A DNA stretch of 64,000 bases, from the NCBI GenBank assembly GCA_001784435.1, contig MFQZ01000009.1, positions 11,324 through 75,323 on the forward strand, given 5' to 3'. Made by a program: the position numbers and the translations under genes. The notes below the pieces were generated by a model. It was not told the origin of the DNA, searched no databases, and saw nothing but the letters and a program-made list of their open reading frames with translations. Shown here piece by piece: positions 1-64,000 of the stretch. Source of the DNA: Candidatus Magasanikbacteria bacterium RIFOXYC2_FULL_42_28. Its GTDB lineage: Bacteria > Patescibacteriota > Patescibacteriia > Magasanikbacterales > GWA2-37-8. Within the stretch, counting starts at the first letter, position 1; every line of letters begins with the position of its first letter.

Positions 1-1654
1 GGACGGTAGTGCCATTAACATCCGTACCAACAACTGTAGGTACAATATTATTAGCAGTTGTAGCCCCATCAGCCTGCACATCAATGGCAGAAAAAGTAAG
101 CGCATAACGATCATCATTGCCACCATATGGCGAACCACCACCCAAAGTCGCGCGCGCAACTATTGATTTATTTGTACCTTTTGGAATTGTATATGAGCCA
201 CCACTAAATTTACCAGAATGAAAAACGGCATTACCCGAAGCATCAACCAAAACCGGACCGGCAATTTTGGTAGTCCCGGAATACAAATTAATTTCATTTA
301 TTATATCGCGAGCATTAACAGCGCCTTCAATCGCATTAGCAAAAATACCATCTACATTCTCGTCTATATAAACATGTAGCGTCAAATTTGTTAGCCGAAT
401 ATCTTCGTTTGTGCCAGCTGACAAAAGTAACCCGAGGGAGTCAATACCAGCCGAACCATCATTTATCACCGTTCGAGTTACCGGCGTCGCGGAACGAACA
501 ATAGTGAGACTGCCACTTGGTGGAACAGGCGGAGGCATGCATGCTCCACCTTTACACGTATAACCACTGGCACAAGCTACTTGTGTAGAGCTAGCGAACG
601 TATTAAAACACATTTGCTCTGAAACCGTAGTGGTGTTGACACATGAATCATAATTAGTAGTAAAGACCGTGCCTCCAACACTAATAGAAACCGAACTACT
701 GACCATAGTATTAACCCCGCCATCGCCATCCGTACAAACAATCGGTTTACAAGCACCGGCCACACAGACATCATGAAAAGCACAGGAAGTTGTAACATAA
801 GAAACCGACGAACCGAAACCACAAACTGCTTCTAGCACTCCAATTGAAGGAGTAGACGTAGAAGCACATTTATCCGGCAACGAACTCAAAATATTTCCAT
901 TATTCAAATCAACCACCTTAGCCACCGATGATATATTTACATTACCACCATCAATATCAATACATTTCTTTACCGGGCTATAAACACAACGACCGACACT
1001 ACAACTAAACCCATCCGGACAAGATAACGCAGTTTTAGAAATAACTCCGCCACTACAAGTACCTTCCGAAACTCTACCAGAACCGGTACAAGTGTCCAAA
1101 GTGGAAGAAATCATCCTACCGCCGGACCATAAGGATGTTAGATTTTGACTAATTAAATTCAACCCACCGTCAGGATCAGAACAACCATTCACACACTTAC
1201 CCCCAACTTTTTTCATTCGCGTCGGGCTATAACAAGAATAGGTATAATTACTTGAACCGGAACAACCATTATTAAAATTTTCTGTTAAAGAAATTCCATT
1301 GGCCAGTTGACGACAAGAGCCATTAACGTAAGAATCGGTAAAAGATTTGCTGGTAATGGCGCCAACGCAAGGAGCGCGCCAAATTAAGCGAAAAGTGTTA
1401 TTATTTAGACAAACATAGGTATAACCTTTTCCAGCCGTACAACTATTTAAATATTGCCGTTCCGTGGCCACGCCACCGGCAACAGCGCTACACGATGTTA
1501 CGGTCAAATAAGTTGTTGGTGGTCTAATAGGCGCGACTGCCAAAGCCACATTGCCGGCAACAGCCAAAGCCAAAGTCGCCACTGCCAATTTTAATTTCGT
1601 GACGCTACCAGTTTTTACCAGCGTCATTGTGCCCATTGTGTCGGCTGTGTCCAT
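1..1654 (-). CDS. Cysteine-rich repeat secreted/surface protein (N-terminal 551 aa; gene runs off the window start)
   Basis: Hand translation of the minus strand from ATG 1654..1652 shows no stop through position 1. It is absent from the ORF track because it is open at the window edge. The N-terminal hydrophobic anchor is LKLAVATLALAVAGNVALAVA, followed by repeated ~50-aa Cys-rich modules (C..DxDGG..N..C). Confidence 0.55.
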   Translation of the reverse strand, partial: MDTADTMGTMTLVKTGSVTKLKLAVATLALAVAGNVALAVAPIRPPTTYLTVTSCSAVAGGVATERQYLNSCTAGKGYTYVCLNNNTFRLIWRAPCVGAITSKSFTDSYVNGSCRQLANGISLTENFNNGCSGSSNYTYSCYSPTRMKKVGGKCVNGCSDPDGGLNLISQNLTSLWSGGRMISSTLDTCTGSGRVSEGTCSGGVISKTALSCPDGFSCSVGRCVYSPVKKCIDIDGGNVNISSVAKVVDLNNGNILSSLPDKCASTSTPSIGVLEAVCGFGSSVSYVTTSCAFHDVCVAGACKPIVCTDGDGGVNTMVSSSVSISVGGTVFTTNYDSCVNTTTVSEQMCFNTFASSTQVACASGYTCKGGACMPPPVPPSGSLTIVRSATPVTRTVINDGSAGIDSLGLLLSAGTNEDIRLTNLTLHVYIDENVDGIFANAIEGAVNARDIINEINLYSGTTKIAGPVLVDASGNAVFHSGKFSGGSYTIPKGTNKSIVARATLGGGSPYGGNDDRYALTFSAIDVQADGATTANNIVPTVVGTDVNGTTV

Positions 1655-1705
1655 ATATTTTAAAGTTAATCCCATAAAAATGGGTAATAAATTTAATTTG
1701 CGTAT

Positions 1706-1736
1706 ATTATAACACAAATGCCCCCCCCCAGCACAA
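1706..1736 (-). promoter_or_regulatory. Candidate sigma70 promoter of the 1..1654 gene with a G9 homopolymer in the spacer (phase-variable?)
   Basis: Read on the minus strand the sequence is TTGTGC-t-GGGGGGGGG-catttgtgt-TATAAT. The extended -10 TGtTATAAT is at 1706-1716, the -35-like TTGTGC at 1731-1736, and C9 at 1721-1729 on the plus strand. The spacer is 19 nt, which is suboptimal and changes with tract length. Confidence 0.4.
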
Positions 1737-1801
1737 TGAATTTTAAACAAGACGGTGGATAACTTTTTTTGATACTAAAATTTCTACATTAAAAAATCAA
1801 A

Positions 1802-2161
1802 CTAAAACGGCACCTCATCTTCAAGCACTTCATCTAAAGTCGTAGAATTCATACACCGACCATCATAACAAATCGGCAATTCGGTCGGACAAGTAAATAC
1901 CGAACTGGAAACAACTGGCATTGGTGAATTTGGGGCGCAATAATATTCCAATAAATTTCTATCATCTATACACTCATCTCTTTCGGTGGATATCAAAGCA
2001 TCGTTGAGATAACTTTTTGTATAACCTCGCTCACCTAAATTTTTGCCTGTATCTAAATCTTGACAACGGTGGACATTAATTGGAGTCGTAGTATTTACAC
2101 ATGCACCATCTACACAAAAAGGAGCACCAGCCGGGCAACGATACATACTATAATTAGCCAT
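1802..2161 (-). CDS. Small cysteine-rich protein, translationally coupled to the upstream gene
   Basis: ORF track 1802..2245. The likely true start is MANYSMYRC at 2161, where the ATG overlaps the TAA of the upstream gene (ATGGCTAA). It has repeated C..DG.C motifs and no obvious signal peptide. Confidence 0.4.
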   Translation of the reverse strand: MANYSMYRCPAGAPFCVDGACVNTTTPINVHRCQDLDTGKNLGERGYTKSYLNDALISTERDECIDDRNLLEYYCAPNSPMPVVSSSVFTCPTELPICYDGRCMNSTTLDEVLEDEVPF

Positions 2162-2947
2162 ATATAGAAGGGCCGCTATAAGAACCGGCTGATTCAAACA
2201 ACATGGCCTCGATATCACTGCTATGCGCCAAAGTGGTGGTACCAACTAAACAATATTGCTCATATACAGCTCGATCGCCAGCGCACCAATCAACGCGTGG
2301 GGGCTCAAGATCAAAATGACTACCAAAACCCATTTCATAGTTGACTGCTTCTCCCTTGTAGTACAGATTCGCCCCACCATCACTATCGCGACACCGCCGA
2401 TGTTCAGGCGGATAACTAGTTAAACATTTTCCATGATAACAACCATAGGGAAGACAACGGTGTGTTGTGGTGTTAATGTCAGTGCCGGCAGTATTACAAG
2501 ATGCCTCAACTAAATCAAAAAAATTTTTACAAACATCCGCCACAGATATTCCGCCTATTACAGTAGAAGTGCCAGCAACACTATAATCATAACCACTTGG
2601 GTTATCTTCGTCAGTATTTATACAACTCACCCGACATGACCTAGAACACACCTTGTATGATTTGACCGATTCGCAAGAGTAATAATTTGATTTCTCACGT
2701 GGTGATTTAGTACGACATCTGTTATCTAAAAAAACTGGTGCACCGGAAAATGATGAGCGTCTTATATAAATTCCGTGTAACGCTGTAGTGCAAGACGCCA
2801 CCTTATATTTTACACAACCACTCATCGGAATAATTTTTGCTGGTGTAACCGCCAACACCGCCACATTCGCCGCGAGTAGCGCGAACGTCGCAACCATTAA
2901 TTTAGTATAAGTAATCGTGCTGGTTTTAACGGATGTGACAGTTTCCA
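2154..2947 (-). CDS. Cysteine-rich secreted protein
   Basis: ORF track 2154..3035. The probable start is METVTS at 2947, followed by a signal peptide (MVATFALLAANVAVLAVTPA). The mature part is rich in Cys pairs. Confidence 0.5.
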
Positions 2948-3016
2948 TATTTTTTTCATCAGTAATTAATTTTGAAAAAAGCATAAAAAATTTATTAAAG
3001 AAGGCCAGAGTCAGCC

Positions 3017-4114
3017 CTACTCCGTCTCCCGCCAATCACCAACCACTTTTTTAATATCATCACTATCCACCACGAGCACCCCCATCGCCTCGGCCTGCTT
3101 TTCCAAATCCTCGCGCCGTTTGGTTAACGCCTCGGATTTTTTAGCATAAATTTTGCGATCTAATTCTTGAATTTCACTCCATAATTTAGCGGCTTCGGGA
3201 TATTTTTCACTGGCGGTTTTAAATAAGATGGCCGGCACATCGGGGTGGACATGCGACACTTTCACCATCGCACCCGATTCATCAACCACATCCAACGCCT
3301 TGTCCGGCAAACGACGCGACACAATATATTTTTGCGATAGTTTCACGGCCGCGTCAATCGCGGCATCGGTAAATTCCACTTTGTGAAATTCGCGATAGCG
3401 GTCTTTGACATTTTTTAAAATGCCGATGGTCTCGGCCTCGGTGGGCTCCCTCACTTCTACCGGCTGAAACCGACGTTCCAAACTGGCATCGGTTTTAATA
3501 TATTTTTCATATTCTTCCGGAGTGGTGGCGCCAATCATTTGTAAATCCCCGCGCGCCAAAGCCGGTTTTAAAATATCAGAAAAATTTACCGCGCCTTCGG
3601 TGCCATGCGACTGAATGATAGTATGAATTTCATCAATAAATAAAATTATCCGCCGATCAGCCCGACAAACTTCGTCAATAATTTTTTTCGCGCGCTCTTC
3701 AAATTCCCCGCGATATTTGGTACCAGAAAGCAGACCGGCGACATCCAATGATAACAACCGGTCGCCCTGTAAATGTTCCGGTACTTGTTTTTTAACAATT
3801 AAAGACGCGAGCCCTTCGACGATGGCAGTTTTGCCCACGCCCGGCGCGCCAATTAAAATGGCGTTGTTTTTTTCCCGACGCGACATCACCTGCGCCAAGC
3901 GCGTAATTTCATCTTCGCGCCCCACGACCGGATCCAAACGATTGGCCGCGGCCAAAGCAGTGAAATCCACGGTAAAAGTGGCCAGTATATCCGCGCCACC
4001 TTTTTTAAAACTGAATCCACCGCCTTCTTTGCCTTTTTTAGTGGCAAAATAAATTAAGCCGATGACAACCGCTATTAACGGGCCGACAAAATATGAATTT
4101 AACATAAATACCAA
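3017..4114 (-). CDS. Membrane-anchored AAA+ ATPase with a single Clp/Hsp100-type D1 domain
   Basis: An N-terminal TM helix is followed by VVGREDEITRLAQVMSRREKNNAILIGAPGVGKTAIVEGLA (the ClpA/B/C D1 Walker A region), Walker B IILFIDEIH, and a coiled-coil tail. It has no D2 domain. Confidence 0.7.
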   Translation of the reverse strand: MVFMLNSYFVGPLIAVVIGLIYFATKKGKEGGGFSFKKGGADILATFTVDFTALAAANRLDPVVGREDEITRLAQVMSRREKNNAILIGAPGVGKTAIVEGLASLIVKKQVPEHLQGDRLLSLDVAGLLSGTKYRGEFEERAKKIIDEVCRADRRIILFIDEIHTIIQSHGTEGAVNFSDILKPALARGDLQMIGATTPEEYEKYIKTDASLERRFQPVEVREPTEAETIGILKNVKDRYREFHKVEFTDAAIDAAVKLSQKYIVSRRLPDKALDVVDESGAMVKVSHVHPDVPAILFKTASEKYPEAAKLWSEIQELDRKIYAKKSEALTKRREDLEKQAEAMGVLVVDSDDIKKVVGDWRETE

Positions 4115-4121
4115 AAAATGA

Positions 4122-5108
4122 TTAATCTTTTTTTGCTTCTGATTCAGATAGTTTTTCCCGCGCCCCTACTGCGTCAAATACCGGTTTTACATCCGGATCA
4201 TCTAAATCCATCCCTTCAATTTTACTGCGCACGATGGCGTTCCAAACATCAGTCTCACTCATTTTTAAATATTGGGCCATACCAACAATTACTTCATCCA
4301 AAAATTTTCTTTCCTTTTTATAACCATCATTAACCTCCAAAATATCCAGAACATCCTTAACCGTTTGGGGAGCATATGTTTCCCCATGGCAACGCAATAA
4401 ATACTTTTTCATTATGTCCCTAGTCAATCGTTCAGTAACAGCCTCATCAAACAATCTAAACCTCGAACTTGAAGAGCCCTGAGTTCTATCGTGTTCTGAA
4501 TAACCCCCTCTTGATTTACCCAAACGCACCGGCACCATACCATCTAACATATGTTCTATCACCCAAGCCGCCGCTCTTTTAACTATTGAATCAATCTTTT
4601 GTTCTTCTAAGAGATTATATGAAATAGCGTGAACTTTTTCGTGAATCATTGTATGTAAAACATTAGCAAACATCAAATTCTCATCAACAATCAAATGTCC
4701 TTTTGTTTTTTGCTTTTGACCGCCCTGAATCCAGGCCTTCGCAACCAAAAGCTTGGCATCCAAAAAAATTTTATTAGCGTGAGGGGAATAAAATCCATCA
4801 AAAGCGCTCCCACTTTCTTCCAGCTTTTTAAAATCTTCCACTACAACTTCGGCTTCGTTAAAATTTAATTTCTCTGGACTAACACCACTTTTCGCGCCAA
4901 TTTCTTCAAAAATATTTTGCAGTTCAACCATATTAACTCGTGACAAAAATTCCTCAACCGCTTTTGACCACACCTCAAATGAGCTCCTGTCTGATTTTTC
5001 AGTAAATAATCTTTCACGAACCGGCTCCTCTGCTTGGTCAAGCAAAGTTTGAAATCTTTCCGGTTGCATTGGCCGGCCACGAAAATCAATTATCTCTCTC
5101 GGACTCAT
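4122..5108 (-). CDS. Hypothetical protein with an HExxH zinc-metallopeptidase motif
   Basis: 328-aa ORF containing HTMIHEKVHAISYN. It ends 8 nt upstream of the AAA+ gene on the same strand. Confidence 0.45.
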   Translation of the reverse strand: MSPREIIDFRGRPMQPERFQTLLDQAEEPVRERLFTEKSDRSSFEVWSKAVEEFLSRVNMVELQNIFEEIGAKSGVSPEKLNFNEAEVVVEDFKKLEESGSAFDGFYSPHANKIFLDAKLLVAKAWIQGGQKQKTKGHLIVDENLMFANVLHTMIHEKVHAISYNLLEEQKIDSIVKRAAAWVIEHMLDGMVPVRLGKSRGGYSEHDRTQGSSSSRFRLFDEAVTERLTRDIMKKYLLRCHGETYAPQTVKDVLDILEVNDGYKKERKFLDEVIVGMAQYLKMSETDVWNAIVRSKIEGMDLDDPDVKPVFDAVGAREKLSESEAKKD

Positions 5109-5189
5109 AAATATAATAAATCAAAACAACATCACTATAATACCATATCTTGCCTTTTTCCACAAAATATGGTAAATTTACCGCAAAAT

Positions 5190-6440
5190 ATGCCATTTTT
5201 TAATTTACAACACACCGACAACCGCGCCCGCGCCGGCGTTCTCCATACTGCTCATGGCGATATTGCAACGCCTTGCTTTATGCCCGTCGGCACCCAAGCC
5301 ACTGTTAAAACTTTGGATTCTTTGGATTTGGAAAATTTAAACGCGCCAATAATTTTAGGAAATACTTACCACTTGCATTTGCGTCCGGGCGAAGATTTGA
5401 TTGACACGGCCGGTGGATTACATAAATTTATGAATTGGAAACGACCGATTTTGACTGACTCGGGTGGATTTCAAGTTTTTTCACTTGGTCTACAAAAGGA
5501 CACCAAATTGTCATTTCGAACCGAGCGTAGCGAGCGTGAGAAATCTCCATCCGGTAAACAATACAATAATGGAGATCCCTCGCTTGACGCTCGGGATGAC
5601 AGCAAGAACGGCAACGAAAAACTCGTAAAAATCGACGACGACGGCGTTACCTTCCGCTCGCACATTGACGGCTCTACCCATCGCTTTACCCCCGAATCCG
5701 CCATTGAAACTCAACACAAACTCGGCGCCGATATAATCATGGCTTTTGACGAATGCACACCTGATCGGGCTTCGCCTGGCTACGCCCGACAAGCCATGGA
5801 ACGAACACATCTTTGGGCCGAGCGCTGCATTACTGAACACAAAAAAGAAACTAACCGCCACGGCTACCCCCAATTTTTATTTGGCATAATCCAAGGCGCC
5901 AACCATCAGGACTTACGCGAAGAATCTGCGAAATTTATTTGCGCGCAAGATTTTGACGGCATCGCGGTCGGCGGTGAATCTATCGGCTACAATATGGAAG
6001 CCACTGACGAAATTTTAAAATGGGTGCACCCGTATTTACCAACTAATAAACCACATTACGCAATGGGGATGGGGCTTGATCCAGCTGATTTACTCGTCGC
6101 GGTTGAAAATGGCATTGATATGTTTGATTGCGTCGCGCCGACACGATTGGCTCGGCATGGAATGATATTTACAAAAACAAAAGATAAAAGTGGTAAACAT
6201 AGAATGAATATAAAAAACAGTAGTTTTGCTACTGATTTTAGTCCGATTGAGCTGGATTGCACTTGTCACACCTGCCAAAATTACACGCGCGCGTATATCC
6301 ATCATTTATTCGCGGCCGAGGAGATGACCGCCATGCGCCTGACATCCATTCACAATTTACATTTTATGGTAGATTTGATGAAACAAACACGCGAGGCAAT
6401 TTTAAATAATAATTTTGCGGAATTTAAGAAAAATTTCTAA
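5190..6440 (+). CDS. tgt: Queuine tRNA-ribosyltransferase with a ~30-aa repeat-derived insertion
   Basis: MPFFNLQHTDNRARAGVLHTAHGDIATPCFMPVGTQATVK, ILTDSGGFQVFSL, and a C-terminal zinc site CTCHTCQNYTRAYIHHLF. The start is chosen by N-terminal similarity to Tgt (M-x-F-x-L...GRAR). Confidence 0.85.
   Translation: MPFFNLQHTDNRARAGVLHTAHGDIATPCFMPVGTQATVKTLDSLDLENLNAPIILGNTYHLHLRPGEDLIDTAGGLHKFMNWKRPILTDSGGFQVFSLGLQKDTKLSFRTERSEREKSPSGKQYNNGDPSLDARDDSKNGNEKLVKIDDDGVTFRSHIDGSTHRFTPESAIETQHKLGADIIMAFDECTPDRASPGYARQAMERTHLWAERCITEHKKETNRHGYPQFLFGIIQGANHQDLREESAKFICAQDFDGIAVGGESIGYNMEATDEILKWVHPYLPTNKPHYAMGMGLDPADLLVAVENGIDMFDCVAPTRLARHGMIFTKTKDKSGKHRMNIKNSSFATDFSPIELDCTCHTCQNYTRAYIHHLFAAEEMTAMRLTSIHNLHFMVDLMKQTREAILNNNFAEFKKNF
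5508..5596 (+). mobile_element. RPE-like palindromic repeat (family 1), complete copy inserted in-frame in tgt
   Basis: The copy reads TTGTCATTTCGAACCGAGCGTAGCGAGCG...GAGAAATCTCCATCC...AATGGAGATCCCTCGCTTGACGCTCGGGATGACA. Both hairpin ends are present, and it translates as KLSFRTERSEREKSPSGKQYNNGDPSLDARDDS. Confidence 0.6.
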
Positions 6441-6466
6441 GTTTGATTACACAAGCGTAATCAAAC
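6441..6466. repeat. Perfect palindrome GTTTGATTAC-ACAAGC-GTAATCAAAC (family 3), immediately after the tgt stop
   Basis: 10-6-10 inverted repeat. An identical copy lies at 7180-7205 and variants at 7294-7320, 46963-46988 and 47037-47060. Confidence 0.6.
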
Positions 6467-6580
6467 TGGTGGTTTCGCTCGCCACACAACTTTATCCCAG
6501 AAAGACACTCTTGGCCGTTCGGCCTAGGTTACGCTTTCTGAAATAAAGTTGCGCGTCGAGCTCTATGGTGCATAAAACAA

Positions 6581-7048
6581 ATGAATATGAATATAAACTT
6601 AATCTGTCTAGGCAAACCCAAAGAATCCTACTGGCGCGAGGCCGAGGCCGAATACTTAAAACGGCTTTCTTCAACGTGCAAAATCACCATTCGCGAGCTA
6701 AAAGAGAGGAGTTTTAGCGAAAAAGATGACCCGACCACGATTAAACTACAAGAAGCCGAACTAATTAAAAACGAACTAAAAAATACCAAAACCGGCCCAA
6801 TTTTGGTGCTTTCAGAAAATGGCCAACAATTTTCTTCAACAAAATTTGCCGAAATATTCAAAAATTCCGCTAATTTTACACTAATTATCGGTGGACCGCT
6901 GGGATTAGATGAATCAATTATTAAACTGGCGGACAAAGTAATTTCACTGTCTCCCCTAACTTTTACCCACCAAATGGCGCGAGTGGTGCTGTGGGAGCAG
7001 GTTTATCGGGCGCAGATGATAAATAGCGGGCGAAGATATCATTATTGA
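6581..7048 (+). CDS. rlmH: 23S rRNA (pseudouridine1915-N3)-methyltransferase, SPOUT family
   Basis: 155 aa. IIGGPLGLDESII...SLSPLTFTHQMARVVLWEQVYRA matches the RlmH/YbeA C-terminus. Confidence 0.8.
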   Translation: MNMNINLICLGKPKESYWREAEAEYLKRLSSTCKITIRELKERSFSEKDDPTTIKLQEAELIKNELKNTKTGPILVLSENGQQFSSTKFAEIFKNSANFTLIIGGPLGLDESIIKLADKVISLSPLTFTHQMARVVLWEQVYRAQMINSGRRYHY

Positions 7049-7055
7049 CGAGCGA

Positions 7056-7176
7056 AATGTCAAATTTCCAATTTCCAATGTCAAACCAAATCCAAATTTC
7101 AAATAACAAATACCGAATTTGACATTTTTACTTTGACATTGATTGGAAATTGGAAATTTGGATTTTGAAATTATCA
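7056..7176 (+). repeat. Long palindromic AATTTCCAATTTCCAATGTCAAA...TTTGACATTGGAAATTTGGATTTTGAAATT element (family 2)
   Basis: ~120 bp imperfect hairpin starting 8 nt after the rlmH stop. Four other copies occur at 12119, 19341, 43964 and 62441. Confidence 0.7.
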
Positions 7177-7179
7177 CAA

Positions 7180-7205
7180 GTTTGATTACACAAGCGTAAT
7201 CAAAC
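7180..7205. repeat. Family 3 palindrome GTTTGATTACACAAGCGTAATCAAAC
   Basis: Identical to 6441-6466. It brackets the rlmH and family 2 element segment. Confidence 0.6.
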
Positions 7206-7247
7206 TGTGGATAACTCTGGGTATAAGTCGCCTTTTCTGTGGATAAC
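7206..7247. promoter_or_regulatory. Two perfect DnaA boxes (TGTGGATAA, the reverse complement of TTATCCACA)
   Basis: Boxes at 7206-7214 and 7239-7247, 33 bp apart, followed by an AT-rich stretch at 7260-7380. Confidence 0.5.
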
Positions 7248-7395
7248 ACTTCGCTAATTTTAGCCAAAAAATATTTTCGGCAATAAAAAACTAAATTTGT
7301 ATACACAAGCGTATACAAATTTTTTGATATTTTAAACACTTTTAATCAATAATTTGGCTAATATATAACAAAAACTGCTCGCCTGCCCCACCCCC

Positions 7396-7424
7396 TTGAC
7401 AAAACTATAAATATGTGCTATAAT
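7396..7424 (+). promoter_or_regulatory. Consensus sigma70 promoter (TTGACA-17-TATAAT)
   Basis: TTGACA at 7396-7401, a 17-nt spacer, and TATAAT at 7419-7424. Confidence 0.6.
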
Positions 7425-7430
7425 ATCTTT

Positions 7431-7760
7431 GTAGTTCATTCTACAATTCAAGTTTCACTTCTGTGAAACACCCTCACGAAACTGCCATTTATGACAAGAA
7501 ATGGACTTATCACTGTAAAAACTTCAAAAAACAGCTAACAGTGATAATCCGCACTTCTTGCCTGGTATCCCCAATTTTACATTCGTCTGCGTTTTCCGCG
7601 ACAAATGTCCGGGGTAATACCTCTCAGGTGGTCGGAGGGTAACTCTGTCCGATGATTGACATTTTTCCCTAACGGGATTGATATCTCGTCGCGATGGTTT
7701 TACTAAAGGGCTAGAGCCTTAAAATTATTTTTATCGGGTCACTATGCCCTTTTTTTAATC
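7431..7760 (+). ncRNA. Long (~330 nt) structured 5' leader or ncRNA candidate upstream of the VIT-like transporter (riboswitch-like?)
   Basis: No ORF longer than 15 aa. It contains GC-rich paired segments (GTCCGGGGTAATACC...GGTCGGAGGGTAAC...GTCCGATG), a palindrome GTTTCACTTCTGTGAAAC, and ends in a hairpin plus T7 run (GCCCTTTTTTT at 7746-7757) just before the start codon. Confidence 0.25.
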
Positions 7761-7786
7761 CAATTTTTTTGGTATACTTATCTCAT

Positions 7787-8263
7787 ATGAAACCATCACT
7801 TCTCACCGGCTTTAGTTTTGGCCTAACCTCGGCCACCATCACCACTCTGGGGCTAATGGTTGGTTTGCAGTCCGGCACTAATTCCAAATTGGCGGTTTTG
7901 GGTGGCGTCCTGACTATCGCCATTGCCGATGCTTTTTCCGATGCGCTTGGGATTCATATTTCCGAAGAATCCAAGCTGGACAGTAACGCTAAGCACATCT
8001 GGGAAGCAACCGCATCCACTTTTTTATCAAAATTCTTATTCGCGTTAACTTTTTCCATACCATTTTTCTTTTTGTCATTAACCACGGCCGTTATCGTCAG
8101 CATTATTTGGGGCATAGTACTGCTGGGAGTGTTTAGTTATCATATCGCCAAAGCGAACGGCGCCCGGCCCGGCCCGGTCATTGTTGAACATTTGGGAATC
8201 GCCACGGCCGTTATTATTATCACCCATTTTGTCGGTAAGGCGATCAACACCTTTTTTGGATAA
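7787..8263 (+). CDS. VIT1/CCC1-like (DUF125) polytopic membrane protein, putative Fe2+/Mn2+ transporter
   Basis: GFSFGLTSATITTLGLMVGL and IAIADAFSDALGIHISEESKLD resemble the VIT-family motifs GANDGLVSTASLV and SMAxGEYVSVSSQ. It has 4-5 TM helices. The ATG at 7787 is preferred over the track's TTG at 7769. Confidence 0.4.
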   Translation: MKPSLLTGFSFGLTSATITTLGLMVGLQSGTNSKLAVLGGVLTIAIADAFSDALGIHISEESKLDSNAKHIWEATASTFLSKFLFALTFSIPFFFLSLTTAVIVSIIWGIVLLGVFSYHIAKANGARPGPVIVEHLGIATAVIIITHFVGKAINTFFG

Positions 8264-8285
8264 TAAAAAAAGACACGGGTGGCTA

Positions 8286-8314
8286 TTGACTACCAAAACG
8301 AAATATCGTATAAT
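8286..8314 (+). promoter_or_regulatory. sigma70 promoter TTGACT-17-TATAAT
   Basis: TTGACT at 8286-8291 and TATAAT at 8309-8314. Confidence 0.5.
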
Positions 8315-8350
8315 CTCTCAATAAGAGCGGACGACCTCTAACTTTAATTT

Positions 8351-8737
8351 ATGACAAAAACTACTTACACTAAAGAATTTTTAGACAAAATAAAAAAATC
8401 CCTCACTGCCGAAAAGGCGCGTTTAGAGGCGGATTTAGCTAAATTCACTACCAAAAATACTCACACTTCCGATGATTACGACAGCACCTTTCCGTCTTAT
8501 GGCGATAAGGAAGATGAAAACGCCAACGAAGTCGCGGACTACGCGGCCAATTTAACTTTGGAGGACTCTTTGGAAAAAACCTTACGCGATGTCAACCAAT
8601 CGCTTGATCGCTTAAAAAAAGGCACCTACGGCGTTTGCAAATACTGCAAAAAGGAAATTGGGATAAAACGTTTAGAAGCGCGCACTACTTCCAGCGCCTG
8701 CGTGGAATGCAAAAAAGCGATTACCCAAGAAGTTTAA
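8351..8737 (+). CDS. DksA/TraR-family C4 zinc-finger protein
   Basis: An N-terminal coiled-coil region is followed by a C-terminal zinc finger, GTYGVCKYCKKEIGIKRLEARTTSSACVECKK (CxxC-17-CxxC). Confidence 0.65.
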   Translation: MTKTTYTKEFLDKIKKSLTAEKARLEADLAKFTTKNTHTSDDYDSTFPSYGDKEDENANEVADYAANLTLEDSLEKTLRDVNQSLDRLKKGTYGVCKYCKKEIGIKRLEARTTSSACVECKKAITQEV

Positions 8738-8742
8738 ATTAT

Positions 8743-9180
8743 ATGTGGAGGCAAAAATCCCTGACCATAATTTTGGCGGGATTTTTTTTGTCACTGGACC
8801 AATTTCTAAAATACCGCGCACTGGGCGCTTGGCCGGAAAAAATTCTGTTAAACAAATTCTTCGGCTGGCAACCGTTTTTAAATGACGGCGTGGCGTTTGG
8901 TTTGCCCGTGCCAATGGTGATTATTACGGTGATGTCAATTTTGATAATCGCGATGTTTGTATTCTTGTTGACACGCGATGATAAAATAAAAAACAATTTT
9001 GGGATTTTTGCTTGCTTATCAATTGCCACCGCCGGCGCGCTCTCCAATTTAATTGACCGAATAATTTACGGACACACCGTTGATTATATTTTAATTTTTA
9101 CGGGGATTATTAATTTAGCGGATGTTTTGATTGTGATGGGGGTGGGTGGCTATATTTGGTATAAGAAAAACGATAAATAG
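8743..9180 (+). CDS. lspA: Lipoprotein signal peptidase (signal peptidase II)
   Basis: NDGVAFGLP, ATAGALSNLIDRIIYGHTVDYI and NLADVLIVMGV match the Lsp signature blocks. The start is at MWRQKSLTIILAGFF (8743). Confidence 0.8.
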   Translation: MWRQKSLTIILAGFFLSLDQFLKYRALGAWPEKILLNKFFGWQPFLNDGVAFGLPVPMVIITVMSILIIAMFVFLLTRDDKIKNNFGIFACLSIATAGALSNLIDRIIYGHTVDYILIFTGIINLADVLIVMGVGGYIWYKKNDK

Positions 9181-9204
9181 ATACCTTTTAATTTCCAAAT
9201 CCAC

Positions 9205-9304
9205 TTGTCATTCCGACAACGAAGGAGGAATCTCTATCCCGTTGGCTATTGCAGGCCAAATGGAGATCCCTCGTCGGATGCGAATCCTCACTCGGGATGA
9301 CAAA
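9205..9304 (+). mobile_element. RPE-like palindromic repeat (family 1), intergenic copy
   Basis: TTGTCATTCCGACAACGAAGGAGGAATCTCTATCCC...CAAATGGAGATCCCTCGTCGGATGCGAATCCTCACTCGGGATGACAA. Confidence 0.65.
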
Positions 9305-9348
9305 AAACGCTTGGTAACCAAAAAATAATTAGTTAATTTTCAACAACT

Positions 9349-10857
9349 ATGTTTTTCAAACTCCAAACCGCCGCCACCGTCGGCCTAGACGCTCGCCCCG
9401 TTGATGTAGAAGTAGACATCAGCAAAGGCCAAACGATGTTCAACATCGTCGGCCTCGCCGACACATCCATCAAAGAAGCGCGCGACCGCGTCCATTCGGC
9501 TTTGAAAAATTCCGGATTTAATTATCCGTTTAATTTTCGGATTTTAATAAATTTAGCGCCGGCGGATTTACCAAAAGAAGGCACGGGCTATGATTTGCCG
9601 ATAGCGGTTGGACTGATTGCCGTGTCGCAAAACATCGCTTTGAATACCGCGGACTCCTTGCTCGTGGGACAGTTGGCATTGGACGGTGCCGTGCGCCACA
9701 CCCCCGGGATTTTACCAATGGCGGTGTATGCCAAATCCGCCGGTTGTCGCGCCTTGTATGTGCCGGCAATGGACGCGCCCGAGGCGGCGCTCGTGCGGGG
9801 TCTGACAATTTATCCGGTCAAAAATTTAACGCAGATAATGGATCATTTAACCGGCAAAGATTTAATCGCGCCCTATGTGGCCGAAGCACCAGCGCCATTT
9901 ATCGCGGACGCGGGCGGGTTAGATATGAGCATGATTAAAGGCCAAGAATTCGCCAAGCGCGCGTTAGAAGTCGCGGCCGCCGGTGGCCATAATATTTTGT
10001 TGTCCGGCCCACCCGGTTCGGGAAAAACTTTGCTCGCCCGCACTTTGCCTTCTATCTTACCACCACTACTCACTGACGAAGCATTAGAAATTACCAAAAT
10101 TTATTCTATCGCTGGCCTGTTGCCATCTGGTTTAATTATGGAACGACCATTTCGCGGACCACACCACACCATTTCGCATGTCGCGCTTGTGGGCGGTGGA
10201 AGATGTCCGCGCCCGGGCGAAATTTCACTGTCACATCGCGGGGTTTTATTTTTAGATGAATTTCCGGAATTTCCGCGCACAGTTTTGGAGGCGCTCCGCC
10301 AACCTTTGGAAGATGGTCAAATTACCATTGCCCGCGCGCACGGCTCTTTAACTTTTCCCGCGCGTTTTATTTTAGTGGCCAGTCAAAATCCGTGCCCCTG
10401 TGGCTACAATTCGGACCCCGACAAGGCCTGCACTTGCTCATCAGCGCAAATTTCCAATTACACGCGCAAAATCAGTGGACCGATTTTGGATAGAATTGAT
10501 TTACAAGTAGAAGTCCCCCGCGTGCCGTTTGAAAAATTATCCGATTCGTCTTTGGCCGAATCATCGGCCGTGATTGCCGAGCGCGTGCGCGTGGCGCGTG
10601 ACCGCCAAACCGAACGACTGGCCAACACCAAAATTTTAACCAACAGCGAAATGGGTAATGCCGAAATTCGCGCTCATTGCCAATTAGACAAAGAATCCGT
10701 GGCGCTACTCCGTAGCGCGGTTGACCGCTTACATTTATCCGCGCGAGCGTATGGCCGAATTTTAAAATTGGCCAGGACGATTGCAGATTTGAATGCGCGT
10801 GAGAATATTGAGGTGGTGGATATTGCGGAGGCGCTACAGTATCGGGGGAAGGAGTAA
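9349..10857 (+). CDS. comM: Mg-chelatase-like AAA+ ATPase, YifB/ComM family
   Basis: 502 aa. It has an N-terminal Lon-like domain, Walker A GPPGSGKT, VLFLDEFPEF, and a C-terminal Mg-chelatase subunit ChlI domain. Confidence 0.85.
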   Translation: MFFKLQTAATVGLDARPVDVEVDISKGQTMFNIVGLADTSIKEARDRVHSALKNSGFNYPFNFRILINLAPADLPKEGTGYDLPIAVGLIAVSQNIALNTADSLLVGQLALDGAVRHTPGILPMAVYAKSAGCRALYVPAMDAPEAALVRGLTIYPVKNLTQIMDHLTGKDLIAPYVAEAPAPFIADAGGLDMSMIKGQEFAKRALEVAAAGGHNILLSGPPGSGKTLLARTLPSILPPLLTDEALEITKIYSIAGLLPSGLIMERPFRGPHHTISHVALVGGGRCPRPGEISLSHRGVLFLDEFPEFPRTVLEALRQPLEDGQITIARAHGSLTFPARFILVASQNPCPCGYNSDPDKACTCSSAQISNYTRKISGPILDRIDLQVEVPRVPFEKLSDSSLAESSAVIAERVRVARDRQTERLANTKILTNSEMGNAEIRAHCQLDKESVALLRSAVDRLHLSARAYGRILKLARTIADLNARENIEVVDIAEALQYRGKE

Positions 10858-10870
10858 ATAAAATTTCAAA

Positions 10871-10969
10871 TTGTCATTTCGACGACGAAGGAGAAATCTC
10901 TATCCCAATCGATTACCAATGGAGATCCCTCGTCCCGACTAAGTCGGGAGTCCTCGCTCGGGATGACAA
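10871..10969 (+). mobile_element. RPE-like palindromic repeat (family 1), the fullest copy
   Basis: TTGTCATTTCGACGACGAAGGAGAAATCTCTATCCCAATCGATTACCAATGGAGATCCCTCGTCCCGACTAAGTCGGGAGTCCTCGCTCGGGATGACAA, 13 nt after the comM stop. Confidence 0.7.
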
Positions 10970-10971
10970 AA

Positions 10972-10996
10972 ACCGCCAAACGACTGGCGGTTTTTT
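10972..10996 (+). terminator. Rho-independent terminator hairpin (CCGCCAAACGACTGGCGG + T6)
   Basis: A GC stem followed by TTTTTT. Confidence 0.5.
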
Positions 10997-11039
10997 CAAT
11001 TGGGGATAACTTCTACTAAAATGTCTTGTGTGTGTGTAG

Positions 11040-11350
11040 ATTAACTGATACCATAAATCTTACCGGGCCCCGTGCAACGCACGGACTTTCCCCGGAGGAG
11101 GAACGAAGCTATGGCGACCAAACACGAGCACCGGCAGAAGACCTACGCGAAGAAGAAGGCCCAGATCAAGAAGATCGACGGCGACACCCGCACGACGAAG
11201 ACGACCGCCTAGCTCATCTCGCCGAGCAAAGTGGTCAATGCCCTCAAACACCCCCGCGGGGCCAACGCCCCCAACAAGCCGAACCATTCGGCTGGCTCGC
11301 TTTTCTGGGGGCTGTCGCTCTTTTTTTTCATCGCTCCCACCCAAGCGCTC
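11040..11350. other. GC-rich (~60%) islet with a Shine-Dalgarno-led 33-aa basic mini-ORF (11111..11212)
   Basis: GGAGGAGG lies 7 nt before ATG, and the ORF reads MATKHEHRQKTYAKKKAQIKKIDGDTRTTKTTA. The composition contrasts with the flanks. The 121- and 94-aa track ORFs here look like GC-driven artefacts. Confidence 0.2.
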
Positions 11351-11475
11351 AGGCCCCCTACATTTTTCAAAATACTATAATAGTGTTGTGAAAAGTATCA
11401 TTGGCCTGAGAAAAAATGTCTGCCTCCGAAAATTAAAAATATCTGCCAAATAAGGCGGATATTTTTTGTTAACAG

Positions 11476-12036
11476 TTATTTAGCCATCGCCAACTGCGTC
11501 GGCACGGGCACAATTTCCGGATAATAAACCTCTACAACCAAACGCTTCACCCCAAACTTCATGGCTTCAGCGCGGGTGGTATCTAACCAAATGTCAAAAC
11601 GTTCACAACCATATTTTTTATTCATCCGGTCAGAAACACGGAGTACCAAATTCTTGTCATATTCAGGGATCTTCACAGCGGTATTATGTTTCAAACAGTT
11701 ATTGGCAATCATGCCATCATATACCTGCTCGCCCCAAGCGGCCGTAAACGGATCATCGTCGGTTTGGCCCTTCGTGCTGGTATAAGCCGTAATTACCCCA
11801 TTTATTGTATAACTTGGCTTTTTATCAATATACGGGTAAAACATGCGGTCGGCCTGGGTTTGGCTTAAAACATGGTTTTTGTCGGTATTTTGGCTAATAT
11901 CAGCCAAAACAGTGGTCGGAATGACAATTTGCCACAAAATAGCGCCCAACATAGCCAAATTATAGGCAATATTGGTATACTTGTGGTTGTTTTTTGGCTT
12001 AAATAACATATTTTTAGAAATTAAAAAGGATACCAT
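11476..12036 (-). CDS. 3D-domain (RlpA/MltA-like double-psi beta-barrel) protein, membrane-anchored
   Basis: TSTKGQTDDDPFTAAWGE...LRVSDRMNKKYGCERFDIWLD shows the three conserved Asp of the 3D domain. The start is MVSFLISKN (12036), because the track's N-terminus runs into the family 2 repeat. Confidence 0.55.
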   Translation of the reverse strand: MVSFLISKNMLFKPKNNHKYTNIAYNLAMLGAILWQIVIPTTVLADISQNTDKNHVLSQTQADRMFYPYIDKKPSYTINGVITAYTSTKGQTDDDPFTAAWGEQVYDGMIANNCLKHNTAVKIPEYDKNLVLRVSDRMNKKYGCERFDIWLDTTRAEAMKFGVKRLVVEVYYPEIVPVPTQLAMAK

Positions 12037-12118
12037 ATACCGGTACCCCTGATTTGCTAACTGAATAGTATAGCACAAATTGGCATTTTTGTCAAGATGA
12101 GGTATAATATCCCTGAAA

Positions 12119-12228
12119 TGACAAATGTCAAATTTCCAATTTCCAATCAAATCCAAATTTCCAATATCAAATTAGACATTTTGATTTTGACATTGATTTG
12201 ACATTGGAAATTTGGATTTTGAAATTAT
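12119..12228 (+). repeat. Family 2 long palindromic element
   Basis: TGACAAATGTCAAATTTCCAATTTCCAATCAAATCCAAATTTCC...TTTGACATTGGAAATTTGGATTTTGAAATTATCAC. It lies in the divergent intergenic region and ends 6 nt before the pbp start. Confidence 0.7.
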
Positions 12229-12234
12229 CACCCC

Positions 12235-15126
12235 ATGCCCATCCCACAGTTACGTCCCCGCAAAACTAGAACTTACGGTATTCTGGGTGATTCTCCTCGC
12301 CGTAATTTTTCGTTTTTAAAAAAATTCCGTTTCCCGCGCTTTTGGCAACGACGCGAAGGTAGTCGCGGTTGGTTAAAAAAATTAATTAAGCCGGCCATCG
12401 CTCTTTTGGCACTTGGTATTATTAGTATTACGGCTATGGTCGCTTGGGTGAGCAGAGATTTACCAGATCCAAATAATTTATCCGGCCGACAAATCGCGCA
12501 AAGCACCAAAATTTACGACCGCACGGGCGAACATTTGCTTTACGAAATTTATCAAAACCAAAAACGCACTACCGTGGAATTAAATCAAATTTCTCCCTGG
12601 GTGGCGAAGGCAACCGTGGCGGTGGAGGACCGATTATTTTACGAACATAGTGGCGTGCGCATAGTCAGCATCATTCGCGCTGGCATAAACAATTTGCTCG
12701 GACGCAGCGCCGGTTCGGGCGGAGCGTCAACTTTGACACAACAATTTATTAAAAACGCCGTGGTCGGCGATGAACATAGTATTTTCCGAAAAATTAAAGA
12801 GGCGATTTTGGCATTGCGACTGGAACGCAAATACAGCAAAGACGAAATCATGAAAATGTATTTGAACGAGGTACCCTATGGTTCCACTAATTACGGTGTG
12901 GAATCAGCGAGTCAAAGTTATTTTAAAAAACCCGCTTCCGAATTAACCTTACCCGAAGCCGCGACGCTCGCCGCGATTGTAAAAGCGCCCACTCGTTATT
13001 TAAACAATCCGGAATCATTACGCGACCGACGTGATTTGGTTTTGCGTTTAATGTTTGATCAGGGAATGATTACGGAGAACGAAAAAACCGAGGCGCAAGA
13101 TTCCGCTCTACGCCTATATCGCAATATCGGCATTATGGAAGCGCCCCATTTTGTCTTATATGTTAAGCAATTGTTAGCCGAACAATTTGGTGAAAGTTTG
13201 GTTGATACCGGCGGACTAAAAATTATCACCACGCTCGATTATGACAAGCAAATCTCCGCGCAAAATATTATAAAAGAACAGGGCGACAAATTCGCCAAGG
13301 ACTCCAACGCCAACAACGCGGCGCTCGTGTCAATTGATCCTAAAACCGGTGAAATTTTGGCAATGGTGGGATCACGCGATTTTGCCAATGAAGAAATTGA
13401 CGGCCAATTTAACGTGGCGATTTTAGGGCGACGTCAACCTGGGTCGTCATTTAAACCGTTTGTGTATTTGGCGGCATTTGAAAAAGGATACACGCCCGAA
13501 ACCGTGCTCTATGACACCATCACCAATTTTGAACAGCGCGCCAATGGCGACGATTATATTCCTAAAAATTACGATGGCAAAGAACACGGACTGTTAACGA
13601 TGCGCACGGCTTTGCAAGGATCGCTTAATATTCCGGCGGTCAAAACCTTGTATTTGGTGGGGCAGGAAAAAGTGATTGATATTGCCAAACGTTTTGGCTA
13701 TACCACTTTGACTGCCGACAAAGTAAAAAATGCCGGCTTGAGTTTGGTATTGGGTGGGGCGGAATTAAATTTGTTGGAACACACCGCGGCCTTTGCCACG
13801 CTCGCCAATAACGGCGTCTATCATAAACCGACCAGCATTTTGAAAGTTACTAACCCCCAAGAAGAAACTTTATTTGAGAAAAAAGAAAACGTGGGCGTCG
13901 AGGCGACAACGCCGGAATTGGCCGCGCTCGTCAGTAATGTTTTAAGTGACAATAACGCGCGCGCATATATTTTTGGCTTAAACAATAATTTAGTGTTACC
14001 GGACCGACCGGTCGCGACCAAAACCGGCACGACCAATGACAACAAAGACGCTTGGACAATGGGGTATACGCCCGCGCTTGCTACGGGTGTGTGGGTGGGC
14101 AACACTATCCCCACGCCAATGAAAGCCGGGGGCAACACTTTGGCCGGAACAATCTGGAATAAATTCATGCGCACAAGCACAACAAATATGCCGGTAGAAA
14201 ATTTCCCCGAAGCGCCAACCAGCACCGCGACCAAACCGATTTTGCGGGGCGCGTCCGGTGGTATTATTTTGAAAATAAATTCCGTGAATGGTAAAATCGC
14301 GGTATCTACCACGCCCGAACATTTAATCGTGGAGAAAAAATATTTGCTACCGCACGATATTTTACATTATGTGATAAAAGACGACCCTGCCGGACCGATA
14401 CCAATGAGCCCGGCCGATGATCCGCAATACAGCCGGTGGGAAGATGGCTTGCGCGCTTGGATTGAAAAATCCGTGGCCGCGGGCGAGCAATTAACTTTGG
14501 AAGAACCGCCGAGCGAATTAGACAATAATCAATCACCGGAATTAGCGCCCATTGTCAAAATTATCACCCCTATCAATGGCCAAATTATTACCAACCGCGA
14601 ATTGTACTTGGAGGCAACCGCTTCGGCTCCGCGCGGGATCAGTCGTGTTACTTTTCTGATTGATGGCGCGCCGGCCGGAACGGTTAATGCTCCACCGTTT
14701 GTGGTAAATTATCAAGCCAAAATTTTAGAAAATGGCCAACATGTTTTGCGCGCTTATGCCGAAGATGATATGGGGAACAGCGCGGTAGCCGAACAACTAT
14801 TTGTATTGGACGCGCCCCAGGGGCCACCGGAATTTGTTTGGGCTGAAAATGATAATTTAAAATTAGAAGCGACTGATTTCCCGCGCGCGCTAAAAATAAA
14901 AGTATACCGCTGGAACGAAGTTAAGGACTTGCGTATATTTTTATACAGCGCCGGCCCCACCAAATATATTTACAATTTCAAACCAAACGAAGACAAAGCC
15001 GAAAACGGCCAATTAAACTTTGAATGGAACACCTATCCGGGCGCGGGCAACTACCAAATTAAGGGGGTGCTGACCGGTAGTGATGGGCAGACAACGGAGC
15101 AAACGCTCGCGGTGACGGTGGAATAA
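12235..15126 (+). CDS. Class A penicillin-binding protein (glycosyltransferase + transpeptidase) with a C-terminal Ig-like extension
   Basis: GT motifs EDRLFYEHSGV and GASTLTQQFIKN. TP motifs SSFKPFVY (SxxK), SLN and KTGTT. The C-terminal ~250 aa form a beta-rich extension. Confidence 0.85.
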   Translation: MPIPQLRPRKTRTYGILGDSPRRNFSFLKKFRFPRFWQRREGSRGWLKKLIKPAIALLALGIISITAMVAWVSRDLPDPNNLSGRQIAQSTKIYDRTGEHLLYEIYQNQKRTTVELNQISPWVAKATVAVEDRLFYEHSGVRIVSIIRAGINNLLGRSAGSGGASTLTQQFIKNAVVGDEHSIFRKIKEAILALRLERKYSKDEIMKMYLNEVPYGSTNYGVESASQSYFKKPASELTLPEAATLAAIVKAPTRYLNNPESLRDRRDLVLRLMFDQGMITENEKTEAQDSALRLYRNIGIMEAPHFVLYVKQLLAEQFGESLVDTGGLKIITTLDYDKQISAQNIIKEQGDKFAKDSNANNAALVSIDPKTGEILAMVGSRDFANEEIDGQFNVAILGRRQPGSSFKPFVYLAAFEKGYTPETVLYDTITNFEQRANGDDYIPKNYDGKEHGLLTMRTALQGSLNIPAVKTLYLVGQEKVIDIAKRFGYTTLTADKVKNAGLSLVLGGAELNLLEHTAAFATLANNGVYHKPTSILKVTNPQEETLFEKKENVGVEATTPELAALVSNVLSDNNARAYIFGLNNNLVLPDRPVATKTGTTNDNKDAWTMGYTPALATGVWVGNTIPTPMKAGGNTLAGTIWNKFMRTSTTNMPVENFPEAPTSTATKPILRGASGGIILKINSVNGKIAVSTTPEHLIVEKKYLLPHDILHYVIKDDPAGPIPMSPADDPQYSRWEDGLRAWIEKSVAAGEQLTLEEPPSELDNNQSPELAPIVKIITPINGQIITNRELYLEATASAPRGISRVTFLIDGAPAGTVNAPPFVVNYQAKILENGQHVLRAYAEDDMGNSAVAEQLFVLDAPQGPPEFVWAENDNLKLEATDFPRALKIKVYRWNEVKDLRIFLYSAGPTKYIYNFKPNEDKAENGQLNFEWNTYPGAGNYQIKGVLTGSDGQTTEQTLAVTVE

Positions 15127-15227
15127 TTTTAAAATAAAAATTTTGCAATATTTCTATAACCAAAATGGACTTCTAAAAAAAATTAAGGTATAATATCACC
15201 AACAATTTATTAATTAATTTATCATCT

Positions 15228-15647
15228 ATGATAAATCTGCAAACGGTGGAAAACAAACTCCACCACCCACACGTCGGCCTGCTCCTCACTCGCGTTGCGC
15301 TCGCACTCGTATTTATTCACGCCGGCTGGTTAAAAGTGACCGACATGGATATGGTGCTAACCGGATTCGCCTCCATGGGCTTTCCGGCATTTTTGGCTTA
15401 CTTTGTGTCCTATGCCGAGTTAATCGGCGGTGTTGCCCTGCTACTGGGCTTGGGGGTGCGCTACGTTGGTATCGTGCTCGCAGTTATTATGCTTGTGGCC
15501 ACGAAAGTTCTGTTTGGTAATGGCTTTGGTTTGATGGGGGGCGGTTACGAATACACCCTCATATTAATGTTATTATTGATAGCGGTGGTTACGACCGGTC
15601 CGGGAAAATATTCAGTAGAACAAATGATGAAAAAATCGGCGGTTTAA
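15228..15647 (+). CDS. DoxX-family membrane protein
   Basis: 139 aa with 4 TM helices and LLLTRVALALVFIHAGWLK, as in DoxX. Confidence 0.65.
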   Translation: MINLQTVENKLHHPHVGLLLTRVALALVFIHAGWLKVTDMDMVLTGFASMGFPAFLAYFVSYAELIGGVALLLGLGVRYVGIVLAVIMLVATKVLFGNGFGLMGGGYEYTLILMLLLIAVVTTGPGKYSVEQMMKKSAV

Positions 15648-15662
15648 AATTTTTTTATAACT

Positions 15663-15696
15663 AAAAATATCCCGACTTAGTCGGGATATTTTTTTG
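15663..15696 (+). terminator. Terminator hairpin AAAATATCCCGACTTAGTCGGGATATTTTTTT
   Basis: A perfect hairpin plus T-run. The loop CCCGACTTAGTCGGG is related to the internal hairpin of family 1 repeats. Confidence 0.6.
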
Positions 15697-15712
15697 TAGT
15701 AAAAAACTCAAA

Positions 15713-16828
15713 CTACTGCCGTATCGGCATCACAATATACAAATAACTCTCATCTTTCTCCGGCGCGAGTACGCACGGGCTGTCGGCGTTAATCATCTTC
15801 ATGTACACCCGCTCACCGCGGATGCCATTGAGGCCATCCAACAAATAGCGATGGTTTAAGTTGATATTATTTTCTTCACCCACAATATCCGCGCTAATTT
15901 GGGAACTATATTCGCCGGTTTGGGTGGACGATGACGCGAGCGCGACGCTCTCGCCGGCGAATTTAAATACTACCGCATTAACACCGGTCGTAGAAAACAA
16001 ACTGGCGGCTTTTATTTCTTTGGTTAACTGCGCCAAAGACATACCAGCAGTAGTTTTAAAATCCTTGGGAATAATTTGAGTGTAATCCGGATATTTTCCG
16101 TCCACTAAACGCGACACTAATTGCGCGCCATCGTAATGAATCACTAATTGATTTTCATTAATTAAAATCCGCACGTTTTTTTCCGCTTCTGAGCTGGCCG
16201 CGGATAATAGATGATGGATTTCTTGCGCCGTGCGTCCAGGCACAATTGCTGAAAATGATTCTTCGCCTTGGGTTAATTTAATTTTTTTCTCGGCCAAGCG
16301 ATAACTGTCGGTGGAGGCCATGACAAGCCCTTTAAAACCTTCGGGGTTAAATGAGAAAAACACCCCGGATAATTCCGGACGAATATCGTTGCGCGCGAGC
16401 GCGGGGGTAACTTGCGCCAAACCATTTTTAAAATCTTCGGCTGACACGGTAAAACCATGGCCGTCTTTACTTTGAGGAACAACCGGGAAATCATCGGCCG
16501 GCGAACCCTTAATTTTGGTAGTGGCGCGATCACAGGTTACCACCAGTTCATTATTTACCAACTCCAAATCCACTTTTTCACCCGACAAGAAATTTACAAA
16601 ATCGGCCAATGTTCGTGCCGGCACGGTAAACTGACCTGGCTCATCCACCTTGGCTCGCAAATACGCCACCATTGCCAATTCTAAATTAGTGGCGACTATT
16701 TCCACGGTTTGGGTGTCGGCTTTAATTAAAACATTTCCCAAAATCGGCAGATTAATATTTTTTCCCGCTATCCCACCCACGAGAGATAACACGAGCGCTA
16801 AATTGTCCTTGGTGCATGATAATTTCAT
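15713..16828 (-). CDS. dnaN: DNA polymerase III beta sliding clamp
   Basis: 371 aa in three-domain beta-clamp layout. The N-terminus MKLSCTKDNLALVLSLVGGIAGKNINLPILGNVLIKA is typical. Confidence 0.9.
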   Translation of the reverse strand: MKLSCTKDNLALVLSLVGGIAGKNINLPILGNVLIKADTQTVEIVATNLELAMVAYLRAKVDEPGQFTVPARTLADFVNFLSGEKVDLELVNNELVVTCDRATTKIKGSPADDFPVVPQSKDGHGFTVSAEDFKNGLAQVTPALARNDIRPELSGVFFSFNPEGFKGLVMASTDSYRLAEKKIKLTQGEESFSAIVPGRTAQEIHHLLSAASSEAEKNVRILINENQLVIHYDGAQLVSRLVDGKYPDYTQIIPKDFKTTAGMSLAQLTKEIKAASLFSTTGVNAVVFKFAGESVALASSSTQTGEYSSQISADIVGEENNINLNHRYLLDGLNGIRGERVYMKMINADSPCVLAPEKDESYLYIVMPIRQ

Positions 16829-16832
16829 ATAA

Positions 16833-17088
16833 TTTATTTATTTTTTGGTAGTGTATTGGTTTATTATATCTAATTAATAGTAATAATAAGGGTGGGGATA
16901 GTGGGGATAATTTCGTTTTTTATTTTATCTTAGCCAATTTAGGAGTGGATAATTTTTTTTATTTTTTAATAACTATGATGTGAGTTTGGGGATAACTATT
17001 TGGGTTTGTTTATTTTAAAAATTTGGTGGGGATAGAGGTGTGAGGGTGGGGATAAACTATACGAGTTATCAACAAAGTTATACACAAT
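16833..17088. promoter_or_regulatory. oriC-like region: cluster of six or more DnaA boxes (TGGGGATAA / GTGGATAA) with an AT-rich unwinding stretch
   Basis: GGTGGGGATAGTGGGGATAA, AGTGGATAA, TTGGGGATAA and GGTGGGGATAG...GGTGGGGATAA lie between dnaN and dnaA. An AT-rich stretch is at 16905-16980. Confidence 0.6.
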
Positions 17089-18462
17089 CTAAACATTATT
17101 AATGTATAATTTTTGCTTAATTAAGTCAATCTCTTGCTTTAATTTAATATCATTTTCTACCTCTCTTTTGATTTTTTCATAAGCATGCATAGCGGTAGTG
17201 TGGTCGCGTCCGCCCAATTCGTCACCAATGGTGGGAAACGAGGTTTTTAATTCTTCGCGCAACATAAACATGACAATTTGGCGCGGGTTAGACAAGCGCT
17301 TTTCCCTATTTTTACTGGTAATTTCATCAAAATTCACATTATAAAACTCACAAACAGCATCAATTACTTGGCGAGGAGCCACCGCATGGCGCATGGAACC
17401 GACAGATAGGCCGGTTAAGAGTGTTTTGATTGATTCTTCGTTTGGTTCCAGGTGTTTTAGGTCGTGGTAAGCGATAATTTTGTTAAGCGCGCCTTCTAAT
17501 TCGCGGATATTGCTTTGGATGGACAGGGCGATTAATTTAATTAATTTTTCTTCTAAAGGAAAGTTTTTTTCAATGGTTTTTTTTCCTAAAATCGCTACGC
17601 GGGTTTCAAAATCAGGCGCCGCCACATCCACGATCATCCCCCACTCAAAACGTGATTTTAAACGGTCTTCCAAGGCCGGAATGGCTTTGGGTGGTCGGTC
17701 AGAAGTTAGGATTACTTGTTTGTTGGCTTGGTGCAGTTCATTAAAAGTGTGGAAAAATGATTCTTGGGTGCCGTCTTTGCCGGCGATAAACTGGATATCG
17801 TCAATTAACAGCGCGTCGGCGGTCCGATAATGATCTTGAAAATTTTTGGCCTCGCCCCCTTTCATTGACGAAATGTAATCATTGGTGAATTTTTCCGCGC
17901 TCACATAGACAATTTGATAATGGGGATTTTTTTTGATTATTTCATTGCCGATTGCTTGGAGCAGGTGGGTTTTGCCTAAACCAACGCCACCGTAGATGAA
18001 AAGCGGGTTGTAGGCCTCGCCCGGGCGATTAGAAACAGCTTGGGCGGCCGCAAACGCGAGCTCAGTGCCACGGCCGACCACAAAATTATCAAAACTATAT
18101 TTGGGATTAAGAGTAAAGCCACCGCTAGTTGGTGTGGTTGCCGGTTTGGTTACGGTCTCGGGTGGTATTTCGGTGTTGGGGGCGGGCGCGGCGCAGGCCT
18201 CGGCAATATTTTTGATGCTATCTATTTTGTATTCTAATTTTTTAATCGGTTTTTCTGTTACTCTTTCTAATGATTTGATAATATGATGATGATATTTTTT
18301 TTCAATCCAGGCCTGGCTGAATGTGCTCGGAACGCAAACCACTACCTGGCCTTCTTGCAGGGTGGTAATGCCGGTATTTTTAAACCAAGTGTTAAAATTG
18401 GCCTTGGAAACCATTAATTCCAGTTCGGCGAGGACGGCTTGCCAGATTTCAAGGTTATTCAT
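17089..18462 (-). CDS. dnaA: Chromosomal replication initiator DnaA
   Basis: GGVGLGKTHLLQAIGNE, the Walker B/sensor regions, and a C-terminal DNA-binding domain ending in the HTH. Confidence 0.95.
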   Translation of the reverse strand: MNNLEIWQAVLAELELMVSKANFNTWFKNTGITTLQEGQVVVCVPSTFSQAWIEKKYHHHIIKSLERVTEKPIKKLEYKIDSIKNIAEACAAPAPNTEIPPETVTKPATTPTSGGFTLNPKYSFDNFVVGRGTELAFAAAQAVSNRPGEAYNPLFIYGGVGLGKTHLLQAIGNEIIKKNPHYQIVYVSAEKFTNDYISSMKGGEAKNFQDHYRTADALLIDDIQFIAGKDGTQESFFHTFNELHQANKQVILTSDRPPKAIPALEDRLKSRFEWGMIVDVAAPDFETRVAILGKKTIEKNFPLEEKLIKLIALSIQSNIRELEGALNKIIAYHDLKHLEPNEESIKTLLTGLSVGSMRHAVAPRQVIDAVCEFYNVNFDEITSKNREKRLSNPRQIVMFMLREELKTSFPTIGDELGGRDHTTAMHAYEKIKREVENDIKLKQEIDLIKQKLYINNV

Positions 18463-18570
18463 AGAAAAATCATTTATAGTGTTCGTATTTTACCATGAAA
18501 ACAAAGTTATCCACAACCACGGATAATTCCGTTTTTTGGCTTAATTGGGGATAAGTTGGGGATAAGTGTT
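18463..18570. promoter_or_regulatory. Second DnaA-box cluster upstream of dnaA (TTATCCACA at 18507-18515, TGGGGATAA x2 at 18546-18565)
   Basis: A perfect consensus box plus two variants. This is the typical dnaA autoregulatory/origin arrangement. Confidence 0.55.
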
Positions 18571-18617
18571 ATAATATCAAAATATAAATATCAAAAATCA
18601 AAATTCGACCGTTGGGC

Positions 18618-18646
18618 TTGACAAAACCACAAAAATGTGATATAAT
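18618..18646 (+). promoter_or_regulatory. sigma70 promoter (TTGACA-17-TATAAT) for rpmH-rnpA-yidD
   Basis: TTGACA at 18618-18623 and TATAAT at 18641-18646. Confidence 0.6.
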
Positions 18647-18677
18647 AAAGGGGTGATTATTAAAAATATTCAAAAAT

Positions 18678-18854
18678 ATGGTGAAACGTACATATCAGCC
18701 AAAGAAACGCAAACGTTCTAAATCCCATGGTTTTAGAAAACGTATGAAAACCAGCGCCGGTCGGGCGGTTTTGGCTCGTCGTCGTGCCAAAGGACGCAAA
18801 AAATTAACTGTTTCCGATGAAAAGAAAGGCAAATTGTTGCGTAAAAGCCGTTAA
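18678..18854 (+). CDS. rpmH: 50S ribosomal protein L34 (with a C-terminal extension)
   Basis: [45 protein letters not shown]..., 58 aa. It is not in the track because it is under 60 aa. Confidence 0.8.
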
Positions 18855-18934
18855 AATTACTAAAATTAGCGAAAAATCCGGTTTTATGCCGGATTTTGTT
18901 TTTGGATGGTGTTTTGTGTGGTATAATATAATAT

Positions 18935-19339
18935 ATGTTAACCGATCAATATCGTTTAAAAAAAGTGCGGGATTTTAATATGCTCATGGAGCGTGGACGC
19001 TGGGCAGGCGGGGCGCTTTTTACAGTTAAATGGCTTAAATTAGCGGACCCTGGCATCAGATTGCCAAAGGCAATCGGTGCAGGGCCAGAATTGAAAAAAT
19101 TTATAGAGCAATTGCGTTTTGCTTTTGTGGTGGGTTTGAAGGTGAGTAAAAAGGCGGTTGAGCGCAATCGCTTGAAACGTCAGATGCGGGAGGTTGTTAG
19201 ATTGATGATTAAGGATGGGCGAGTTAAAAGCGGGTTTTATGTGATGGTGGTAGCGAAGGGCGAGGCGCTGGGGAAAGAGTATGGTAAAATTGAGAAAGAA
19301 ATTGAGGGTTTATTAAAGAGGATCGGCGTGGCAAGTTAA
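18935..19339 (+). CDS. rnpA: Ribonuclease P protein component
   Basis: 134 aa, basic, located just after rpmH. The RNR-like motif KKAVERNRLKRQMRE is present. Confidence 0.75.
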   Translation: MLTDQYRLKKVRDFNMLMERGRWAGGALFTVKWLKLADPGIRLPKAIGAGPELKKFIEQLRFAFVVGLKVSKKAVERNRLKRQMREVVRLMIKDGRVKSGFYVMVVAKGEALGKEYGKIEKEIEGLLKRIGVAS

Positions 19340-19340
19340 T

Positions 19341-19452
19341 AATGTCAAATTTCCAATTTCCAATGTCAAATCAAATCCAAAGCTCAAATTACGAATTTGA
19401 CATTTTGATTTTGACATTGATTTGACATTGGAAATTTGGATTTTGAAATTAA
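19341..19452 (+). repeat. Family 2 long palindromic element
   Basis: AATGTCAAATTTCCAATTTCCAATGTCAAATCAAATCCAAAGCTCAAATTACGAATTTGACATTTTGATTTTGACATTGATTTGACATTGGAAATTTGGATTTTGAAATT. It starts 2 nt after the rnpA stop and ends 1 nt before the yidD ATG. Confidence 0.7.
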
Positions 19453-19453
19453 T

Positions 19454-19711
19454 ATGCTTGTAAAGAAAATATTGCTGATTCCGCGCGTGGTAGTTTTATT
19501 ATTTATTAGATTATATCAGAAAACAATATCTCCTGATCATGGCATTTTTAAAAATTTATTTCCACATGGGTATTGCCGGTTTTATCCTACCTGTTCTGAA
19601 TATGGTTATCAGGCGATAAAGAAAGGGGGGTTGGTGGTGGGTGGTTTAAAAACTATTTGGAGAATTTTGCGGTGTAATCCGTGGAATAAAGGCGGGGTGG
19701 ATTTGCCATAG
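19454..19711 (+). CDS. yidD: Membrane protein insertion efficiency factor YidD
   Basis: [39 protein letters not shown] is the YidD/haemolytic-domain signature. The ATG at 19454 is used because the track's start lies inside the repeat. Confidence 0.8.
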
Positions 19712-19821
19712 TTATAGTTGTCAAAATATCGCTTTAATGTTAAACTGAAAACAGTTTAATTTTTATTAAAAGCCCGCCCAGACACCCCGGGCTTGCCCGA
19801 GGTCGGGCTTATTTATCGGGT

Positions 19822-21069
19822 ATGAAAACTAAATTTTTCTTAGGATCTTTGGCAATTGTTATCTCGGCATTATTATGGAGTTTAGATGGCACCTTTTTAC
19901 GACCGGGGTTATTCTCTTTGCCGTCGCCATTGTTGGTATTTTTGGAACATACATTAGGATTTGTGGTGCTCGCGCCTTTTTTATTTATTTACCGTAGCCA
20001 ACTAAAAGAAATTAATAAAAAATCATGGGCTGCGATATTTTGGGTGGCGTTATTCGGGGGGGCGCTTGGCACCACTTTTTTTACCAAGGCGTTATTTGCT
20101 ACCGGGTTCGTCGATATCTCCGTGGTAATTTTATTACAAAAATTCCAACCGATTTTCGCGATAATTTTAGCGGCGATATTTTTGCGCGAACGGTTTCCGC
20201 GTGAGTTTTATGCTTATGCCGGCTTGGCAGTTGTGGCCGGATATTTTGTTACTTTTAAAGATCCGTTTATTGTGTCCGGTATTTGGAGCGCGCCCGCCCT
20301 GGCGGCGGTATTTTCGCTTTTGGCCGCGTTCGCGTGGGGTTCATCTACGGTGTTTGGTAAATATTCTTTGAAAAATTTAAATCACGGTCTGCTCGCGGCT
20401 TTGAGGTTTGGGTTAACGGTTTTGATTATGGTTTTCCCGGCGTTGTATTTTTATGGCACGGGAGTTTCGGCAGTGGCGGGCAAACAATGGTGGACACTCA
20501 TTACGATTGTATTCAGTTCCGGCGCGGTGGCGATGTTTTTGTATTATTGGGGATTAAAAAAAGTGCCGGCATCAGTTTCAACTTTGTGTGAATTAGCGTG
20601 GCCGGTGTCGGCAATTATTTTTGATTATTTTTTGAACGACAATGTTTTATCAACCACGCAAATTTTGGGCGCGTTTGTTTTAGTACTTGCGGCCTATCGC
20701 GCGACCGCGTTAAATCAGCCGATAACTTTTACCGGTAAAGTTTTGCCCGGGCAAGGCAAAGGCGAAGAGGTGGGCGCGAAGACCGCGAATTTAGATGTCG
20801 CGCTCGCGGCTAAATTACCGCCGGGTTTGTATGATTGTGTGGTAACAACCGAAGCCAAGGCGGTTTATAGTGGGTTACTGTATTATGGATATAATTCGTT
20901 GTCACAAAAAGATTGCTTGGAAGTTCATCTGTTAAATTTTTCCGGTGATTTGAAAGGGCAAGAAATTACCGTTACCACCAAAAGGTTTTTGCGCCTACCG
21001 AAAAAATTTAATTCGTTGGATGGGTTGAAGGCGAAGGTGGAGGAGGATTTGAAAAAGACCAAAGAGTAA
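19822..21069 (+). CDS. EamA/DMT-family transporter fused to a C-terminal riboflavin kinase domain
   Basis: The N-terminal ~290 aa contain 10 TM helices in EamA-like repeats. The C-terminus GKVLPGQGKGEEVGAKTANLDV...PPGLYDCVV...CLEVHLLNFSGDLKGQEITVTTKRFLRLPKKFNSLDGLKAKVEEDL matches the riboflavin-kinase motifs G.V..G.G.G...G.PTAN, P.GVY and EVHLLDF..DLYG..I.V.F...IR.E.KF. Confidence 0.6.
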   Translation: MKTKFFLGSLAIVISALLWSLDGTFLRPGLFSLPSPLLVFLEHTLGFVVLAPFLFIYRSQLKEINKKSWAAIFWVALFGGALGTTFFTKALFATGFVDISVVILLQKFQPIFAIILAAIFLRERFPREFYAYAGLAVVAGYFVTFKDPFIVSGIWSAPALAAVFSLLAAFAWGSSTVFGKYSLKNLNHGLLAALRFGLTVLIMVFPALYFYGTGVSAVAGKQWWTLITIVFSSGAVAMFLYYWGLKKVPASVSTLCELAWPVSAIIFDYFLNDNVLSTTQILGAFVLVLAAYRATALNQPITFTGKVLPGQGKGEEVGAKTANLDVALAAKLPPGLYDCVVTTEAKAVYSGLLYYGYNSLSQKDCLEVHLLNFSGDLKGQEITVTTKRFLRLPKKFNSLDGLKAKVEEDLKKTKE

Positions 21070-21083
21070 AAACAAAATAAAAA

Positions 21084-21114
21084 TACGCCTGAATAAAATC
21101 CGGCGTATTTTTTT
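21084..21114. terminator. Bidirectional terminator hairpin (ATACGCC...GGCGTAT + T-run)
   Basis: A stem-loop between convergent genes. Confidence 0.45.
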
Positions 21115-21123
21115 ATAGAAGTA

Positions 21124-22035
21124 TTATTTACAAAACGATTCGCCGTCCGGTTTGGCACCATCGTTGACGCGGAGGTTGTATCTGGAAGTGTAAACTGTTT
21201 TTAATTCCGGCGCGAAATAATCATAGGGGCAGACGGCGGTGGTGTGGATTGTGCTCCAATTAAGTTTGGAGTCGTCGGCGTATTTATTTTTTGTCGCGGA
21301 GTTGTAGAGGCCAAAATCCCAGTTGCCAGCGACGTTTGTTCCAGTGGTGTAACCAATTAAATCTCCGGCTTTGAAATCAACCTTATTTTTTATTTGCTGG
21401 TCGCGGCTGTCGCTCGCCGGTTCAGATAGGAAAACATCTTTTATTGTTTGGATTGGGTCGGTGATATGCATCAAGCGCAATGTTACCTCACAACTGACTT
21501 GGAAATCCAATCGGTATGGGCCCTGCACGTAATACGCGCCAGTAACCAAAGTCATATCGGTGGGGGCGTAGAGAGGCACTTTGGTGTGGTCGGTTTCAAT
21601 GTAGCTGTGGGTTTTTAGTTCTGTGCCTACGAAATTTGGCGGGATGACGATGTTGATTATTTTTGAGGTATCGGTTAAATGATGGGTAAAAATCGGATTG
21701 GGATTATTGGCACAGGAATTGCCGGTAATTTTTTTGATTATTTGTGTGATTGGATTGGTTGGTGGAGTTTTGATTTCGATTGAGGCAGTGGTTTTAGTGG
21801 AGGTAGCAATTGGCGGGATGGTGATGTTGATATTTTGGATATTTTGTTTTGACGGTGTTATTTTTATTTCAGCGGTTGGTGTTTCCGTTTGTGAGGTTGT
21901 CGGGGTGGCAATTTTCGGTGTGTTTTTGGGTGGATTGACAATACTGTGGTTGTCTATGATAAAGGTTTTTACAGCTCTGATGCCGATTAGTATGGCTACG
22001 ATTAGTAAGAGCGCGATAGTTTTGGTATTTTTCAT
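21124..22035 (-). CDS. Hypothetical secreted/membrane-anchored protein with a Thr/Pro/Ile-rich linker
   Basis: 303 aa. It has an N-terminal TM, a low-complexity TPT linker, and a C-terminal globular domain ending in a cysteine (FCK). Confidence 0.35.
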   Translation of the reverse strand: MKNTKTIALLLIVAILIGIRAVKTFIIDNHSIVNPPKNTPKIATPTTSQTETPTAEIKITPSKQNIQNINITIPPIATSTKTTASIEIKTPPTNPITQIIKKITGNSCANNPNPIFTHHLTDTSKIINIVIPPNFVGTELKTHSYIETDHTKVPLYAPTDMTLVTGAYYVQGPYRLDFQVSCEVTLRLMHITDPIQTIKDVFLSEPASDSRDQQIKNKVDFKAGDLIGYTTGTNVAGNWDFGLYNSATKNKYADDSKLNWSTIHTTAVCPYDYFAPELKTVYTSRYNLRVNDGAKPDGESFCK

Positions 22036-22253
22036 AAAATTTCCACGATTTTGTTTTTAGATTTTTCTCCGGAGATTATTTTAATTCGGCTTTTTGGGGT
22101 TTGGTATTCTTTGCTTAATAATTTAATCAGCGCCTCATTGGCCGCGTTATCTACCGGCGGGGCGGTTAATTTTACTTTAATGACGCCGTCGGCCATCGGG
22201 CCGATGATTTCGTTTTTACTGGAGCGGGGGATAACTTTTATTTTTAGTTTCAT
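22032..22253 (-). CDS. DUF167/YggU-family protein
   Basis: KIKVIPRSSKNEIIG...IKVKLTAPPVDNAANEALIKLLSKEYQTPKSRIKIISGEKSKNKIV. The start is at MKLKIKV, because the track's N-terminus comes from the adjacent repeat. Confidence 0.6.
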   Translation of the reverse strand: MKLKIKVIPRSSKNEIIGPMADGVIKVKLTAPPVDNAANEALIKLLSKEYQTPKSRIKIISGEKSKNKIVEIL

Positions 22254-22262
22254 ATTTTTTCG

Positions 22263-22305
22263 TTTGTCATTTGTCATCCCGAGCGCAGCCGAGGGATCCC
22301 TTAAA
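22263..22305 (+). mobile_element. Family 1 repeat, solo half-copy (TTGTCATCCCGAGCGCAGCCGAGGGATCCCTTAAAC)
   Basis: It matches the left arm of the 22610-22712 copy. Confidence 0.5.
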
Positions 22306-22591
22306 CCCATTCTGCGCTTAAATCTTTCCAATGCGGATTGATTTGTTTAATTAAAAATTCTTTTTTGTCTCGACGCCAACTCTTTAACTGTTTCTCTCGG
22401 GTTATCGCCGTGTTGATATCTTGATAGTGTTCATAAAAAACTAGTCTGCCAACATCATATTTTTTTGTAAATCCTTCAACTAATTTTTGTTTATGTTCAG
22501 AAAGTCGTTTTTCTAAATTATTTGTAACGCCGGTGTATAGCGTGCCACTATCACTTGCCAATATGTAAACATAATAATTGTGCTGTTTCAT
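22301..22591 (-). CDS. GIY-YIG nuclease-domain protein (UPF0213-like)
   Basis: YYVYILASDSGTLYTGVTNNLEKRLSEHK is the GIY-YIG core. The start is taken at MKQHNYYVYIL. Confidence 0.65.
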   Translation of the reverse strand: MKQHNYYVYILASDSGTLYTGVTNNLEKRLSEHKQKLVEGFTKKYDVGRLVFYEHYQDINTAITREKQLKSWRRDKKEFLIKQINPHWKDLSAEWV

Positions 22592-22609
22592 AGATTTGTA
22601 AATGTGATC

Positions 22610-22712
22610 GTCGTTTGTCATTCCGAGCGTAGCCGAGGAATCCCTTAAACTTATTATTGTACAAATACTATCTGTAAGGGATCCCTCCGCTCGCTAAGGC
22701 TCGGTCGGGATG
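22610..22712 (+). mobile_element. Family 1 repeat (variant subtype with both arms)
   Basis: TTGTCATTCCGAGCGTAGCCGAGGAATCCCTTAAAC...TAAGGGATCCCTCCGCTCGCTAAGGCTCGGTCGGGATGACAAG. Confidence 0.6.
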
Positions 22713-22720
22713 ACAAGCGA

Positions 22721-23554
22721 TTAACCCCGTATTTTTTTCAAAATTGCCAGATCTTTTTCAACTTTATCATGATCAGTTTCTAAATAGAAATTAATATTTT
22801 GTAATCGTTTGTCAGTTAATAATGCTTGAAATCCCTTCAATCCAATTAGGCCGTCACCGATATGTTCGTGGCGATCTTTTTTCGCGCCGAGTTCTACTTT
22901 AGAATCATTGCAGTGCGCCATTTTTAATTTATCAAGACCGATTATTTTATCAAATTTTTTGAGAGTGGTGTCAACTGTTTCGGGTGTGCGGCAATCATAA
23001 CCGGAGGCAAACGCGTGTTCGGTATCGTAACACACACCGATGTCATATTTTTTTAATTTAGGGTGATAAATAATTTCCGCGATTTCTTCAAAAGTGTCGC
23101 CGATAATTTCGCCGGCGCCGGCGGCAATTTCAATTAAAAATTGCGTTTCGCCTTTGTATCCTTTTAACATTTCCGCCAAGTCCTGTGCCACTTGCGCCAA
23201 TCCCAAATCGTGTCCCAAATCTTTGTAACTGCCGAGGTGCGCCATTAAATATTTGGCGCCCAGAAGCGACGCCCGTTCCAATTCTTCGCGCACAATTTTA
23301 ATAGAGCCAAATCTAATGCGATTATTAGCAGAGGCAAAATTGATAATATACGGCGCGTGCACCGCCCATTCTTTTTGATTAAATGCTTTACACCGATCTT
23401 GAAATTCTTTACCAATACTCTCAGTTATTGGTGGGGTAAATCCGCCCTGAGGCGAGCGTGTAAACATTTGAAAAACTTCGCAACCTAAATTAGCCGCGTT
23501 TTGCGGGGCGTTGGTAATCGCGCCGGCAATGGAAACGTGTGCGCCAAAAAGCAT
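22721..23554 (-). CDS. nfo: Endonuclease IV (AP endonuclease family 2)
   Basis: 277 aa xylose-isomerase-like TIM barrel. AVHAPYIINFAS, metal-binding His/Asp/Glu are spaced as in Nfo, and HCNDSK is present. Confidence 0.8.
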   Translation of the reverse strand: MLFGAHVSIAGAITNAPQNAANLGCEVFQMFTRSPQGGFTPPITESIGKEFQDRCKAFNQKEWAVHAPYIINFASANNRIRFGSIKIVREELERASLLGAKYLMAHLGSYKDLGHDLGLAQVAQDLAEMLKGYKGETQFLIEIAAGAGEIIGDTFEEIAEIIYHPKLKKYDIGVCYDTEHAFASGYDCRTPETVDTTLKKFDKIIGLDKLKMAHCNDSKVELGAKKDRHEHIGDGLIGLKGFQALLTDKRLQNINFYLETDHDKVEKDLAILKKIRG

Positions 23555-23575
23555 ATGGTTGTTACTTGGGGTACT

Positions 23576-24310
23576 TTACAACTTTTCCCAAATTAATTCA
23601 AATATAATTTTAAAAGTGTTGGCTAAATGATGGCTTGTGATCACAGTACCAAAAATAGGTTGTTCCAAAGTGAGTAGCGCGATGTTGTTGTCCCAAATCA
23701 ATATATCAGTTGGCTGGTCGCGGTATTTTTCCGGCAGAAATTTAAAATTATACATACCGCCAATTATTTTTTTGGTCTCTTCGGTGGCGCGCTGCCGGGA
23801 TGCGCCGGTTACTATATCAATTAGAGCGATATTATTTTCTTTTACTTTTTGTTCAAAATATATCAAAAAATCGCCTTCCAATTTTGATAATAAATTTGTG
23901 GACCCAAAGGCGTAAATTTTTTTGTCATTAGTCGTCAGAGATGATAAATAAATTTCTTTAACTTGTTCCCAGCCGTCAAAAAACAATACCCGTGGTTTAT
24001 TTTTGTTGGTGGTGTATAAAGCACGCAAGTCCGGGAGCATTTTTTCCAGATCAATTTTTTGTTTTTCCCAGTTTAAGATTAGCGCCTGCGGGTCGGCCGC
24101 CAAATAAACCTTGCGTTTACGAACTAATTCCGATTTCACCAGTCCGCGATTTTGCAAAGAGCGCAATACATTATAGGCGTTGGTGCGAGCGATACCAGTG
24201 CCAAGCGCGATTTGGGGCGGGGTTGATTGGCCTTGCCCAAGCAGATATAAGTAAATGTCAGCTTCATTATCGTTTAAGTCGGCGTTTTTTAGTTGGGTTT
24301 TTAGGTCCAT
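23576..24310 (-). CDS. TrmB-family HTH transcriptional regulator
   Basis: The N-terminal EADIYLYLLGQGQSTPPQIALGTGIARTNAYNVLRSLQNRGLV is TrmB-type wHTH. It is divergent from the ABC transporter operon. Confidence 0.55.
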   Translation of the reverse strand: MDLKTQLKNADLNDNEADIYLYLLGQGQSTPPQIALGTGIARTNAYNVLRSLQNRGLVKSELVRKRKVYLAADPQALILNWEKQKIDLEKMLPDLRALYTTNKNKPRVLFFDGWEQVKEIYLSSLTTNDKKIYAFGSTNLLSKLEGDFLIYFEQKVKENNIALIDIVTGASRQRATEETKKIIGGMYNFKFLPEKYRDQPTDILIWDNNIALLTLEQPIFGTVITSHHLANTFKIIFELIWEKL

Positions 24311-24428
24311 ATTAGATAATTGTCAATTTTATTTATATCATATTTTATCTATATTGTCAAATAAAAATTACTTTGTAAGTTAAAAAGGTATAGATAATAT
24401 TGACAAATGCTGGTTTTTATGTTATAAT
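24311..24428 (+). promoter_or_regulatory. Divergent control region: three AGATAAT(A)TTGACAA-like operator repeats and a consensus promoter TTGACA-17-TATAAT (24400-24428)
   Basis: AGATAATTGTCAAT (24313), CTATATTGTCAAAT (24349) and AGATAATATTGACAAAT (24392). TTGACA is at 24400-24405 and TATAAT at 24423-24428. Confidence 0.45.
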
Positions 24429-24512
24429 TTAATGTTTAAAACTATTTTTTAATTAATTTCTCGCTATTAATGGTCATTTAATTTGGCCGTGGCGGGAGGA
24501 AAGACAAAATAT

Positions 24513-25514
24513 ATGAGTAAGAAATTAATAGCGGTAGCGGTATTGGTAGCGGTAGCGATATTTGGCGGGTGGAGGTTATTGGGCGGCAATAAGCAGTCCA
24601 ATTCGCCGATCACCTCGTTGCCCAAGGTGAAAATCGCGATGGTAACTTTTCCCGGCTATGGCCCGCTTTATGTGGCCGAGGAAAAAGGTTTTTTTGGCGA
24701 TTTAGATGTTGAGTTGGTGCGGATAGAATCCATTGGTGATATTCGCGCGGCCATGCGCAGTGGTGCAGTTAATATGTACGCGGCCACTTATGACATTTTC
24801 CAATCAACCAAAGGGGTCGCCCCGGAAGGAATAGGTTTTGTGGTGATTGATGAGTCGCACGGCGCTGATGGCGTGGCCGTGGCCGGTGGAATTAATTCAG
24901 TCGCGGATTTGCGCGGTAAAAAAGTTGCCGCCGAACCCGGATTCCCGCCGTATTTAGTGTTGCAGTATTTACTAAATAAAGAAGGGATGACTTTGGCTGA
25001 TTTGGATTTTCAAGATATGCCGACGGTTGATGCCGGCAACGCGTTTGCGGCCGGGAAATTATCAGCTGCCGGTATTTATGAACCGGCCTTGTCTGCGAGT
25101 GTGGCAGCACATTCGGGCGCTAAGGTATTGGCGAGTAGCGCTGATGTTCCCGGTTTAATTCAGGATTTGCTTTTTGCCGATGAAAAGTTTACCAAAGAAA
25201 ATCCTCAGGTCTTAGAAAAGGTGGCTGACGGTTATTTTAAAGCGCTTGATTATATTAACACCAACCATGATGACGCGTATCAGATAATGGCGAAGGCCTT
25301 TGGGGTGAGCGTGCCGGAAATGGAAGATTTCAAAACCGGCGTTAGCTGGGTAAGCAAAGAAGAAAACAAAAAATTATTCAACCAAGCAAGCGATGTTAAT
25401 GTTTTTAAGACATACGACATTGTTTGTGAATTGTTGAAGAAAAATGGCGATGCCGATGTCTGTTTGCCGGCCGCGGCAAAATTAACAGAGGAAATTATTA
25501 ATAATATCAAGTAA
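24513..25514 (+). CDS. ABC transporter substrate-binding protein, NMT1/SsuA/ThiY-like
   Basis: A signal/TM segment is followed by KIAMVTFPGYGPLYVAEEKGFF. The ATG at 24513 follows GGAGG, whereas the track uses an upstream TTG. Confidence 0.65.
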   Translation: MSKKLIAVAVLVAVAIFGGWRLLGGNKQSNSPITSLPKVKIAMVTFPGYGPLYVAEEKGFFGDLDVELVRIESIGDIRAAMRSGAVNMYAATYDIFQSTKGVAPEGIGFVVIDESHGADGVAVAGGINSVADLRGKKVAAEPGFPPYLVLQYLLNKEGMTLADLDFQDMPTVDAGNAFAAGKLSAAGIYEPALSASVAAHSGAKVLASSADVPGLIQDLLFADEKFTKENPQVLEKVADGYFKALDYINTNHDDAYQIMAKAFGVSVPEMEDFKTGVSWVSKEENKKLFNQASDVNVFKTYDIVCELLKKNGDADVCLPAAAKLTEEIINNIK

Positions 25515-25515
25515 T

Positions 25516-26280
25516 ATGGACCTTGGCCCGATAAAAATTAGTAAGAAAAACTTACCTTTGATAGTGTCGCTATTATTTTTGTCGGGCCTATGGTTTTTCG
25601 TTACCGAAACTACTCGCATAGTTAATCCTTTATTTTTACCGTCGCCGGTAAAAGTGGCGACTGCCCTTAGCGGATTGATAACCAATGGTTTGAGCGCTGA
25701 TGTATTTGCCACTGTGGGCCGAGTCGCGGCGGCGTTTGTGCTGTCGGTGTCTTTGGCTTTGCCAGTCGCACTTTTGATGTCAGAATCAAAATTCTTTCAG
25801 CGCCTGTTTACTCCTTATCTGGATTTTATTCGCTATATCCCGGTGCCGGTTTTGATTCCTTTGGCAATACTTTTTTTTGGCATCGGTGAAACCGCCAAAA
25901 TTGTTCTACTTTTTGTTGGGACTTTTTTCCAAGTAGCGCTTCAATTTGAAGTTGATTTAGATGATGTTCCGGTGGATTATTTTGATTTGGCGCATTCGCT
26001 TAATTTTTCTTTTTGGCAACGTTTAAAAATGAAATTATTGGCCGCCGCTCCGGAAATGTACAATAATATGCGCATCTCGCTCGGATTAAGTTGGTCGTAT
26101 GTGGTAATAGCGGAGCTTGTGGCCGCACCCACCGGCATTGGGCATATGATCAAAGAGGCGCAAAGATTTTCACTAACCGCTGATGTTTATGTGGGTATAC
26201 TGTTGATGGGGCTGGTTGGTTTTTTGTCGGATTATATTTTTCGGAAAAGTTATTTTAAATTATTTCCTTACAAAAATTAG
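25516..26280 (+). CDS. ABC transporter permease (BPD-transporter fold, SsuC/TauC-like)
   Basis: 254 aa with 6 TM helices and the EAA-like loop region. Confidence 0.7.
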   Translation: MDLGPIKISKKNLPLIVSLLFLSGLWFFVTETTRIVNPLFLPSPVKVATALSGLITNGLSADVFATVGRVAAAFVLSVSLALPVALLMSESKFFQRLFTPYLDFIRYIPVPVLIPLAILFFGIGETAKIVLLFVGTFFQVALQFEVDLDDVPVDYFDLAHSLNFSFWQRLKMKLLAAAPEMYNNMRISLGLSWSYVVIAELVAAPTGIGHMIKEAQRFSLTADVYVGILLMGLVGFLSDYIFRKSYFKLFPYKN

Positions 26281-26282
26281 TT

Positions 26283-27854
26283 ATGAGCGGAATTAGTGTT
26301 CAAAAATTAAATAAAAATTTTGGAGCGAAAAAAGTGTTGGAAGACATTTATTTTGAAGTAGAAAATGGTGAAGTCGTCGCCATCTTAGGTCCGTCTGGTT
26401 GCGGTAAGACGACACTGCTCAAATGTATTTTGGGTTTGGAAAAATCGGACAGTGGAGAAATTTTTGTCGGTTCCACGCGACTGACCGAGTGGTTAAAAGA
26501 TAATCGCATCGCTTATGTTCCCCAAAAGTACGCCAATTTTAATTATTTGACTGTTGCTCAAAATATTTTGGCGGCTCTAAATGGACAAGAATTAAACCTG
26601 GATAGCCTGGTTGAAAGTAGTTTAAAAAATGTCGGATTGGATAAATTTAAAACATCATATCCCGGGCAGCTTTCGGGCGGGATGCAACAGCGGCTGGCTT
26701 TGGCGCGCGCGCTCGCCTCGGGTGCCGGTATTATCGCTTTTGATGAGCCGTTTAGTTCTTTGGATGTGGAGACGCGCCAGCAAATGCAGGAATTAATTTT
26801 AGAATCTCGTTCGGATAATAAGAAAACGATGTTGTTTGTAACGCACGATATTGAAGAAGCGATATTTTTAGCGCGCAAGATCGTGGTGATGGGGACGAAA
26901 CCCGGCGTAGTTAGAGAAATTATTGATGTGCCGTTTAATTATCCCCGCCCATCATCTTTGCGGTTTGATGAAGAGTTCCAAAAAATTCGCCGGGCGCTGT
27001 CATTTATCGTGCGCTCGGAAGGGATTAAGGGTAAACTTTCCGAAGGTGAGCCGATCGTTGGTCGCTCTCATAAAATCGGACTTTATTATTGGCCGGGCAA
27101 TAGCCCATTTTTTTACGCGCAAGAACGCGGTTGGTTTGAAAATGATTTATTACCGGTCGAGTTTATTTCTTTCAGCGATAATCGCCAGAAAATTGATTTT
27201 TGGAAGTCCGGCAAAATTGATATTTTAAATGTTACCATTGATACCGCGCTTAGATTAAAAAAGGAAATACCGGATACGGAAATTATTATGGGTCTTAATA
27301 TTTCTCGTGGTGGCGACGCGCTTATTAGCCGTGATCCGATAAGTTCGGTAAAGGAAATTAAAAATAAACGGGTGGCTTTGGAAAAAGATGAGATCAGCGA
27401 GTTTTTCTTGCGTTATGTCTTGTATAAAAATGGCATGAATTTGGAGGATGTGATAGTGGCGGATATGAAGGGAGATGAAATCGGCGCCGCTTTAATAAGC
27501 GGTCGGGTTGATGCGGCCGTTTTGTGGGAGCCGTGGCTTTCCAAAACATTGGAATTGTCGCGCGCGCATGTTGTCGCAACCAGCCGTGATTTTTCAGTTT
27601 TCGCGGATGTTTTAGTGGCGCGAAAAAGTTTCGCGGAAGAAAATAAAGAAGAGATTCAAAAAATAAAAATGATTTGGCAGAAATCCGTTGACGCTTATTA
27701 TTTAAACAAACAAGATTTTACGCGCGCAGTCGCGCCCGCCGTGGGGCTAAGTGCTCGGGATTTGGCCAGCCAGCTTGAGTTAATTGAATTTTTTGATGGT
27801 GGGACTAAGCGGGTACTGGAAATTGGCGGGGAGATTAAAGACATGATGAGATAA
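26283..27854 (+). CDS. ABC transporter ATP-binding protein fused to a C-terminal NMT1-like substrate-binding domain
   Basis: GPSGCGKTT, LSGGMQQRLALARAL and IIAFDEPFSSLD, followed by a ~270-aa domain (IGLYYWPGNSPFFYAQERGWF...) resembling the periplasmic SBP of the same family. Confidence 0.7.
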   Translation: MSGISVQKLNKNFGAKKVLEDIYFEVENGEVVAILGPSGCGKTTLLKCILGLEKSDSGEIFVGSTRLTEWLKDNRIAYVPQKYANFNYLTVAQNILAALNGQELNLDSLVESSLKNVGLDKFKTSYPGQLSGGMQQRLALARALASGAGIIAFDEPFSSLDVETRQQMQELILESRSDNKKTMLFVTHDIEEAIFLARKIVVMGTKPGVVREIIDVPFNYPRPSSLRFDEEFQKIRRALSFIVRSEGIKGKLSEGEPIVGRSHKIGLYYWPGNSPFFYAQERGWFENDLLPVEFISFSDNRQKIDFWKSGKIDILNVTIDTALRLKKEIPDTEIIMGLNISRGGDALISRDPISSVKEIKNKRVALEKDEISEFFLRYVLYKNGMNLEDVIVADMKGDEIGAALISGRVDAAVLWEPWLSKTLELSRAHVVATSRDFSVFADVLVARKSFAEENKEEIQKIKMIWQKSVDAYYLNKQDFTRAVAPAVGLSARDLASQLELIEFFDGGTKRVLEIGGEIKDMMR

Positions 27855-27895
27855 AAAATAACGGCTCATAATTTTTTCGGTTGAGTACAAAACAA

Positions 27896-27924
27896 ATAAT
27901 ACCGCCAAATTTGGCGGTATTATT
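27896..27924. terminator. Bidirectional terminator (AATACCGCCAAATTTGGCGGTATT)
   Basis: A perfect hairpin between convergent genes. Confidence 0.5.
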
Positions 27925-27939
27925 ACTTATAATTTAATT

Positions 27940-28974
27940 TTACACCTCACTGATCACATCAAATCCTTTAAAACTACCGGTCAAAGCCAAGCCGATAATT
28001 TTTCCGGAACACAGCCCTTTGTTTTTTATTTTTTCCGCCACGGCGTTTAGGGTTGCGCCCGACCCAACGGCGTCGTCTATCAGCAAAATATTTTTGAATT
28101 TGCGATTGTCATCCACAAAAATAGTACGACGAGCGTTTTCTACGCGGTCGGACAATTTTGACAATGATTTTTGCGGTACCGCGACATCGGATACAGTTTT
28201 TACCAAGTTCAATTGGGGCAAACTGAAATTAAGAATAGTAGCAAATTCTTTTTGAAACTGAATTTGTCTTGGCACGGTGGGCGGAATAAATCCCAGAGCG
28301 TCAATTTTATTTTCCTCTATTAAACGCGTCAGGCGCGCGCGGGTGAGTGCCACTACCATTTTAATCAGTTCTTTATTTTGAGTTTGTTTGGCGTGCAACA
28401 GCAGGGTGCCGAGTTTGGTTTTGCCAAATCTTTCAATGCTGTAAAAATCAAAATAATAAACTTCATCCAAGAAAATTTGCGGAAAAGTGTTTTGAAATTT
28501 CGTTAGCCCGCTAATTAGGCCATCGCGTTTATGTTGATTATATTTTTGCAGTGTCGTTTGATATTCACGCGCGGTTTTTTCTAGAGGCAAATTGTTTTGT
28601 CGGCAGAATTGCGCGAAACCGGATAGGCCGGGCATAAAATTTCCTGCGGATGAGATAAGCAGGTAGTTATCGTTGATGAATTGCAGGAGTGGTTTATCGT
28701 TTATAGATTCTGCCGCAGTCAAGGTTGGTTCGGCCAGGTGATAATAAACTTTCGGTGGTCGTCCCGATTTAGCTATTTTTTGGGTTGATAGCAATTTGTT
28801 GAGGTGTTTGTAAAGGGCCTGGTGACTAATACCAAAAAAACGCTTCATTTCGTTGATTGAAGCCGTATTTTTTTCTTTCAAATAAGCCATTATTTTGTCG
28901 CCAGTGGTATGTTCTTGGTTCATAGTTGCAGGTTGAATATCAACTATCATATCACAATAACCAAAAATTGTCAA
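27940..28974 (-). CDS. HTH-domain protein with a C-terminal phosphoribosyltransferase (PRT) fold (PurR-like / ComF-like)
   Basis: The N-terminal wHTH is INEMKRFFGISHQALYKHLNKLL. The C-terminal PRPP-binding loop is ILLIDDAVGSGATLNAVAEKI. Confidence 0.45.
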   Translation of the reverse strand: MTIFGYCDMIVDIQPATMNQEHTTGDKIMAYLKEKNTASINEMKRFFGISHQALYKHLNKLLSTQKIAKSGRPPKVYYHLAEPTLTAAESINDKPLLQFINDNYLLISSAGNFMPGLSGFAQFCRQNNLPLEKTAREYQTTLQKYNQHKRDGLISGLTKFQNTFPQIFLDEVYYFDFYSIERFGKTKLGTLLLHAKQTQNKELIKMVVALTRARLTRLIEENKIDALGFIPPTVPRQIQFQKEFATILNFSLPQLNLVKTVSDVAVPQKSLSKLSDRVENARRTIFVDDNRKFKNILLIDDAVGSGATLNAVAEKIKNKGLCSGKIIGLALTGSFKGFDVISEV

Positions 28975-28978
28975 GTAT

Positions 28979-29010
28979 TAAAAAATCCGCTAGTTTTAGC
29001 GGATTTTGTG
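28979..29010 (-). terminator. Terminator hairpin AAAATCCGCTAGTTTTAGCGGATTTT
   Basis: A stem-loop downstream of tig. Confidence 0.45.
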
Positions 29011-29018
29011 TGTAATTA

Positions 29019-30302
29019 TTATTTTCCAACCACCTTTTCTTTTAAATATTCCACCACCTTACGATTTTGAACGGTGACAGCGAGCATATCCAGCACCTCC
29101 GGGCGTTTGAGGGCATCTTCCACTTTATCATCGCCTTTATACGCGGTGCGAATGGCCTCTTTTTCTTTTTCAATTTCGCTTGGCTCCACTTTGATGTTAT
29201 TATCTAATGCCACTTGGCGGGAGACCAGCGCGGCTTTGACGCGAGTGATCGCGCGCTCTTCAAAATCCTTGAAAATTTCGTCTTCGGTTTTTTTCAAGTC
29301 CTTTAAATATTTTTCCATATCAATACCGGCGCGTTCTAAGTCGGCTTTTAATTCGTTAAACATTTTATGTTTTTCCGTGCGCATTAATACTTCGGGCAAT
29401 TCGCCAAACTCGGCCACTTCAATAATTTTATGTAAAATTTCTTCTTCCAGACGTTGGGTTTCTTTTTTCTCGGCTTCGGCGGTTAAATTTCCGTGTAATA
29501 ATTTTTTTAATGTTTCCAAATCGGTTTGGCCCAAGCCCTTGGCGAATTCGTCGTCAAGTGTTGGGTATTCCAAAGTATAAATATCTTTTACTAATACTTC
29601 AAAATCAATATCCTTGCCGGCCAGATGTTTTTGATAATGATCGGCCGGGAATTTCAAAGTAAAATTTTTCTTGTCATCTTTTTTCAAACCGACAATTTGC
29701 TCGGCAAAGCCCGGGATATAGTGGGGCTCGGATAAATATACTTGGTGGTTGGGGGCTTGCCCGCCTTCGACCGGCACTTTGTCAATAAACATATTCATGG
29801 ACACGACCGCTTTGTCGGCGGTAGTGGCGACGCCGTCTTTTAACACCTCTTTACCGCGCATTTTTTTCAAATTATCCAAAACGTCATTCAACTGTTTGTC
29901 TCCCACTTTCACTTCTTTTTTAGCAATTTTAATGGTCGCAAGATCCGGTAATTTTAGCGAGGGGAAAAGCGCGACTATGGCTTTGAAAACAAAATCATTG
30001 CCCGGTGCCATTTTTTCCAAACTGATTTCCGGCATGCCGACCGTGGTTAATTTTTCCGCCACGACCGCGGTGTGGAAATTTTTCTCCACGATGATTTGCA
30101 TCGCCTCTTCCAGAATTTTAATTTCGCCGATTTGTTGTTTGACAATATCATAAGGCGCTTTGCCCGGGCGGAAGCCGTGAATAGCGGCGCGTAAGGATAT
30201 GCGCGTAGCGGCGTCTTCCATATCTTTTTTGTAATCGGCAACCGCGACAGTGATGATGAGTTCGGCTTGGGATTGGGGGAGGAGTTTTAGGGTGTGGGAC
30301 AT
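29019..30302 (-). CDS. tig: Trigger factor
   Basis: 427 aa with the GFRPGKAP ribosome-binding signature and a PPIase-like middle domain. Confidence 0.9.
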   Translation of the reverse strand: MSHTLKLLPQSQAELIITVAVADYKKDMEDAATRISLRAAIHGFRPGKAPYDIVKQQIGEIKILEEAMQIIVEKNFHTAVVAEKLTTVGMPEISLEKMAPGNDFVFKAIVALFPSLKLPDLATIKIAKKEVKVGDKQLNDVLDNLKKMRGKEVLKDGVATTADKAVVSMNMFIDKVPVEGGQAPNHQVYLSEPHYIPGFAEQIVGLKKDDKKNFTLKFPADHYQKHLAGKDIDFEVLVKDIYTLEYPTLDDEFAKGLGQTDLETLKKLLHGNLTAEAEKKETQRLEEEILHKIIEVAEFGELPEVLMRTEKHKMFNELKADLERAGIDMEKYLKDLKKTEDEIFKDFEERAITRVKAALVSRQVALDNNIKVEPSEIEKEKEAIRTAYKGDDKVEDALKRPEVLDMLAVTVQNRKVVEYLKEKVVGK

Positions 30303-30314
30303 AGTGTTAATTTA

Positions 30315-30362
30315 AAATGTAAATATCAAAATGGAAAATGACAAGTTAAAATTAAAAATAAG
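30315..30362. repeat. AT-rich AAATATCAAAATG...ACAAGTTAAAATTAAAAAT repeat (family 4)
   Basis: Near-identical to 35918-35975. Related ATATCAAAA units occur at 18571-18610 and in-frame in polA (36836-36870, 38694-38725). Confidence 0.45.
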
Positions 30363-30459
30363 TGATTGAAGTTTAACCGATTTTTTGGAAAAAGTCAAGT
30401 TTAACAGGTCTTTTCTTTTTAAAATCTTTATGATAGGGTAATTGGTGAAAGGAGGGCGG

Positions 30460-30621
30460 ATGAAATATTTCGCCCAATGGTATGATCCCGTTTTGGCCGC
30501 TTCTGTTGTAGGTGGCGTCGTGTTCGGCGTTGCCGGCAGTGTTGTGGTCGCAACTGCGGTCGGCTTGGTGGCAGGGGCCGGATTTCTCGGCCTGCTCATC
30601 AAGCACGATTCCAACCGTTAG
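30460..30621 (+). CDS. Small hydrophobic protein (53 aa) in a GC-rich islet
   Basis: AGGAGGG lies 5 nt upstream. The ORF reads MKYFAQWYDPVLAASVVGGVVFGVAGSVVVATAVGLVAGAGFLGLLIKHDSNR and is under 60 aa, so it is not in the track. Confidence 0.35.
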   Translation: MKYFAQWYDPVLAASVVGGVVFGVAGSVVVATAVGLVAGAGFLGLLIKHDSNR

Positions 30622-30644
30622 GAGGTTTTGTGTTAACCGATTTT

Positions 30645-30773
30645 ATGGTACCGTCTGATGACATGCTGATCCCGTGCGCGACGATCATCGGTGTACTCAT
30701 CGGCGTACTCATCGCGTGGTTCGTCGTGGCGGGAGATGTTCGCCCTGTCTCTCGTCGTCCGCAGTCCAAGTGA
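30645..30773 (+). CDS. Small hydrophobic protein (42 aa), second gene of the mini-operon
   Basis: AGGAGG lies 13 nt upstream. The ORF reads MVPSDDMLIPCATIIGVLIGVLIAWFVVAGDVRPVSRRPQSK and is followed by the hairpin GGGGCGAAG...CTTCGCCCC. Confidence 0.35.
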   Translation: MVPSDDMLIPCATIIGVLIGVLIAWFVVAGDVRPVSRRPQSK

Positions 30774-30835
30774 CAGCCAACCTTTCACGGGGCGAAGATT
30801 TGAGGACCTTCGCCCCTAGTCCTAAATTTAAAATC

Positions 30836-30866
30836 ATCCCGACTAAGTTGGGATGATTTTTTTGTT
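30836..30866. terminator. Hairpin AAAATCATCCCGACTAAGTTGGGATGATTTTTTTG
   Basis: The same CCCGACTAAGTxGGG core as the 15663 terminator and the family 1 internal hairpin. Confidence 0.5.
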
Positions 30867-32080
30867 TAAAGTAATGGGATAAAAAGTTCGTTGGTTTTTT
30901 CGTTGTTGTCAACCCCGTTAAAATATAAACAATAAGTCGCGGAATTCGGGTAGTCCAGCTTAAAAGCAGTGGGCAGGCGGCACTTGCTTTGGTTGGATTT
31001 TATTTCCAAGGCGATATTTTGACCATTGCCGATGTCTAAAATAAAATCCACTTCATTCTGATTTTTATCTCGCCAATATTGAGGTGAATATTTGTTTTTG
31101 ACAAATTGCATGTAGGTGGCGTTTTCCAAGAGTGGGCCGTTATCGGCGCGTTTATCAAAAATTTGAAAATTATTAATAATGTGATTGCGCAAGCCGGTAT
31201 CAAAAAAATAAACTTTTTGATTTTTTACTATTTCTTTTCTTTTGTTATTATAAAATGGGCGGATTAAACTGATGATGTAGGTCTTGCTAAGAAAGTTTAG
31301 GTATTTTTTTAAGGTATGATAGGCGAATTCGGATATTTCCGTCAGTTCTTTATATTCAATTAAATTACCAGTTTGCAGAGCTAGTGCTTTGATTAATTTC
31401 CCTAATTTATAATCATCCACTAACCCCAAAATATCCTTTACATCTCTTAAAAAATAAGTGTTATAAATATTTTTTAGCACTTCCTTTTTTTCGGCCTCTG
31501 TTTTTGATAATATTACCGCCGGGTATCCACCCCAAATCGCGTATTCTTCAAAATATTTTTTTAAAATTATATTTTGCTCGGCAGTCAAAGAATAATTTTT
31601 AGTGTTTTCCCAATCAATTTTATTTTTAGTATAGATACTGCAATATTTAGGGTCGCGACATTGCAAATACTCTTCAAAATTGAATGGCAACATTTCTAAA
31701 ACAAACACTCGGCCGACCAGAAATTTGGCCGCCTTGATAGTAAGATCAAGTGCTGACGAGCCGGAAATAATTATTTTGGTAGGATGTTCGTCGTAGATAT
31801 ATTTTAAAAGCTTTCCGCCGTTTTTAGCATACTGGAATTCATCAATAAAGACATAATCGTTGCCAGCGATGTGGGTACTAATAAATTCTTTGATATTTTT
31901 CTCAAATAAATTAAGCGTGTCTTGATCTTCAAATGTTAAAAATACCGCTTTTTTTAAATCGTTATAAATTTTTTTAATAGTGGTAGTTTTACCGCATTGG
32001 CGGGGGCCAATAAGCGCGATTATTTCCGGTCTTTTTAAATACCCAATAATCTCGGCTTCTATTTTTCGCTTAATATACAT
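30866..32080 (-). CDS. AAA+ ATPase (AAA_14 + DUF4143 type)
   Basis: The Walker A is IALIGPRQCGKTT, the Walker B is YVFIDEFQY, and the C-terminal domain is typical of the COG1373 family. Confidence 0.65.
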   Translation of the reverse strand: MYIKRKIEAEIIGYLKRPEIIALIGPRQCGKTTTIKKIYNDLKKAVFLTFEDQDTLNLFEKNIKEFISTHIAGNDYVFIDEFQYAKNGGKLLKYIYDEHPTKIIISGSSALDLTIKAAKFLVGRVFVLEMLPFNFEEYLQCRDPKYCSIYTKNKIDWENTKNYSLTAEQNIILKKYFEEYAIWGGYPAVILSKTEAEKKEVLKNIYNTYFLRDVKDILGLVDDYKLGKLIKALALQTGNLIEYKELTEISEFAYHTLKKYLNFLSKTYIISLIRPFYNNKRKEIVKNQKVYFFDTGLRNHIINNFQIFDKRADNGPLLENATYMQFVKNKYSPQYWRDKNQNEVDFILDIGNGQNIALEIKSNQSKCRLPTAFKLDYPNSATYCLYFNGVDNNEKTNELFIPLL

Positions 32081-32159
32081 AAAATTAAGGTTACTACTCT
32101 AAAATTGACTTGTATGTTAATTATAGAGTATGCGGTGATTATTGTCAATAGTTGGTGTT

Positions 32160-32491
32160 TTGGTTTGACAGAGAGAGAGATGTTTGATAGATTTTAGGGG
32201 CGAGATGGAGAAAGGGAGGGTATATGGAGCAGCACTTTGTTTTGTCAGAAATGGAGGATGTAGATGTTTTTAGGTTTTCTCCGAATTTTTATGGCCAAAG
32301 GCCAAAGGAGGTGTTGTTCGGGTATGCAAGGTTTAACGCCTTGCATCATTTGCTCGACGATTGGCGTGCTCGTCTTCAAGGTGGCAGTTCCGCCACCTCG
32401 GATACGGACGCGACCTAACAGGGGGTTTCCATCTCGCACCCCCAATTATTTAAAATCACCCGCCGAATTGGCGAGTGATTTTTTTGTTTGA
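32160..32491. other. GC-richer islet with overlapping mini-ORFs; best candidate is 32324..32491 (55 aa, AAGGAGG-led)
   Basis: GGCCAAAGGCCAAAGGAGG is followed by ATG MQGLTPCIICSTIGVLVFKVAVPPP... The alternative is 32224..32418, which follows GGGAGGG. The coding frame cannot be decided by eye. Confidence 0.2.
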
Positions 32492-32499
32492 ATTTATTT

Positions 32500-34485
32500 T
32501 TATTTCATGAGCAATCCCACAATTAAAAGCGCCATAATATTCGCCACTTTAATCATCGGGTTAATCGCCGGACCAGCCGTGTCCTTGTAGGGGTCGCCAA
32601 CCGTGTCGCCGGTTACCGCGGCTTGATGAGCAAACGATCCTTTGCCTCCATAATTTCCTTTTTCAATATATTTTTTCGCGTTGTCCCAAGCGCCACCACC
32701 AGTTGTCATTGAGATTGCGACAAATAATCCGGTGACGATTGTACCAATAAGTAATCCACCCAACGCGGCAATTCCTAAAGTGTAGCCGACGATAATCGGA
32801 GCCAACACCGGAATCGCTGCCGGTAAAATCATTTGACCGATTGCGCCTTTGGTCACGATATCCACGGCCTTGCCATAATCTGGCTTGGCAGTACGTTCCA
32901 TGATACCGGGAATTTCTTTGAATTGGCGACGAACTTCTTCGACAACTTTACCCGCGACTTTTCCGACTGATTCCATTAACAATGCGCCGAAGAAGTATGG
33001 GAGTAACCCACCAATAAATAATCCAGCTAAAACTTTTGGATCATTAATTAAAAATTGGAATGTGTCTGGTAATTTATGAGTGAAGTCAGCGAATAAAACT
33101 AACGAAGCCAACGCGGCCGAACCGATTGCATAGCCTTTTGTCACCGCTTTTGTGGTGTTGCCAACCGCGTCCAATGGATCAGTGATGTCGCGTACAGATT
33201 GTGGCAATTCCGCCATCTCGGCAATACCGCCGGCGTTGTCAGTGATTGGGCCGTAAGCGTCAATTGTTACTACTATACCAGTCAAAGACAACATACCCAT
33301 CGCAGCGACAGCCACGCCATAAATTCCAGCGAAGTGATAAGCGCCAAGCATACCAGCAACGATACATAATACTGGCAAAGCAGTTGATTTCATTGAGACC
33401 GCTAAACCGGCAATTACGTTTGTGCCATGTCCGGTTTCAGAGGCTTTGGCAATTTGTTTTACCGGGCCATATTTAGTCGCGGTATAATATTCAGTAATCC
33501 AAACCATCGCGGCTGTCAAAACTAAACCGATTACCGCGCAGAAGAAAATATTGTTTGCGGTGTAACCAACAAGGTCGCCCATTAACCATTTGGTGGCTGG
33601 ATAAAATCCGATCAAAGCCAAAACGCCAGAAGCGCCTAAACCTTTGTACAAAGCGTTCATCACGTTTAAATCTTTGCCCAAGCGAATGGCAAAAGTTCCA
33701 ACGATGGAAGCGATAATAGAAATACCGCCGAGCACGAGTGGGTAGACAACGGCTTTTTCATTCCCAACAAATAAAATTCCACCCAAGATCATAGCAGCGA
33801 CAGCTGTGACAGCATAAGTTTCAAATAAATCCGCGGCCATACCGGCGCAGTCGCCAACATTATCACCGACGTTATCGGCAATTACGGCCGGGTTGCGTGG
33901 GTCATCTTCTGGAATTCCTTTTTCTACTTTACCGACAAGGTCGGCGCCCACATCAGCGGCTTTGGTGAAAATACCACCGCCGATACGAGCGAAGACAGAA
34001 ATTAAACTTCCGCCAAAACCTAAACCAATCAAAGCGGATAAATCTTTGGTTAATAAATAAAATCCGGACACGCCGAGCAAGCCTAAACCCACGACCAGTA
34101 AACCAGTAATTGAACCACCGCGAACCGCGACGTTCATCGCTTCTTTAAAACCGGTTTTAGCAGCTTCGGCCGTGCGGACATTGGCGCGCACCGAGACACT
34201 CATGCCGATGACGCCAGCGACTCCGGACAACACCGCTCCGACTACAAATCCGAAACCGGTCATCCAATCAACGAATAATCCGATTAATAAAAAAACTAAA
34301 AACGCGACATAAGCAATAGTTTTGTACTGGCGTTTTAAATAAGCATTGGCGCCGTCTTGAATGGCGCGAGCGATTGCTTTCATCCGGTCGTCTCCAGCCG
34401 GAAGTTTGTTAATCCAGTAAACTAAAACACCGCCATAGATAATGGCGATAAGCGCGGGCAAAAGCGCGAACAGGACTACGGTCAT
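32500..34485 (-). CDS. hppA: Membrane-bound H+/Na+-translocating pyrophosphatase
   Basis: 661 aa with 15-16 TM helices. [20 protein letters not shown] and [18 protein letters not shown] are diagnostic. Confidence 0.9.
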
Positions 34486-34589
34486 ATTTGGCTAGGTTAA
34501 GATTTAAAACACCTGCTTGGGACAGGTTGAAGGGTTGATTTATACCGTATTTTATGCTAAAATAGGTCAACAGTCAAGTGGCGTAAGTT

Positions 34590-35915
34590 ATGAAAAATAT
34601 AATTTTGTTAAAGACCTTGCGCGCGCTTATATATAGTAAGCGTGTTTTGTGGTGGTTGGGGTCGGGTTTTGGGCGAGTTTTAGGTGTTATTTTTATTCCG
34701 GTGCATCGGGTTTTTGGGTGGGGACATTATAAAATCGGGTATTTTTTTAAAAGAACCGGCCTGACTAGCAGTGGCGCTTGGTGGTTGCGTCGGAGTGTGA
34801 TGCAAATGGCGGTATTTGTGGTGGTGATTGTTTTGGCTATGCCCCAAACCAAATTATACGCTAAACGCGATATCTCCACCGTTGGTCAAGATAGTCTGGC
34901 TTTTCGTTTGACCAGCCCGGAAGAAAAATTTTCTACTGAGGACATTATTGTTGTCAGTGATAATTTTACGCCTGATGTTAATCGGCAAGCCGGGGTAGTT
35001 GAGGCCGAAATGTTTTTACCCGGCAATGTGTTTGATGCTTGGCAAGATCAGGAATTATCCGCGATCGTAGCCGGAGGTACCGCTTTTGGCAAGCCGATTT
35101 TGTTGCCGGGCGGACATAGTTTGGCCAATAGCACGCGTACCGAGCCGGTGGAATATATTATTGAAGCCGGTGATAATTTGGGCAGTATTGCTAATCGGTT
35201 TGGCGTGAGTTTGGCAACAATTTTATGGGAGAATAAATTAACGGAAAGATCAATTTTACGTTTGGGACAAAAAATTATTATCTTGCCGGTAACCGGCGTC
35301 ACTCACAAAGTGGTCAAAGGCGATGTGGTGAGTAAATTAGCCAAGACCTACCGGACCGAAGAAACAAAAATTATTGAATTTAATAAGTTAGAAGAAAATG
35401 GCGGTGGTTTGGTAGCGGGCAATTTTATAATTATTCCCGATGGCGTGAAACCGGCATCAGCGGTTCCGGCTTCCGCTCGTATTACTCCGACGGTTGGTAA
35501 TGTGACGCGACCGCCGGCATCAGCCGCCGCGCCGACTGCTTCCGGTTTTGTTTGGCCGGCCGGTGTTCGTGTCATAACGCAATATTATAATTGGAATCAT
35601 CACGCGATTGATATTGCCGGTGGTAATTTTAAGACGCCAATTTACGCGTCTAAGGCCGGCACGGTAGTAGTTTCGCAATGCGGTTGGAATGGCGGTTATG
35701 GTTGTTATGTTACTTTGGATCACGGCGGTGGTGTTCGGACAATTTATGGGCATAATTCTAAATTATTGGTTAGTGTTGGCGATTATGTTGGTACTGGCGA
35801 AACCATCGCGCTCATGGGCAATACCGGTAATGTGCGCGGTAAGACCGGCATTCATTTGCATTTTGAAGTATTGGTGAATGGGGTGAGGAAGAACCCGTTG
35901 AGTTATGTGAAGTAA
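34590..35915 (+). CDS. LysM-domain M23 peptidase (cell-wall endopeptidase)
   Basis: Two LysM domains (YIIEAGDNLGSIANRFGVSLATI, HKVVKGDVVSKLAKTY). The C-terminal M23 domain is HHAIDIAG...GHNSKLLVSVGDYVGTGETIALMGNTG...HLHFEV. Confidence 0.8.
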   Translation: MKNIILLKTLRALIYSKRVLWWLGSGFGRVLGVIFIPVHRVFGWGHYKIGYFFKRTGLTSSGAWWLRRSVMQMAVFVVVIVLAMPQTKLYAKRDISTVGQDSLAFRLTSPEEKFSTEDIIVVSDNFTPDVNRQAGVVEAEMFLPGNVFDAWQDQELSAIVAGGTAFGKPILLPGGHSLANSTRTEPVEYIIEAGDNLGSIANRFGVSLATILWENKLTERSILRLGQKIIILPVTGVTHKVVKGDVVSKLAKTYRTEETKIIEFNKLEENGGGLVAGNFIIIPDGVKPASAVPASARITPTVGNVTRPPASAAAPTASGFVWPAGVRVITQYYNWNHHAIDIAGGNFKTPIYASKAGTVVVSQCGWNGGYGCYVTLDHGGGVRTIYGHNSKLLVSVGDYVGTGETIALMGNTGNVRGKTGIHLHFEVLVNGVRKNPLSYVK

Positions 35916-35917
35916 AA

Positions 35918-35975
35918 AAAATATCAAAAATTAAATATCAAATATCAAAATGACAATTTAAAATTAAAAATTTAC
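35918..35975. repeat. Family 4 AT-rich repeat
   Basis: AAAAAATATCAAAAATTAAATATCAAATATCAAAATGACAATTTAAAATTAAAAATTTACAG. Confidence 0.45.
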
Positions 35976-36033
35976 AGTAATGCGTTTGGGCTTGAAAATT
36001 TAAAGATTATCTGATATTGTGTAATCATAAAAT

Positions 36034-36108
36034 GGTACCGTGGCCAAGTAGTAAGGCGAAGCTCTGCAAAAGCTTTATGCGTGGGTGCAACTCCCACCGG
36101 TACCTCCA
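36034..36108 (+). tRNA. tRNA-Cys (GCA)
   Basis: The acceptor is GGTACCG/CGGTACC, the anticodon stem AAGCT/AGCTT, the loop CTGCAAA (U33, A37) and the discriminator U73, with CCA encoded. The T-loop TGCAACT is atypical (G at position 55). Confidence 0.6.
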
Positions 36109-36187
36109 AATCCGTCTTTTGTTTAGGCGGATTTTTTGTTTGCTAAAATAAGATTTTAGAGGTAAAATATAGCCACAAAATATATCT

Positions 36188-38905
36188 ATGAAGAAACTTG
36201 TTATTATAGATGGGAACGCAATAATACATAGGGCCTATCACGCCATTCCGCCCATGAACACCAAAAACGGGATGATGGTCAATGCGGTGTATGGGTTTAC
36301 TTCCATGTTGTTGCGCGTTTGGAAAGATTTAAAGCCGACACATATTGCCGTCACTTTTGATATGCGCGGTCCGACTTTTCGGCATGAAAAATTTAAGGAA
36401 TACAAAGCCACGCGCGTGAAAGCGGATCAGGAATTGTATGATCAGATTCCTTTGGTGCACAATGTTGTTCGTGCTTTTAATATTCCGATTTATGAAAAGG
36501 CCGGTTATGAGGCCGACGATGTGATTGGCACGGTCGCTCGCATGGTAGAAAATAAAAAAGAGGTTGAGACGTATATTGTGACGGGTGATAAAGATACTCT
36601 ACAGTTGATTGAGCCAGGGGTGAAAGTTTTTACCTTGCGTAAAGGGATGAGTGATACGGTAATTTATGATGCCGAGGGTGTAAAAGAAAAATTTGGATTT
36701 TTACCGGATAAAATGGTGGATTACAAAGCGCTGGCCGGTGATGCGTCGGATAATATTCCGGGGGTGCCGGGGGTGGGAGAGAAGACGGCGACAGATTTGA
36801 TTCAGAAGTTTGGGGGGATTGATGAGATTTATGATAATATCAAAAATCAAAAATCAAATATCAAAGATATTAAGGCGGGTGTCTTGAAAAAATTGATTGA
36901 CGGCGAAGAGTCGGCGCGGATGAGTTTTGAACTTGCGACGATTGACCGCAATGTTCCGGGGGTGGATTTTAAGTTGGAAGATTGCGTGGCAAAAGAATTT
37001 GACCGCGAGAAAGTGGTTAAGATTTTTCAGGAGTTGGAGTTTATGTCGTTGTTGAAGCGTTTACCCGGCGAAGCATTAGCGAAGACGGGGTTGCCGGGGG
37101 CGAGTGGGGATGGAGATCCCTCGCTTGACACTCGGGATGACAAACAAAAAAAAGTCCGAGCGAAATTTAAAGTTGATGAAATAAAGACAAAAGATGAAGT
37201 TGAGAAATTAGTTGAGCAGATTCGTAAAACAAAATCATTTGCCTGCCGTGAGGCCACGGCTGGACGTGAAGTTTATAATTCAGAATTGTTTGGTGTGGCG
37301 GTTATTGTTTCTGGCGCCGGATATTTTATTAGTGAAAAATTATTAAAAGAATTTTTGCCGGTATTTGAATTTTCGGATTGTGAATTCGTTGGTCATGATT
37401 TAAAACAGTTAATCAAAATTTTAAAACTGCAGGGCGTGGAAATAAAAAATAAATTGTTTGACACGATGATCGCGTCGTATCTGCTGGAACCGGGCAGTCG
37501 GGCGCATGACAGCGCCAGTATTGTTTTGAAAGTGTTAGGCCAAGAATTACCAGCCGGTGCCGGGCAGAATAGTTTGTTTGGGGCGGATATGCTTGCGGTA
37601 ACACAAGAATTATACCAACTATCTTTGGCGGCCGAAAAATTAAAAAAAGAATTAGTCGCGATTAGCGATTTTGGTTTAATGGAAAAAATAGAGATGCCAC
37701 TTTTGCCGGTCCTCGCGCAAATGGAATTAAACGGTATTGCCGTGGATTTAAAATTACTACAAAAATTATCCGAACAAGTGACGGCGGAAATTAAAACCGT
37801 GAGCGCGACTATTTTTAAATTGAGTGGAACGGAATTTAATATCTCGTCGCCGACACAATTGCGCGAAGTGCTGTTTGAAAAAATGGAAATTCCAGTGGAA
37901 GGAATTAAAAAAGGCAAAACCGGTTTGTCCACTTCTGCCGAACAGTTAGAAAAATTGCGCGGTCAACACCTAATCATTGAACATATTGAAAATTATCGCG
38001 AATTGGAAAAATTGCGCAATACCTATATTGATGTTTTGCCGACTTTGATAAATAAAAAGACCGGTCGGATTCACACCACTTTTAATCAGGCGGTCGCGGC
38101 GACTGGGCGCCTGTCATCGTCTGATCCAAATTTACAAAATATTCCCATTCGCACGGAGTTGGGGCGCAAGATCCGCAAGGCCTTTGTGGCCGAAGATGGC
38201 AATGTGCTTATTTCCGCCGATTATTCGCAAATTGAATTGCGCGTGGTGGCATCACTCGCCGAGGATAAAAAAATGATGGAAATTTTTGAGGCTGGTTTGG
38301 ATATTCACGCGGCGACAGCAGCGGCGATAAATCATGTGGATTTAAAAGATGTTACCAAGGACATGCGTCGCGCGGCCAAGGAAGTAAATTTTGGCGTGTT
38401 GTATGGCATGGGCGCATATGGCTTGGCTTGGCGGGCCGATATTCCCCAGTGGCAAGCCAAAGATTTTATTGATAAATATTTTAGTGAATTTAGTGGTGTG
38501 AAAAAATATTTAGACGCGACTTTGGAATTTACCAAAAAAGAGGGATACTGCGAAACACTGTTTGGTCGGCGCCGGTATATTCCGGAATTAAACGCCAGCA
38601 ACCACCAATTGCGGATGGCCGGCGAACGGATGGCGATTAATCATCCGATTCAGGGGACGGCCGCGGATTTGATTAAGATGGCGATGATAGAAATATCAAA
38701 ATGTAAATATCAAAATGAAAAATTATTGAGCGACGATGTGCGAATGATATTACAAGTGCACGACGAATTGGTGTTTGAAGTAAAAAAAGAATTGGCTGAT
38801 GAAGTCGGTAAAAAGGTAAAAGAAATTATGGAGGGTGTGGCCAAATTGCGCGTGCCGATTGTGGTGGAGGTGAATGTTTCTAAAAGTTGGGGGGAGATGA
38901 AATAA
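36188..38905 (+). CDS. polA: DNA polymerase I (5'-3' exonuclease, 3'-5' exo-like and polymerase domains)
   Basis: 905 aa. The polymerase motifs are RRAAKEVNFGVLYGM (motif B) and QVHDELVFEV (motif C). The N-terminal FEN-like domain is present. Confidence 0.9.
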   Translation: MKKLVIIDGNAIIHRAYHAIPPMNTKNGMMVNAVYGFTSMLLRVWKDLKPTHIAVTFDMRGPTFRHEKFKEYKATRVKADQELYDQIPLVHNVVRAFNIPIYEKAGYEADDVIGTVARMVENKKEVETYIVTGDKDTLQLIEPGVKVFTLRKGMSDTVIYDAEGVKEKFGFLPDKMVDYKALAGDASDNIPGVPGVGEKTATDLIQKFGGIDEIYDNIKNQKSNIKDIKAGVLKKLIDGEESARMSFELATIDRNVPGVDFKLEDCVAKEFDREKVVKIFQELEFMSLLKRLPGEALAKTGLPGASGDGDPSLDTRDDKQKKVRAKFKVDEIKTKDEVEKLVEQIRKTKSFACREATAGREVYNSELFGVAVIVSGAGYFISEKLLKEFLPVFEFSDCEFVGHDLKQLIKILKLQGVEIKNKLFDTMIASYLLEPGSRAHDSASIVLKVLGQELPAGAGQNSLFGADMLAVTQELYQLSLAAEKLKKELVAISDFGLMEKIEMPLLPVLAQMELNGIAVDLKLLQKLSEQVTAEIKTVSATIFKLSGTEFNISSPTQLREVLFEKMEIPVEGIKKGKTGLSTSAEQLEKLRGQHLIIEHIENYRELEKLRNTYIDVLPTLINKKTGRIHTTFNQAVAATGRLSSSDPNLQNIPIRTELGRKIRKAFVAEDGNVLISADYSQIELRVVASLAEDKKMMEIFEAGLDIHAATAAAINHVDLKDVTKDMRRAAKEVNFGVLYGMGAYGLAWRADIPQWQAKDFIDKYFSEFSGVKKYLDATLEFTKKEGYCETLFGRRRYIPELNASNHQLRMAGERMAINHPIQGTAADLIKMAMIEISKCKYQNEKLLSDDVRMILQVHDELVFEVKKELADEVGKKVKEIMEGVAKLRVPIVVEVNVSKSWGEMK
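37109..37144 (+). mobile_element. Family 1 repeat half-copy embedded in-frame in polA
   Basis: ATGGAGATCCCTCGCTTGACACTCGGGATGACAA translates as GDGDPSLDTRDDK, in the linker between the 5'-exo and 3'-exo-like domains. Confidence 0.55.
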
Positions 38906-38908
38906 ATT

Positions 38909-39046
38909 ATGATTATCTATCTATCCGGCCCCGACACCTTTCGGAGTCGGCAATATTTAAAAGAACAAGTGGAGAAGCTTAAAATTGCCCACTACTACGA
39001 TGGATACGAGAAAATTTTAGAAGATATTTTGGCTAATATATAATAA
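38909..39046 (+). pseudogene. Truncated duplicate of the holA 5' end (45-aa remnant)
   Basis: MIIYLSGPDTFRSRQYLKEQVEKLKIA matches MIIFIHGPDTFRSRQYLKEQVEKFKIA of holA at 43001. The two are ~90% identical at the DNA level over 83 bp, and the copy starts 3 nt after the polA stop. Confidence 0.6.
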
Positions 39047-39120
39047 AAATCGTCCTCTTGACAATTAGTATACTCATAAGGTATAATACTCACGAGTATA
39101 CTAATTAAAGTATCTATCAT

Positions 39121-40536
39121 ATGTCATTTATAAATCGTGAACAAGAGTTAAAAATGCTAAATGAAAAATGGCAATCAAATATCGCTCAGTTTTTTATTAT
39201 TTATGGTAAACGCCGCGTTGGCAAGACTGAGTTGATTAAACAATTTATCAAAGACAAACCAGCGTTATATTTTTTAGCCGATAAGCGCACGACGGCGGAT
39301 CAATTGCGGGAGCTGGGGCAAATAGTGGGAAATTATTTTAAGGATGAAATTCTGATTAGCAATGGTTTTAGTGATTGGTTGGAAGTATTTCTATATTTAA
39401 AAACAAAGACAATCACCGAACCTTTGATTTTGGCGATAGACGAATATCCGTATTTGGTTGAAAATGATAAATCCACCAGTTCGCTTTTTCAAAAGGGTTG
39501 GGATGAATATTTAAAAAATACTAAAATATTTTTGATACTGTCCGGGTCCAGCATCGCCATGATGGAATCGGAAACGCTGAACCAAAGCGCGCCGTTGTTT
39601 GGCAGGCGTACCGGTCAAATTTTGGTTGACCCATTAAATTTTTTGCAATCGCGCCAATTTTTTCCAGAGAAAAATTTTTCTGATTTTTTAAATATCTACA
39701 CTATTACCGGTGGCATGCCGGCGTATTTGAAACAGTTTGAAGAGGGCGCGGGAATGTCCGAAGAGATTAAGAATAAAATTTTTAACAAAACCGCTTTTTT
39801 ATACAACGAAGTGGAGTTTACCCTGAAAGAAGAGTTGCGTGAACCAAAAAATTATTTAGCAATTTTGCGCGCCATTGCACTCGGGAAAAGAAAGTTAAGT
39901 GAAATTGTTAATGAAGTCGGGATGGACACAGCCGCCACCAACAAATATCTTTCGGTGCTTATTAATTTGCGTTTGGCGGAACGGGAGGTGCCGGTAACCG
40001 AGAATAAGCCGGAGAAGTCGCGACGCGGTTTGTATAAAATTTTGGATAATTTTTTTGGATTTTGGTTTCAATATATTTTTCCTTATAAAAGTTATTTGGA
40101 AATGGGCAATTATAATTATGTTTTGGAGAAAATGTTTAGCGGTTTAAAATATAATGATAAGGTTAATTCCGGTTTCAAACTTATTGTCGCGCAAGTTTAT
40201 GAACGCGTCGCGATTGAATTGCTGCCCGCTTGGCAAGATAAAATTTTCTCGTTTGAGCGCGTTGGTCGTTATTGGGACAATAATCAAGAAATTGATGTGG
40301 TGGGGATAAGTTTGCCGGAAAAGAAAATAATTTTCGGTGAGTGTAAGTGGTCCGAAAAACCAGTGGGGACAGATATTTATGAAGAATTAAAAAAGAAAGC
40401 GGAAAAAGTGGAGTGGAATTTGGGCGATAGAAAAGAATTTTATATTTTATTTAGTAAGAGTGGTTTTACCGAGGCAATGATAAAAATAGCGAAGAGCGAA
40501 GGTGTGTTTTTAGTGGAGAAGGATACTATGAAGTAA
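39121..40536 (+). CDS. AAA+ ATPase (archaeal-ATPase/DUF234 type)
   Basis: The Walker A is IIYGKRRVGKTEL and the Walker B LAIDEYPYLV. The C-terminal DUF234-like domain is present. Confidence 0.65.
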   Translation: MSFINREQELKMLNEKWQSNIAQFFIIYGKRRVGKTELIKQFIKDKPALYFLADKRTTADQLRELGQIVGNYFKDEILISNGFSDWLEVFLYLKTKTITEPLILAIDEYPYLVENDKSTSSLFQKGWDEYLKNTKIFLILSGSSIAMMESETLNQSAPLFGRRTGQILVDPLNFLQSRQFFPEKNFSDFLNIYTITGGMPAYLKQFEEGAGMSEEIKNKIFNKTAFLYNEVEFTLKEELREPKNYLAILRAIALGKRKLSEIVNEVGMDTAATNKYLSVLINLRLAEREVPVTENKPEKSRRGLYKILDNFFGFWFQYIFPYKSYLEMGNYNYVLEKMFSGLKYNDKVNSGFKLIVAQVYERVAIELLPAWQDKIFSFERVGRYWDNNQEIDVVGISLPEKKIIFGECKWSEKPVGTDIYEELKKKAEKVEWNLGDRKEFYILFSKSGFTEAMIKIAKSEGVFLVEKDTMK

Positions 40537-40652
40537 AGATAATTATCCAACAAAAAACCAACAGTGATAAGCCGTTGGTTTTTTGTTATCTTCTTGGTAC
40601 CAACAAGAATGGTGCGCACGGGGTGAAGACGGTGCGCGCGTCTGTGGGGTGG

Positions 40653-41195
40653 TCAAAATGCATATGACACCCCGGGTTGAAAGAGCAAGGTCCAGATGCC
40701 GGTGCCGAGCGTGGTGCCCGGGCCGACCACGAGCGCCAGTGACAAGCCGTTGCCGATTTTGACACTGGTGCCGAGTCCGCCACCGATGAAGTGGGAGTGG
40801 GGTGTGTTGTTGTACCAGTAGTTAAACTGGTACACGACCGAGGTGCTCACTCCGACTCGATCGGTGAGCGCGTATGACACTCCGATTCCAGCGCGTGGGG
40901 CAGGACGGAAGGTGTCATTCGGCGTTTTGAAGCCGATGAGGGCGGACACACCGAAGTTATTCGGCAGTTTCCACCCGAGCGACAGGTGGAGCCGGGTGGA
41001 AACCTCGCCTGGGGAGGTCGCACCGTCTTTAAAGACGATGATCATCCCTTCGGCCATCGCCACCGAGACGCTCGGAGTGGTCGGGTTGGGCTCTTCACCG
41101 GCGTTGGCGCACATTGAGATCATCAAAACTCCGATGATGGTTACCAGCCAGATCATTCCACCCGTCAGAAAACAAGTTTTCGCCATCCTATTCAT
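40653..41195 (-). CDS. OmpW/OmpA-like small beta-barrel outer-membrane-type protein (GC-rich, likely foreign)
   Basis: The signal peptide is MNRMAKTCFLTGGMIWLVTIIGVLMISMCANA. Alternating amphipathic beta-strands end in ...FQPGVSYAF (an aromatic beta-signal). GC is ~56% against a ~40% background. Confidence 0.45.
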   Translation of the reverse strand: MNRMAKTCFLTGGMIWLVTIIGVLMISMCANAGEEPNPTTPSVSVAMAEGMIIVFKDGATSPGEVSTRLHLSLGWKLPNNFGVSALIGFKTPNDTFRPAPRAGIGVSYALTDRVGVSTSVVYQFNYWYNNTPHSHFIGGGLGTSVKIGNGLSLALVVGPGTTLGTGIWTLLFQPGVSYAF

Positions 41196-41336
41196 CTCAC
41201 CCTCCTTTTTGTAGAAGAACCTGCCGAGACCATCTCGACTTAGCATTATATCATAAAATAATATACATGTCAAGGGTTATTTGGCTAATATAAGGCAAAA
41301 AGTAGTCAAGTTTGTAATGATTAAACTAAAATTATC

Positions 41337-41365
41337 TTGACTTTTTTGGCTTTGTTTACTATAAT
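41337..41365 (+). promoter_or_regulatory. sigma70 promoter TTGACT-17-TATAAT
   Basis: TTGACT at 41337-41342 and TATAAT at 41360-41365. Confidence 0.5.
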
Positions 41366-41402
41366 ATTATTATCATAAAAATTATGACAGAAGTAATAAA
41401 AT

Positions 41403-42956
41403 ATGATTGAAAATCAATTAAAACAGTTGGGTTTTGGTAAAAATGAAATTAAAATATATTTGGCTTTGTTTGAATTAGGCAAATGTAAGGCGCATGAGGT
41501 AATTGTTCATACTGGTTTGCATCGCAATATTGTGTATCAAGATTTAGAGGATTTAGTTAAGCGGGGGTTGGTGACAAAAACTGAAGTTAAAAATGTTTTT
41601 GAATACAGCGCCAATAATCCCGAGGCATTAGTAGAGGAATTTGAAAACAAAAAAGAAATATCGCAAAAAATCGCCGAACAGTTAAAAGAAAAACAAATTG
41701 AAACACCGCGCGAGGTGGCGGTGTATGAAGGGGTGGATGGTTTGAAAAAAAGCCGAGCCAAAATTTTAAATTATCAATCCGGTGATGAAGTTTTTATTTT
41801 TGGCGCTGATTTAGAACCATCAATGGAAAAAGTAATGCGTAAAATTCACAAAAAACGCGAGGATGCTGGGATTAATATGAAAATTTTATACGACCAAAGC
41901 GCTAACAAATCGGATGTTGCTTGGCGTAATACATTGGAGCATAGTAAAGCAAAATTATTGCCATTTAGTCAAAAGTTTCCAATTTGGTTTGCTGGTATTG
42001 GAGAGCATTTGGAAATTGGTATACCACAACATAACAATCCCTTAATTTTTAATATTCGCAACCAAGAAGCAGTTGATGGTTTTAAAACTTTTTTTGATTA
42101 TTTTTGGAATCAAGAAAGCATAAGTTACCAAGGGATAGATGAAGTAGAGTCGGCCTATAATGAAATTTTGGAAAATTCGAGTAATGACCAGGATGTTGTG
42201 ATTTTTGCAGCTAAGCCAAGCGAGCAGAGAAGTTCTAATTTTAATTTAGAGTGGAATAAGCAATTGCGGAAAAAAGTTAAACGTTTGCGTTTGTTATATT
42301 ATGGCGCAAATGAAATTAATATCAGTAGGGCAAAAGAAATGTTGGACGTGGGCGCAGAAGCAAAAGTGAGTGGCACTAGCCAGTCGCTTCCAATTTCTAC
42401 AATTATTGCTGGTGATGTTGTGTTAACGGTGGTTTGGGATAAAAATCCAGCTTGTTTTAAAATAAAAAATAAAACAGTAGCTGATTCTTTAAAAAATAAT
42501 TTTGAATTATTGTGGAATCAGCAGGTTGGTGTTGAATCTGGCTTAGATCCATTGAAAAATATTATTTATGAAATGTTAGATGAATTAAATTCTGGGGAAG
42601 AGTATTGCGTGCTGGGTGCTTCGTATGGCCATGAGACCGGCGGGGTTCAAGAATTGTATGATAAATTTCATACCGACAGAATTAAAAAAGGTGTAGTGAC
42701 GAAAATGTTAGTTTATCGTGAATCATTTGAGCGGATAAAAAAACGGTTTGAGAGATGTGGTGATCAGTTTGGCAAAGTAAGCCAGTTGAAACAATATGGG
42801 TCTGCGCCGAAAATACCTATGCAAATTAATTTATATAATAACAAGGCATTTATAATTTTTTATGGCGAGGCTCCAACTGTAATTAAATTTAATCGGCCGG
42901 AATTTTTTGCCGGGTTTAAAACTTATTTTGATGAGCTGTGGAGAAAGGGTGGATAA
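41403..42956 (+). CDS. TrmB-family regulator, long form (paralogue of 23576..24310)
   Basis: The N-terminal NEIKIYLALFELGKCKAHEVIVHTGLHRNIVYQDLEDLVKRGLV is TrmB wHTH. A duplicated C-terminal sugar-binding-like domain is present. Confidence 0.55.
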   Translation: MIENQLKQLGFGKNEIKIYLALFELGKCKAHEVIVHTGLHRNIVYQDLEDLVKRGLVTKTEVKNVFEYSANNPEALVEEFENKKEISQKIAEQLKEKQIETPREVAVYEGVDGLKKSRAKILNYQSGDEVFIFGADLEPSMEKVMRKIHKKREDAGINMKILYDQSANKSDVAWRNTLEHSKAKLLPFSQKFPIWFAGIGEHLEIGIPQHNNPLIFNIRNQEAVDGFKTFFDYFWNQESISYQGIDEVESAYNEILENSSNDQDVVIFAAKPSEQRSSNFNLEWNKQLRKKVKRLRLLYYGANEINISRAKEMLDVGAEAKVSGTSQSLPISTIIAGDVVLTVVWDKNPACFKIKNKTVADSLKNNFELLWNQQVGVESGLDPLKNIIYEMLDELNSGEEYCVLGASYGHETGGVQELYDKFHTDRIKKGVVTKMLVYRESFERIKKRFERCGDQFGKVSQLKQYGSAPKIPMQINLYNNKAFIIFYGEAPTVIKFNRPEFFAGFKTYFDELWRKGG

Positions 42957-43000
42957 AGTGTTTTGCATAACATTGGGGAACATATTATAATGAGCTTACT

Positions 43001-43963
43001 ATGATTATATTTATACACGGCCCCGACACCTTTCGGAGCCGGCAATATTTAAAAGAACAAGTGGAGAAATTTAAAATTGCCCGCGATCCACAGGGGTATA
43101 ATGTTGTGTTTGCGGACGCGGTGAGCGACGAGCCGGGGAAAATTTTAGGGGAGATTTCCAGCGCGCCGTTTTTGGCAGATAAGAGAATGATTGTTGTAGA
43201 AAATATTTTGGCATGCAAGGATAAGGATTTTATGGCTACGCTCATTGAAATGGTAAAAAATAATAAAGTGCCGGAAAGTAATGTTGTTTTGTTTTGGCAA
43301 GGCGAAGATAAATCAAAAATAAAAGAAGTGGATGAATTGGATAAATTATTGAAAAAAGAAAAATACGCGAAAGAATTTGATATGTTAACGGGCGCGCAAT
43401 TGTCCGTTTGGATAAAACAGGAATTTGTTAAATCAAAAGCGACTGTCAGTATGCCGGCGTTAAATTTTTTGGCGCAGAACGCGGGTGGTGATATGTGGCG
43501 ATTGTCGTCTTTAATCGCGCAATTGTCGGCCTATGCCACTGGGCGCGAGGTCGGCGTGGAAGGTGTAAAATTATTTTTGGATGAAAAGGTTGATGATAAT
43601 GTTTTTAATATGGTGGAAGCGGTCGTGTCGGGCAATCGTAAGCAGGCGTATAAATTATTAACCGAGCAAAGGCGGTTAGGCGAAGAGGACGGAAAATTAT
43701 TTGGTTTGATATTGTGGCAATTTCGGATTTTGGTGAATTTAAGGTCGTTGTTTGAAACTGAAGATAATTTAACGGCTGATCAAATGGCTAAACAACTTGG
43801 TTTGCATCCGTTTGTCGTGAAAAAGAATTTGGCACTGGTAAAACGAATGAGCTCGGCACGCTTAAAAGAAATTTACGAGATGCTTTTGGATATTGATAAA
43901 AAAATAAAAACCGGGCGGGGGGACTTGGGGTTGTTGGTTGATGTGCTGGTGGGACGCTTATGA
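43001..43963 (+). CDS. holA: DNA polymerase III delta subunit
   Basis: 320 aa with the HolA N-terminal fold IFIHGPDTF...FLADKRMIVVEN and a C-terminal helical domain. Confidence 0.75.
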   Translation: MIIFIHGPDTFRSRQYLKEQVEKFKIARDPQGYNVVFADAVSDEPGKILGEISSAPFLADKRMIVVENILACKDKDFMATLIEMVKNNKVPESNVVLFWQGEDKSKIKEVDELDKLLKKEKYAKEFDMLTGAQLSVWIKQEFVKSKATVSMPALNFLAQNAGGDMWRLSSLIAQLSAYATGREVGVEGVKLFLDEKVDDNVFNMVEAVVSGNRKQAYKLLTEQRRLGEEDGKLFGLILWQFRILVNLRSLFETEDNLTADQMAKQLGLHPFVVKKNLALVKRMSSARLKEIYEMLLDIDKKIKTGRGDLGLLVDVLVGRL

Positions 43964-44066
43964 ATGTCAAATTTCCAATTTCCAATGTCAAATCAAAGCC
44001 AAAATGACAAATTTGACATTTTTATTTTGACATTGATTGGAAATTGGATATTTGGATTTTGAAATT
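43964..44066 (+). repeat. Family 2 long palindromic element
   Basis: It starts immediately after the holA TGA as AATGTCAAATTTCCAATTTCCAATGTCAAATCAAAGCC...TTTGACATTGATTGGAAATTGGATATTTGGATTTTGAAATT. Confidence 0.7.
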
Positions 44067-44101
44067 AGTAAAGTCAGACACATACAGAAGCTTGAGTTTA
44101 A

Positions 44102-44131
44102 AACAAAAAATCTCCTTGGCAGGAGATTTTT
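44102..44131. terminator. Bidirectional terminator AAAAAATCTCCTTGGCAGGAGATTTTT
   Basis: A perfect 7-bp stem flanked by an A-run and a T-run, between convergent holA and rpsT. Confidence 0.6.
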
Positions 44132-44143
44132 GATTTAAGTAGC

Positions 44144-44398
44144 TTATTTTAACGCATTCACTTTCTTCATCAAGCGCGATAATTTGCGCGTGGCGGTGTT
44201 TTTCTTGATAGTACCGTGCTTAACGGCTTTGCCGAGCGCTTTTTGAGCGATTTTTACCGCTTTTAACGCTTCGGCTTTGCTGGCGGCTTTTAAGGTCGCC
44301 TTGAAACCATCGCGAATGGCGGTTTTTTTGGCGACATTCAGAAGCGCGCGTTTTTTGGCTTGGCGCAAGGCCTTGGCGGCATTTTTTAGATTAGGCAT
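44144..44398 (-). CDS. rpsT: 30S ribosomal protein S20
   Basis: MPNLKNAAKALRQAKKRALLNVAKKTAIRDGFK... is the S20 signature. Confidence 0.9.
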   Translation of the reverse strand: MPNLKNAAKALRQAKKRALLNVAKKTAIRDGFKATLKAASKAEALKAVKIAQKALGKAVKHGTIKKNTATRKLSRLMKKVNALK

Positions 44399-44440
44399 AG
44401 ATAATTAGTTTGAATAAAATTGAGAGTGATTATGCGGTGG

Positions 44441-44469
44441 ATTATATATGATAATGACTAAAAAGTCAA
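44441..44469 (-). promoter_or_regulatory. rpsT promoter (TTGACT-17-TATAAT on the minus strand)
   Basis: AGTCAA at 44464-44469 and ATTATA at 44441-44446 on the plus strand. Confidence 0.5.
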
Positions 44470-44745
44470 GGTTATCCTATAAAGCTGCAGATGGTGGACC
44501 TCGGCCTCTAAAGTCCACCAGTGTCGCGTCGACACGCCTTGGGGCGGCCCGTGCACGCCCCGAATGTCTTTTTGTGTGGCGTTGGCCAGCAAGCTTACCT
44601 GTGGTAAGACAAAATTTGAGAGGACGCATGAGGCATCAACTCAGTAATTTTGTCCCGGCAAGCCCGGACCGGTCGATTGGTCACCCTCCTTGTGCAACCG
44701 CGCGAGCACCATAGAACAGTAGAAGCCGAGGTATTTATATTGTAC
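44470..44745. other. GC-rich (~58%) non-coding block with strong hairpins; unidentified structured RNA or foreign DNA remnant
   Basis: GGGGCGGCCCGTGCACGCCCC, TGGTGGAC...GTCCACCA and GTCCCGGCAAGCCCGGACCGGTCGATTGGTCACC. The 88-aa track ORF is Arg/Pro/Ala-rich and probably an artefact. Confidence 0.2.
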
Positions 44746-44782
44746 AACTATTTAATTTTGTTATCAAAAACTTATCCCCAGC

Positions 44783-45856
44783 TTAGTCATTTTCTTCTAA
44801 TCTCGGCTTATCAAGTGTCAACGGTTCAATCGCTTTTTCTCCATCGGTAATTTTCACCACGTCTTTATCAATTTTATTTAATTCTTTGTAAGCGGTGTTG
44901 TAAGAATTTACCGTAGTCGTTAAATTATTTCCTAATTTTTTAAAATAATCATCATAGGCCATAAGGTGTTTGCCTAATTGTTCCACGCGGTCGCGAATTT
45001 CTTTGGCCGACTCCTCTATCTTCATGGCGCGCAAACCTTGCAAAACAGTTTGTAAATATGCCAAGAATGATGTTGGTGAAACAATTATCACGTGCCTTTC
45101 TTTAAAGGCATATTCAATTAAATCATGCGTATTTACTTTGACCGCACCAACTTGATTGATAAGTAAATCATAATAAATTCCTTCGGCCGGGATGAACATA
45201 AATGCGAAATCCATGGTGTTTTCCTTGGGTTTGATATATTTACTGGTTTCGTCAATGCGATTTTTTAAATCATTTTTAAATATTTTTTCCAATTCAATTC
45301 GGCGCGTCGGATCACGCTCTTCCACAATGCGATTATAGTTTTCCAAACTGAATTTGGAGTCAATTGGTATGACTTTGTCTTTTACAAAAACAGCGGCGTC
45401 CACGATGTCGCCGTCCGTAAATTTATATTGCATTTGATAACTGCCGGGCGGTAAAACATTTTTCAAAACATTTTCCAAATAATATTCCCCGAGGATGCCA
45501 CGCTGTTTTGGATTTTGTAAAATATTTTCTAAGTTTTGTAATTGATCGGCAAAGCCAACGACTTGGCGATTGGTCTCGTCTAACTTGGCGAGTCGTTCGG
45601 TAACGTCGGTAATTATTTTTACACTTTGGCCGTGTTGTGATTGTAACGCTTGGTGCATGCTTGCTTGCGTGGCGTTAACAATTTTATGGGTGTCGGAAGT
45701 TTTCTGGTCAATTAAGCGCGACAGATCCTGAATTTGGTTTTGGAGCATTAGGAGCGATTGGGTGTTTTCGGGTGGTTTGGGTTTTTTGGAATTGAAAATT
45801 AAAATACCCAGTCCAACGGCGATAATTAATAGTAAGATTATAATCCAAATGTCCAT
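44783..45856 (-). CDS. rmuC: DNA recombination protein RmuC
   Basis: An N-terminal TM helix is followed by a long coiled coil and the C-terminal RmuC nuclease-like domain (FAFMFIPAEGIYYDLL). Confidence 0.8.
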   Translation of the reverse strand: MDIWIIILLLIIAVGLGILIFNSKKPKPPENTQSLLMLQNQIQDLSRLIDQKTSDTHKIVNATQASMHQALQSQHGQSVKIITDVTERLAKLDETNRQVVGFADQLQNLENILQNPKQRGILGEYYLENVLKNVLPPGSYQMQYKFTDGDIVDAAVFVKDKVIPIDSKFSLENYNRIVEERDPTRRIELEKIFKNDLKNRIDETSKYIKPKENTMDFAFMFIPAEGIYYDLLINQVGAVKVNTHDLIEYAFKERHVIIVSPTSFLAYLQTVLQGLRAMKIEESAKEIRDRVEQLGKHLMAYDDYFKKLGNNLTTTVNSYNTAYKELNKIDKDVVKITDGEKAIEPLTLDKPRLEEND

Positions 45857-45882
45857 ATTATTTTTTGGCTAATTCAAAATTG

Positions 45883-45954
45883 TCTCCTCACCAGGAATTG
45901 AACCTGGATCTAGACGTTAGGAGTGTCTTATTCTATCCGTTGAACTATGAGGAG
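45883..45954 (-). tRNA. tRNA-Arg (CCU)
   Basis: On the minus strand: CTCCTCA-TA-GTTC-AACGGATA-GAAT-A-AGACA-CTCCTAA-CGTCT-AGAT-CCAGG-TTCAATT-CCTGG-TGAGGAG-A. CCA is not encoded. Confidence 0.75.
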
Positions 45955-46576
45955 AAATGATTTTGTTGACCTGTGTATTTATAGCAGAAATTTTCTTAAA
46001 AAGCAACCCAGCTTTCTTGACCCTAACTCGACACATGCCAAACTTAAGTTTTCCGATTTTTTTGCCTTTAAGTACATTTATACTTACATTGTCCCACAAA
46101 TCCAGTTTAGTAATGGTTGACCAATGGCGAATGCACGCGTCTTTGTCCAGATCTTCATAAATTCTAATTGAAATCTTAAAATCCAAATCTTTTACGTGAA
46201 ATTCAGTTCGCAATATATCCATAAATACTGCCACCATTTTTGAATCGGTGTTTGAGAAACTGAAGTCGCTTTTACTTCCCTCTGCCCAATATAATGCGCT
46301 GGCGAAAAGCATTCTTTCCCGATGGCTTAATTCAGTGAGTGTTGTAGTTGCGTGTAAGATGGCTTTGTCCCAATTTCTCTCGGACATGATTTTGCTCGCA
46401 TTTCTACGCGCCAGCCAGCGTTGTTTAAATTCAGGCAAAATAGTAGTATTTTTTGAAATTCGCCACGCAGTTGCACGATTTACTCCCAAGATTTGGCTAA
46501 TCTCAGGCATACTTCGGCCGTGTTTTCTTAATTCGACAATTTTATCTTTTATTTCTTGTTTGATTAGTTTCGACAT
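45917..46576 (-). CDS. HTH + LAGLIDADG-like (single-motif) homing-endonuclease-family protein
   Basis: The N-terminal HTH is ELRKHGRSMPEISQILGVNRATAWRI. Downstream, LFASALYWAEGSKSDFSF resembles the LAGLIDADG/EG motif. The 3' end of the ORF overlaps the first 38 nt of tRNA-Arg. Confidence 0.4.
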   Translation of the reverse strand: MSKLIKQEIKDKIVELRKHGRSMPEISQILGVNRATAWRISKNTTILPEFKQRWLARRNASKIMSERNWDKAILHATTTLTELSHRERMLFASALYWAEGSKSDFSFSNTDSKMVAVFMDILRTEFHVKDLDFKISIRIYEDLDKDACIRHWSTITKLDLWDNVSINVLKGKKIGKLKFGMCRVRVKKAGLLFKKISAINTQVNKIISPHSSTDRIRHS

Positions 46577-46763
46577 AATCTATCTTAATTTATTACCTAA
46601 AATGTATTATAGCATGAAATAGCCAAGTAGTCCAAGTGATGTTTGGCTCTTTACAATAGATTTTGGTAATAATATAGGTCTTGATTAATTTGTAAATATA
46701 GTGTATAATTTTATCTAGCGGAATTTGTATTATTATGATAGTGTTTCTGGTTGTAGTTATAAT

Positions 46764-46834
46764 GGGCCCATGGTCTAGTGGTATGACACGGCATTCGCAT
46801 TGCCGGAGCGGCAGTTCGATTCTGCCTGGGTCCA
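46764..46834 (+). tRNA. tRNA-Ala (CGC)
   Basis: The acceptor GGGCCCA/TGGGTCC has G3:U70 and A73. The anticodon loop is TTCGCAT and the T-loop TTCGATT. CCA is not encoded. Confidence 0.8.
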
Positions 46835-46925
46835 CACGGCTTCACTGCGTTACGCCGTGTAAACTACGGCTATTAAATTAAATACAAAGTAGAGTTTACA
46901 GGGCGTAGCCGTAGGCGAAGCCCTG

Positions 46926-46948
46926 GGGATAACTTTGGGGATAAATCA
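46926..46948. promoter_or_regulatory. Tandem GGGGATAA DnaA-box-like motifs
   Basis: TGGGGATAACTTTGGGGATAA, the same variant box as in the dnaA-flanking clusters. Confidence 0.3.
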
Positions 46949-46962
46949 GTTGAAAAGTGGAT

Positions 46963-47060
46963 GTTTGTATACGCTAGCGTAATCAAACTTTAAAAATGCT
47001 CAATTTTGGGCGTTTTTTTGATATATTTAAAATTTGATTACGCTAGTGTAATCAAACGCG
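46963..47060. repeat. Two family 3 palindromes (GTTTGTATACGCTAGCGTAATCAAAC at 46963-46988; TTTGATTACGCTAGTGTAATCAAA at 47037-47060)
   Basis: The same arms as the 6441/7180 copies with a different 6-7 nt centre. Confidence 0.5.
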
Positions 47061-47146
47061 CTAGTTCAGGTGTAGTTTTTCAGGTTTTTGTGGTTATATT
47101 GCGTGATTTTTGTTTAAAGGTTTGGTTAGGATATGGCGCTCACAGT

Positions 47147-47245
47147 GTTTCATGTGAAACAAATGGTTTTTACTTTATATTTAGCCAATTTATCTATTAA
47201 ATCACGAAAATACTGCAAAAATGTTTCATGTGAAACGTTTTTGTT
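47147..47245. promoter_or_regulatory. Two copies of the palindrome GTTTCATGTGAAAC, 85 bp apart (candidate operator pair)
   Basis: Copies at 47147-47160 and 47232-47245. A related GTTTCACTTCTGTGAAAC lies at 7452-7469. Confidence 0.35.
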
Positions 47246-47458
47246 GGTCCAATATGGTAATTATCAACCTATTATCATTTGGCAAGTAAAAAATATTTTT
47301 CTTAAACTCTGATCATTTAAATTTTTTTAATGGTATCACCGGTGTCCTTGATGCCAAGTTTTGGAAAATTTATTTTATAAAATTAGCTTACCCCGACGCT
47401 GTCGGTCGGGGTCAATTTGATCTTGCGATCAGATTGAAAGTTATACACAGTTTTTTAT

Positions 47459-47487
47459 AAGAAAAAAATTAGATTGTGTGCTATAAT
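47459..47487 (+). promoter_or_regulatory. Extended -10 promoter (TGcTATAAT) for the 47534 gene
   Basis: TGTGCTATAAT at 47477-47487, with a weak -35. Confidence 0.35.
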
Positions 47488-47533
47488 ATAATAAATAATA
47501 AGTAAAAGGAAATTAATTTTTTACATTAAAGCT

Positions 47534-49837
47534 ATGTTTCAGAAACAGTTGGCAAAATTTTTTGAGTTTGGGTCGTATATTTTATTGTTGTTATCAGTAT
47601 TGTTGGTGCCGATGGCCATTGATAACCAGCTGGTGAATTCGTATATCATACCAAAACAGTATGTATTAGGGGGATTGGTTTTGCTCGCGGCATTATTTTG
47701 GGCGGCGCGGGCGGTAGTAACTAAAAAGGTTTCTTATATTCAATCATTTGCCGACAAGCCCTTGATTTTATTTCTGTTAGTCGCTTTACTCACGGCAATT
47801 TTTTCTGCCAATCGTAGCAGTTCGTTTTTAGGAGTGGCTGATTATTATATTTTGAGTTTTGCGTCTTTTGTGGTTTCGGTGCTTTTTTATTTTTTAATTG
47901 TTAATCATTTCACCACGGCCAAACGTTGGCGTCTCGGCGTTGATTTGACGGTATTAGTTGGTGGTGTTTCGGCAACGTTATTTTTATTGCGCACTGTTTT
48001 TAATTTTGATGTTTTGTCTAAGTTGGGGATCTCGGCCTGGAATCTGATTGACCCAACTAACACCGCGTTTGGAATTTGGCTCGTTGCTATTTTTATGCTT
48101 TCGGCCGGTCAATTAATCAAGAAAAATTGTCCGGTCGGTCGGTCGTTGTTTAATTTTTTTGTGGCTTTGCTCGCGGTGGCGTGTCTCTTAACTTTAGGGT
48201 TTGATGTTTTGTGGTGGGTGTTGTTGATTGGTTTAGCGTTGCTGTTATTGTTAGGTGTAACATTTTTGCGTGAAGCGCGTTTGGGGTGGTTGACGGTTTT
48301 GTTTGCTCTGCTTGTTACCGATATAATTTTTATCACTTTTAATTCGCCTAAAGTTTTACAGACCAGCGTGCCGGTAGAAGTGGCGCTGGGCGCGCGACCA
48401 TCTTGGGATGTTACCAGCGCGACGCTTGGAGGCGGGGTAAAGAGTTTTCTTTTGGGTTCCGGTTTGGGTACTTTTGGCGTGGATTTTTCTCGTTATCGCA
48501 GTGTGGATTTTAACAACGACCCAGTCGCGTGGTCATTGCGTTTTAATCAACCGTTTAATACTTTATTGGCATTTTTGTCAGAGGGCGGGTTGTTGCTGGC
48601 GTTGGCGTTTGTTTTTGTGGTGGTCTTTTTCTTGGGGCATATTTTGTATGTCTGGCTTGGGCAAAGAGCGGAAGTAATGTTTGGCGGGTTGTCCGGAGAT
48701 TTGGGTTGGAAGTCCGGAGATTTGCGGTTTGAAATATTTTTAGTGTCTTTGGTTTGGGTGCTACTGACTATTTGCACGGGGTTTGCTTTTTTTGGACAAA
48801 GTTTGTGGTGGTTGTGGTGGTTTTTGCTTGGACTTTCCGCCAGCGGTTTGGGTTTTATTTATTCTAAGGCACATAATTTGCGCGAGTGGGAAATAGAAGA
48901 CGCGCCGCAATATAGCTTGTCCTTTTCTTTTATTTTAGTGGTATTGTCAGCCGGGATTGTAATGTCGGGGGTGATTGGGGCGCGAATGTATATGGCGGAA
49001 CGAGCGTACGCGGTCGCGGTTAGAGCCGATGATTTGGATACAGTAGAAATAAATTTAAAAAAGGCGATTAGTTTGCGTGATAATTACAGTGTTTATAATT
49101 TTTATATGGCGCGCTTGTTTTTGTCTCGGGCGGTTGAAGCCAGTAAAAATTCCAATCCAGACCCCGCGGTAATAAGCGCGCTTATGAGTAACGCGGTAAA
49201 TACCGCTCGTCGCGCTACCGATATCGCGCCGGCATCGGTGGGGTTGTGGGAAAATTTAGCCACGATGTATGAAAACGCGGCAGTGATAGTGCCGGAAGCG
49301 CGTGATTGGGCGGTGAAATCTTGGATGAAATGTACTGAATTAGAGCCCACCAACCCGGTCTTGTGGTTGCGACTGGGGAATAATTATTTGGCGAGCGGGA
49401 ATAACGAAGACGCGAAGAAAAGTTTTGAGGAGGCGATAAAATTAAAATCTGATTATGTCGTCGCGAGCATTTCTTTGTCGCAGATTTATGAGACCGAACA
49501 GAATTTTGAAAAGGCGGTTGAAATATACGAAAAAATTATGACCATAGCCGGCAATAACGCGGAGGTGGCTTATAACTATGGTCGTTTGTTGTATAACCGC
49601 AATGCCAAAGGTGATCGCGACGGGGCCGAACAGATTTGGCTAAAAGTGATTGAAGCGCAACCGAATTTCTCCAATGTTTTGTATAGTTTGGGGATGTTGT
49701 ATGAAACGCGTGGCGATAAATATAAAGCGTTAGATTATTATTATCAAGTAAAAGAATTAAATCCGGATAACAAAGATATCACAGCGAAGATTAAATCACT
49801 CGTCGGTGTACCGGTGGCTGAAGTCAATAAAAAATAA
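47534..49837 (+). CDS. O-antigen-ligase-like (Wzy_C) polytopic membrane protein with C-terminal TPR repeats
   Basis: ~12 TM helices with a large periplasmic loop are followed by TPR-like repeats (AEVAYNYGRLLYNRN...VLYSLGMLYETRGDKYKALDYYYQ). Confidence 0.6.
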   Translation: MFQKQLAKFFEFGSYILLLLSVLLVPMAIDNQLVNSYIIPKQYVLGGLVLLAALFWAARAVVTKKVSYIQSFADKPLILFLLVALLTAIFSANRSSSFLGVADYYILSFASFVVSVLFYFLIVNHFTTAKRWRLGVDLTVLVGGVSATLFLLRTVFNFDVLSKLGISAWNLIDPTNTAFGIWLVAIFMLSAGQLIKKNCPVGRSLFNFFVALLAVACLLTLGFDVLWWVLLIGLALLLLLGVTFLREARLGWLTVLFALLVTDIIFITFNSPKVLQTSVPVEVALGARPSWDVTSATLGGGVKSFLLGSGLGTFGVDFSRYRSVDFNNDPVAWSLRFNQPFNTLLAFLSEGGLLLALAFVFVVVFFLGHILYVWLGQRAEVMFGGLSGDLGWKSGDLRFEIFLVSLVWVLLTICTGFAFFGQSLWWLWWFLLGLSASGLGFIYSKAHNLREWEIEDAPQYSLSFSFILVVLSAGIVMSGVIGARMYMAERAYAVAVRADDLDTVEINLKKAISLRDNYSVYNFYMARLFLSRAVEASKNSNPDPAVISALMSNAVNTARRATDIAPASVGLWENLATMYENAAVIVPEARDWAVKSWMKCTELEPTNPVLWLRLGNNYLASGNNEDAKKSFEEAIKLKSDYVVASISLSQIYETEQNFEKAVEIYEKIMTIAGNNAEVAYNYGRLLYNRNAKGDRDGAEQIWLKVIEAQPNFSNVLYSLGMLYETRGDKYKALDYYYQVKELNPDNKDITAKIKSLVGVPVAEVNKK

Positions 49838-49850
49838 GCGGAATTAATTT

Positions 49851-50489
49851 ATGCGTAATTTTTTGGCAATAATTTTAATCGCGCTTGGGCTTGTGGTTGA
49901 CCCGGTTATTTTGCGCGCGGCGATGTCGTCCACGGATTATTATATTTACGCGGATGATTTTAGTATGGGCGGTGGTTTGAGTACCGGTGGCGAATATAGT
50001 TTACAAGATACGATTGGTCAATCGCCGGTCGACGCAATTAGTGGTGGTAGTTATGCTTTAAGCGCCGGGTATCAATTTCAAACGCTTGGAACAATCAGCA
50101 TGTCAATTTCCAGTTCGTCGTTGAGTTTGGGGACGTTGTCTGCCACGGGCGCGTCGTCAACAGCCGAGACCACGGTTACGGTTATTACTGATTCTGCCAG
50201 TGGGTATGTTTTATCGGTTTCAGATGTAAGTGGCGAAAGTTTAACGCCGGTGGCCGATGACGCGGTGGATGGTAATGGTGATTCCGAGGAGTATGGGTTG
50301 GCGGTGAGCGGGAGTGACGCGGATTTTGCGACCGATGAACCGGTGGCGACCAGTTTAACATTGGCTTCCAATTCTGAAATAGCCAATGGTAACGCGACCG
50401 TTTTGACTTTTAAGGCAATTCGCGGGGTGTCTTCTACCGCCGATACCTATAGCCAGAGTATTACACTTTCGGCAGTGGCGAATTTTTAA
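49851..50489 (+). CDS. Secreted Ser/Thr-rich hypothetical protein
   Basis: A signal peptide is present, and the sequence is Ser/Thr/Gly-rich with no Cys or Trp. Confidence 0.35.
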   Translation: MRNFLAIILIALGLVVDPVILRAAMSSTDYYIYADDFSMGGGLSTGGEYSLQDTIGQSPVDAISGGSYALSAGYQFQTLGTISMSISSSSLSLGTLSATGASSTAETTVTVITDSASGYVLSVSDVSGESLTPVADDAVDGNGDSEEYGLAVSGSDADFATDEPVATSLTLASNSEIANGNATVLTFKAIRGVSSTADTYSQSITLSAVANF

Positions 50490-50539
50490 TCCCGCTTCGC
50501 CTTTGGCTACGCAGGACAAGTGCCTGATTTAATAGTTTA

Positions 50540-51418
50540 ATGGTCATGAAAAAAATTTTCTTAATTATTTTACTGGGGATTTTGGCACCGACTTTGGGGG
50601 CGCGCGCCTTTTCTTTAAGTCCATTGAAATATATTTTTTCTGTGGAACGTGGTGAAAGCACGGTGATTACAGTAACTCTAAATAATTATGAATCCGGGGT
50701 GATTGCCTTGGAGCCGGCGGTGGTGGGGATGAAAACCGACAAAGCCGGTCGGCCGGTTTATGATAGCACAGCCGAGGTAATTGGTTGGGTAAAGTCGGAT
50801 TGGAATTTTATAAATTTAAAAGAAGGCCAAGGCCAAAAAGTTCATTTTTTAGTTACCGTTCCAGCTGGCGCGTATCCGGGTGATTATTATTTAGGTGTCG
50901 GCGCGAAACGCGTTGCCGGTGTCGGCGCGGTAAGTATCGGTGAGCAACTTTTGACAGTAGTGAATTTGAAAGTGGCTGGAACTGCGCGCGAGGATTTGGT
51001 GGTGAAAAAATTTGAAGTTAGTGGAAAATTTTTTGAAAAAAATAAAAAATTTAATTTGGAAATTGAAAATAAAGGCAATGTGGAAATGCCGATAAGCGCG
51101 GTTTTAAAAATAAGCGATTGGCGTGGGCGGATAATTTTGGAACAGCCGGTTGCGGTGGGAAATAAAATTTTGCCATTAGCATCGCGAGTAGCATCAACCG
51201 ATTTTGTCATTGCGAGGAGCGAAGCGACGCGGCAATCTATCGTGCCGGGTTTGTATCAAGTGGATTTAACAGTTGATTACGGTTTGACTAAACAAAAAAT
51301 TACCGCGGTGGAAAATTTTTGGTATGTGCCAACTTGGACGTTGGGTGTGTTGGTGGGGGTGATTATATTGGTGGGATTAATTATTTTTATTAAAAATAGG
51401 AAAAATTTTGGGTATTAA
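50540..51418 (+). CDS. DUF916/DUF3324-like cell-surface protein with a C-terminal TM anchor
   Basis: A signal peptide is followed by FSLSPLKYIFSVERGESTVITVTLNNYESGVIALEPAV (a DUF916-like start). The C-terminal TM ends in the basic tail KNRKNFGY. Confidence 0.4.
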   Translation: MVMKKIFLIILLGILAPTLGARAFSLSPLKYIFSVERGESTVITVTLNNYESGVIALEPAVVGMKTDKAGRPVYDSTAEVIGWVKSDWNFINLKEGQGQKVHFLVTVPAGAYPGDYYLGVGAKRVAGVGAVSIGEQLLTVVNLKVAGTAREDLVVKKFEVSGKFFEKNKKFNLEIENKGNVEMPISAVLKISDWRGRIILEQPVAVGNKILPLASRVASTDFVIARSEATRQSIVPGLYQVDLTVDYGLTKQKITAVENFWYVPTWTLGVLVGVIILVGLIIFIKNRKNFGY

Positions 51419-51427
51419 ATATTACTC

Positions 51428-54400
51428 ATGTTTAGTCCGAAAAAAATATTTTTTACAATTTTGACAGCAGTGCTGGCGGTTGGTTTATCAACCGCCTCTT
51501 TAGTATTAGCCGAAACGCAAACCGGGGGGTTGACAGTGGGGGTTACTATTGGGAGTGACGCTGTTTGTGGAAATGGCGCGGTTGAAGGCGATGAGGCCTG
51601 TGATGCCGGCAGTAGTAACGGGCTTTGTTCCGCGACTTGTAGTACCAGTTGTACGGTTAAGGCCACGACCGATTGTGGTGGCGGTGGCGATACCGACAAT
51701 TCTCCGACAATTTCCAATGTAACCACTACTCTGATTACGGTTAACAGCGCAACGGTGAGCTGGAACGCGACTGATAACAACGGAATTTCCACCTCCACTT
51801 TTGTTTATGGAATTGATATCAATTATGGCAGTAGTGCGACAATATCAGGTTCCAATCCGTATAGCGTAAATTTATTCGGTTTATCTGCCAACACGGTTTA
51901 TTATTTTCAAATTTCCGTTACTGATACTGGCAGTCATACCGTTGAATCTACTGGCAGTTTTACGACTTTATCAACGGCGGTAGGAGATACCATCCCTCCT
52001 AATATTTTTAATGTTATTGTTTCCCCAATCGGCGTAACTATGGCGACAATTTCATTTGATACCAACGAGTTGACGACAGCGCAAATTAAATTTAGTTCCG
52101 ACTTTTCTTATGCCAGCAGTACGGCCTTGGACGCGGTTTTGGCTACCACACACACAATTTCAGTGCTGGGTTTATGGCCGGATACTACCTATCATTTTCA
52201 AATTATCGCCAATGATGAACCGAATAATACCACCACCACTTTGGATGCTACCTTTACTACTTTGCCGGCGCCGGCCGTGGCCGATGTTGGTCATTTTGAA
52301 TTATCACCGTCATTTGAAGCAATTACTTTAAGTTGGGATTTGCCTGATTCTCCGTATTACGACCATATTATATTAAATCGTCAAGTTACCGGCGATCCGG
52401 CCACATTGGTAGAGTTGCCGGTTGATCCATTGGATAGTTTATTTATCGATTATGGGATTGATTTTAATATCAATTATACCTATACGATTTATGTCGTAGA
52501 TATTTTTGACCAACAAAGCCAAGGGGTATCGGTAAATGGCGAAGTTTTAGCATTTGGTTTAGAGGATTGTGATAACGGTGATGTTGACGATGATGGCGAT
52601 GGTGATGCTGATTGTGGTGATTTAGACTCTTGTTTCTCCCACCCCCACTGTGTAATTGAGGAAGTGTGTCATGATGAAAATGGTGATGGCTTGGAAAATT
52701 GTGATGATCCGAGTTGCGCTGGCAATGCGGTATGTTTAGCATTACACGAAGATGAGATTTGCGGTAACTTGTTTAATGATAACGGCGATGATTTTGAAAG
52801 TGATTGCGAAGACCCTGACTGTGCCGGATTCCCCGACCCGCAATGTGTCCTTTTTGATGTCGTGGCTTGTTCGGACCAGCAAGACAACGATGGCGACGGC
52901 CAAATTGATTTTGGCAATGACACCGGTTGCGTGAGCGCTGGTGATAATGACGAAAGTGACGACACGGTGCCGAGTTTTTTACAGTTGAATGTTAATGATA
53001 TTAAATTTTTTGCCGGTAATCGTCAAATTCCTTTGGCGCCGGTTAATGAAGTGGTGAGCAGTTTGGCTGGTAGTAACTTTACTGTGGCGGTCGCGCCGGC
53101 AATTACTCCCCAGGCAGTTACCTTGGTTTTGGAAGGGGCCACTTATCAGTTTGGCTTTAATGCGGTGGATAATATTTATTATTCAGATTTTACTTTGCCA
53201 TTTGTTGGTGTGCATAGCGCTTATTTAAATATTGATTATGGCAATGGCCAACAGGATAGCGTATTGATTAAAATAAATTGTTTGCCTTGGGGGCAAGTGG
53301 AAAGTGGTGGTGAGCTAATTGCGGGCGTGGAAATGTTTTTGCTTGATACCAATAATGAAAAAATATATTTGGGTGAATACGGTCAAACTAATCCGGTTTT
53401 GACGAGCGCGAGCGGGTTATATGGCTGGTCGGTATTGCCTGGTCACTACCTCGTGCGCGCAAACAAGGAGGGATTTTATGAACGGACTGTTCAAATTTAT
53501 GAGGTAAAAAATAATTCCATTAACGCGAATATTGATTTAATTAAAATGCCGACTAATTGGTTAGGGGCCATAGACGCGGCGCGGGGGTTGGCTCTACAAG
53601 CGGTAAATGATGTTGCCGATAATCCGGCAGTGGAGCAAGTCGCCCAGCAGGTAGTGGCGCCGGTGGCAGTAGGGGTGTCAGCGGTGGGGACGATTTTGGT
53701 GGTGCCGTGGTGGAATTTGTTGGCGCTGTTACGTTTCTTATTTTTACAACCGCTTTTACTTATCGGTCGGGGCAAACGCAAACAGTGGGGCATGGTTTAT
53801 AATTCTTTGAGCAAAATGCCAATTGATTTGGCAATCGTGCGTTTGTTTGACGCGACCACCGGCAAATTGTTGCGTTCGCGTGTTACCGACGAACACGGTC
53901 GTTATGCGTTTATTATGCCACCAGGCAAATATCGTCTGCAAGTGGTAAAAATGAATATGACTTTTCCCTCCGTGTTGTTAGCCGGTATTACGCACGACGG
54001 CAATCGGCCGGATATTTATCATGGTGAAGAAATTATTGTTAATGAAAAAAATGTTTTGATTACGGCCAATGTCCCGCTTGATCCGTCCGGAGATGGTAAA
54101 ACGCCGAAACGGATTTTGCGTGAGCGGTTTTGGCGTAAAGTGCAGTCGGGCGTGTCCGGTTTGGGTTTGGTTTTCACTTTGGTCGCGTTATATATTTCAC
54201 CGCGTTGGTATATGTGGGTTTTGGCCGGGGCGCATATTGGTTTGATGTTGGTATTTAGACGTTTGGCAAAACCAAAAACTGCCAAGGGCTGGGGAATTGT
54301 TTCCGATACTGTCACGAGTAAACCGGTGGGGCGCACGGTGGCGCGTTTGTTTGATACCAAATTTAATAAATTGGTGGCCACCGAAGTTACTGATAAACAC

Positions 54401-54562
54401 GGGCGGTATAACTTTTTGGCCGGTGATAATAAGTATTATGTTACCTATGAGCATGAAAATTACGAGACGACTAAGACCGATGTACTGGATTTAACCGGTA
54501 AAGAAGAGGACGCGATCGCGACAGACGCGAAGTTAAAAAAGAAAGATTTATCCACAGAGTAA
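51428..54562 (+). CDS. Large surface protein with a myxo-type Cys-rich repeat, fibronectin-III-like domains, an Asp/Cys-rich module, CarbopepD_reg-like domains and C-terminal TM segments
   Basis: CGNGAVEGDEACDAGSSNGLCSATCSTSC matches CxxGxxExxExCDxG...C. Three segments resemble Fn3 (VSWNATDNNG.., ISFDTNELTT.., LSWDLPDSPY..). The Asp/Cys module is DCDNGDVDDDGDGDADCGDLDSC. Three DEHGRY/DKHGRY beta-sandwich units are present. Confidence 0.55.
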   Translation: MFSPKKIFFTILTAVLAVGLSTASLVLAETQTGGLTVGVTIGSDAVCGNGAVEGDEACDAGSSNGLCSATCSTSCTVKATTDCGGGGDTDNSPTISNVTTTLITVNSATVSWNATDNNGISTSTFVYGIDINYGSSATISGSNPYSVNLFGLSANTVYYFQISVTDTGSHTVESTGSFTTLSTAVGDTIPPNIFNVIVSPIGVTMATISFDTNELTTAQIKFSSDFSYASSTALDAVLATTHTISVLGLWPDTTYHFQIIANDEPNNTTTTLDATFTTLPAPAVADVGHFELSPSFEAITLSWDLPDSPYYDHIILNRQVTGDPATLVELPVDPLDSLFIDYGIDFNINYTYTIYVVDIFDQQSQGVSVNGEVLAFGLEDCDNGDVDDDGDGDADCGDLDSCFSHPHCVIEEVCHDENGDGLENCDDPSCAGNAVCLALHEDEICGNLFNDNGDDFESDCEDPDCAGFPDPQCVLFDVVACSDQQDNDGDGQIDFGNDTGCVSAGDNDESDDTVPSFLQLNVNDIKFFAGNRQIPLAPVNEVVSSLAGSNFTVAVAPAITPQAVTLVLEGATYQFGFNAVDNIYYSDFTLPFVGVHSAYLNIDYGNGQQDSVLIKINCLPWGQVESGGELIAGVEMFLLDTNNEKIYLGEYGQTNPVLTSASGLYGWSVLPGHYLVRANKEGFYERTVQIYEVKNNSINANIDLIKMPTNWLGAIDAARGLALQAVNDVADNPAVEQVAQQVVAPVAVGVSAVGTILVVPWWNLLALLRFLFLQPLLLIGRGKRKQWGMVYNSLSKMPIDLAIVRLFDATTGKLLRSRVTDEHGRYAFIMPPGKYRLQVVKMNMTFPSVLLAGITHDGNRPDIYHGEEIIVNEKNVLITANVPLDPSGDGKTPKRILRERFWRKVQSGVSGLGLVFTLVALYISPRWYMWVLAGAHIGLMLVFRRLAKPKTAKGWGIVSDTVTSKPVGRTVARLFDTKFNKLVATEVTDKHGRYNFLAGDNKYYVTYEHENYETTKTDVLDLTGKEEDAIATDAKLKKKDLSTE

Positions 54563-54602
54563 TTTTATTAAAAATGTGGTATAATATATGGAAGAGAAGT
54601 GA

Positions 54603-57600
54603 GTGATTATGGCAATTATAGGATTGAAAAATTTATTAAAATTATCAAGCCGAATTTTTGTAATATCCGCCATATTTTTGTCCGCAATTTTTAGTTTATG
54701 GTTATGGCAAAATAGCGCGGTCGCGGCGATCGCGCCATCAGTAATTACTTACCAAGGTAAAGTATTAGTAAGCGGTTCACCAGCGTCATCTACTTTATCA
54801 ATGAAGTTTGTTTTGTATGACTCTTTAACTGGTGGCACTGCGCTCTATACTGCTTCCGGCACTTTGCCAACCACGAGCACAATTAGTATTACTCCTTCCA
54901 GTGGTATATTTAGTGTTGATCTTGGTGGTAGTGGTACAAACACGATTGATCCAACTATTTTTCAAAATAACAGTAGTGTATATTTAGAAGTAACCATCGG
55001 CAGTCAAACCCTTACCCCCCGAAAACAAATCACTGCCGCTCCTTATGCTTTCAACGCTAAATATCTAGATGGTCTCGCCACTTCATCATTCGCCAAACTT
55101 GGATCCAATGAAACGGTTACCGGCACTTGGACCTTTTCGGCAACCACGACTATGGTCACGACGACGGTGAGTGGGAGGTTAGGTATTGGGACGACCACGC
55201 CAGATCAAGCGTTGACAGTGGTGGGGAGTATTAGTAATCCGGTGAATGGGAATTCTGGGATAACAGAAATTGCGACTCTATCAACAGGTAACGACCCGTT
55301 TGCGATATTTGTCTCTGGTCGGTATGCTTATGTGGCCAATTCTGCTTCTAGCACCATGACTATAATTGATATTTCTAAACCAACCGTGCCGGTGCAGGTA
55401 GCAACAGTTTCTGTCGGAAATTCACCGCGTTCCGTATTTGTTTCTGGTCGTTATGCGTATGTTGGAAATTATGGACATGGCACTATATCCATCGTGGACG
55501 TGTCTAATCCATTTTCTCCTGTTGTTGTTGCTACCCAGCAGGATTTGCCGGGTATCCCATCTTCTATTTTTATCTCCGGTCGGTATTTGTATACCACCTT
55601 ACAAGGCCAAGATATCTTGGCGGTTGTTGATATATCAGATCCGCTGACTCCGGTTTTGGCTGCGGCTGTCACTGTCGGTGATTACCCACAATCAGTTTTT
55701 GTCTCCGGTCGTTATGCTTATGTGGCGAATAGAGCATCCGGCACCATTTCTGTGGTTGACATATCTAATCCTTTGTCTCCAGTCCAAATTGCCACGACCT
55801 CTGTTGGTGTTTGGCCTAGTTCTATAGCTGTCTCTGGTCGTTATGCTTATGTGGCCCATGATTCTGATTTGTTTATTTCTGTAGTGGACGTGTCTAACCC
55901 CGCTATCCCAGTTCAAGTGGCTACCACCTCTGTCGGTTTTGTACAGTCGTCCGTATTTGTTTCCGGTCGTTATGCGTATTTTAGCACGGGTATTACTGCA
56001 AATGATTTAGGCAATCTTTCGGTTGTGGATATTTTAAATCCGTTGGTACCGGTTTTAGTGGCAACTACGCCGGTTGGAAAAAATCCACAATCAGTTTTTG
56101 TCTCCGGTCGTTATGCTTATGTGGCTAATGCGGGGCCTCTTGCGGGCAATGGTGGGGAAAATACTATTTCCATCATCGATCTCTCCGGCGCCGAATTTTC
56201 CACCCTAATCGCCCACTCCGCCGAAGTCGGCCAAATCCAATCGCGCAATGACATCATCGCTCAAGGCATAGTTGGCGCCAACAGTTTACAAATCGGCAGT
56301 GGTGGTATCCTCTCTAACGGGCCCATCAGTATCACCGCCACCGATACCTATTCTTACTTCGGCGGTGGCATTACCGCCACCGGCACAGTAACCACTACTA
56401 ATTTGGCGGTCATCGGCAATGCCACTTTTGGTGGCACATTGTCGCTGGGCAATACCGACATCACCGGCAATCTTACTGTCTCCGGCAACGCTACTACCAC
56501 TGGTAATCAAGTAATATCCGGCACACTTAATATTTCCGGCACTTCCACTCTCGTTACCACCACTGCCACTGCCTTAACTGTCACTGGCACATCAACTTTA
56601 ACAAATATTTCATCCACTGGCATTTCCAATCTAGGCACTTTAAACGTTTCTGGCAGTACCATTCTTTCTGGCACATTAAATGTAACCGGCACATCAACTT
56701 TGGCCACTACCACCATTTCCAAATTAACCATTAGCAGTCAAGGTATTATTATTTCCAGTAGCACTCCGGTCGTTACTTCTTCCACTTTGTATAATGTTGG
56801 TGACACCCTTTATTGGAACGGCAACGCCTTATCAACCTCTACTGGTAGCGGTTTGCCGTCTAGTATTGATGGCCAAATTTTATTCTCCGCTGGTTCTACT
56901 TGGACCGCGACTTCGGCGATTAGTATTGTGAGTACAACTGGTAATGTTGGTATCGGTACCACCAACCCAGGTACTTTGCTCACAGTCCACAACACCAATA
57001 TCGCTTCGGCCACTTCTTCCACTTTAAAACAATCATATTTATCAGTTGACCAAATGGCCTTGTCACAATTAGAAGGTGGAGCATATTTTGGCCGAACAAA
57101 AATAAAAAATAATAATTGGGTAGTTCAAGTAGCGGATAATTTTGTTTTGAGTGAGGCACCGTTATCTATGAAGGGTTCGGCTGGTTCGGCTGATGGGGAA
57201 ATTTTAGCAATAGTTTTAGATGGCAATCAAATCGGGCTGTTTTCCGGTTTTGATGCTGATGTTCAATTGGTGGCTAGCGTTCAAAATTGGGAGGATATCG
57301 CGATGTCCGTTGATGGTAAAATTATGTCGGCTGTGATTGATAATGGCGGGATTCATCGTTCCATTGATTATGGCGCCACTTGGGCGACCTCATCCGCTTT
57401 GACAAAAAATTGGACAGGTATTGCAATGTCGGCCGATGGTAAATATCAAACGGCCGTGGCCACCGGTGATAGCGTTTATATTTCTGCTGATTTTGGTGTT
57501 ACCTGGATCGCCAAAGACAGCAGTCGCGCTTGGACCGGTGTGGCCATGTCATCGGACGGTAAATTACAAATTGCCACTGTTTCAAGCACCGGCAATATTT

Positions 57601-60600
57601 ATCTTTCGGTTGATTATGGTAGTACTTGGGTTGCTAAAGCCAGTGCCAATGATTGGGACAGCGTGGTTATGTCGGCTGATGGGCGGGTAGTATTGGCCGG
57701 AGTGAATAGTGGCAATCTTTATCTTTCCACTAATTACGGCTATTCTTGGACAACCACTACCGCTCCGACCGGAGCTTGGAGCGCGGTCGGTATGGATGGC
57801 GATGGTAAATATCAAGTGGCCGGAATTTCGGGTGGGGCGTTATATATATCTGGTGATTATGGTTCCACTTGGGCCACTTCAACGTCAGCTACGAGTGGGG
57901 TTTGGTATGATATTGACGTTACGGCCGATGGCGCTACGGTGGTTGCAACGGACAATGTCGCGGGGTATTATATCAATCAGGCCGATCAGTTTAGTTTAAA
58001 AAATATTGCGATTGGCGCGACTACGGTTGCCAGCGGTTTGGCGCTTGATGTTACCGGTGTTGGTTCTTTTTCCGGTAATTTATCGGTTGGTGGCGGTTTA
58101 ACTGTTACCGGTAATGCTACCAGCACTAATTTTATTGCGACCGGCAATGTTGGAATTGGCACCACAACACTTACCGAAAGATTAAATGTTAAAGGTAATA
58201 TTAATTTGGTCGGCAATCTTAATTTAGCAACCGGTACGATAAAATATTCCGGCAGTAATTTATTGTCAATTACCGGTGGCGCGTCATCAGTTGCTTTAGG
58301 GGTAAATGCCGGGCACAGTGCAACCGGCACAGGTAATGTGTTTGTTGGCAGTGGAGCCGGCCAAAACAATGATTCTGGTTATAACAATACTTTTATTGGT
58401 CTTAATGCCGGGCAGACTAATACCTCATCGGCCGGGAACACCTTTATCGGGGCGACCGCTGGCGCTAGCAACACATCTGGTAGTAGTAATGTCTTTGTTG
58501 GTTCGGGGGCGGGGGGGCTTAACACTACCGGTCTGGGTAATTCGTTTTTTGGTGCTCAAGTGGCCAGTGCCAATACCAGCGGTAGCATTAATTCGTTTTT
58601 TGGAGCCTACGCCGGCATTGCTAATACTGAAGGCGGCAATAATTCGTTTTTTGGAGCATACGCCGGCACTGCCAACATTACCGGTAATTATAATGTATTT
58701 ATTGGCGAATACGCCGGATCAAGTGTTACTTCCGGGTATTCCAATACTTTTTTGGGCGCGCGCTCTGGTTATTTGAATATTATTGGGGCCGGTAATGTGT
58801 TTTTAGGCAATCAAGCCGGTTATAACGAGACAGGCTCTAATAAATTATATATTGCCAATTCCAACACAGATTCGCCTTTGATTTATGGTGATTTTAGCGC
58901 GAGTGCCTTGACGATAAATGGAAGTTTAACGGTGTCATCAACTAACACTTCTACTTTTAATAGTAGCATTAATATCACCAGCGGATGTTTCGCGGTCGGT
59001 GGAAATTGTTTGTCAGACGGCACTACTCTTAATACCACCGTGCTTAATGTTAGTAGTACTCTTACCACCAACAGCACCACAATTTTGGTTGGTAATAATT
59101 ATTTTAATTTTACCGGGGCAAATATTGGTGGAAATGATTATGCGTCTTTATCTATCGGTAATGGCGCATCTTCCACTAACGGAGCGGTAGCAATTTGGGG
59201 TGATACCACGGTTGGGCCAAGATTTATGTTAGTGGCGACCACATCCGCGCCTTCTGCCACTGTTGGCGATAGTCCGATTTTTGTCGTTGATATGACTAGT
59301 GGTTATGCGCGCGTGGATATTGGCAGTACCGGTAACGCCAAATCAGGATTGTTAAGATTATATGATAACGCCGGTGTGAATAAAATTTATTTGAGCGCCA
59401 GTTCTACCGACGGCGATTCGTTTGTGTTGGATAATTTTTTAGTGGGCGCGAATTCCGAGAGTATTGCCAACACTGGTTTTGTTTTAACTAATAACAACAG
59501 TTTATACACCGAAGGCGATTTGGGTGTTAATGGTAATATTTATACCGACGGGGCAATTTATATTTCTGGCACTTCTACTTTGGCTATTACCACTATTACC
59601 GCCTTAACTGTATCTGGAGATGTAACTCTATCTACCTCCACTATCTTTTTAAATAATGTTGGCAGCTTCACCAGCTCAACCGCTTTTATTTTTAATGTTG
59701 CTAATTTTTCTTTGTCTGCCGCTGATAGATATATTTTGTCTTTACGTTCTAATAACGCACCAGTATTTTCCGTCTCCGCCAATGGTGATGTTAATACAGT
59801 AGGTAGTTTGCATGCGTTTTCAGCCACTGTTGGGGCCGATGGTAATCCCGGTGACTTGGCCGAACGCGTTGATATTGCCGTTGATGATATCGCCGAAGCT
59901 GGCGATGTGGTCGTGGTTGATCCAAATAATATTGATACCTATCGCCGTAGTAGTGAGGCATATAGTCAATCCGTGGCTGGAGTAATTTCTACCGCTCCAA
60001 CCATCGTAGTTGGTGATGGTAAAACTGATTACACCGCTGTCATGGCTATGATTGGTCGCGTGCCAGTTAAAATTTCCAGTGAAAACGGCGCGATTAAGCG
60101 TGGTGATTTATTAGTGTCGGCATCGCTTCCCGGTTACGCGATGAAATATAATCCGGAAGATGATAATGGTTTGAAGATGGTGGGTATTGTGGGTGTGGCT
60201 TTGGATAGTTTTGCCGATGTCGGCGGAACCGGGAAAATTATGGCTTTAATCCGCACCGGTTGGGTCAATTCGCGTGGGCAAACTATCAATGATATTAAGA
60301 GTGACTTAGAAACTTTGGCGCAGAGTCAAGGTGTGAATATTAATTCTAATCCAAGTGATTTGACAGTGGAGCCAAGTGGCGGTAATTTGGTGTATAGCAG
60401 TGGTAATTTGAATTTACATGGTGGCAGTTTGTTGGGCGTAGCGGCGATTTCCGGCTTGAATGGTCGGTGGGAAATAAACGCTGATGGTTGGTTTATCACG
60501 CGCGTTGACACCACGAGTGGGCAAAAAGAAATGTATGGTTTGCAATCACCGGCCGCGGAATTTGTATTTTCCAGCTCATCACAGTTGATGAATGGTGAAG

Positions 60601-61106
60601 CGCGGGTTACTTTTGATGTTGCCGCGCAGGAAATTATTGATACGGACGCGATATTAAAAGTAAGTGTAACTTTAACATCGGGCGAAGCAATGGGTGTGTA
60701 TGTAACTGATAAAAATGCGACTGGTTTTACGGTAAAAGAAGTAGGGAATGGCACAAGTAACGCGACTTTTGATTGGGTGGTGGTGGTAAAGCAAAAAGAT
60801 CCCAATACTCCGGTAAGCGCGCCGGTTAGTGAACCAATAATAGACACGCCCGTTTCCTCTGGCGATTCTAGCGGTTCGTCAACCACCTTAACCACCGAAA
60901 CGCCACTGGTTATTGAATCAACCACAACCTCAACTACTGAGCCAGCGCCAGCACCGGTTGAAATCCTAACCCAGGAACCGACTGCCACAGTTGAGCCAAC
61001 ACCAGAAACAACGCCTGTGCCTGAACCAGCGCCGGTAGTTGTTGAGCCCACCCCTGAACCAGCGCCAGCACCGGTTGAAATTCCATCCTCGGAACCAGCA
61101 CCTTGA
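54603..61106 (+). CDS. Giant (2167 aa) cell-surface protein with LVIVD-like propeller repeats, BNR/Asp-box repeats, NxFxGxxAG 14-residue repeats and a Pro/Thr/Glu-rich tail
   Basis: After a signal/TM segment there are ~9 units of VFVSGRYAYVAN...ISVVDISNP (LVIVD-like). Six SxDxGxTW Asp-boxes follow (SIDYGATW, SADFGVTW, SVDYGSTW, STNYGYSW, SGDYGSTW). There are ~12 tandem repeats of the form NVFVGSGAG.., NTFIGLNAG.., NSFFGAYAG... The C-terminus has PAPAPVE/EPTPE repeats. Confidence 0.6.
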   Translation: MIMAIIGLKNLLKLSSRIFVISAIFLSAIFSLWLWQNSAVAAIAPSVITYQGKVLVSGSPASSTLSMKFVLYDSLTGGTALYTASGTLPTTSTISITPSSGIFSVDLGGSGTNTIDPTIFQNNSSVYLEVTIGSQTLTPRKQITAAPYAFNAKYLDGLATSSFAKLGSNETVTGTWTFSATTTMVTTTVSGRLGIGTTTPDQALTVVGSISNPVNGNSGITEIATLSTGNDPFAIFVSGRYAYVANSASSTMTIIDISKPTVPVQVATVSVGNSPRSVFVSGRYAYVGNYGHGTISIVDVSNPFSPVVVATQQDLPGIPSSIFISGRYLYTTLQGQDILAVVDISDPLTPVLAAAVTVGDYPQSVFVSGRYAYVANRASGTISVVDISNPLSPVQIATTSVGVWPSSIAVSGRYAYVAHDSDLFISVVDVSNPAIPVQVATTSVGFVQSSVFVSGRYAYFSTGITANDLGNLSVVDILNPLVPVLVATTPVGKNPQSVFVSGRYAYVANAGPLAGNGGENTISIIDLSGAEFSTLIAHSAEVGQIQSRNDIIAQGIVGANSLQIGSGGILSNGPISITATDTYSYFGGGITATGTVTTTNLAVIGNATFGGTLSLGNTDITGNLTVSGNATTTGNQVISGTLNISGTSTLVTTTATALTVTGTSTLTNISSTGISNLGTLNVSGSTILSGTLNVTGTSTLATTTISKLTISSQGIIISSSTPVVTSSTLYNVGDTLYWNGNALSTSTGSGLPSSIDGQILFSAGSTWTATSAISIVSTTGNVGIGTTNPGTLLTVHNTNIASATSSTLKQSYLSVDQMALSQLEGGAYFGRTKIKNNNWVVQVADNFVLSEAPLSMKGSAGSADGEILAIVLDGNQIGLFSGFDADVQLVASVQNWEDIAMSVDGKIMSAVIDNGGIHRSIDYGATWATSSALTKNWTGIAMSADGKYQTAVATGDSVYISADFGVTWIAKDSSRAWTGVAMSSDGKLQIATVSSTGNIYLSVDYGSTWVAKASANDWDSVVMSADGRVVLAGVNSGNLYLSTNYGYSWTTTTAPTGAWSAVGMDGDGKYQVAGISGGALYISGDYGSTWATSTSATSGVWYDIDVTADGATVVATDNVAGYYINQADQFSLKNIAIGATTVASGLALDVTGVGSFSGNLSVGGGLTVTGNATSTNFIATGNVGIGTTTLTERLNVKGNINLVGNLNLATGTIKYSGSNLLSITGGASSVALGVNAGHSATGTGNVFVGSGAGQNNDSGYNNTFIGLNAGQTNTSSAGNTFIGATAGASNTSGSSNVFVGSGAGGLNTTGLGNSFFGAQVASANTSGSINSFFGAYAGIANTEGGNNSFFGAYAGTANITGNYNVFIGEYAGSSVTSGYSNTFLGARSGYLNIIGAGNVFLGNQAGYNETGSNKLYIANSNTDSPLIYGDFSASALTINGSLTVSSTNTSTFNSSINITSGCFAVGGNCLSDGTTLNTTVLNVSSTLTTNSTTILVGNNYFNFTGANIGGNDYASLSIGNGASSTNGAVAIWGDTTVGPRFMLVATTSAPSATVGDSPIFVVDMTSGYARVDIGSTGNAKSGLLRLYDNAGVNKIYLSASSTDGDSFVLDNFLVGANSESIANTGFVLTNNNSLYTEGDLGVNGNIYTDGAIYISGTSTLAITTITALTVSGDVTLSTSTIFLNNVGSFTSSTAFIFNVANFSLSAADRYILSLRSNNAPVFSVSANGDVNTVGSLHAFSATVGADGNPGDLAERVDIAVDDIAEAGDVVVVDPNNIDTYRRSSEAYSQSVAGVISTAPTIVVGDGKTDYTAVMAMIGRVPVKISSENGAIKRGDLLVSASLPGYAMKYNPEDDNGLKMVGIVGVALDSFADVGGTGKIMALIRTGWVNSRGQTINDIKSDLETLAQSQGVNINSNPSDLTVEPSGGNLVYSSGNLNLHGGSLLGVAAISGLNGRWEINADGWFITRVDTTSGQKEMYGLQSPAAEFVFSSSSQLMNGEARVTFDVAAQEIIDTDAILKVSVTLTSGEAMGVYVTDKNATGFTVKEVGNGTSNATFDWVVVVKQKDPNTPVSAPVSEPIIDTPVSSGDSSGSSTTLTTETPLVIESTTTSTTEPAPAPVEILTQEPTATVEPTPETTPVPEPAPVVVEPTPEPAPAPVEIPSSEPAP

Positions 61107-61144
61107 CGAAATTGAAAGTTGATTGTATAATCTAATTGTTTTTT

Positions 61145-61215
61145 AAGGGCCCGTAGTATAACGGTAATACACGTCCATGGCATGGATGAGTTAAGGGTTC
61201 GATTCCCTTCGGGTC
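61145..61215 (+). tRNA. tRNA-Ala (GGC)
   Basis: The acceptor GGGCCCG/CGGGTCC has G3:U70 and A73. The anticodon loop is ATGGCAT and the T-loop TTCGATT. Confidence 0.8.
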
Positions 61216-61216
61216 C

Positions 61217-61243
61217 ACAAAACTTCCTGTTCAAGGAAGTTTT
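61217..61243 (+). terminator. Terminator AACTTCCTGTTCAAGGAAGTTTTTT
   Basis: A perfect 7-bp stem plus T6, directly after the tRNA. Confidence 0.6.
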
Positions 61244-61255
61244 TTAAAAAATTTT

Positions 61256-62407
61256 ATGTCTTTTTCCATCGGGATTGTCGGATTGCCAAATGTCGGTAAA
61301 TCAACTTTATTTAATGCTTTGACGCGCAGTAAGCAAGCGGACGCTGCCAATTATCCTTTTTGCACTATTGATCCGAATGTGGGCGTAGTCGCGGTTCCGG
61401 ATGAGCGGTTAGCAAAGTTATCCGAAATTTCTAAATCAAAAAAAATTATCCCAACGGTGATTGAATTTGTGGATATTGCCGGTTTGGTAAAAGGCGCGAG
61501 CGAAGGCGAGGGTTTGGGTAATAAATTTTTATCACATATTCGCGAAGTGGACGCCATCGCGCAAGTAGTGCGCGCGTTTTCGGATAGTAATGTTATTCAT
61601 GTGAATAATAAAGTGGACCCAAAGAATGATAGCGAGGTGATTAATTTAGAATTGGCGTTGGCGGATTTACAAGTTGTTACCAAAAGATTAAGCACTGCCA
61701 AAAAAGATACCAAAGGTTCGGTGGCAAAAGACAAAGAAAAAGAAATTGAATTATTGACAAAAATTAATGCCCAGCTCGAGGCCGGCAAACCGGCGCGCGC
61801 GTTAGAATACAATGATGATGAAAAAATAATTTTAAAAAAATTACAGCTGTTGACAGCCAAACCGATGTTGTATGTGGTGAATACTGACGAAGGGGGCGGA
61901 ATTTCACCAATTGTTACTCCGACGACGAAGGAGGAATCTCTATCCCAATTGATTGCCAATGGAGATCCCTCGTCCCGACTAAGTCGGGAGTCCTCGCTCG
62001 GGATGACAACGCAAATAAACGTTTGTGCCAAGTTGGAAGCGGAATTGGCAGATTTGAGTGTGGAGGAAGCCAAAGAATATTTAAAAACTGCTGGCATTAC
62101 CGAAACCGGTTTGGATAAATTAGTTGTCGCCAGTTACAAATTATTGGATTTAATAACTTTTCTAACTTCGGGCGAACCGGAAACGCGCGCTTGGACGGTA
62201 AAAAATGGCGCGAGGGCCCCGGAAGCGGCCGGAGTCATTCACACGGATTTTATCAAAGGTTTTATTAAAGCCGATGTTTGTGACTGGCAAGATTTTGTTA
62301 CGCACCACGGTTGGTCAAAAATAAAAGAAACCGGAAAACTCCGATTAGAGGGAAAAGATTATGTCGTGAGAGATGGAGATGTTGTGTATTTCCATGTTAG
62401 TACCTGA
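61256..62407 (+). CDS. ychF: Ribosome-binding ATPase YchF (Obg family) with a repeat-derived insertion
   Basis: IGIVGLPNVGKSTLFNALT, NYPFCTIDPN and the C-terminal TGS domain (VVRDGDVVYFH). It is 383 aa, against ~363 aa typical for YchF. Confidence 0.85.
   Translation: MSFSIGIVGLPNVGKSTLFNALTRSKQADAANYPFCTIDPNVGVVAVPDERLAKLSEISKSKKIIPTVIEFVDIAGLVKGASEGEGLGNKFLSHIREVDAIAQVVRAFSDSNVIHVNNKVDPKNDSEVINLELALADLQVVTKRLSTAKKDTKGSVAKDKEKEIELLTKINAQLEAGKPARALEYNDDEKIILKKLQLLTAKPMLYVVNTDEGGGISPIVTPTTKEESLSQLIANGDPSSRLSRESSLGMTTQINVCAKLEAELADLSVEEAKEYLKTAGITETGLDKLVVASYKLLDLITFLTSGEPETRAWTVKNGARAPEAAGVIHTDFIKGFIKADVCDWQDFVTHHGWSKIKETGKLRLEGKDYVVRDGDVVYFHVST
61911..62009 (+). mobile_element. Family 1 repeat, full copy inserted in-frame in ychF
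   Basis: TTGTTACTCCGACGACGAAGGAGGAATCTCTATCCCAATTGATTGCCAATGGAGATCCCTCGTCCCGACTAAGTCGGGAGTCCTCGCTCGGGATGACAA is 96% identical to the 10871 copy and translates as IVTPTTKEESLSQLIANGDPSSRLSRESSLGMT. Confidence 0.65.
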
Positions 62408-62440
62408 TTATTCTTATGGAGTTAGAATAAGTATTAATAA

Positions 62441-62549
62441 TTTCAAAATCTAAATTTCCAATGTCAAATCAATGTCAAAATCTTAATGTCAAATTTAGTA
62501 TTTGAGCTTTGGATTTGATTTGACATTGGAAATTGGAAATTTGACATTT
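62441..62549 (+). repeat. Family 2 long palindromic element (variant)
   Basis: TTTCAAAATCTAAATTTCCAATGTCAAATCAATGTCAAAATC...GATTTGATTTGACATTGGAAATTGGAAATTTGACATTTCG, located between convergent ychF and the methyltransferase. Confidence 0.6.
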
Positions 62550-62551
62550 CG

Positions 62552-63742
62552 CTATACTTTTTTGAACCTCCAAATCTCCCGCCCTACTCGCTGTCCCGGC
62601 CGGCCATACAACAAGTATGGCTTTTTTTGTTGAAGCGAGACCGTTTTAAATCCTAAATTATTTATTTCCGATTCGCAATTAATCGTGATCCACTGCCCGC
62701 GTGAAAAAAAACGGGGAATAATAAAAATTACTGTGCCATCTTTTTTTAACAATTTTGTAAACGCGCGAAAAGCATTTAAATACAAGGTTTTTAATTCGCC
62801 AACTTGTAATCGTAACTCGCTTTCGCTTTCACGTCCGGTTAATGGTTTTCCTAAATATGATTCGGTGATGATTGTGTCAATTGAATGGGGTTTTATTTTT
62901 TTCTCTAAATTATCAATATCAATATTGTAAATTGGAAATTGAGAATTGATTGGAAATTTGAAATTTGAAATTGGAAATTGCCGTGCCGTCCACTCCACAT
63001 TTTTTCGTGTATCCGCTATCGCTTTTTCAGATATATCACTCCCGATTAAATTTTTATAACCCAAAATCATCGCCTCGGTCAAAATTGTCCCCGAACCACA
63101 AAATGGATCGAGCAAGGTCGCGTCCAAATCTGCTTGCGCCAAATTTATCATCATCATCGCCAACTTCGGCGGCAACATGCCCGAAAAATCATCGCGTCCC
63201 GGTCGTCCAAAGTCGCGCGCGCCTAATTCTTCAAACGGTTGAATGGCAATTGTTTTGGCCAAAGCAAAACCGTCAGCAGTTTTGGTGATTAAAAACTCCC
63301 GTCCTTTAGTAGTGAGTTGGTTGTGAAATACGGTTGCCGAAGATAACTGGTTATGTTCATCGCTCGGCACATAACGCACTGACAGGCCATTCTTTTTCAA
63401 TTCTTTTTTTATGTCCAAGGCAAATGGCTTAACGCCAATTTGTCCGGACTTATCATATAAACTGATGCCAAAATGGATTTTGCCGGTAATGGTTTGCAGT
63501 TCTGCAATAATTTTTTCTTTTAATTCGTTTTCTGTTAATTCCGAGCCGACCTCTTCGGCGATCTTAATTGTTCCGCCTAAACGTTTAATTAAATCGGTTT
63601 CCACGGCCGTATTAATTTTTAAAATATTTTCCGCCAAAAATTTAACCGCTTCATTTGGTAATTTTAAAACCGTGGTGATTTCCGCCGTGGATATTTCCGG
63701 TTCTCGTCCTAAAACAAACCAAGTGAAATTATTTTTTTTCAT
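62552..63742 (-). CDS. THUMP-domain RNA methyltransferase (Trm14/RlmL/TrmN-like, class I SAM MTase)
   Basis: The N-terminal THUMP-like region is followed by SAM motif I LLDPFCGSGTIL and the catalytic region. The ATG is at 63742. Confidence 0.65.
   Translation of the reverse strand: MKKNNFTWFVLGREPEISTAEITTVLKLPNEAVKFLAENILKINTAVETDLIKRLGGTIKIAEEVGSELTENELKEKIIAELQTITGKIHFGISLYDKSGQIGVKPFALDIKKELKKNGLSVRYVPSDEHNQLSSATVFHNQLTTKGREFLITKTADGFALAKTIAIQPFEELGARDFGRPGRDDFSGMLPPKLAMMMINLAQADLDATLLDPFCGSGTILTEAMILGYKNLIGSDISEKAIADTRKNVEWTARQFPISNFKFPINSQFPIYNIDIDNLEKKIKPHSIDTIITESYLGKPLTGRESESELRLQVGELKTLYLNAFRAFTKLLKKDGTVIFIIPRFFSRGQWITINCESEINNLGFKTVSLQQKKPYLLYGRPGQRVGREIWRFKKV
62925..62990. repeat. 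Family 2 repeat fragment (GGAAATTGGAAATT units) embedded in-frame in the methyltransferase gene
   Basis: AAATTGGAAATTGAGAATTGATTGGAAATTTGAAATTTGAAATTGGAAATT encodes QFPISNFKFPINSQFPIYN on the minus strand. Confidence 0.45.
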
Positions 63743-63993
63743 AGGGTAGTACTGGTAGTGGCGCTGGTCGTGGTAGTGGCATCAGCATAATTAAAAATAT
63801 CGCGCGGATTGGCTGGCCATTCGGTCGTAGTGGATTTTAACAGTAAATTTTTTTGCGCTTGTTCATAAGCCGTGATGTCCACCGCGTCCGTTGACGGCGT
63901 TGATTCCCAGACCGCAATCGCGGCGGTGTTGGAAATCGTAGTATAGATATTACTATAAATGAACCAGATTGAAAATAGCGCGCTACCAAACAT
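63739..63993 (-). CDS. Small membrane protein (84 aa), stop overlapping the methyltransferase start
   Basis: Track ORF with an N-terminal TM MFGSALFSIWFIYSNIY. The gene may start beyond the window end. Confidence 0.3.
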   Translation of the reverse strand: MFGSALFSIWFIYSNIYTTISNTAAIAVWESTPSTDAVDITAYEQAQKNLLLKSTTTEWPANPRDIFNYADATTTTSATTSTTL

Positions 63994-64000
63994 CGCGCCG

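Follow-up and report, generated by a model that had tools for sequence, protein, structure and literature searches.

The window, that is, the whole 64-kb stretch of DNA analysed here, carries a dispersed family of palindromic repeats. These repeats are probably motif doublets tied to an SsnA-type nuclease, gene-less derivatives of a motif-ssn-motif unit that persist in frame where they lie in protein genes. The evidence consists of the family itself, the anatomy of its motifs, the covariation of their hairpins, the association with a GIY-YIG gene, the in-frame location of several copies, an empty site in relatives and the distribution of the motif across phyla. The host is an uncultured, Magasanikbacteria-like member of the Patescibacteria (CPR) with a tiny genome. 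Of note are mainly this CPR host, a new host group for such repeats, and the in-frame colonisation of housekeeping genes; the kind of repeat was already known.

Copies of the repeat and their hairpin motifs

The sequence-only reading had proposed a dispersed family of at least seven copies. An nhmmer profile was built from the five long copies. It recovered five full copies of about 100 nt in the 64-kb window at E = 7.5e-24 to 8.8e-17, all scoring best on the + strand, together with two single halves, so the family stands. The full copies are inverted doublets. One lies within tgt at 5508-5601 (E = 8.8e-17, read as LSFRTERSEREKSPSGKQYNNGDPSLDARDD). Two lie on either side of comM: the intergenic doublet at 9205-9303 (E = 7.5e-24) has the lspA stop 25 nt before it and the comM start 46 nt after it, and the doublet at 10871-10969 (E = 8.7e-24) lies 14 nt 3' of the comM stop; lspA and comM show Pfam Peptidase_A8 and Mg_chelatase matches. 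The fourth, at 22615-22716 (E = 3.2e-17), is located between an endonuclease IV gene and a GIY-YIG gene, and the fifth lies in ychF at 61911-62009 (E = 7e-23, read as VTPTTKEESLSQLIANGDPSSRLSRESSLGMT), with its left tag mutated to TTGTTACTCC. Two boundaries given previously are to be corrected, since the first copy had been ended at 5596 and the fourth placed at 22610-22712. The single motifs are TTGTCATCCCGAGCGCAGCCGAGGGATCCCT, inverted, at 22271-22305 on the + strand (E = 1.1e-3), which is a direct repeat with 22610-22655, and a motif in polA at 37110-37143 on the - strand (E = 1.6e-5, read as GDGDPSLDTRDDK). The copies at 10871 and 61911 differ at 6 of 99 positions, an identity of 94% and not the ~96% first reported, and 32 of 33 positions in the polA half agree with the right half of the tgt copy. 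The terminal 11-mer TCGGGATGACA, with at most one mismatch, occurs 10 times in the window against 0.71 expected from shuffles. One further near-match to the terminus, at 11916-11926, was rejected as a chance match; it has one mismatch and no hairpin partner, and it lies within an ORF.

A full copy is an inverted pair of ~25-45-nt hairpin motifs, which are separated by a spacer of 19-40 nt and carry the conserved tag TTGTCAT outward on both strands. In 11 motif units of the window the 5-bp outer stem is perfect, one more unit is degenerate, and every one of the 11 intact halves reads TGTC-AT...AT. On the tagged strand a single motif makes a local hairpin whose outer stem starts with A-T, T-A and three C-G pairs, followed by two apparent G.A mismatches, a short inner stem and a G-N-A-like loop (half sequences on the tagged strand are TTGTCATTCCGA..GGAATCTC and TTGTCATCCCGAGCG..CGAGGGATCTCC). 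The short motif class has 5 bp, G.A/A.G, 2 bp and a 3-nt loop; in other copies the loops measure 12-30 nt and contain nested hairpins. Tandem G.A mismatches together with a G-N-A loop are stabilising in DNA hairpins.

Is the hairpin a conserved feature of the motif? Whichever strand is folded, all copies give long hairpins (z-scores -1.6 to -5.7), in agreement with the hairpin potential claimed before, and nearest-neighbour folding of the copies gave no strand preference. The motifs of the window show covariation in their outer stem (ATTCC/GGAAT, ATTTC/GAAAT and ATCCC/GGGAT). For a covariation test, 18 left-hand motifs from other phyla were chosen without any complementarity requirement. The proportion of paired cells is 90.5%, compared with 83.4% in shuffles, and none of 500 shuffles was as high; both sides change in 5 of 7 pairs, and slid registers pair at 8-52%. 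The two mismatch positions keep G.A and A.G in 41-42 of 43 sequences. The possibility of a known ncRNA had also been raised. The Rfam search of the window gave only four tRNAs at the gathering score, and nothing at E <= 1 over the copies. These results support a dispersed, hairpin-forming, non-coding repeat family that is not a known ncRNA.

Some hairpins related to the family stand alone. The nested hairpin CCCGACTWAGTYGGG is found at four loci against 0 expected, two within elements and two by themselves (15671 and 30838), and in the 10871 copy a nested CCCGACTAAGTCGGG hairpin lies inside the right-hand motif. The unstranded palindrome ATATCCCGACTTAGTCGGGATAT with its T-run, at 15667-15696 between convergent genes, is likely a bidirectional terminator, and the copies at 10871 and 61911 contain the same stem in their nested hairpin. 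The other unstranded palindrome, ATCATCCCGACTAAGTTGGGATGAT with its T-run at 30833-30864, looks like element termini (TCATCCCGA / TYGGGATGA) joined with nothing between. The relationship of both to the family, suggested earlier, is thus upheld by the shared stem and by the T-run after each. Directly after the 10871 copy, an intrinsic-terminator-like hairpin (CCGCCA-loop-TGGCGG, then T6) can be read from the sequence at 10973-10996 on the + strand, so the 10871 element itself is not the terminator. Neither this hairpin nor the one at 15667 was among the results of a terminator consensus scan, although both can be seen in the sequence.

The GIY-YIG gene, the intragenic copies and the genomic distribution

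Which protein could act on these motifs? An ssn-like gene at 22304-22591 on the - strand encodes a 96-aa single-domain GIY-YIG protein (Pfam PF01541, E = 3.2e-17), which is, by analogy, the putative cognate single-strand DNA nuclease of the repeats. A protein is assigned to the Ssn family (cd10448-like) if it consists of a single GIY-YIG domain of ~95 aa and if its BLAST alignment to N. meningitidis SsnA (CAX49033.1) has E < 1e-10 and a coverage of 75% or more (PMC11893778). With the gonococcal ssnA-locus protein as a proxy reference for N. meningitidis SsnA, the 96-aa protein shows 50-52% identity, 88% coverage and E = 1e-18 to 1e-22 against the sole matching N. gonorrhoeae locus, where 9 canonical NTS surround the gene as outward-tagged inverted pairs 105-183 nt long. 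The catalytic-type residues Y7, Y9, Y19, G21, R29, H33, E66 and N85 are invariant in the GIY-YIG alignment. In NCBIfam the protein had only a sub-threshold match to a group-I-intron endonuclease.

The sequence-only reading had overlooked that the repeats at 22271 and 22615 bracket this gene. The doublet at 22615-22716, whose other neighbour is the endonuclease IV gene (22721-23554, - strand), ends 24 nt upstream of the ATG, and the motif at 22271-22305 starts at the stop codon as the downstream bracket. Motifs flank the ssn-like gene on its 5' and 3' sides in the window and also at loci L097 and L121-L124, where the ATG is preceded by a motif ending 6-40 nt away and the inverse motif begins right at the stop or shortly beyond it. 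At L124 an ATP-synthase operon contains two ssn genes, each with its own matching motif pair, and L121, from a close relative, has a doublet followed after 20 nt by a motif-ssn-motif unit. The window's own unit is not intact, as the motif immediately 5' of the gene is missing. Among the window's relatives and other CPR loci, the GIY-YIG gene is the sole gene found between such termini. Since it lies exactly between two inverted motifs in relatives, the ~100-nt elements are best read as gene-less derivatives. An ssn gene was found within 8 kb in only 1 of 115 motif-selected loci, which fits dispersed repeats and gives no linkage support.

It had also gone unnoticed that the copies at 5508, 61911 and 37110 are inside long conserved ORFs. 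According to the ORF translations, three of the seven copies lie in frame within the essential genes tgt, ychF and polA. The tgt gene encodes queuine tRNA-ribosyltransferase; its ORF runs to 6440, and its Pfam TGT match is split into two stretches. Against solved TGT the protein has a clean insertion of 43-44 aa, with residues 100-143 corresponding to one residue of Z. mobilis TGT. In PolA the Pfam domains stop at residue 274 and resume at 331, and the copy is part of the linker between the 5'-nuclease and 3'-5' exonuclease-like domains; a PDB search with the linker fragment gave no match. For ychF, homologues at 86-87% identity, the closest one included, are without the insert, and homologues at 73-78% have related inserts in the same loop, including a 76%-identical relative that shares the site with a different subfamily. 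Empty sites in relatives thus exist for ychF, but they are not clean excision footprints, as the loop sequence differs. The left half is read in different frames by tgt and ychF, which indicates conservation at the DNA level. In an AlphaFold2 model of YchF from a 19-sequence alignment, pLDDT was 42 and the insert was not placeable. A NCBIfam scan of eight element-encoded peptides gave no match at E <= 10, hence no RPE domain model. Junction peptides of the insertions would include ...GGGISPIVTPTTK and NGDPSSR, and the insertions would explain common odd or spurious peptides (VIP..EES.., ..DPS..LGMT) annotated in metagenome proteins.

How far does the motif extend? It is not confined to this host: more than 115 loci carry the right-hand motif in its exact form, often as the same kind of doublet, in Bacteroidota, Gammaproteobacteria, Acidobacteriota, Chloroflexota, Verrucomicrobiota, Clostridia, CPR and others. 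The gene bracketed by the doublets at 9205 and 10871, comM, is a transformation helicase gene; a 66%-identical comM locus has doublets just upstream, and ~4 of 80 CPR comM loci carry the motif. The relatives in a ComM metagenome scan were at most 66-70% identical, a level at which orthologous empty sites of the two intergenic copies cannot be defined. There are also type IV pilus genes nearby. A literature search with the raw sequence GTCATTCCGA returned unrelated primer matches only, and a search on 'palindromic element' in the Candidate Phyla Radiation found none.

Proposed explanation and its rivals

The following scenario probably accounts for these data. By analogy with the characterised Neisseria and Wolbachia enzymes, the 96-aa protein would bind the folded motif in single-stranded DNA and would cleave only the tagged strand, a few nucleotides 5' of the tag; the window motifs would be its targets. 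The 100-nt elements would have arisen as gene-less derivatives of the motif-ssn-motif unit and would either have spread within the genome or be homogenised by gene conversion. Where copies fell into loops of tgt, ychF and polA that tolerate them, they would persist, being in phase and free of stops in the frame concerned, and would be translated as an extra peptide. To our knowledge, no strand-transfer chemistry has been described for a GIY-YIG nuclease, nor are such nucleases known to rejoin DNA, hence there is no established transposition chemistry for this step. A bolder scenario, which we regard as possible but doubtful, is that motif-ssn-motif units and gene-less doublets form an active mobile-element system of CPR, in which a single-strand-specific GIY-YIG nuclease replaces the transposase. 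It would be an analogue of REPIN/RAYT with different chemistry, such as nick-induced copy repair at replication forks, and it could insert in frame into essential genes, favouring sites like the G4-G5 loop of ychF. If this holds, it gives a mechanistic origin for RPE-like protein insertions across bacteria.

Could the repeats instead be fixed, domesticated by the host and no longer mobile? They would then be Ssn landing pads that limit or steer how incoming single-stranded DNA recombines, a role proposed for the Neisseria NTS, and their near-identity would come from gene conversion instead of new insertions. The doublets around comM and upstream of its 66%-identical counterpart, with type IV pilus genes close by, would suit such a role, and the Neisseria work demonstrated an effect on transformation and no mobility (PMC11893778). 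The ychF site held in common with the 76%-identical relative could likewise be conversion at an old site. However, a regulatory or restriction role is hard to see for the copies in essential genes, and in relatives the gene-plus-motif unit occurs in unrelated contexts, even twice within one ATP-synthase operon. The motif is also patchy among CPR comM loci, and presence or absence varies between ychF genes that are 87% identical. We consider this explanation rather unlikely.

It is quite improbable that the main role of the elements lies in RNA, be it as terminators, as stem-loops that stabilise mRNA or as a small structured RNA. Termination within three essential ORFs would be lethal, and although stop codons precede the 9205 and 10871 copies by 25 and 14 nt, the 10871 copy is followed by a separate terminator of its own. 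The short hairpins at 15671 and 30838 are terminator-like with their T-runs, but the elements have no trailing T-run. In favour of a role in RNA, most examined copies, in the window and in relatives, are in sense orientation to their flanking genes. The hairpin potential of the copies is strong, yet equally so on both strands, and Rfam offers no match at E <= 1. Each half has the tandem G.A and G-N-A loop that is generally known to stabilise DNA hairpins. What is more, the partner enzyme that has been characterised leaves RNA untouched (PMC11893778). More improbable still is a classical MITE, an insertion sequence that has lost its internal part and is mobilised by a DDE or tyrosine transposase whose gene lies elsewhere in the genome. 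Its hallmarks are present in part: the terminal inverted repeats TTGTCAT...ATGACAA, small size, dispersal and no coding capacity. Only part of the genome was examined, so a transposase could lie elsewhere. Against this, none of the five full copies showed a target-site duplication, the gene-carrying relatives encode a GIY-YIG nuclease and no other gene between such termini, and a 2013 survey associated no transposase with the CGTC/TGTC-tagged REP class (PMC3733652). The former description of the family as non-autonomous and MITE-like, without transposase, is therefore acceptable in the loose sense of a gene-less derivative; it missed the partner GIY-YIG gene, and neither a target-site duplication nor a relationship to DDE transposases was seen.

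Comparison with known systems

If the elements are gene-less doublets tied to an SsnA-type nuclease, how do they compare with the NTS and Ssn-related motifs (SRM) of Chenal et al. (2025)? In both, a GTCAT tag gives the orientation and is followed by a hairpin of the ATTCC...GGAAT type, a ~95-aa single-domain GIY-YIG gene has motifs on either side, and inverted outward-tagged pairs occur (105-183 nt at the Neisseria locus). The window motifs also share the 20-50-nt inverted-repeat hairpin oriented by an upstream GTCAT-type sequence that characterises SRMs. SsnA cuts single-stranded DNA only, beside the NTS and on one strand, has no activity on dsDNA or RNA, and 71% of ssnA homologues have flanking motifs (PMC11893778). 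The published search sequence, HGTCWYN(0-2)YYVSBRHN(0-5)WNVSBRGN(0-2)RNCYNB (PMC11893778), has 0 exact matches on either strand of the window, while the same script finds 9 of 9 gonococcal NTS. With one substitution, 4 of the 12 halves match. The pattern fails because tandem G.A replaces the continuous G+C stem and loops are often longer. The window motif is thus a variant outside the published SRM definition, and since it escapes the pattern yet spans many phyla, pattern-based surveys may under-count the system. The two cases differ further in host, Patescibacteria being absent from the text of Chenal 2025, and in location, as three of seven copies are intragenic here versus 2% reported in N. 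meningitidis (PMC11893778).

The CGTC/TGTC-tagged REPs of Di Nocera et al. (2013), to which the window halves also bear a close likeness, form inverted dimers with 20-100-bp spacers, also inside genes, and are known as dRS3 in Neisseria and RPE-4/RPE-6 in R. conorii (PMC3733652). The likeness lies in the terminal TGTC tag, a stem that opens with A-T and T-A, the predominance of inverted dimers (five dimers and two singletons here), heterodimers of two stem variants, in-frame intragenic dimers (20-30 aa in the REPs) and no transposase association. Their stems of 8-9 bp and loops of 4-5 nt are not those of the window motifs, and the five phyla covered in PMC3733652 exclude CPR. The parallel with Rickettsia palindromic elements drawn at the outset was well founded, given the in-frame copies in protein genes and a tag type that includes RPE-4/RPE-6 (PMC3733652). 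Both are palindromic repeats of a small genome that lie in frame in conserved protein genes (tgt, ychF and polA here). The Rickettsia elements, in the work of Ogata et al. from 2000 and 2002, are said to lie in frame in conserved protein genes and to be translated as an extra surface peptide. They differ from ours in sequence families and host; no RPE domain match was found here, and a candidate partner nuclease is identifiable.

With REPIN/RAYT (Bertels & Rainey 2011, PMC3116915) the window has three features in common: the mobile-looking unit consists of two short hairpin repeats in inverted arrangement, the presumed driver is a single-copy gene with these repeats on its flanks, and the biology depends on hairpins of single-stranded DNA. 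The tag is TGTC here and GTAG there, and a GIY-YIG nuclease stands in the place of a Y1 (HUH) transposase. A single 64-kb window holds the gene of the putative nuclease together with the motifs that bracket it, doublets that lack the gene and intragenic copies that are translated, which makes the window a compact test bed. The proposed explanation would link the in-frame palindromic insertions of the Rickettsia type, the transposase-less CGTC-tagged REPs and the Ssn nucleases discovered in 2025.

Copies and anatomy of the repeat

How many copies of the repeat are present in the window, and how are they built? A profile of five long copies matched five full doublets, each an inverted pair of hairpin motifs (E values between 7.5e-24 and 8.8e-17): inside tgt (5508-5601), in the intergenic region upstream of comM (9205-9303), on the other side of comM (10871-10969), 24 nt upstream of an ssn-like gene (22615-22716) and inside ychF (61911-62009). 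The same profile recovered two half copies, or single motifs, at the stop codon of the ssn-like gene (22271-22305) and inside polA (37110-37143). The set of copies listed in the sequence-only reading is thus correct apart from small coordinate shifts, while the identity between the copies at 10871 and 61911, read there as ~96%, was measured as 94%. Every copy can form a long hairpin on either strand (z from -1.6 to -5.7), as that reading had expected, and the terminal 11-mer occurs 10 times in the window against 0.71 expected. The repeat is genuine, and known systems account for it well. All full copies are oriented alike on both sides of a replication origin, which the window probably contains, since dnaA (17089..18462, minus strand) and dnaN (15713..16828, minus strand) are accompanied by a nearby sign change of the GC skew; the stretches concerned are 15713-18462 and about 18500-19450.

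In a full element, two related hairpin motifs are inverted around a spacer of 19-40 nt, with TTGTCAT at the outer end on each strand. The outer stem is ATTYC...GRAAT in the left motif; in the right one, taken from the opposite strand, it is ATCCC...GGGAT. The substitutions compensate each other inside a half and not across the two halves, which points to each half folding on itself. For a covariation test, 18 left-hand motifs from other phyla were selected on two features alone, the tag and the distance between two GA dinucleotides. Pairing was found in 90.5% of cells compared with 83.4% in shuffles (0 of 500 as high), both partners vary in five of the seven stem pairs, and pairing is 8-52% when the register is shifted. 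In a wider set of 43 sequences, G.A and A.G occupy the two internal positions in 41-42, and the loop is mostly G-N-A. Such positions and loops stabilise DNA hairpins, on one strand only. Three to four of the six reading frames of the element are open, and tgt and ychF read the left half in different frames, so it is the DNA that is conserved and not a peptide module.

Copies inside genes and other repeats

The most notable aspect of the family is its in-frame colonisation of tgt, ychF and polA. In tgt, residues 100-143 stand where Z. mobilis TGT has just one residue. The polA copy is a single motif in an inter-domain linker, identical at 32 of 33 positions to the right half of the tgt copy. 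The G4 motif and the strand preceding G5 flank the ychF copy; YchF homologues with 86-87% identity have 359-361 aa and no insert, and five with 73-78% identity carry related VIP..EES..DPS..LGMT inserts in the same loop. One of these shares with the window the left junction TC(A/G)CCAA|TTGT in its DNA, and the interior of its insert is of a different subfamily. The loop of the "empty" homologue is unrelated in sequence. In P0003, the "empty" homologue with 86% identity, residues ~213-228 (PLDSRLHGNDSEAG) resemble a peptide from the reverse strand of an NTS-type motif, a likeness by which the loop may have been hit repeatedly. In the window's ychF copy the left tag (61911-61922) is mutated to TTGTTACTCC instead of TTGTCATTYC, and one outer stem pair is broken. 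If nuclease recognition needs the tag, this copy may be disabled.

Other repeats are also present in the window. A second palindromic family, A+T-rich and ~111 nt long (AATGTCAAATTTCCAATTTCC...GGAAATTGGAAATTTGACATT), occurs at 7049-7173, 12117-12227, 19341-19451, 43957-44067 and 62439-62549, and complementarity between copies reaches 93%; one copy adjoins the dnaA upstream region and another comes right after ychF. It differs from the TTGTCAT-tagged family in not forming a hairpin per half. A third is a near-perfect 30-nt palindrome, AAGTTTGATTACACAAGCGTAATCAAACTG (6439-6468, 7178-7207, 7293-7322, 46961-46990, 47030-47059), which has two identical copies, begins at the tgt stop codon in the first, and may serve as an operator or be a further mini-repeat. 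Just after the polA stop, 38908-38990 duplicates the 5' end of gene 43001..43963 (83 nt, 90% identical to 43000-43082) with no long ORF behind it, possibly a truncated gene duplicate. The 2167-aa ORF at 54603-61106, with internal repeats of ~129 nt and weak LVIVD-repeat Pfam matches, probably encodes a large surface protein.

The ssn-like gene and possible mechanism

Is there a partner for the repeat? A 96-aa protein consisting only of a GIY-YIG domain is encoded at 22304-22591 on the minus strand. A full doublet lies 24 nt ahead of the gene, and an inverse single motif begins at its stop codon. Across the alignment, the protein's GIY, YIG, Arg, His, Glu and Asn positions do not vary. Its sole match in an N. 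gonorrhoeae chromosome shares 52% identity with it over 88% of its length, at a locus surrounded by nine canonical NTS repeats in outward-tagged inverted pairs. In the work of Chenal et al. 2025, SsnA of Neisseria is a 94-aa single-domain GIY-YIG protein whose target is the NTS repeat (CGTCATTCCCGCGMAVGCGGGAATCYRG, with dRS3 inside it); binding is limited to single-stranded DNA, and the cut falls just upstream of the NTS on one strand only (PMC11893778). In the relatives L097 and L121-L124, there are 6-40 nt between the end of a motif and the ATG, and an inverse motif begins at or soon after the stop. The relatives' gene sits between inverted motifs, so the 100-nt elements look like that same unit with the gene missing. 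In L124, a Gracilibacteria contig with an alternative genetic code, two motif-ssn-motif units (9950-10330 and 17480-17860) lie inside an ATP-synthase operon, each with its own motif type; each inverted pair matches perfectly and one is NTS-like (ATTCCTGCGAAGGCAGGAAT). These two units suggest co-evolving pairs of nuclease and site. In L157, another CPR contig, inverted composite motif pairs of two different subtypes surround ~600 nt of a membrane-protein gene (4040-4765), with no ssn gene between them.

In the most likely mechanism, the Ssn-like protein would recognise each folded half in single-stranded DNA and nick outside the tag. An outward-tagged doublet would then be cut at both element boundaries, on opposite strands, and the candidates for copying are nick-induced copying and gene conversion between copies. 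A live alternative is a domesticated role, that of curbing, as in Neisseria, how far incoming single strands recombine. In favour of it, comM, which encodes a natural-transformation helicase, is bracketed by two doublets (9205-10969); these may be relevant, given that an NTS-gene-NTS arrangement lowers transformation in Neisseria (PMC11893778). Directly upstream of a 66%-identical CPR comM there are again two doublets (L127, 2298-2440), both belonging to other motif subtypes and one being NTS-like. Could the repeat act in RNA instead? This is unlikely as its primary function, because copies lie inside essential ORFs, a separate terminator follows the 10871 copy, and an Rfam search over the repeat copies found nothing.

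Distribution and known systems

A scan with the right-hand motif as query, one genome per species, gave at least 115 loci. The matches listed include Bacteroidota, Gammaproteobacteria (including Legionella), Acidobacteriota, Chloroflexota, Verrucomicrobiota, Kiritimatiellia, Gemmatimonadota, Clostridia, Bdellovibrionota and CPR, and many of them are doublets of this form; an ssn gene lies within 8 kb at one of the 115 listed. About 4 of 80 CPR comM loci (419 kb) carry such motifs, so the system is patchy within CPR. For the YchF and GIY-YIG proteins encoded in the window, the best-named homologues are from bins of Candidatus Magasanikbacteria and other Patescibacteria.

To which known family does the repeat belong? 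The sequence-only reading had called it RPE-like and MITE-like. It is not filed as an RPE, as the element-encoded peptides match no RPE-domain model. Nor is it filed as a classical MITE: neither target-site duplication nor transposase was seen, and relatives have an ssn-like gene between the same motifs. ssnA homologues across phyla have related motifs (SRM) on their flanks (PMC11893778). Di Nocera et al. 2013 classed repeats of this kind as CGTC-tagged (also TGTC) REPs, mainly inverted dimers with 20-100-bp spacers, sometimes intragenic and with no associated transposase; in Neisseria they correspond to dRS3, and in R. conorii to RPE-4/RPE-6 (PMC3733652). Searching the window for the published degenerate SRM pattern gave no exact match; when one substitution is allowed, 4 of 12 window halves match. 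Stem and loop dimensions also differ from the 2013 family table. On these comparisons the repeat is best placed within the SRM / CGTC-TGTC REP superfamily, as a variant accompanied by a cognate Ssn-like gene. The kind of repeat is already known; this new member is in a new host group and has a variant of the motif.

Follow-up and report, generated by a model that had tools for sequence, protein, structure and literature searches.

A predicted EamA/DMT-type riboflavin permease fused to a riboflavin kinase domain in Patescibacteria

We describe a gene of a Patescibacteria genome which encodes, within one polypeptide, an EamA/DMT-type membrane transporter followed by a riboflavin kinase domain. 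The gene is located on the forward strand of a 64-kb stretch of DNA that was analysed as a whole and is referred to as the window. Judging from sequence comparisons, the product is very probably a riboflavin permease with a cytoplasmic ATP-type riboflavin kinase, in which import of the vitamin would be coupled to the formation of FMN. This coupling had been put forward in a sequence-only reading of the same DNA and now gains support from comparative evidence (two kinase families, operons and riboswitches), since the transporter subfamily is linked to two unrelated riboflavin kinases and to FMN riboswitches. The following features of the locus are used throughout:

19712..19821 (+), upstream spacer of 110 nt after yidD, with a weak promoter-like site and a hairpin, and free of an FMN riboswitch
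19718-19746 (+), weak promoter-like site in the spacer
19795-19808 (+), GC hairpin with a T-rich tail in the spacer
19822..21069 (+), fused transporter-kinase coding sequence, 415 aa plus stop codon (open reading frame list, Pfam)
19822..20709 (+), 10-helix EamA/DMT transporter domain, residues 1-296, two 5-helix repeats (PF00892, structural model, Foldseek)
19876..19905 (+), TM1 signature WSLDGTFLRP (alignment of 30 fused homologues)
20131..20151 (+), TM4 signature LLQKFQP (alignment)
20710..21066 (+), riboflavin kinase (flavokinase) domain, residues 297-415 (PF01687, sequence and fold matches in PDB)
20779..20790 (+), KTAN, counterpart of the PTAN nucleotide/Mg site (alignment with human RFK and T. 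maritima FADS)
20824..20832 (+), G335-L-Y337, the G-x-Y motif of riboflavin kinases (alignment)
20917..20928 (+), LEVH, a peptide quoted in the sequence-only reading and located here
20920..20922 (+), E367, counterpart of the catalytic-base Glu, aligned with the Glu of 'METH' in human RFK
20992..21009 (+), RLPKKF, counterpart of R-x-E-x-K-F with Glu replaced by Pro

The open reading frame begins with an ATG at 19822, ends with a stop codon at 21067-21069 (+) and encodes 415 uninterrupted amino acids. Neither a frameshift nor an internal stop is present in 19822..21069, so that the possibility of two separate genes, named beforehand as one that would overturn the fusion, does not apply to this single frame. 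The protein is 100% identical to A3J93_05110, a 'hypothetical protein' of Candidatus Magasanikbacteria bacterium RIFOXYC2_FULL_42. Both domains were searched for with Pfam models, as had been suggested, and both exceed the curated thresholds. For the transporter, PF00892 (EamA) matches in two stretches with an E-value of 1.2e-31 (110.2 bits, cut-off 28.2). The C-terminal part matches PF01687 (Flavokinase) with an E-value of 2.7e-23 and 83 bits (curated cut-off 19.6), spanning residues 297-414 and profile positions 1-121 of 124, i.e., nearly the full length of the profile; the isolated kinase domain reaches 87.3 bits. At the sequence level, the PDB entries matched by this domain belong to T. 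maritima FADS and human RFK. The claims of a 10-TM EamA-type transporter and of a C-terminal riboflavin kinase domain thus hold, and the signature peptides quoted for them are all present where they had been placed. NCBIfam models of RibF also match the protein, with scores far under their equivalog cut-offs and through their C-terminal kinase half only (approx. 165-290; 165-286 in TIGR00083), and no Pfam match to PF06574, the FMN adenylyltransferase domain, was found in the protein. Since the RibF models are matched in the kinase half only, the FMN adenylyltransferase half is absent. The kinase half of the bifunctional RibF (kinase/FMN adenylyltransferase) is homologous to the C-terminal domain described here; however, RibF combines it with an adenylyltransferase half, whereas the window protein has a transporter as fusion partner instead.

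An AlphaFold model of the protein (pLDDT 80.8, pTM 0.73) shows ten long helices, in agreement with the claimed ten transmembrane segments, followed by a beta-barrel and a C-terminal helix. The tenth helix (TM10) comprises residues 278-296 and the first kinase strand is placed at 302-306; the linker between the domains is therefore approximately five residues long. Using Foldseek, the membrane part was found to resemble YddG (5i20, target-normalised TM-score 0.73) and LicB (7paf, 0.81), and also the triose-phosphate translocator (TPT) and SLC35-type nucleotide and nucleotide-sugar carriers. The C-terminal part retrieved the riboflavin kinases of human, S. pombe, C. ammoniagenes and T. maritima (1q9s, 1n06, 5a8a; also 1mrz). 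Lysine and arginine residues are distributed unevenly, with 13 on the predicted inner loops vs. two on the outer loops. An N-in/C-in topology is predicted from the positive-inside rule, and the loop counts would place the kinase on the cytoplasmic side of the membrane, where ATP is available.

Both parts of the protein carry strongly conserved motifs. In TM1, W19, S20, D22, G23, R27 and P28 are invariant in 30 fused homologues, and the W-x-x-D-G/S motif is also retained by most of the aligned unfused and archaeal relatives. The Q-K-x-Q-P motif of TM4 is kept in 19 of 21 aligned sequences, archaeal and Marinimicrobia relatives included. Together with L-E-H in TM2 and E-L-x-x-P in TM9, W-x-x-D-G and Q-K-x-Q-P are signatures found in most aligned members of the subfamily. 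For the kinase domain, 135 fused homologues were compared. T321, G335, E367, R391 and D409 are each present in all of them, and N323 and Y337 in 133 each; the putative catalytic residues, as assigned by alignment (T321, N323 and E367 correspond to the TAN and Glu of both human RFK and T. maritima FADS), are essentially invariant. The first position of PTAN is variable (R in 75, K in 25 and P in 16 of the 135 homologues) and is occupied by Lys in the window protein, a deviation from the motif with which the family model is still passed. Due to the replacement of the PTAN proline by Lys or Arg and of the Glu of R-x-E-x-K-F by Pro, kinetics or nucleotide preference could differ from those of canonical enzymes.

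The fusion is widespread in Patescibacteria. Each of the best 120 of 742 homologue clusters has the two Pfam domains, at 60-88% identity, and Patescibacteria protein clusters with the fused form, of which there are more than 100, stem from independent samples and sources. Among GTDB species genomes, 36 fused loci were found in Magasanikbacteria, Nomurabacteria, Paceibacterota and other Patescibacteria. Existing names of the homologues are 'EamA family transporter', 'DMT permease' or 'hypothetical'. Within the best 150 proteins of a library of representatives at 50% identity, fusions number 21 and extend down to 32% identity, and 126 others consist of the transporter only (approx. 300 aa). The number of representatives rises from 118 at E<=1e-30 to 5,765 at E<=1e-3, which indicates that the transporter part forms a distinct subfamily; it comprises proteins from Patescibacteria, DPANN archaea, Marinimicrobia and other groups. 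The membrane domain of one fused protein (P0126) is closest to unfused proteins of Microgenomates, with 55-60% identity, and fusion or fission has therefore probably occurred more than once.

Members of the subfamily are linked to riboflavin kinases in other arrangements as well. In Microgenomates, a gene for a stand-alone PF01687 kinase (123-130 aa) overlaps the 3' end of the gene for an unfused transporter (301-302 aa), i.e., the gene order corresponds to the domain order in the fusion. Two genomes carry this split pair, one of Roizmanbacteria type, in which many contigs contain it, and one of Gottesmanbacteria. At a further locus (L045), a stand-alone PF01687 kinase is encoded 110 nt upstream of the transporter. 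In archaea, the same transporter subfamily is combined with a different enzyme. The archaeal protein P0144 carries a subfamily transporter fused to PF01982, the CTP-dependent riboflavin kinase (E-value 3.3e-29); its membrane part is 40% identical to the window protein and scores 247 bits against an HMM of the fused bacterial transporters. With P0274-P0276, four PF01982-fused clusters sharing 47-49% mutual identity are present. Their kinase part matches the solved structures of RbkR/RibK of T. acidophilum (3cta/5trd, E-value 1.4e-17) and MJ0056. The locus of P0144 is archaeal, since it encodes a proteasome alpha subunit, SBDS, Rpp14 and Rrp4, and a second PF01982-fused locus has another gene context. 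In DPANN archaea, a gene with HTH and PF01982 domains, the architecture of RbkR, lies directly before an unfused transporter gene or overlaps it. Such pairs were found on two Aenigmatarchaeota-type contigs, in two Woesearchaeota and in one further archaeon, in at least three different neighbourhoods. The PF01982 kinase has a fold unrelated to that of PF01687 and is not homologous to the kinase of the window protein. Hence, this is a case of convergent fusion, in which one transporter subfamily has been joined to two unrelated types of predicted riboflavin kinase.

A further link to riboflavin is provided by FMN riboswitches. Using the Rfam model RF00050 (gathering score 66.2 bits), a riboswitch was detected directly upstream of a fused gene whose product is 65% identical to the window protein (L013, 87.9 bits). 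Its leader contains, in this order, a perfect TTGACA-16-TATAAT promoter, the aptamer, a terminator hairpin and the ATG. Three additional subfamily genes are directly preceded by the element (L093, 76.9 bits; L091, 73.1 bits; L094, 68.2 bits), and a degenerate copy under the gathering score was found at L037 (56.2 bits). Riboswitches at the gathering score are rare in fused Parcubacteria-type loci, i.e., one in 33 loci scanned, and were not found in the five loci of free-living bacteria scanned (L001, L003-L006). The window gene itself has no RF00050 match upstream at the gathering score, nor one with E<=1 in 19300-19900. A screen for the FMN element with a regular expression had flagged L013 and L037, which are both real, and in addition L031, which was rejected because it contains a 3' remnant only. 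FMN-riboswitch-controlled riboflavin transporters are said to be treated as an operational class in the work of Vitreschak in 2002 and Gutierrez-Preciado in 2015. An FMN riboswitch upstream of the gene was the criterion by which RibU, RibM, RibN, ImpX, RibXY, RibZ and RibV were first predicted, and for RibU, RibM, RibN, ImpX and others the prediction was confirmed afterwards (PMC4418817); members of the present subfamily have the same element upstream.

We infer the substrate, the direction of transport, the kinase activity and the trapping of the product; as many EamA proteins are exporters, the direction is read from context only. According to the proposed scheme, riboflavin from the environment or a host cell would pass through the 10-helix carrier and equilibrate across the membrane. 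The tethered kinase, approximately five residues past the last helix, would then turn riboflavin into FMN on the inner side of the membrane. Being anionic, FMN would not be expected to leave through the carrier; it would therefore be retained and feed flavoproteins, so that the vitamin is trapped and uptake would in effect be driven by ATP. In members bearing a riboswitch, FMN would turn the gene off, and the archaeal versions would follow the same scheme with CTP.

The trapping logic of this scheme is shared with the Pnu carriers (PnuX/RibM with RibF, PnuC with NadR), which work by facilitated diffusion and become directional through cytoplasmic phosphorylation of the vitamin. However, Pnu carriers have a different fold and a separate kinase, whereas here a DMT carrier has its kinase covalently attached or translationally coupled. 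Closer in family is RibN (Rhizobium leguminosarum, Ochrobactrum, Vibrio cholerae), a riboflavin importer like the function predicted here, which a passage in PMC10557607 describes as an EamA-domain membrane protein; the likeness is at the level of the Pfam family. RibN is a stand-alone secondary carrier reported from Proteobacteria only, without a kinase and with an FMN riboswitch in some species (PMC4418817). Among the NCBIfam matches of the window protein, no model named RibN appeared. In contrast, the window protein carries a kinase, and its subfamily comes from Patescibacteria, DPANN archaea, Marinimicrobia and others. None of ImpX, RibU, RibZ, RibV, RfnT, RibXY and RfuABCD is described as fused to a kinase (PMC4418817). 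On the archaeal side, RbkR acts as riboflavin kinase and as regulator of genes for riboflavin synthesis and uptake, and the study of its regulon lists RibU and the MFS protein RibT as the only riboflavin transporters, with no DMT protein among them (PMC5397151). RbkR/RibK, the archaeal CTP-dependent enzymes with or without HTH domain, are found fused to or beside the same transporter subfamily in archaea, although they are not homologous to the kinase of the window protein.

Other explanations of the fused protein were weighed against this scheme. The carrier could take up an analogue or precursor of riboflavin (deazaflavin, roseoflavin-like or lumichrome-type), which the kinase would then phosphorylate. 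Substrate specificity is not readable from sequence, and the PTAN and R-x-E-x-K-F motifs differ from those of canonical kinases. Nevertheless, we give this a small probability, as riboswitches sensing FMN control four members, as two distinct bona fide riboflavin kinase families have been recruited, and as the family of the RbkR-like neighbours has a demonstrated role in regulating riboflavin genes (PMC5397151). The replaced first residue of PTAN would also suit a kinase-like domain which has become a non-catalytic flavin or nucleotide sensor and gates a transporter of some other metabolite, and RbkR is a precedent for a riboflavin kinase fold with a regulatory role (PMC5397151). On the other hand, none of the 135 homologues has lost the catalytic Thr or Glu and only two lack the Asn, and in Microgenomates the kinase is a separate protein of 123-130 aa encoded in the same operon, as would suit an enzyme better than a gating domain. 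Given further that these lineages are reported to have no other riboflavin kinase (PMC4508563), we consider such a sensor very improbable.

Export instead of import deserves attention, e.g., a flavin exporter (riboflavin or FMN) serving extracellular electron transfer or cross-feeding, since many EamA proteins export, YddG as the closest solved fold is an exporter, and the window protein has weak matches to exporter families in NCBIfam. However, without riboflavin biosynthesis, as reported for Parcubacteria (PMC4508563), there would be nothing to export, FMN riboswitch control is as in known riboflavin importers (PMC4418817), and an exporter would gain nothing from carrying a kinase for the very molecule that it exports; we find this hardly credible. 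An artefact of assembly or gene calling, with the domains being separate genes in reality, might be suspected from the split, overlapping versions in Microgenomates. This reading is already refuted by the sequence and retains next to no probability: the window has a single open frame without a stop, the length of the domain junction is unchanged in the 135 aligned homologues, and the architecture recurs in the 36 GTDB genomes and, at 60-88% identity, in the more than 100 clusters of independent origin, which shows that the fusion is not an artefact.

The proposed import and phosphorylation of riboflavin would leave the step from FMN to FAD to be accounted for. This step is not encoded nearby in the window or in 87 related loci, and in the DNA covered here the route to FAD has a gap. 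Neither an FMN adenylyltransferase nor a rib gene or a second kinase was found in the 64-kb window or the 87 loci. Searching all open reading frames of these loci with phmmer, using E. coli RibF (residues 1-185), RibD and RibE (lumazine synthase) as queries, gave no match, and Pfam revealed no rib gene, FAD_syn domain or evident flavoprotein among the 40 further open reading frames of the window. The sequence-only reading had asked whether the genome lacks the biosynthetic rib genes and has an FAD synthetase; within the 64-kb window, no rib gene and no FAD synthetase was found.

Parcubacteria have been reported to lack riboflavin synthesis, ribK/ribL/ribF, a putative riboflavin transporter and the FMN riboswitch, while retaining the FAD-dependent MurB and TrxB (Nelson and Stegen, 2015, PMC4508563). 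The fused gene is a candidate to fill two of these gaps, namely riboflavin uptake and the formation of FMN, and would help to explain the supply of FMN in bacteria said to lack all flavin genes; the remaining puzzle would be narrowed to FMN adenylylation, i.e., FAD synthesis. FMN riboswitches, moreover, do exist in this radiation. Riboflavin uptake as a function and trapping by phosphorylation as a principle are already known. The assignment of the subfamily, the covalent architecture and the convergent archaeal form appear to be undescribed so far, and no description of a transporter-riboflavin kinase fusion was found in our literature searches. If correct, the assignment adds a riboflavin transporter subfamily for Patescibacteria, DPANN archaea and some free-living phyla, and a clean case of convergent transporter fusion with two unrelated kinases for one vitamin. 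It also makes riboflavin a supplement worth trying when these organisms are to be cultivated.

A more far-reaching version of the proposed coupling is conceivable, but rather unlikely in our view: the kinase may dock at the cytoplasmic exit of the carrier, with phosphorylation mechanically coupled to translocation (true group translocation), and this system may have evolved independently with an ATP-type kinase in bacteria and a CTP-type kinase in archaea and be the sole entry of flavin into Parcubacteria. It would then be a vitamin analogue of the sugar phosphotransferase system, and Parcubacteria would need an unrecognised FAD synthetase or import of FAD.

The neighbourhood of the fused gene is not conserved. 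Among 38 loci (36 of them fused), the recurrent neighbours are tRNA synthetases, an aminopeptidase, DnaB and sugar or PRPP kinases, with no flavin-related genes among them. Likewise, no flavin-related neighbours were found for the unfused relatives at approximately 40 Marinimicrobia loci, in a Melioribacteraceae genome and on a bacterial 4.7-Mb contig. The order dnaA-rpmH-rnpA-yidD next to the window gene is common only to the closest relative (L008) and partly to L040, and this limited synteny therefore carries no functional signal. The genes nearby in the window (dnaN, dnaA, rpmH, rnpA, yidD, PBP1, polA, trigger factor and an H+-pyrophosphatase) agree with a position close to the replication origin of a small Patescibacteria genome.

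Several metagenome bins among the relatives that carry the fused transporter-kinase gene are deposited as TPA entries titled ‘uncultured Gammaproteobacteria’, ‘Saccharibacteria’ or ‘Pseudomonadales’ (loci L009, L013, L015, L019, L029, L030, L035, L036, L041-L043 and L045). All of the bins with these titles possess the fused gene except L045, where it is represented by a split gene pair. The majority of the fused proteins from these bins share 54-66% identity with proteins of Magasanikbacteria and Nomurabacteria; the values are 39% for L043 and 50% for L045. The three taxon labels are probably wrong for these bins.

Upstream of the fused gene of a further relative, L031, an FMN riboswitch was found reduced to its 3′ core (…TATAGTCCGGATGAAAGAAGAA; positions 131-154 and onward of the locus), lacking the 5′ half and followed by a terminator-like ACCC…GGGT hairpin. 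This remnant has the appearance of a decayed riboswitch, in keeping with the loss of FMN-riboswitch control in most Parcubacteria-type loci. In the Roizmanbacteria-type genome of locus L091, a second EamA gene was detected close to the operon of riboswitch, transporter gene and kinase gene:

L091 6526-7446, minus strand: this EamA gene, encoding 306 aa, lies some 1.2 kb downstream from that operon

The transporter subfamily also occurs in another fusion. In P0186, a protein of 574 aa from the representative library, the C-terminal part fused to it is a hydrolase domain of the HAD family (PF12710, E-value 7e-15), which stands in place of the kinase. Since HAD domains function as FMN hydrolases in plants, P0186 may be a further flavin-related fusion.

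Additional features were recorded in the window itself, two of them ahead of the fused gene:

19329-19457: long imperfect inverted repeat between rnpA (end 19339) and yidD (start 19436)
19795-19808: GC-rich hairpin GCCCGAGGTCGGGC whose tail is rich in T, 14 nt 5′ of the fused gene's start codon
24483-27854: ABC transport operon with genes for an NMT1/THI5-like binding protein, for a permease and for a fusion protein of 523 aa

The arms of the inverted repeat (19337-19381 and 19410-19454) are 45 nt long each and show a complementarity of 82%. The repeat is composed of recurring ATTTGACAT / AATGTCAAAT words; many miRNA-hairpin models match it weakly on both strands. The hairpin could be either the terminator of yidD or a small attenuator, and is not an FMN element.

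In the 523-aa protein of the ABC operon, the ABC ATPase is joined to a second NMT1/THI5-like binding domain, an unusual fusion, and the operon is possibly another salvage system for a vitamin or pyrimidine. Farther along the window, two adjoining genes (54603-61106 and 51428-54562) encode very large predicted surface proteins, one an LVIVD-repeat protein of 2167 aa, the other a protein of 1044 aa with fn3, CarboxypepD_reg and SdrD-like domains. Both may be cell-attachment proteins, as would be expected of an episymbiont.

Follow-up and report, generated by a model that had tools for sequence, protein, structure and literature searches.

A probable Ssn-type GIY-YIG nuclease gene and its hairpin arms in Candidatus Magasanikbacteria

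The ssn locus and its hairpin arms

Within the window (the whole stretch of DNA that was analysed, 64 kb in length, from the candidate phyla radiation (CPR) bacterium Candidatus Magasanikbacteria RIFOXYC2_FULL_42), an open reading frame on the minus strand encodes a 96-aa product beginning MKQHNYY. Pfam placed a GIY-YIG domain (PF01541, E=4e-17) over residues 15–87, and the only other Pfam match was to the related T5orf172 family, sub-threshold and overlapping GIY-YIG; NCBIfam gave neither a specific model nor a family name for the protein. The gene, referred to here as ssn in view of the relationship described below, has as neighbours an AP endonuclease 2/Nfo-type gene (nfo) and a DUF167/YggU gene, and dnaA and the GC-skew turn lie about 4 kb from the locus. 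Promoter and terminator scans around ssn gave results at chance level, and no uptake genes in the 64-kb window could be tied to the locus. The features of the locus, in which the repeats are called arms and are likened to the SRMs (Ssn-related motifs) of the published Ssn system, are as follows.

22257–22720, no strand: whole inserted block of about 464 nt, three arms and ssn, with ends TTGTCAT...ATGACAA, delimited by comparing filled and empty sites
22264–22277, plus strand: tandem duplication of the terminal heptamer TTGTCAT, TTGTCATTTGTCAT, at the outer end of the downstream arm, read from the sequence
22273–22298 (extended 22263–22311), plus strand: SRM-like arm of type A, GTC-ATCCC-GAGCGCAGCCGA-GGGAT-C, just downstream of ssn and antisense to it
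22301–22591, minus strand: ssn, predicted single-domain GIY-YIG nuclease (Ssn/SsnA-like), 96 aa, from the open reading frame, Pfam and BLASTP
22613–22716, no strand: hairpin module, a convergent pair (type A on the plus strand, type B on the minus strand) with a 37-nt spacer, from the ssDNA fold
22617–22642, plus strand: SRM-like arm of type A, GTC-ATTCC-GAGCGTAGCCGA-GGAAT-C, antisense to ssn and a direct repeat of 22273–22298
22680–22714, minus strand: SRM-like arm of type B, GTCATCCCGACCGAGCCTTAGCGAGCGGAGGGATC, in sense orientation, outermost, beside the nfo stop codon and conserved in the sister genome L084

A preliminary description of this DNA had placed a 96-aa GIY-YIG gene between repeat copies at 22301–22591, which the open reading frame and the Pfam match uphold, the strand being minus. 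Two same-orientation copies of an arm of 26–46 nt bracket the gene. The pattern GTCATYCCGAGCGNAGCCGAGGRATC has exactly two matches in the 64 kb (22273–22298 and 22617–22642, both on the plus strand; none in 100 shuffles), and the extended copies, 22266–22311 and 22610–22655, are 87% identical over 46 nt, with two differences between the bracketing copies forming a compensatory pair (ATCCC/GGGAT versus ATTCC/GGAAT). The preliminary description was therefore right that the same arm lies in the same orientation on both sides, and likewise in seeing a solo half-copy on the left (the arm at 22273–22298) and a full variant copy on the right (the hairpin module at 22613–22716). To this can be added that both bracketing arms are antisense to ssn, because they are on the plus strand and the gene is on the minus strand, that the third arm (22680–22714, minus strand) is sense, and that the heptamer on the left is duplicated, stuttered termini of this kind being present in related loci also. 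Read in the orientation of the gene, the layout is nfo stop codon, sense type B arm, 37-nt spacer, antisense type A arm, 18 nt, ssn, antisense type A arm over the stop codon and DUF167 start codon; the TAA stop of ssn falls inside the left repeat copy, that is, the downstream arm, and the arm at 22617–22642 ends 18 nt upstream of the ssn start codon.

The 104-nt module at 22613–22716 is an imperfect inverted repeat (TTGTCAT...ATGACAA) of which the right bracketing copy forms the left arm, and as single-stranded DNA it is predicted to fold at -26.5 kcal/mol (z=-6.8; 0 of 200 shuffles equally stable). Single arms have a low predicted stability (-1.9 to -2.7 kcal/mol, z about 0) compared with -8.9 kcal/mol for the Neisseria NTS repeat, the predicted ssDNA fold of the 22273–22298 arm consisting of a 5-bp stem with an inner G-C pair. 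The loop of the two arms that bracket ssn reads GA-GCGNAGC-(C)GA, which we take to be a GNA-triloop mini-hairpin flanked by G/A mismatches; a triloop of this kind receives no credit from the standard energy model. Since thermodynamic support is absent for the single arm, the case for the small hairpin rests on covariation. Of 200 GTCAT anchors taken at most 300 nt from homologous genes, 58% have their own complement followed by C within 4–50 nt, versus 1.9% with swapped triplets, and among the arms of the window the stem triplets covary (TTC/GAA, TCC/GGA, CCC/GGG and TGC/GCA). The common plan is GTC, A-Y-x-y-z, loop, z'-y'-x'-R-T and C, on sequences that differ between elements.

Because the published SRM string (given below) is without a match in the window, a looser structural definition of the arm was adopted, which gave 13 hits against a chance background of about 2.8 per 64 kb. 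Twelve arms in the 64-kb window are convincing, and most arms form convergent pairs with one arm per strand. Away from ssn, the structural search found four pairs that have no gene between them, and there are two single arms.

5508–5601, no strand: gene-less arm pair, in frame inside tgt
9205–9304, no strand: gene-less arm pair, intergenic
10871–10970, no strand: gene-less arm pair, intergenic
37115–37141, minus strand: single arm inside the polA open reading frame, in the linker between the 5'-3' exonuclease and 3'-5' exonuclease-like domains
51206–51237, plus strand: single arm with stem ATTGC/GCAAT, near the 3' end of the open reading frame 50540–51418
61911–62010, no strand: gene-less arm pair with a degenerate left arm (GTTAC), in frame inside ychF

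The variation of the stem (TTC, TCC, CCC, TGC) reflects either tolerance on the part of the enzyme or else paralogues outside the window. Rfam searches at gathering thresholds (whole window) and at E≤10 (22200–22780) returned tRNAs and chance hits alone, and a literature search gave nothing relevant on the arm sequence itself; the arms do not belong to any RNA family so far described.

Relationship to the Ssn nucleases and association with arms in relatives

The Ssn family consists of single-domain GIY-YIG proteins of about 94 aa, corresponding to CDD cd10448 (GIY-YIG_unchar_3) (Chenal et al. 2025, Nat Commun 16:2388, PMC11893778). SsnA of Neisseria meningitidis binds the NTS repeat CGTCATTCCCGCGMAVGCGGGAATCYRG solely as single-stranded DNA and cuts it a few nucleotides 5', being inactive on duplex DNA, RNA and the complementary strand; in mutagenesis the GTC 5' of the palindrome mattered most for cutting and the C directly after the palindrome for binding, and activity was abolished when the palindrome sequence was altered with the hairpin kept (PMC11893778). 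Ssn homologues of three further species cut beside their own repeats, SRMs occur near 71% of ssn homologues (on both sides in 42%), and ssn is present in 81% of the genomes whose SRMs number more than 200 (PMC11893778). An ssnA knockout showed 5-fold higher transformation with NTS-bearing DNA, so that in Neisseria the enzyme lowers it; the same paper, which gives 29 curated examples, likened NTS-ssnA-NTS to an insertion sequence and raised domestication as a hypothesis, mobility not being demonstrated (PMC11893778). The paper makes no mention of CPR bacteria or of intragenic repeats.

Membership of the family was defined in that study by BLASTP to Neisseria SsnA at E<1e-10 with at least 75% coverage (PMC11893778). 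As a proxy for the N. meningitidis protein (CAX49033.1) we used the N. gonorrhoeae orthologue, encoded at 1489–1773 of L081 (a 2.17-Mb chromosome, PLSDB record), a 94-aa protein lying in an NTS array and identified by its NTS flanks and by Y6/Y17/E64. BLASTP aligned the 96-aa protein to it with 52% identity over 85 aa (88% of the query, E=1e-28), which is within the published thresholds, and paired Y9, Y19 and E66 with Y6, Y17 and E64 of the orthologue; across 34 homologues the catalytic Tyr/Tyr/Glu is invariant, as are R29, H33 and N85. The product is a single GIY-YIG domain of 96 aa (below 150 aa) with no extra domain, GTC-palindrome-C arms lie on both sides of ssn within 500 bp, and all three arms of the locus keep the GTC and the C at the positions important in SsnA mutagenesis.

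The published degenerate SRM string, HGTCWYN(0-2)YYVSBRHN(0-5)WNVSBRGN(0-2)RNCYNB (PMC11893778), found no match in the window and, with either flank counted, matched in 3 of 73 related loci; compared by hand, it does fit the NTS consensus. It serves as a search heuristic fitted to NTS-like repeats with long stems (8–9 bp) and is no definition of the family. Since this string misses the short-stem arms of most sampled relatives, the published counts of repeat-flanked genes are probably underestimates. With GTC and C kept, but a 5-bp stem and a long loop, the window system is classed as an Ssn member with a diverged arm type. We put at roughly 0.85 the probability that ssn encodes an Ssn nuclease of the SsnA type with cognate hairpin arms (SRMs). 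The range of the Ssn family would accordingly extend into the CPR bacteria, with an arm type of short stem, and a protein so far ‘hypothetical’ can be named, the main value of the result being correct annotation.

The preliminary description had labelled the protein UPF0213-like. That label is approximate: the solved UPF0213 proteins 1ZG2 and 1YWL match weakly (E=6e-6 and E=3.5e-4), a relationship at the level of the superfamily, and these matches are far weaker than the one to SsnA. A GIY-YIG homing endonuclease was considered as an identity and rejected: the TIGR01453 model scored 17.2 bits against a cut-off of 56, over residues 8–38 alone, and a protein of 96 aa is too short to hold a second domain.

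The protein family is very large (at least 8000 matches at E<1e-5). A scan of one genome per species gave 594 relatives, of which the best 80 loci were examined; these represent more than 15 phyla, among them Acidobacteriota, Chloroflexota, Clostridia, Ignavibacteriota, Bacteroidota, CPR groups, Planctomycetota, Cyanobacteriota, Proteobacteria and Nitrospina. In 77 loci the 220 nt upstream of the gene were aligned to the 220 nt downstream in reverse complement, as a test for inverted repeats: 84% of the loci exceeded the 95th percentile of shifted controls, and the alignment score was at least 30 in 65% of loci versus 0.8% of controls. Arm density peaked at 9.5 per kb per locus 50–100 nt outside the gene, against a background of 0.15–0.35, and among the best 80 of the 594 an arm lay at most 250 nt from the gene in 72 of the 73 complete loci. 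Sense arm, gene and antisense (inverted) arm was the commonest order (46/73 loci), the order of the window, with antisense arms on both sides, being found in a minority of five. Some homologues have mis-called N- or C-terminal extensions that translate the arms, for example VIPTEPRGERRNP... and ...RDSSTALRFARNDK, and many spurious peptide-like open reading frames over arms in CPR genomes can now be named.

That an unrelated small nuclease gene should simply have come to lie between copies of an abundant repeat, as twelve convincing arms in 64 kb might suggest, is extremely improbable, given a 30- to 45-fold enrichment of arms beside homologues in unrelated phyla, the flanking of all but one of the 73 complete loci, and biochemistry that ties the family to such repeats (PMC11893778); the inverted-repeat flank test and the arm-density peak refute it, and the suggestion in the preliminary description that the gene is a passenger of a composite unit falls with it. 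What does stand from that description is that nuclease and repeats belong together, as the identity to the SsnA orthologue and the arms beside homologues in more than 15 phyla indicate; the refuting outcome that it had named, with no homologue lying next to the repeats, is clearly not what the relatives show. A nicking activity, which it had also put forward, would follow by homology to the characterised Ssn members (PMC11893778). The pairing is real, yet it is already explained by the Ssn system of 2025.

The association is one-sided. Metagenomes scanned for exact copies of the type A arm gave at least 119 stretches, and of the 80 arm-bearing loci fetched from these an ssn homologue was present in two, with none adjacent in the 54 arms that had full context. 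Since nearly all loci in relatives are flanked and few arms lie beside ssn, the genes are almost always with arms and the arms rarely with genes.

Gain and loss of the block, and arms inside genes

The block occupies the space between the nfo stop codon (22721–22723) and the DUF167 start codon (22251–22253). The GIY-YIG gene is the sole open reading frame in it above about 60 aa, save for spurious extensions reading through the arms, and no HUH/Y1 tyrosine transposase was found there. The site is filled in the window and in the sister genome RIFOXYD2_FULL_41 (L084). It is empty in L089, where the sequence runs nfo TAA-AAT-ATG DUF167, the two genes standing 3 nt apart with no arm anywhere in 2 kb, and in L092 and L093, where nfo and DUF167 overlap. 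L089, whose Nfo is 91% identical to that of the window in protein and 82.7% in DNA, is as close to the window as the sister genome is, or closer. The block of about 464 nt is thus gained or lost as one unit; the comparison of filled with empty sites does not identify the mover. Its junctions lie 6–9 nt outside the outermost GTC on each side, positions compatible with the cutting position of the Ssn family, and no target-site duplication was visible at them. A filled/empty-site pair as clean as this bears on the question of whether Ssn units are mobile.

In the sister genome the order TrmB, nfo, ssn, DUF167 ... dnaA is the same and Ssn is 91% identical in protein. The arms differ: in the sister, ssn is preceded by a hairpin module of type B and then, immediately before the gene, by a type A arm in sense orientation, and it is followed by an antisense arm of type B. 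Within a genome, the antisense arms on either side of ssn are more alike (87% in the window; one mismatch in 46 in the sister) than either is to its positional counterpart in the other genome, which looks like in-place conversion or replacement of arms at the ssn locus. The locus is syntenic between the two genomes at about 80% nucleotide identity, with ssn at 85%, slightly above its neighbours and about equally diverged; movement at this locus must therefore be rare at best. A homologue that is 75% identical in protein lies in a different gene context with the canonical arm-gene-arm order, and on a low-coverage contig (L090) only a hairpin module is kept after nfo, followed by a different gene, which may be a breakpoint or an assembly artefact.

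Three readings of the unit can be set against these data. The first, to which we give a minority share of the probability, is an autonomous IS-like element whose nuclease excises or nicks at the arm termini and whose gene-less pairs are MITE-like derivatives, a reading that extends the Ssn biochemistry. It draws on the dominance of the order arm, gene, inverted arm, on the presence or absence of the TTGTCAT...ATGACAA-ended block as a unit, on the occurrence of ssn in a different context at 75% protein identity, on its spread over more than 15 phyla, on repeats that far outnumber genes (an ssn homologue in 2 of the 80 metagenome loci fetched), on the in-frame arm pairs in tgt and ychF with the single arm in polA, and on the IS-like architecture remarked upon in the published paper (PMC11893778). 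Against it, GIY-YIG hydrolysis involves no covalent intermediate and no rejoining, so that strand transfer would need host functions; the terminal arms are on opposite strands, where the hairpins of IS200/IS605 are both on one; the junctions show no target-site duplication; the locus has been kept through some 20% of DNA divergence; and there is no report of transposition.

CPR bacteria carry competence-type DNA uptake genes, a point in favour of the second reading, which we hold to be about as plausible as the first: a domesticated host system, as in Neisseria meningitidis, in which the cutting of incoming or exposed ssDNA beside arms modulates recombination or transformation around the loci so marked, and the flanking arms are the densest local cluster. 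Here ssn is intact with its catalytic residues conserved, the same locus is kept in two lineages about 20% diverged in DNA and is conserved slightly better than its neighbours, and an effect on transformation is the only role shown experimentally for the family (PMC11893778). This reading meets a window without a link from the ssn locus to uptake genes; it does not require the near-universal placement of arms around the gene or the unit-like indel, and arm pairs in frame inside essential genes resemble parasitism more than regulation. The selfish IS-like element and the domesticated modulator carry about equal weight and are not exclusive.

A third reading, a homing-type element whose gene-less modules serve as target ‘alleles’, the nuclease cutting and repair copying the gene in, appears improbable. 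It would account for ssn sitting between arms that elsewhere lie 20–40 nt apart and for the gene-conversion-like swapping of arms at orthologous positions between lineages, but the protein lacks the DNA-binding domain of GIY-YIG homing enzymes, members of the Ssn family do not cut duplex DNA (PMC11893778), and the empty site of L089 is without any hairpin module.

Several of the arms in the window lie within coding sequence. A pair is in frame in tgt (aa ~158–190) and another in ychF (aa ~218–251), and a single arm occupies the linker of polA. In a set of 22 Tgt orthologues, peptides encoded by arms (VIPS..., ...RND) occupy the corresponding loop in most of the longer members, those of 383–387 aa being without them. 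In the tgt gene of another member of the Magasanikbacteria (L213) this position is taken by another arm pair, whose left arm is almost identical to the type A arm that lies by ssn in the window; tgt of L214 has no arms. No description of in-frame arms was found in the literature searched for Ssn repeats or for CPR genomes; arms of this kind matter for the annotation of proteins and for how such repeats spread.

Proposed mechanism and comparison with known systems

By analogy with the characterised enzymes, Ssn would bind the folded arm solely in single-stranded DNA, for instance during replication, repair or DNA uptake, and would hydrolyse the same strand a few nucleotides 5' of GTC, leaving duplex DNA, RNA and the complementary strand uncut. 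On the plus strand the predicted cut sites would lie 5' of 22273 and 5' of 22617, which are 344 nt apart and bracket one arm together with ssn; a single site, 5' of 22714, would lie on the minus strand. Speculatively, a segment copied into a cut beside a resident arm could give the direct-repeat bracket seen in the window and in the sister genome. The cutting specificity of the window enzyme is extrapolated from its relatives, and because a changed palindrome abolishes SsnA activity it is not transferable from Neisseria. We infer that the enzyme may help to spread the arms or may restrict the recombination of ssDNA that carries them; mobilisation of the repeats by the nuclease is a hypothesis. 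A bolder possibility, offered tentatively, is that arm-ssn-inverted-arm is a mobile autonomous element of a new mechanistic class, mobilised by a GIY-YIG single-strand nickase, and that the gene-less pairs of CPR genomes are its MITEs, which convert one another, mark rearrangement points and colonise tgt, polA and ychF in frame. In practical terms, each new pair of Ssn and arm is a candidate reagent for site-specific cutting of ssDNA.

Of the known systems, GIY-YIG homing endonucleases of the I-TevI type share the catalytic domain and a selfish-looking distribution, but unlike ssn they have a DNA-binding domain as well, act on duplex DNA and are found in introns or in the genomes of phages. 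The UPF0213/YhbQ proteins (PDB 1ZG2, 1YWL) are likewise stand-alone GIY-YIG domains of about 100 aa, from which the window protein is set apart by matches of E=6e-6 and 3.5e-4 as against E=1e-28 to SsnA; we know of no repeat association for UPF0213. With IS200/IS605 and the REP/BIME-RAYT systems the locus has in common a small enzyme gene flanked by ssDNA hairpins that are recognised, gene-less repeats in high copy and possible domestication. Those enzymes are HUH tyrosine transesterases, whereas Ssn has the fold of a GIY-YIG hydrolase, with no covalent intermediate and no intrinsic rejoining, and unlike in IS200/IS605 the terminal hairpins of the ssn block are on opposite strands. Paired inverted repeats around a short spacer recall the neisserial dRS3/NIME, and the modules of the window presumably resemble Rickettsia palindromic elements (RPE), dispersed in a small genome and some of them in frame in conserved genes, a likeness that we regard as a lead.

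The closest counterpart is the Ssn-NTS/SRM system itself. It differs in that its NTS repeats in Neisseria have an 8–9 bp stem and a 3–4 nt loop and are rarely intragenic (2%), whereas the arms of the window have a 5-bp stem and a loop of 11–22 nt and occur as pairs in frame inside genes; in that the window ssn, unlike Neisseria ssnA, is bracketed by two same-strand arms with one outer inverted arm; and in its host, here a CPR bacterium (Candidatus Magasanikbacteria), of a group that goes unmentioned in the published paper. Notwithstanding these differences, both have a single-domain GIY-YIG protein of about 94–96 aa (52% identity) with the same catalytic Tyr/Tyr/Glu, a gene with directional hairpin repeats on its flanks, each having GTC(A/T) on the 5' side and C on the 3' side, and repeats dispersed in many copies, often as convergent pairs, in an IS-like arrangement of arm, gene and arm.

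Reach of the published SRM search string

The published degenerate string for the Ssn-related motif (SRM) of the Ssn family matched the flanks of only 3 of the 73 complete loci drawn from 80 loci of ssn relatives (L001-L080), although GTC-stem-C arms were present at 72 of the same 73. For lineages with short-stem arms, published tallies of SRM-flanked genes and of SRM-rich genomes are therefore likely to be too low. In the Neisseria gonorrhoeae region NZ_CP119140.1, 1880787-1884041, the ssnA orthologue is embedded in an array of the NTS repeat (16 repeats in 3.2 kb); this accession is a barely annotated 2.17-Mb chromosome entered in PLSDB as a plasmid.

Arms, stutters and palindromes around ssn

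The ssn locus of the window (22257-22720) was compared with that of the sister genome RIFOXYD2_FULL_41 (L084, 790-1340), with which it is syntenic at a DNA divergence of approximately 20%. The arms differed between the two in type, number and orientation while gene positions were unchanged. The pair of arms bracketing ssn was, in either genome taken alone, near-identical. Gene conversion, re-insertion and inversion are candidate causes of this change.

In several phyla, truncated arm ends adjoining full arms were tandemly repeated ('stutters'), with units of the form TGTCATCCCGAGC... or ...GGGATGACAA and a period of 15–25 nt:

L062, about 4870-5000, stutter
L050, about 1483-1640, stutter
L011, about 990-1120 and 1405-1560, stutters
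L060, L012 and L073, upstream regions, stutters
window, 22264-22277, minimal stutter (TTGTCAT twice)

On the nfo side, the contig of another nfo locus (L090), whose nfo is 92.6% identical to that of the sister genome, retained the hairpin module 3' of nfo (1974-2120); precisely where the arm ends on its outer side, the contig passes into a different gene, YbaB, on the opposite strand. The junction represents either a rearrangement at the arm or a chimeric assembly at low coverage (1.5x). In one further relative (L091, 3335-3455), an unrelated 120-nt palindrome, TTGTTATTTGTTGAGT...ACTCAACAAATAAC, occupied the nfo-DUF167 spacer and enclosed a possible decayed arm. The nfo-DUF167 intergenic spot draws different palindromic elements.

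A dnaN-like ORF, dnaA and the rpmH/rnpA/yidD region lie at 15713-19711 of the window, and the GC skew changes sign around 12–16 kb; together these place the replication origin within the window, approximately 4 kb from the ssn locus.

17089-18462, minus strand, dnaA

Arm-family repeats within coding genes

Repeats of the family that surrounds ssn, as arm pairs or as single arms, also lie within long ORFs of conserved genes in the window and leave the reading frame intact:

5508-5601, in the tgt ORF (5034-6440)
61911-62010, in the ychF ORF (61256-62407)
37115-37141, in the polA ORF (36188-38905)
51206-51237, in ORF 50540-51418

The arms contribute inserts of approximately 30 aa, such as LSFRTERSEREKSPSGKQYNNGDPSLDARDDS (Tgt) and TPTTKEESLSQLIANGDPSSRLSRESSLGMT (YchF). 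Protein alignment showed that the same surface loop, following GGFQVFSLG, holds arm-encoded inserts of differing arm sequence in many CPR Tgt orthologues, while other orthologues (383–387 aa) lack the insert; two other Tgt positions also carry inserts in some orthologues. When tgt DNA was compared between two further loci (L213, 540-800; L214, 540-720) and the window (5430-5680), the left arm of L213 was nearly identical to the type A arm adjoining ssn in the window. Taken with the differing arms in one loop, this likeness indicates that the Tgt loop is either an insertion hot spot or a site of in-place conversion. The in-frame arms of the window genes appear similar to the Rickettsia palindromic elements.
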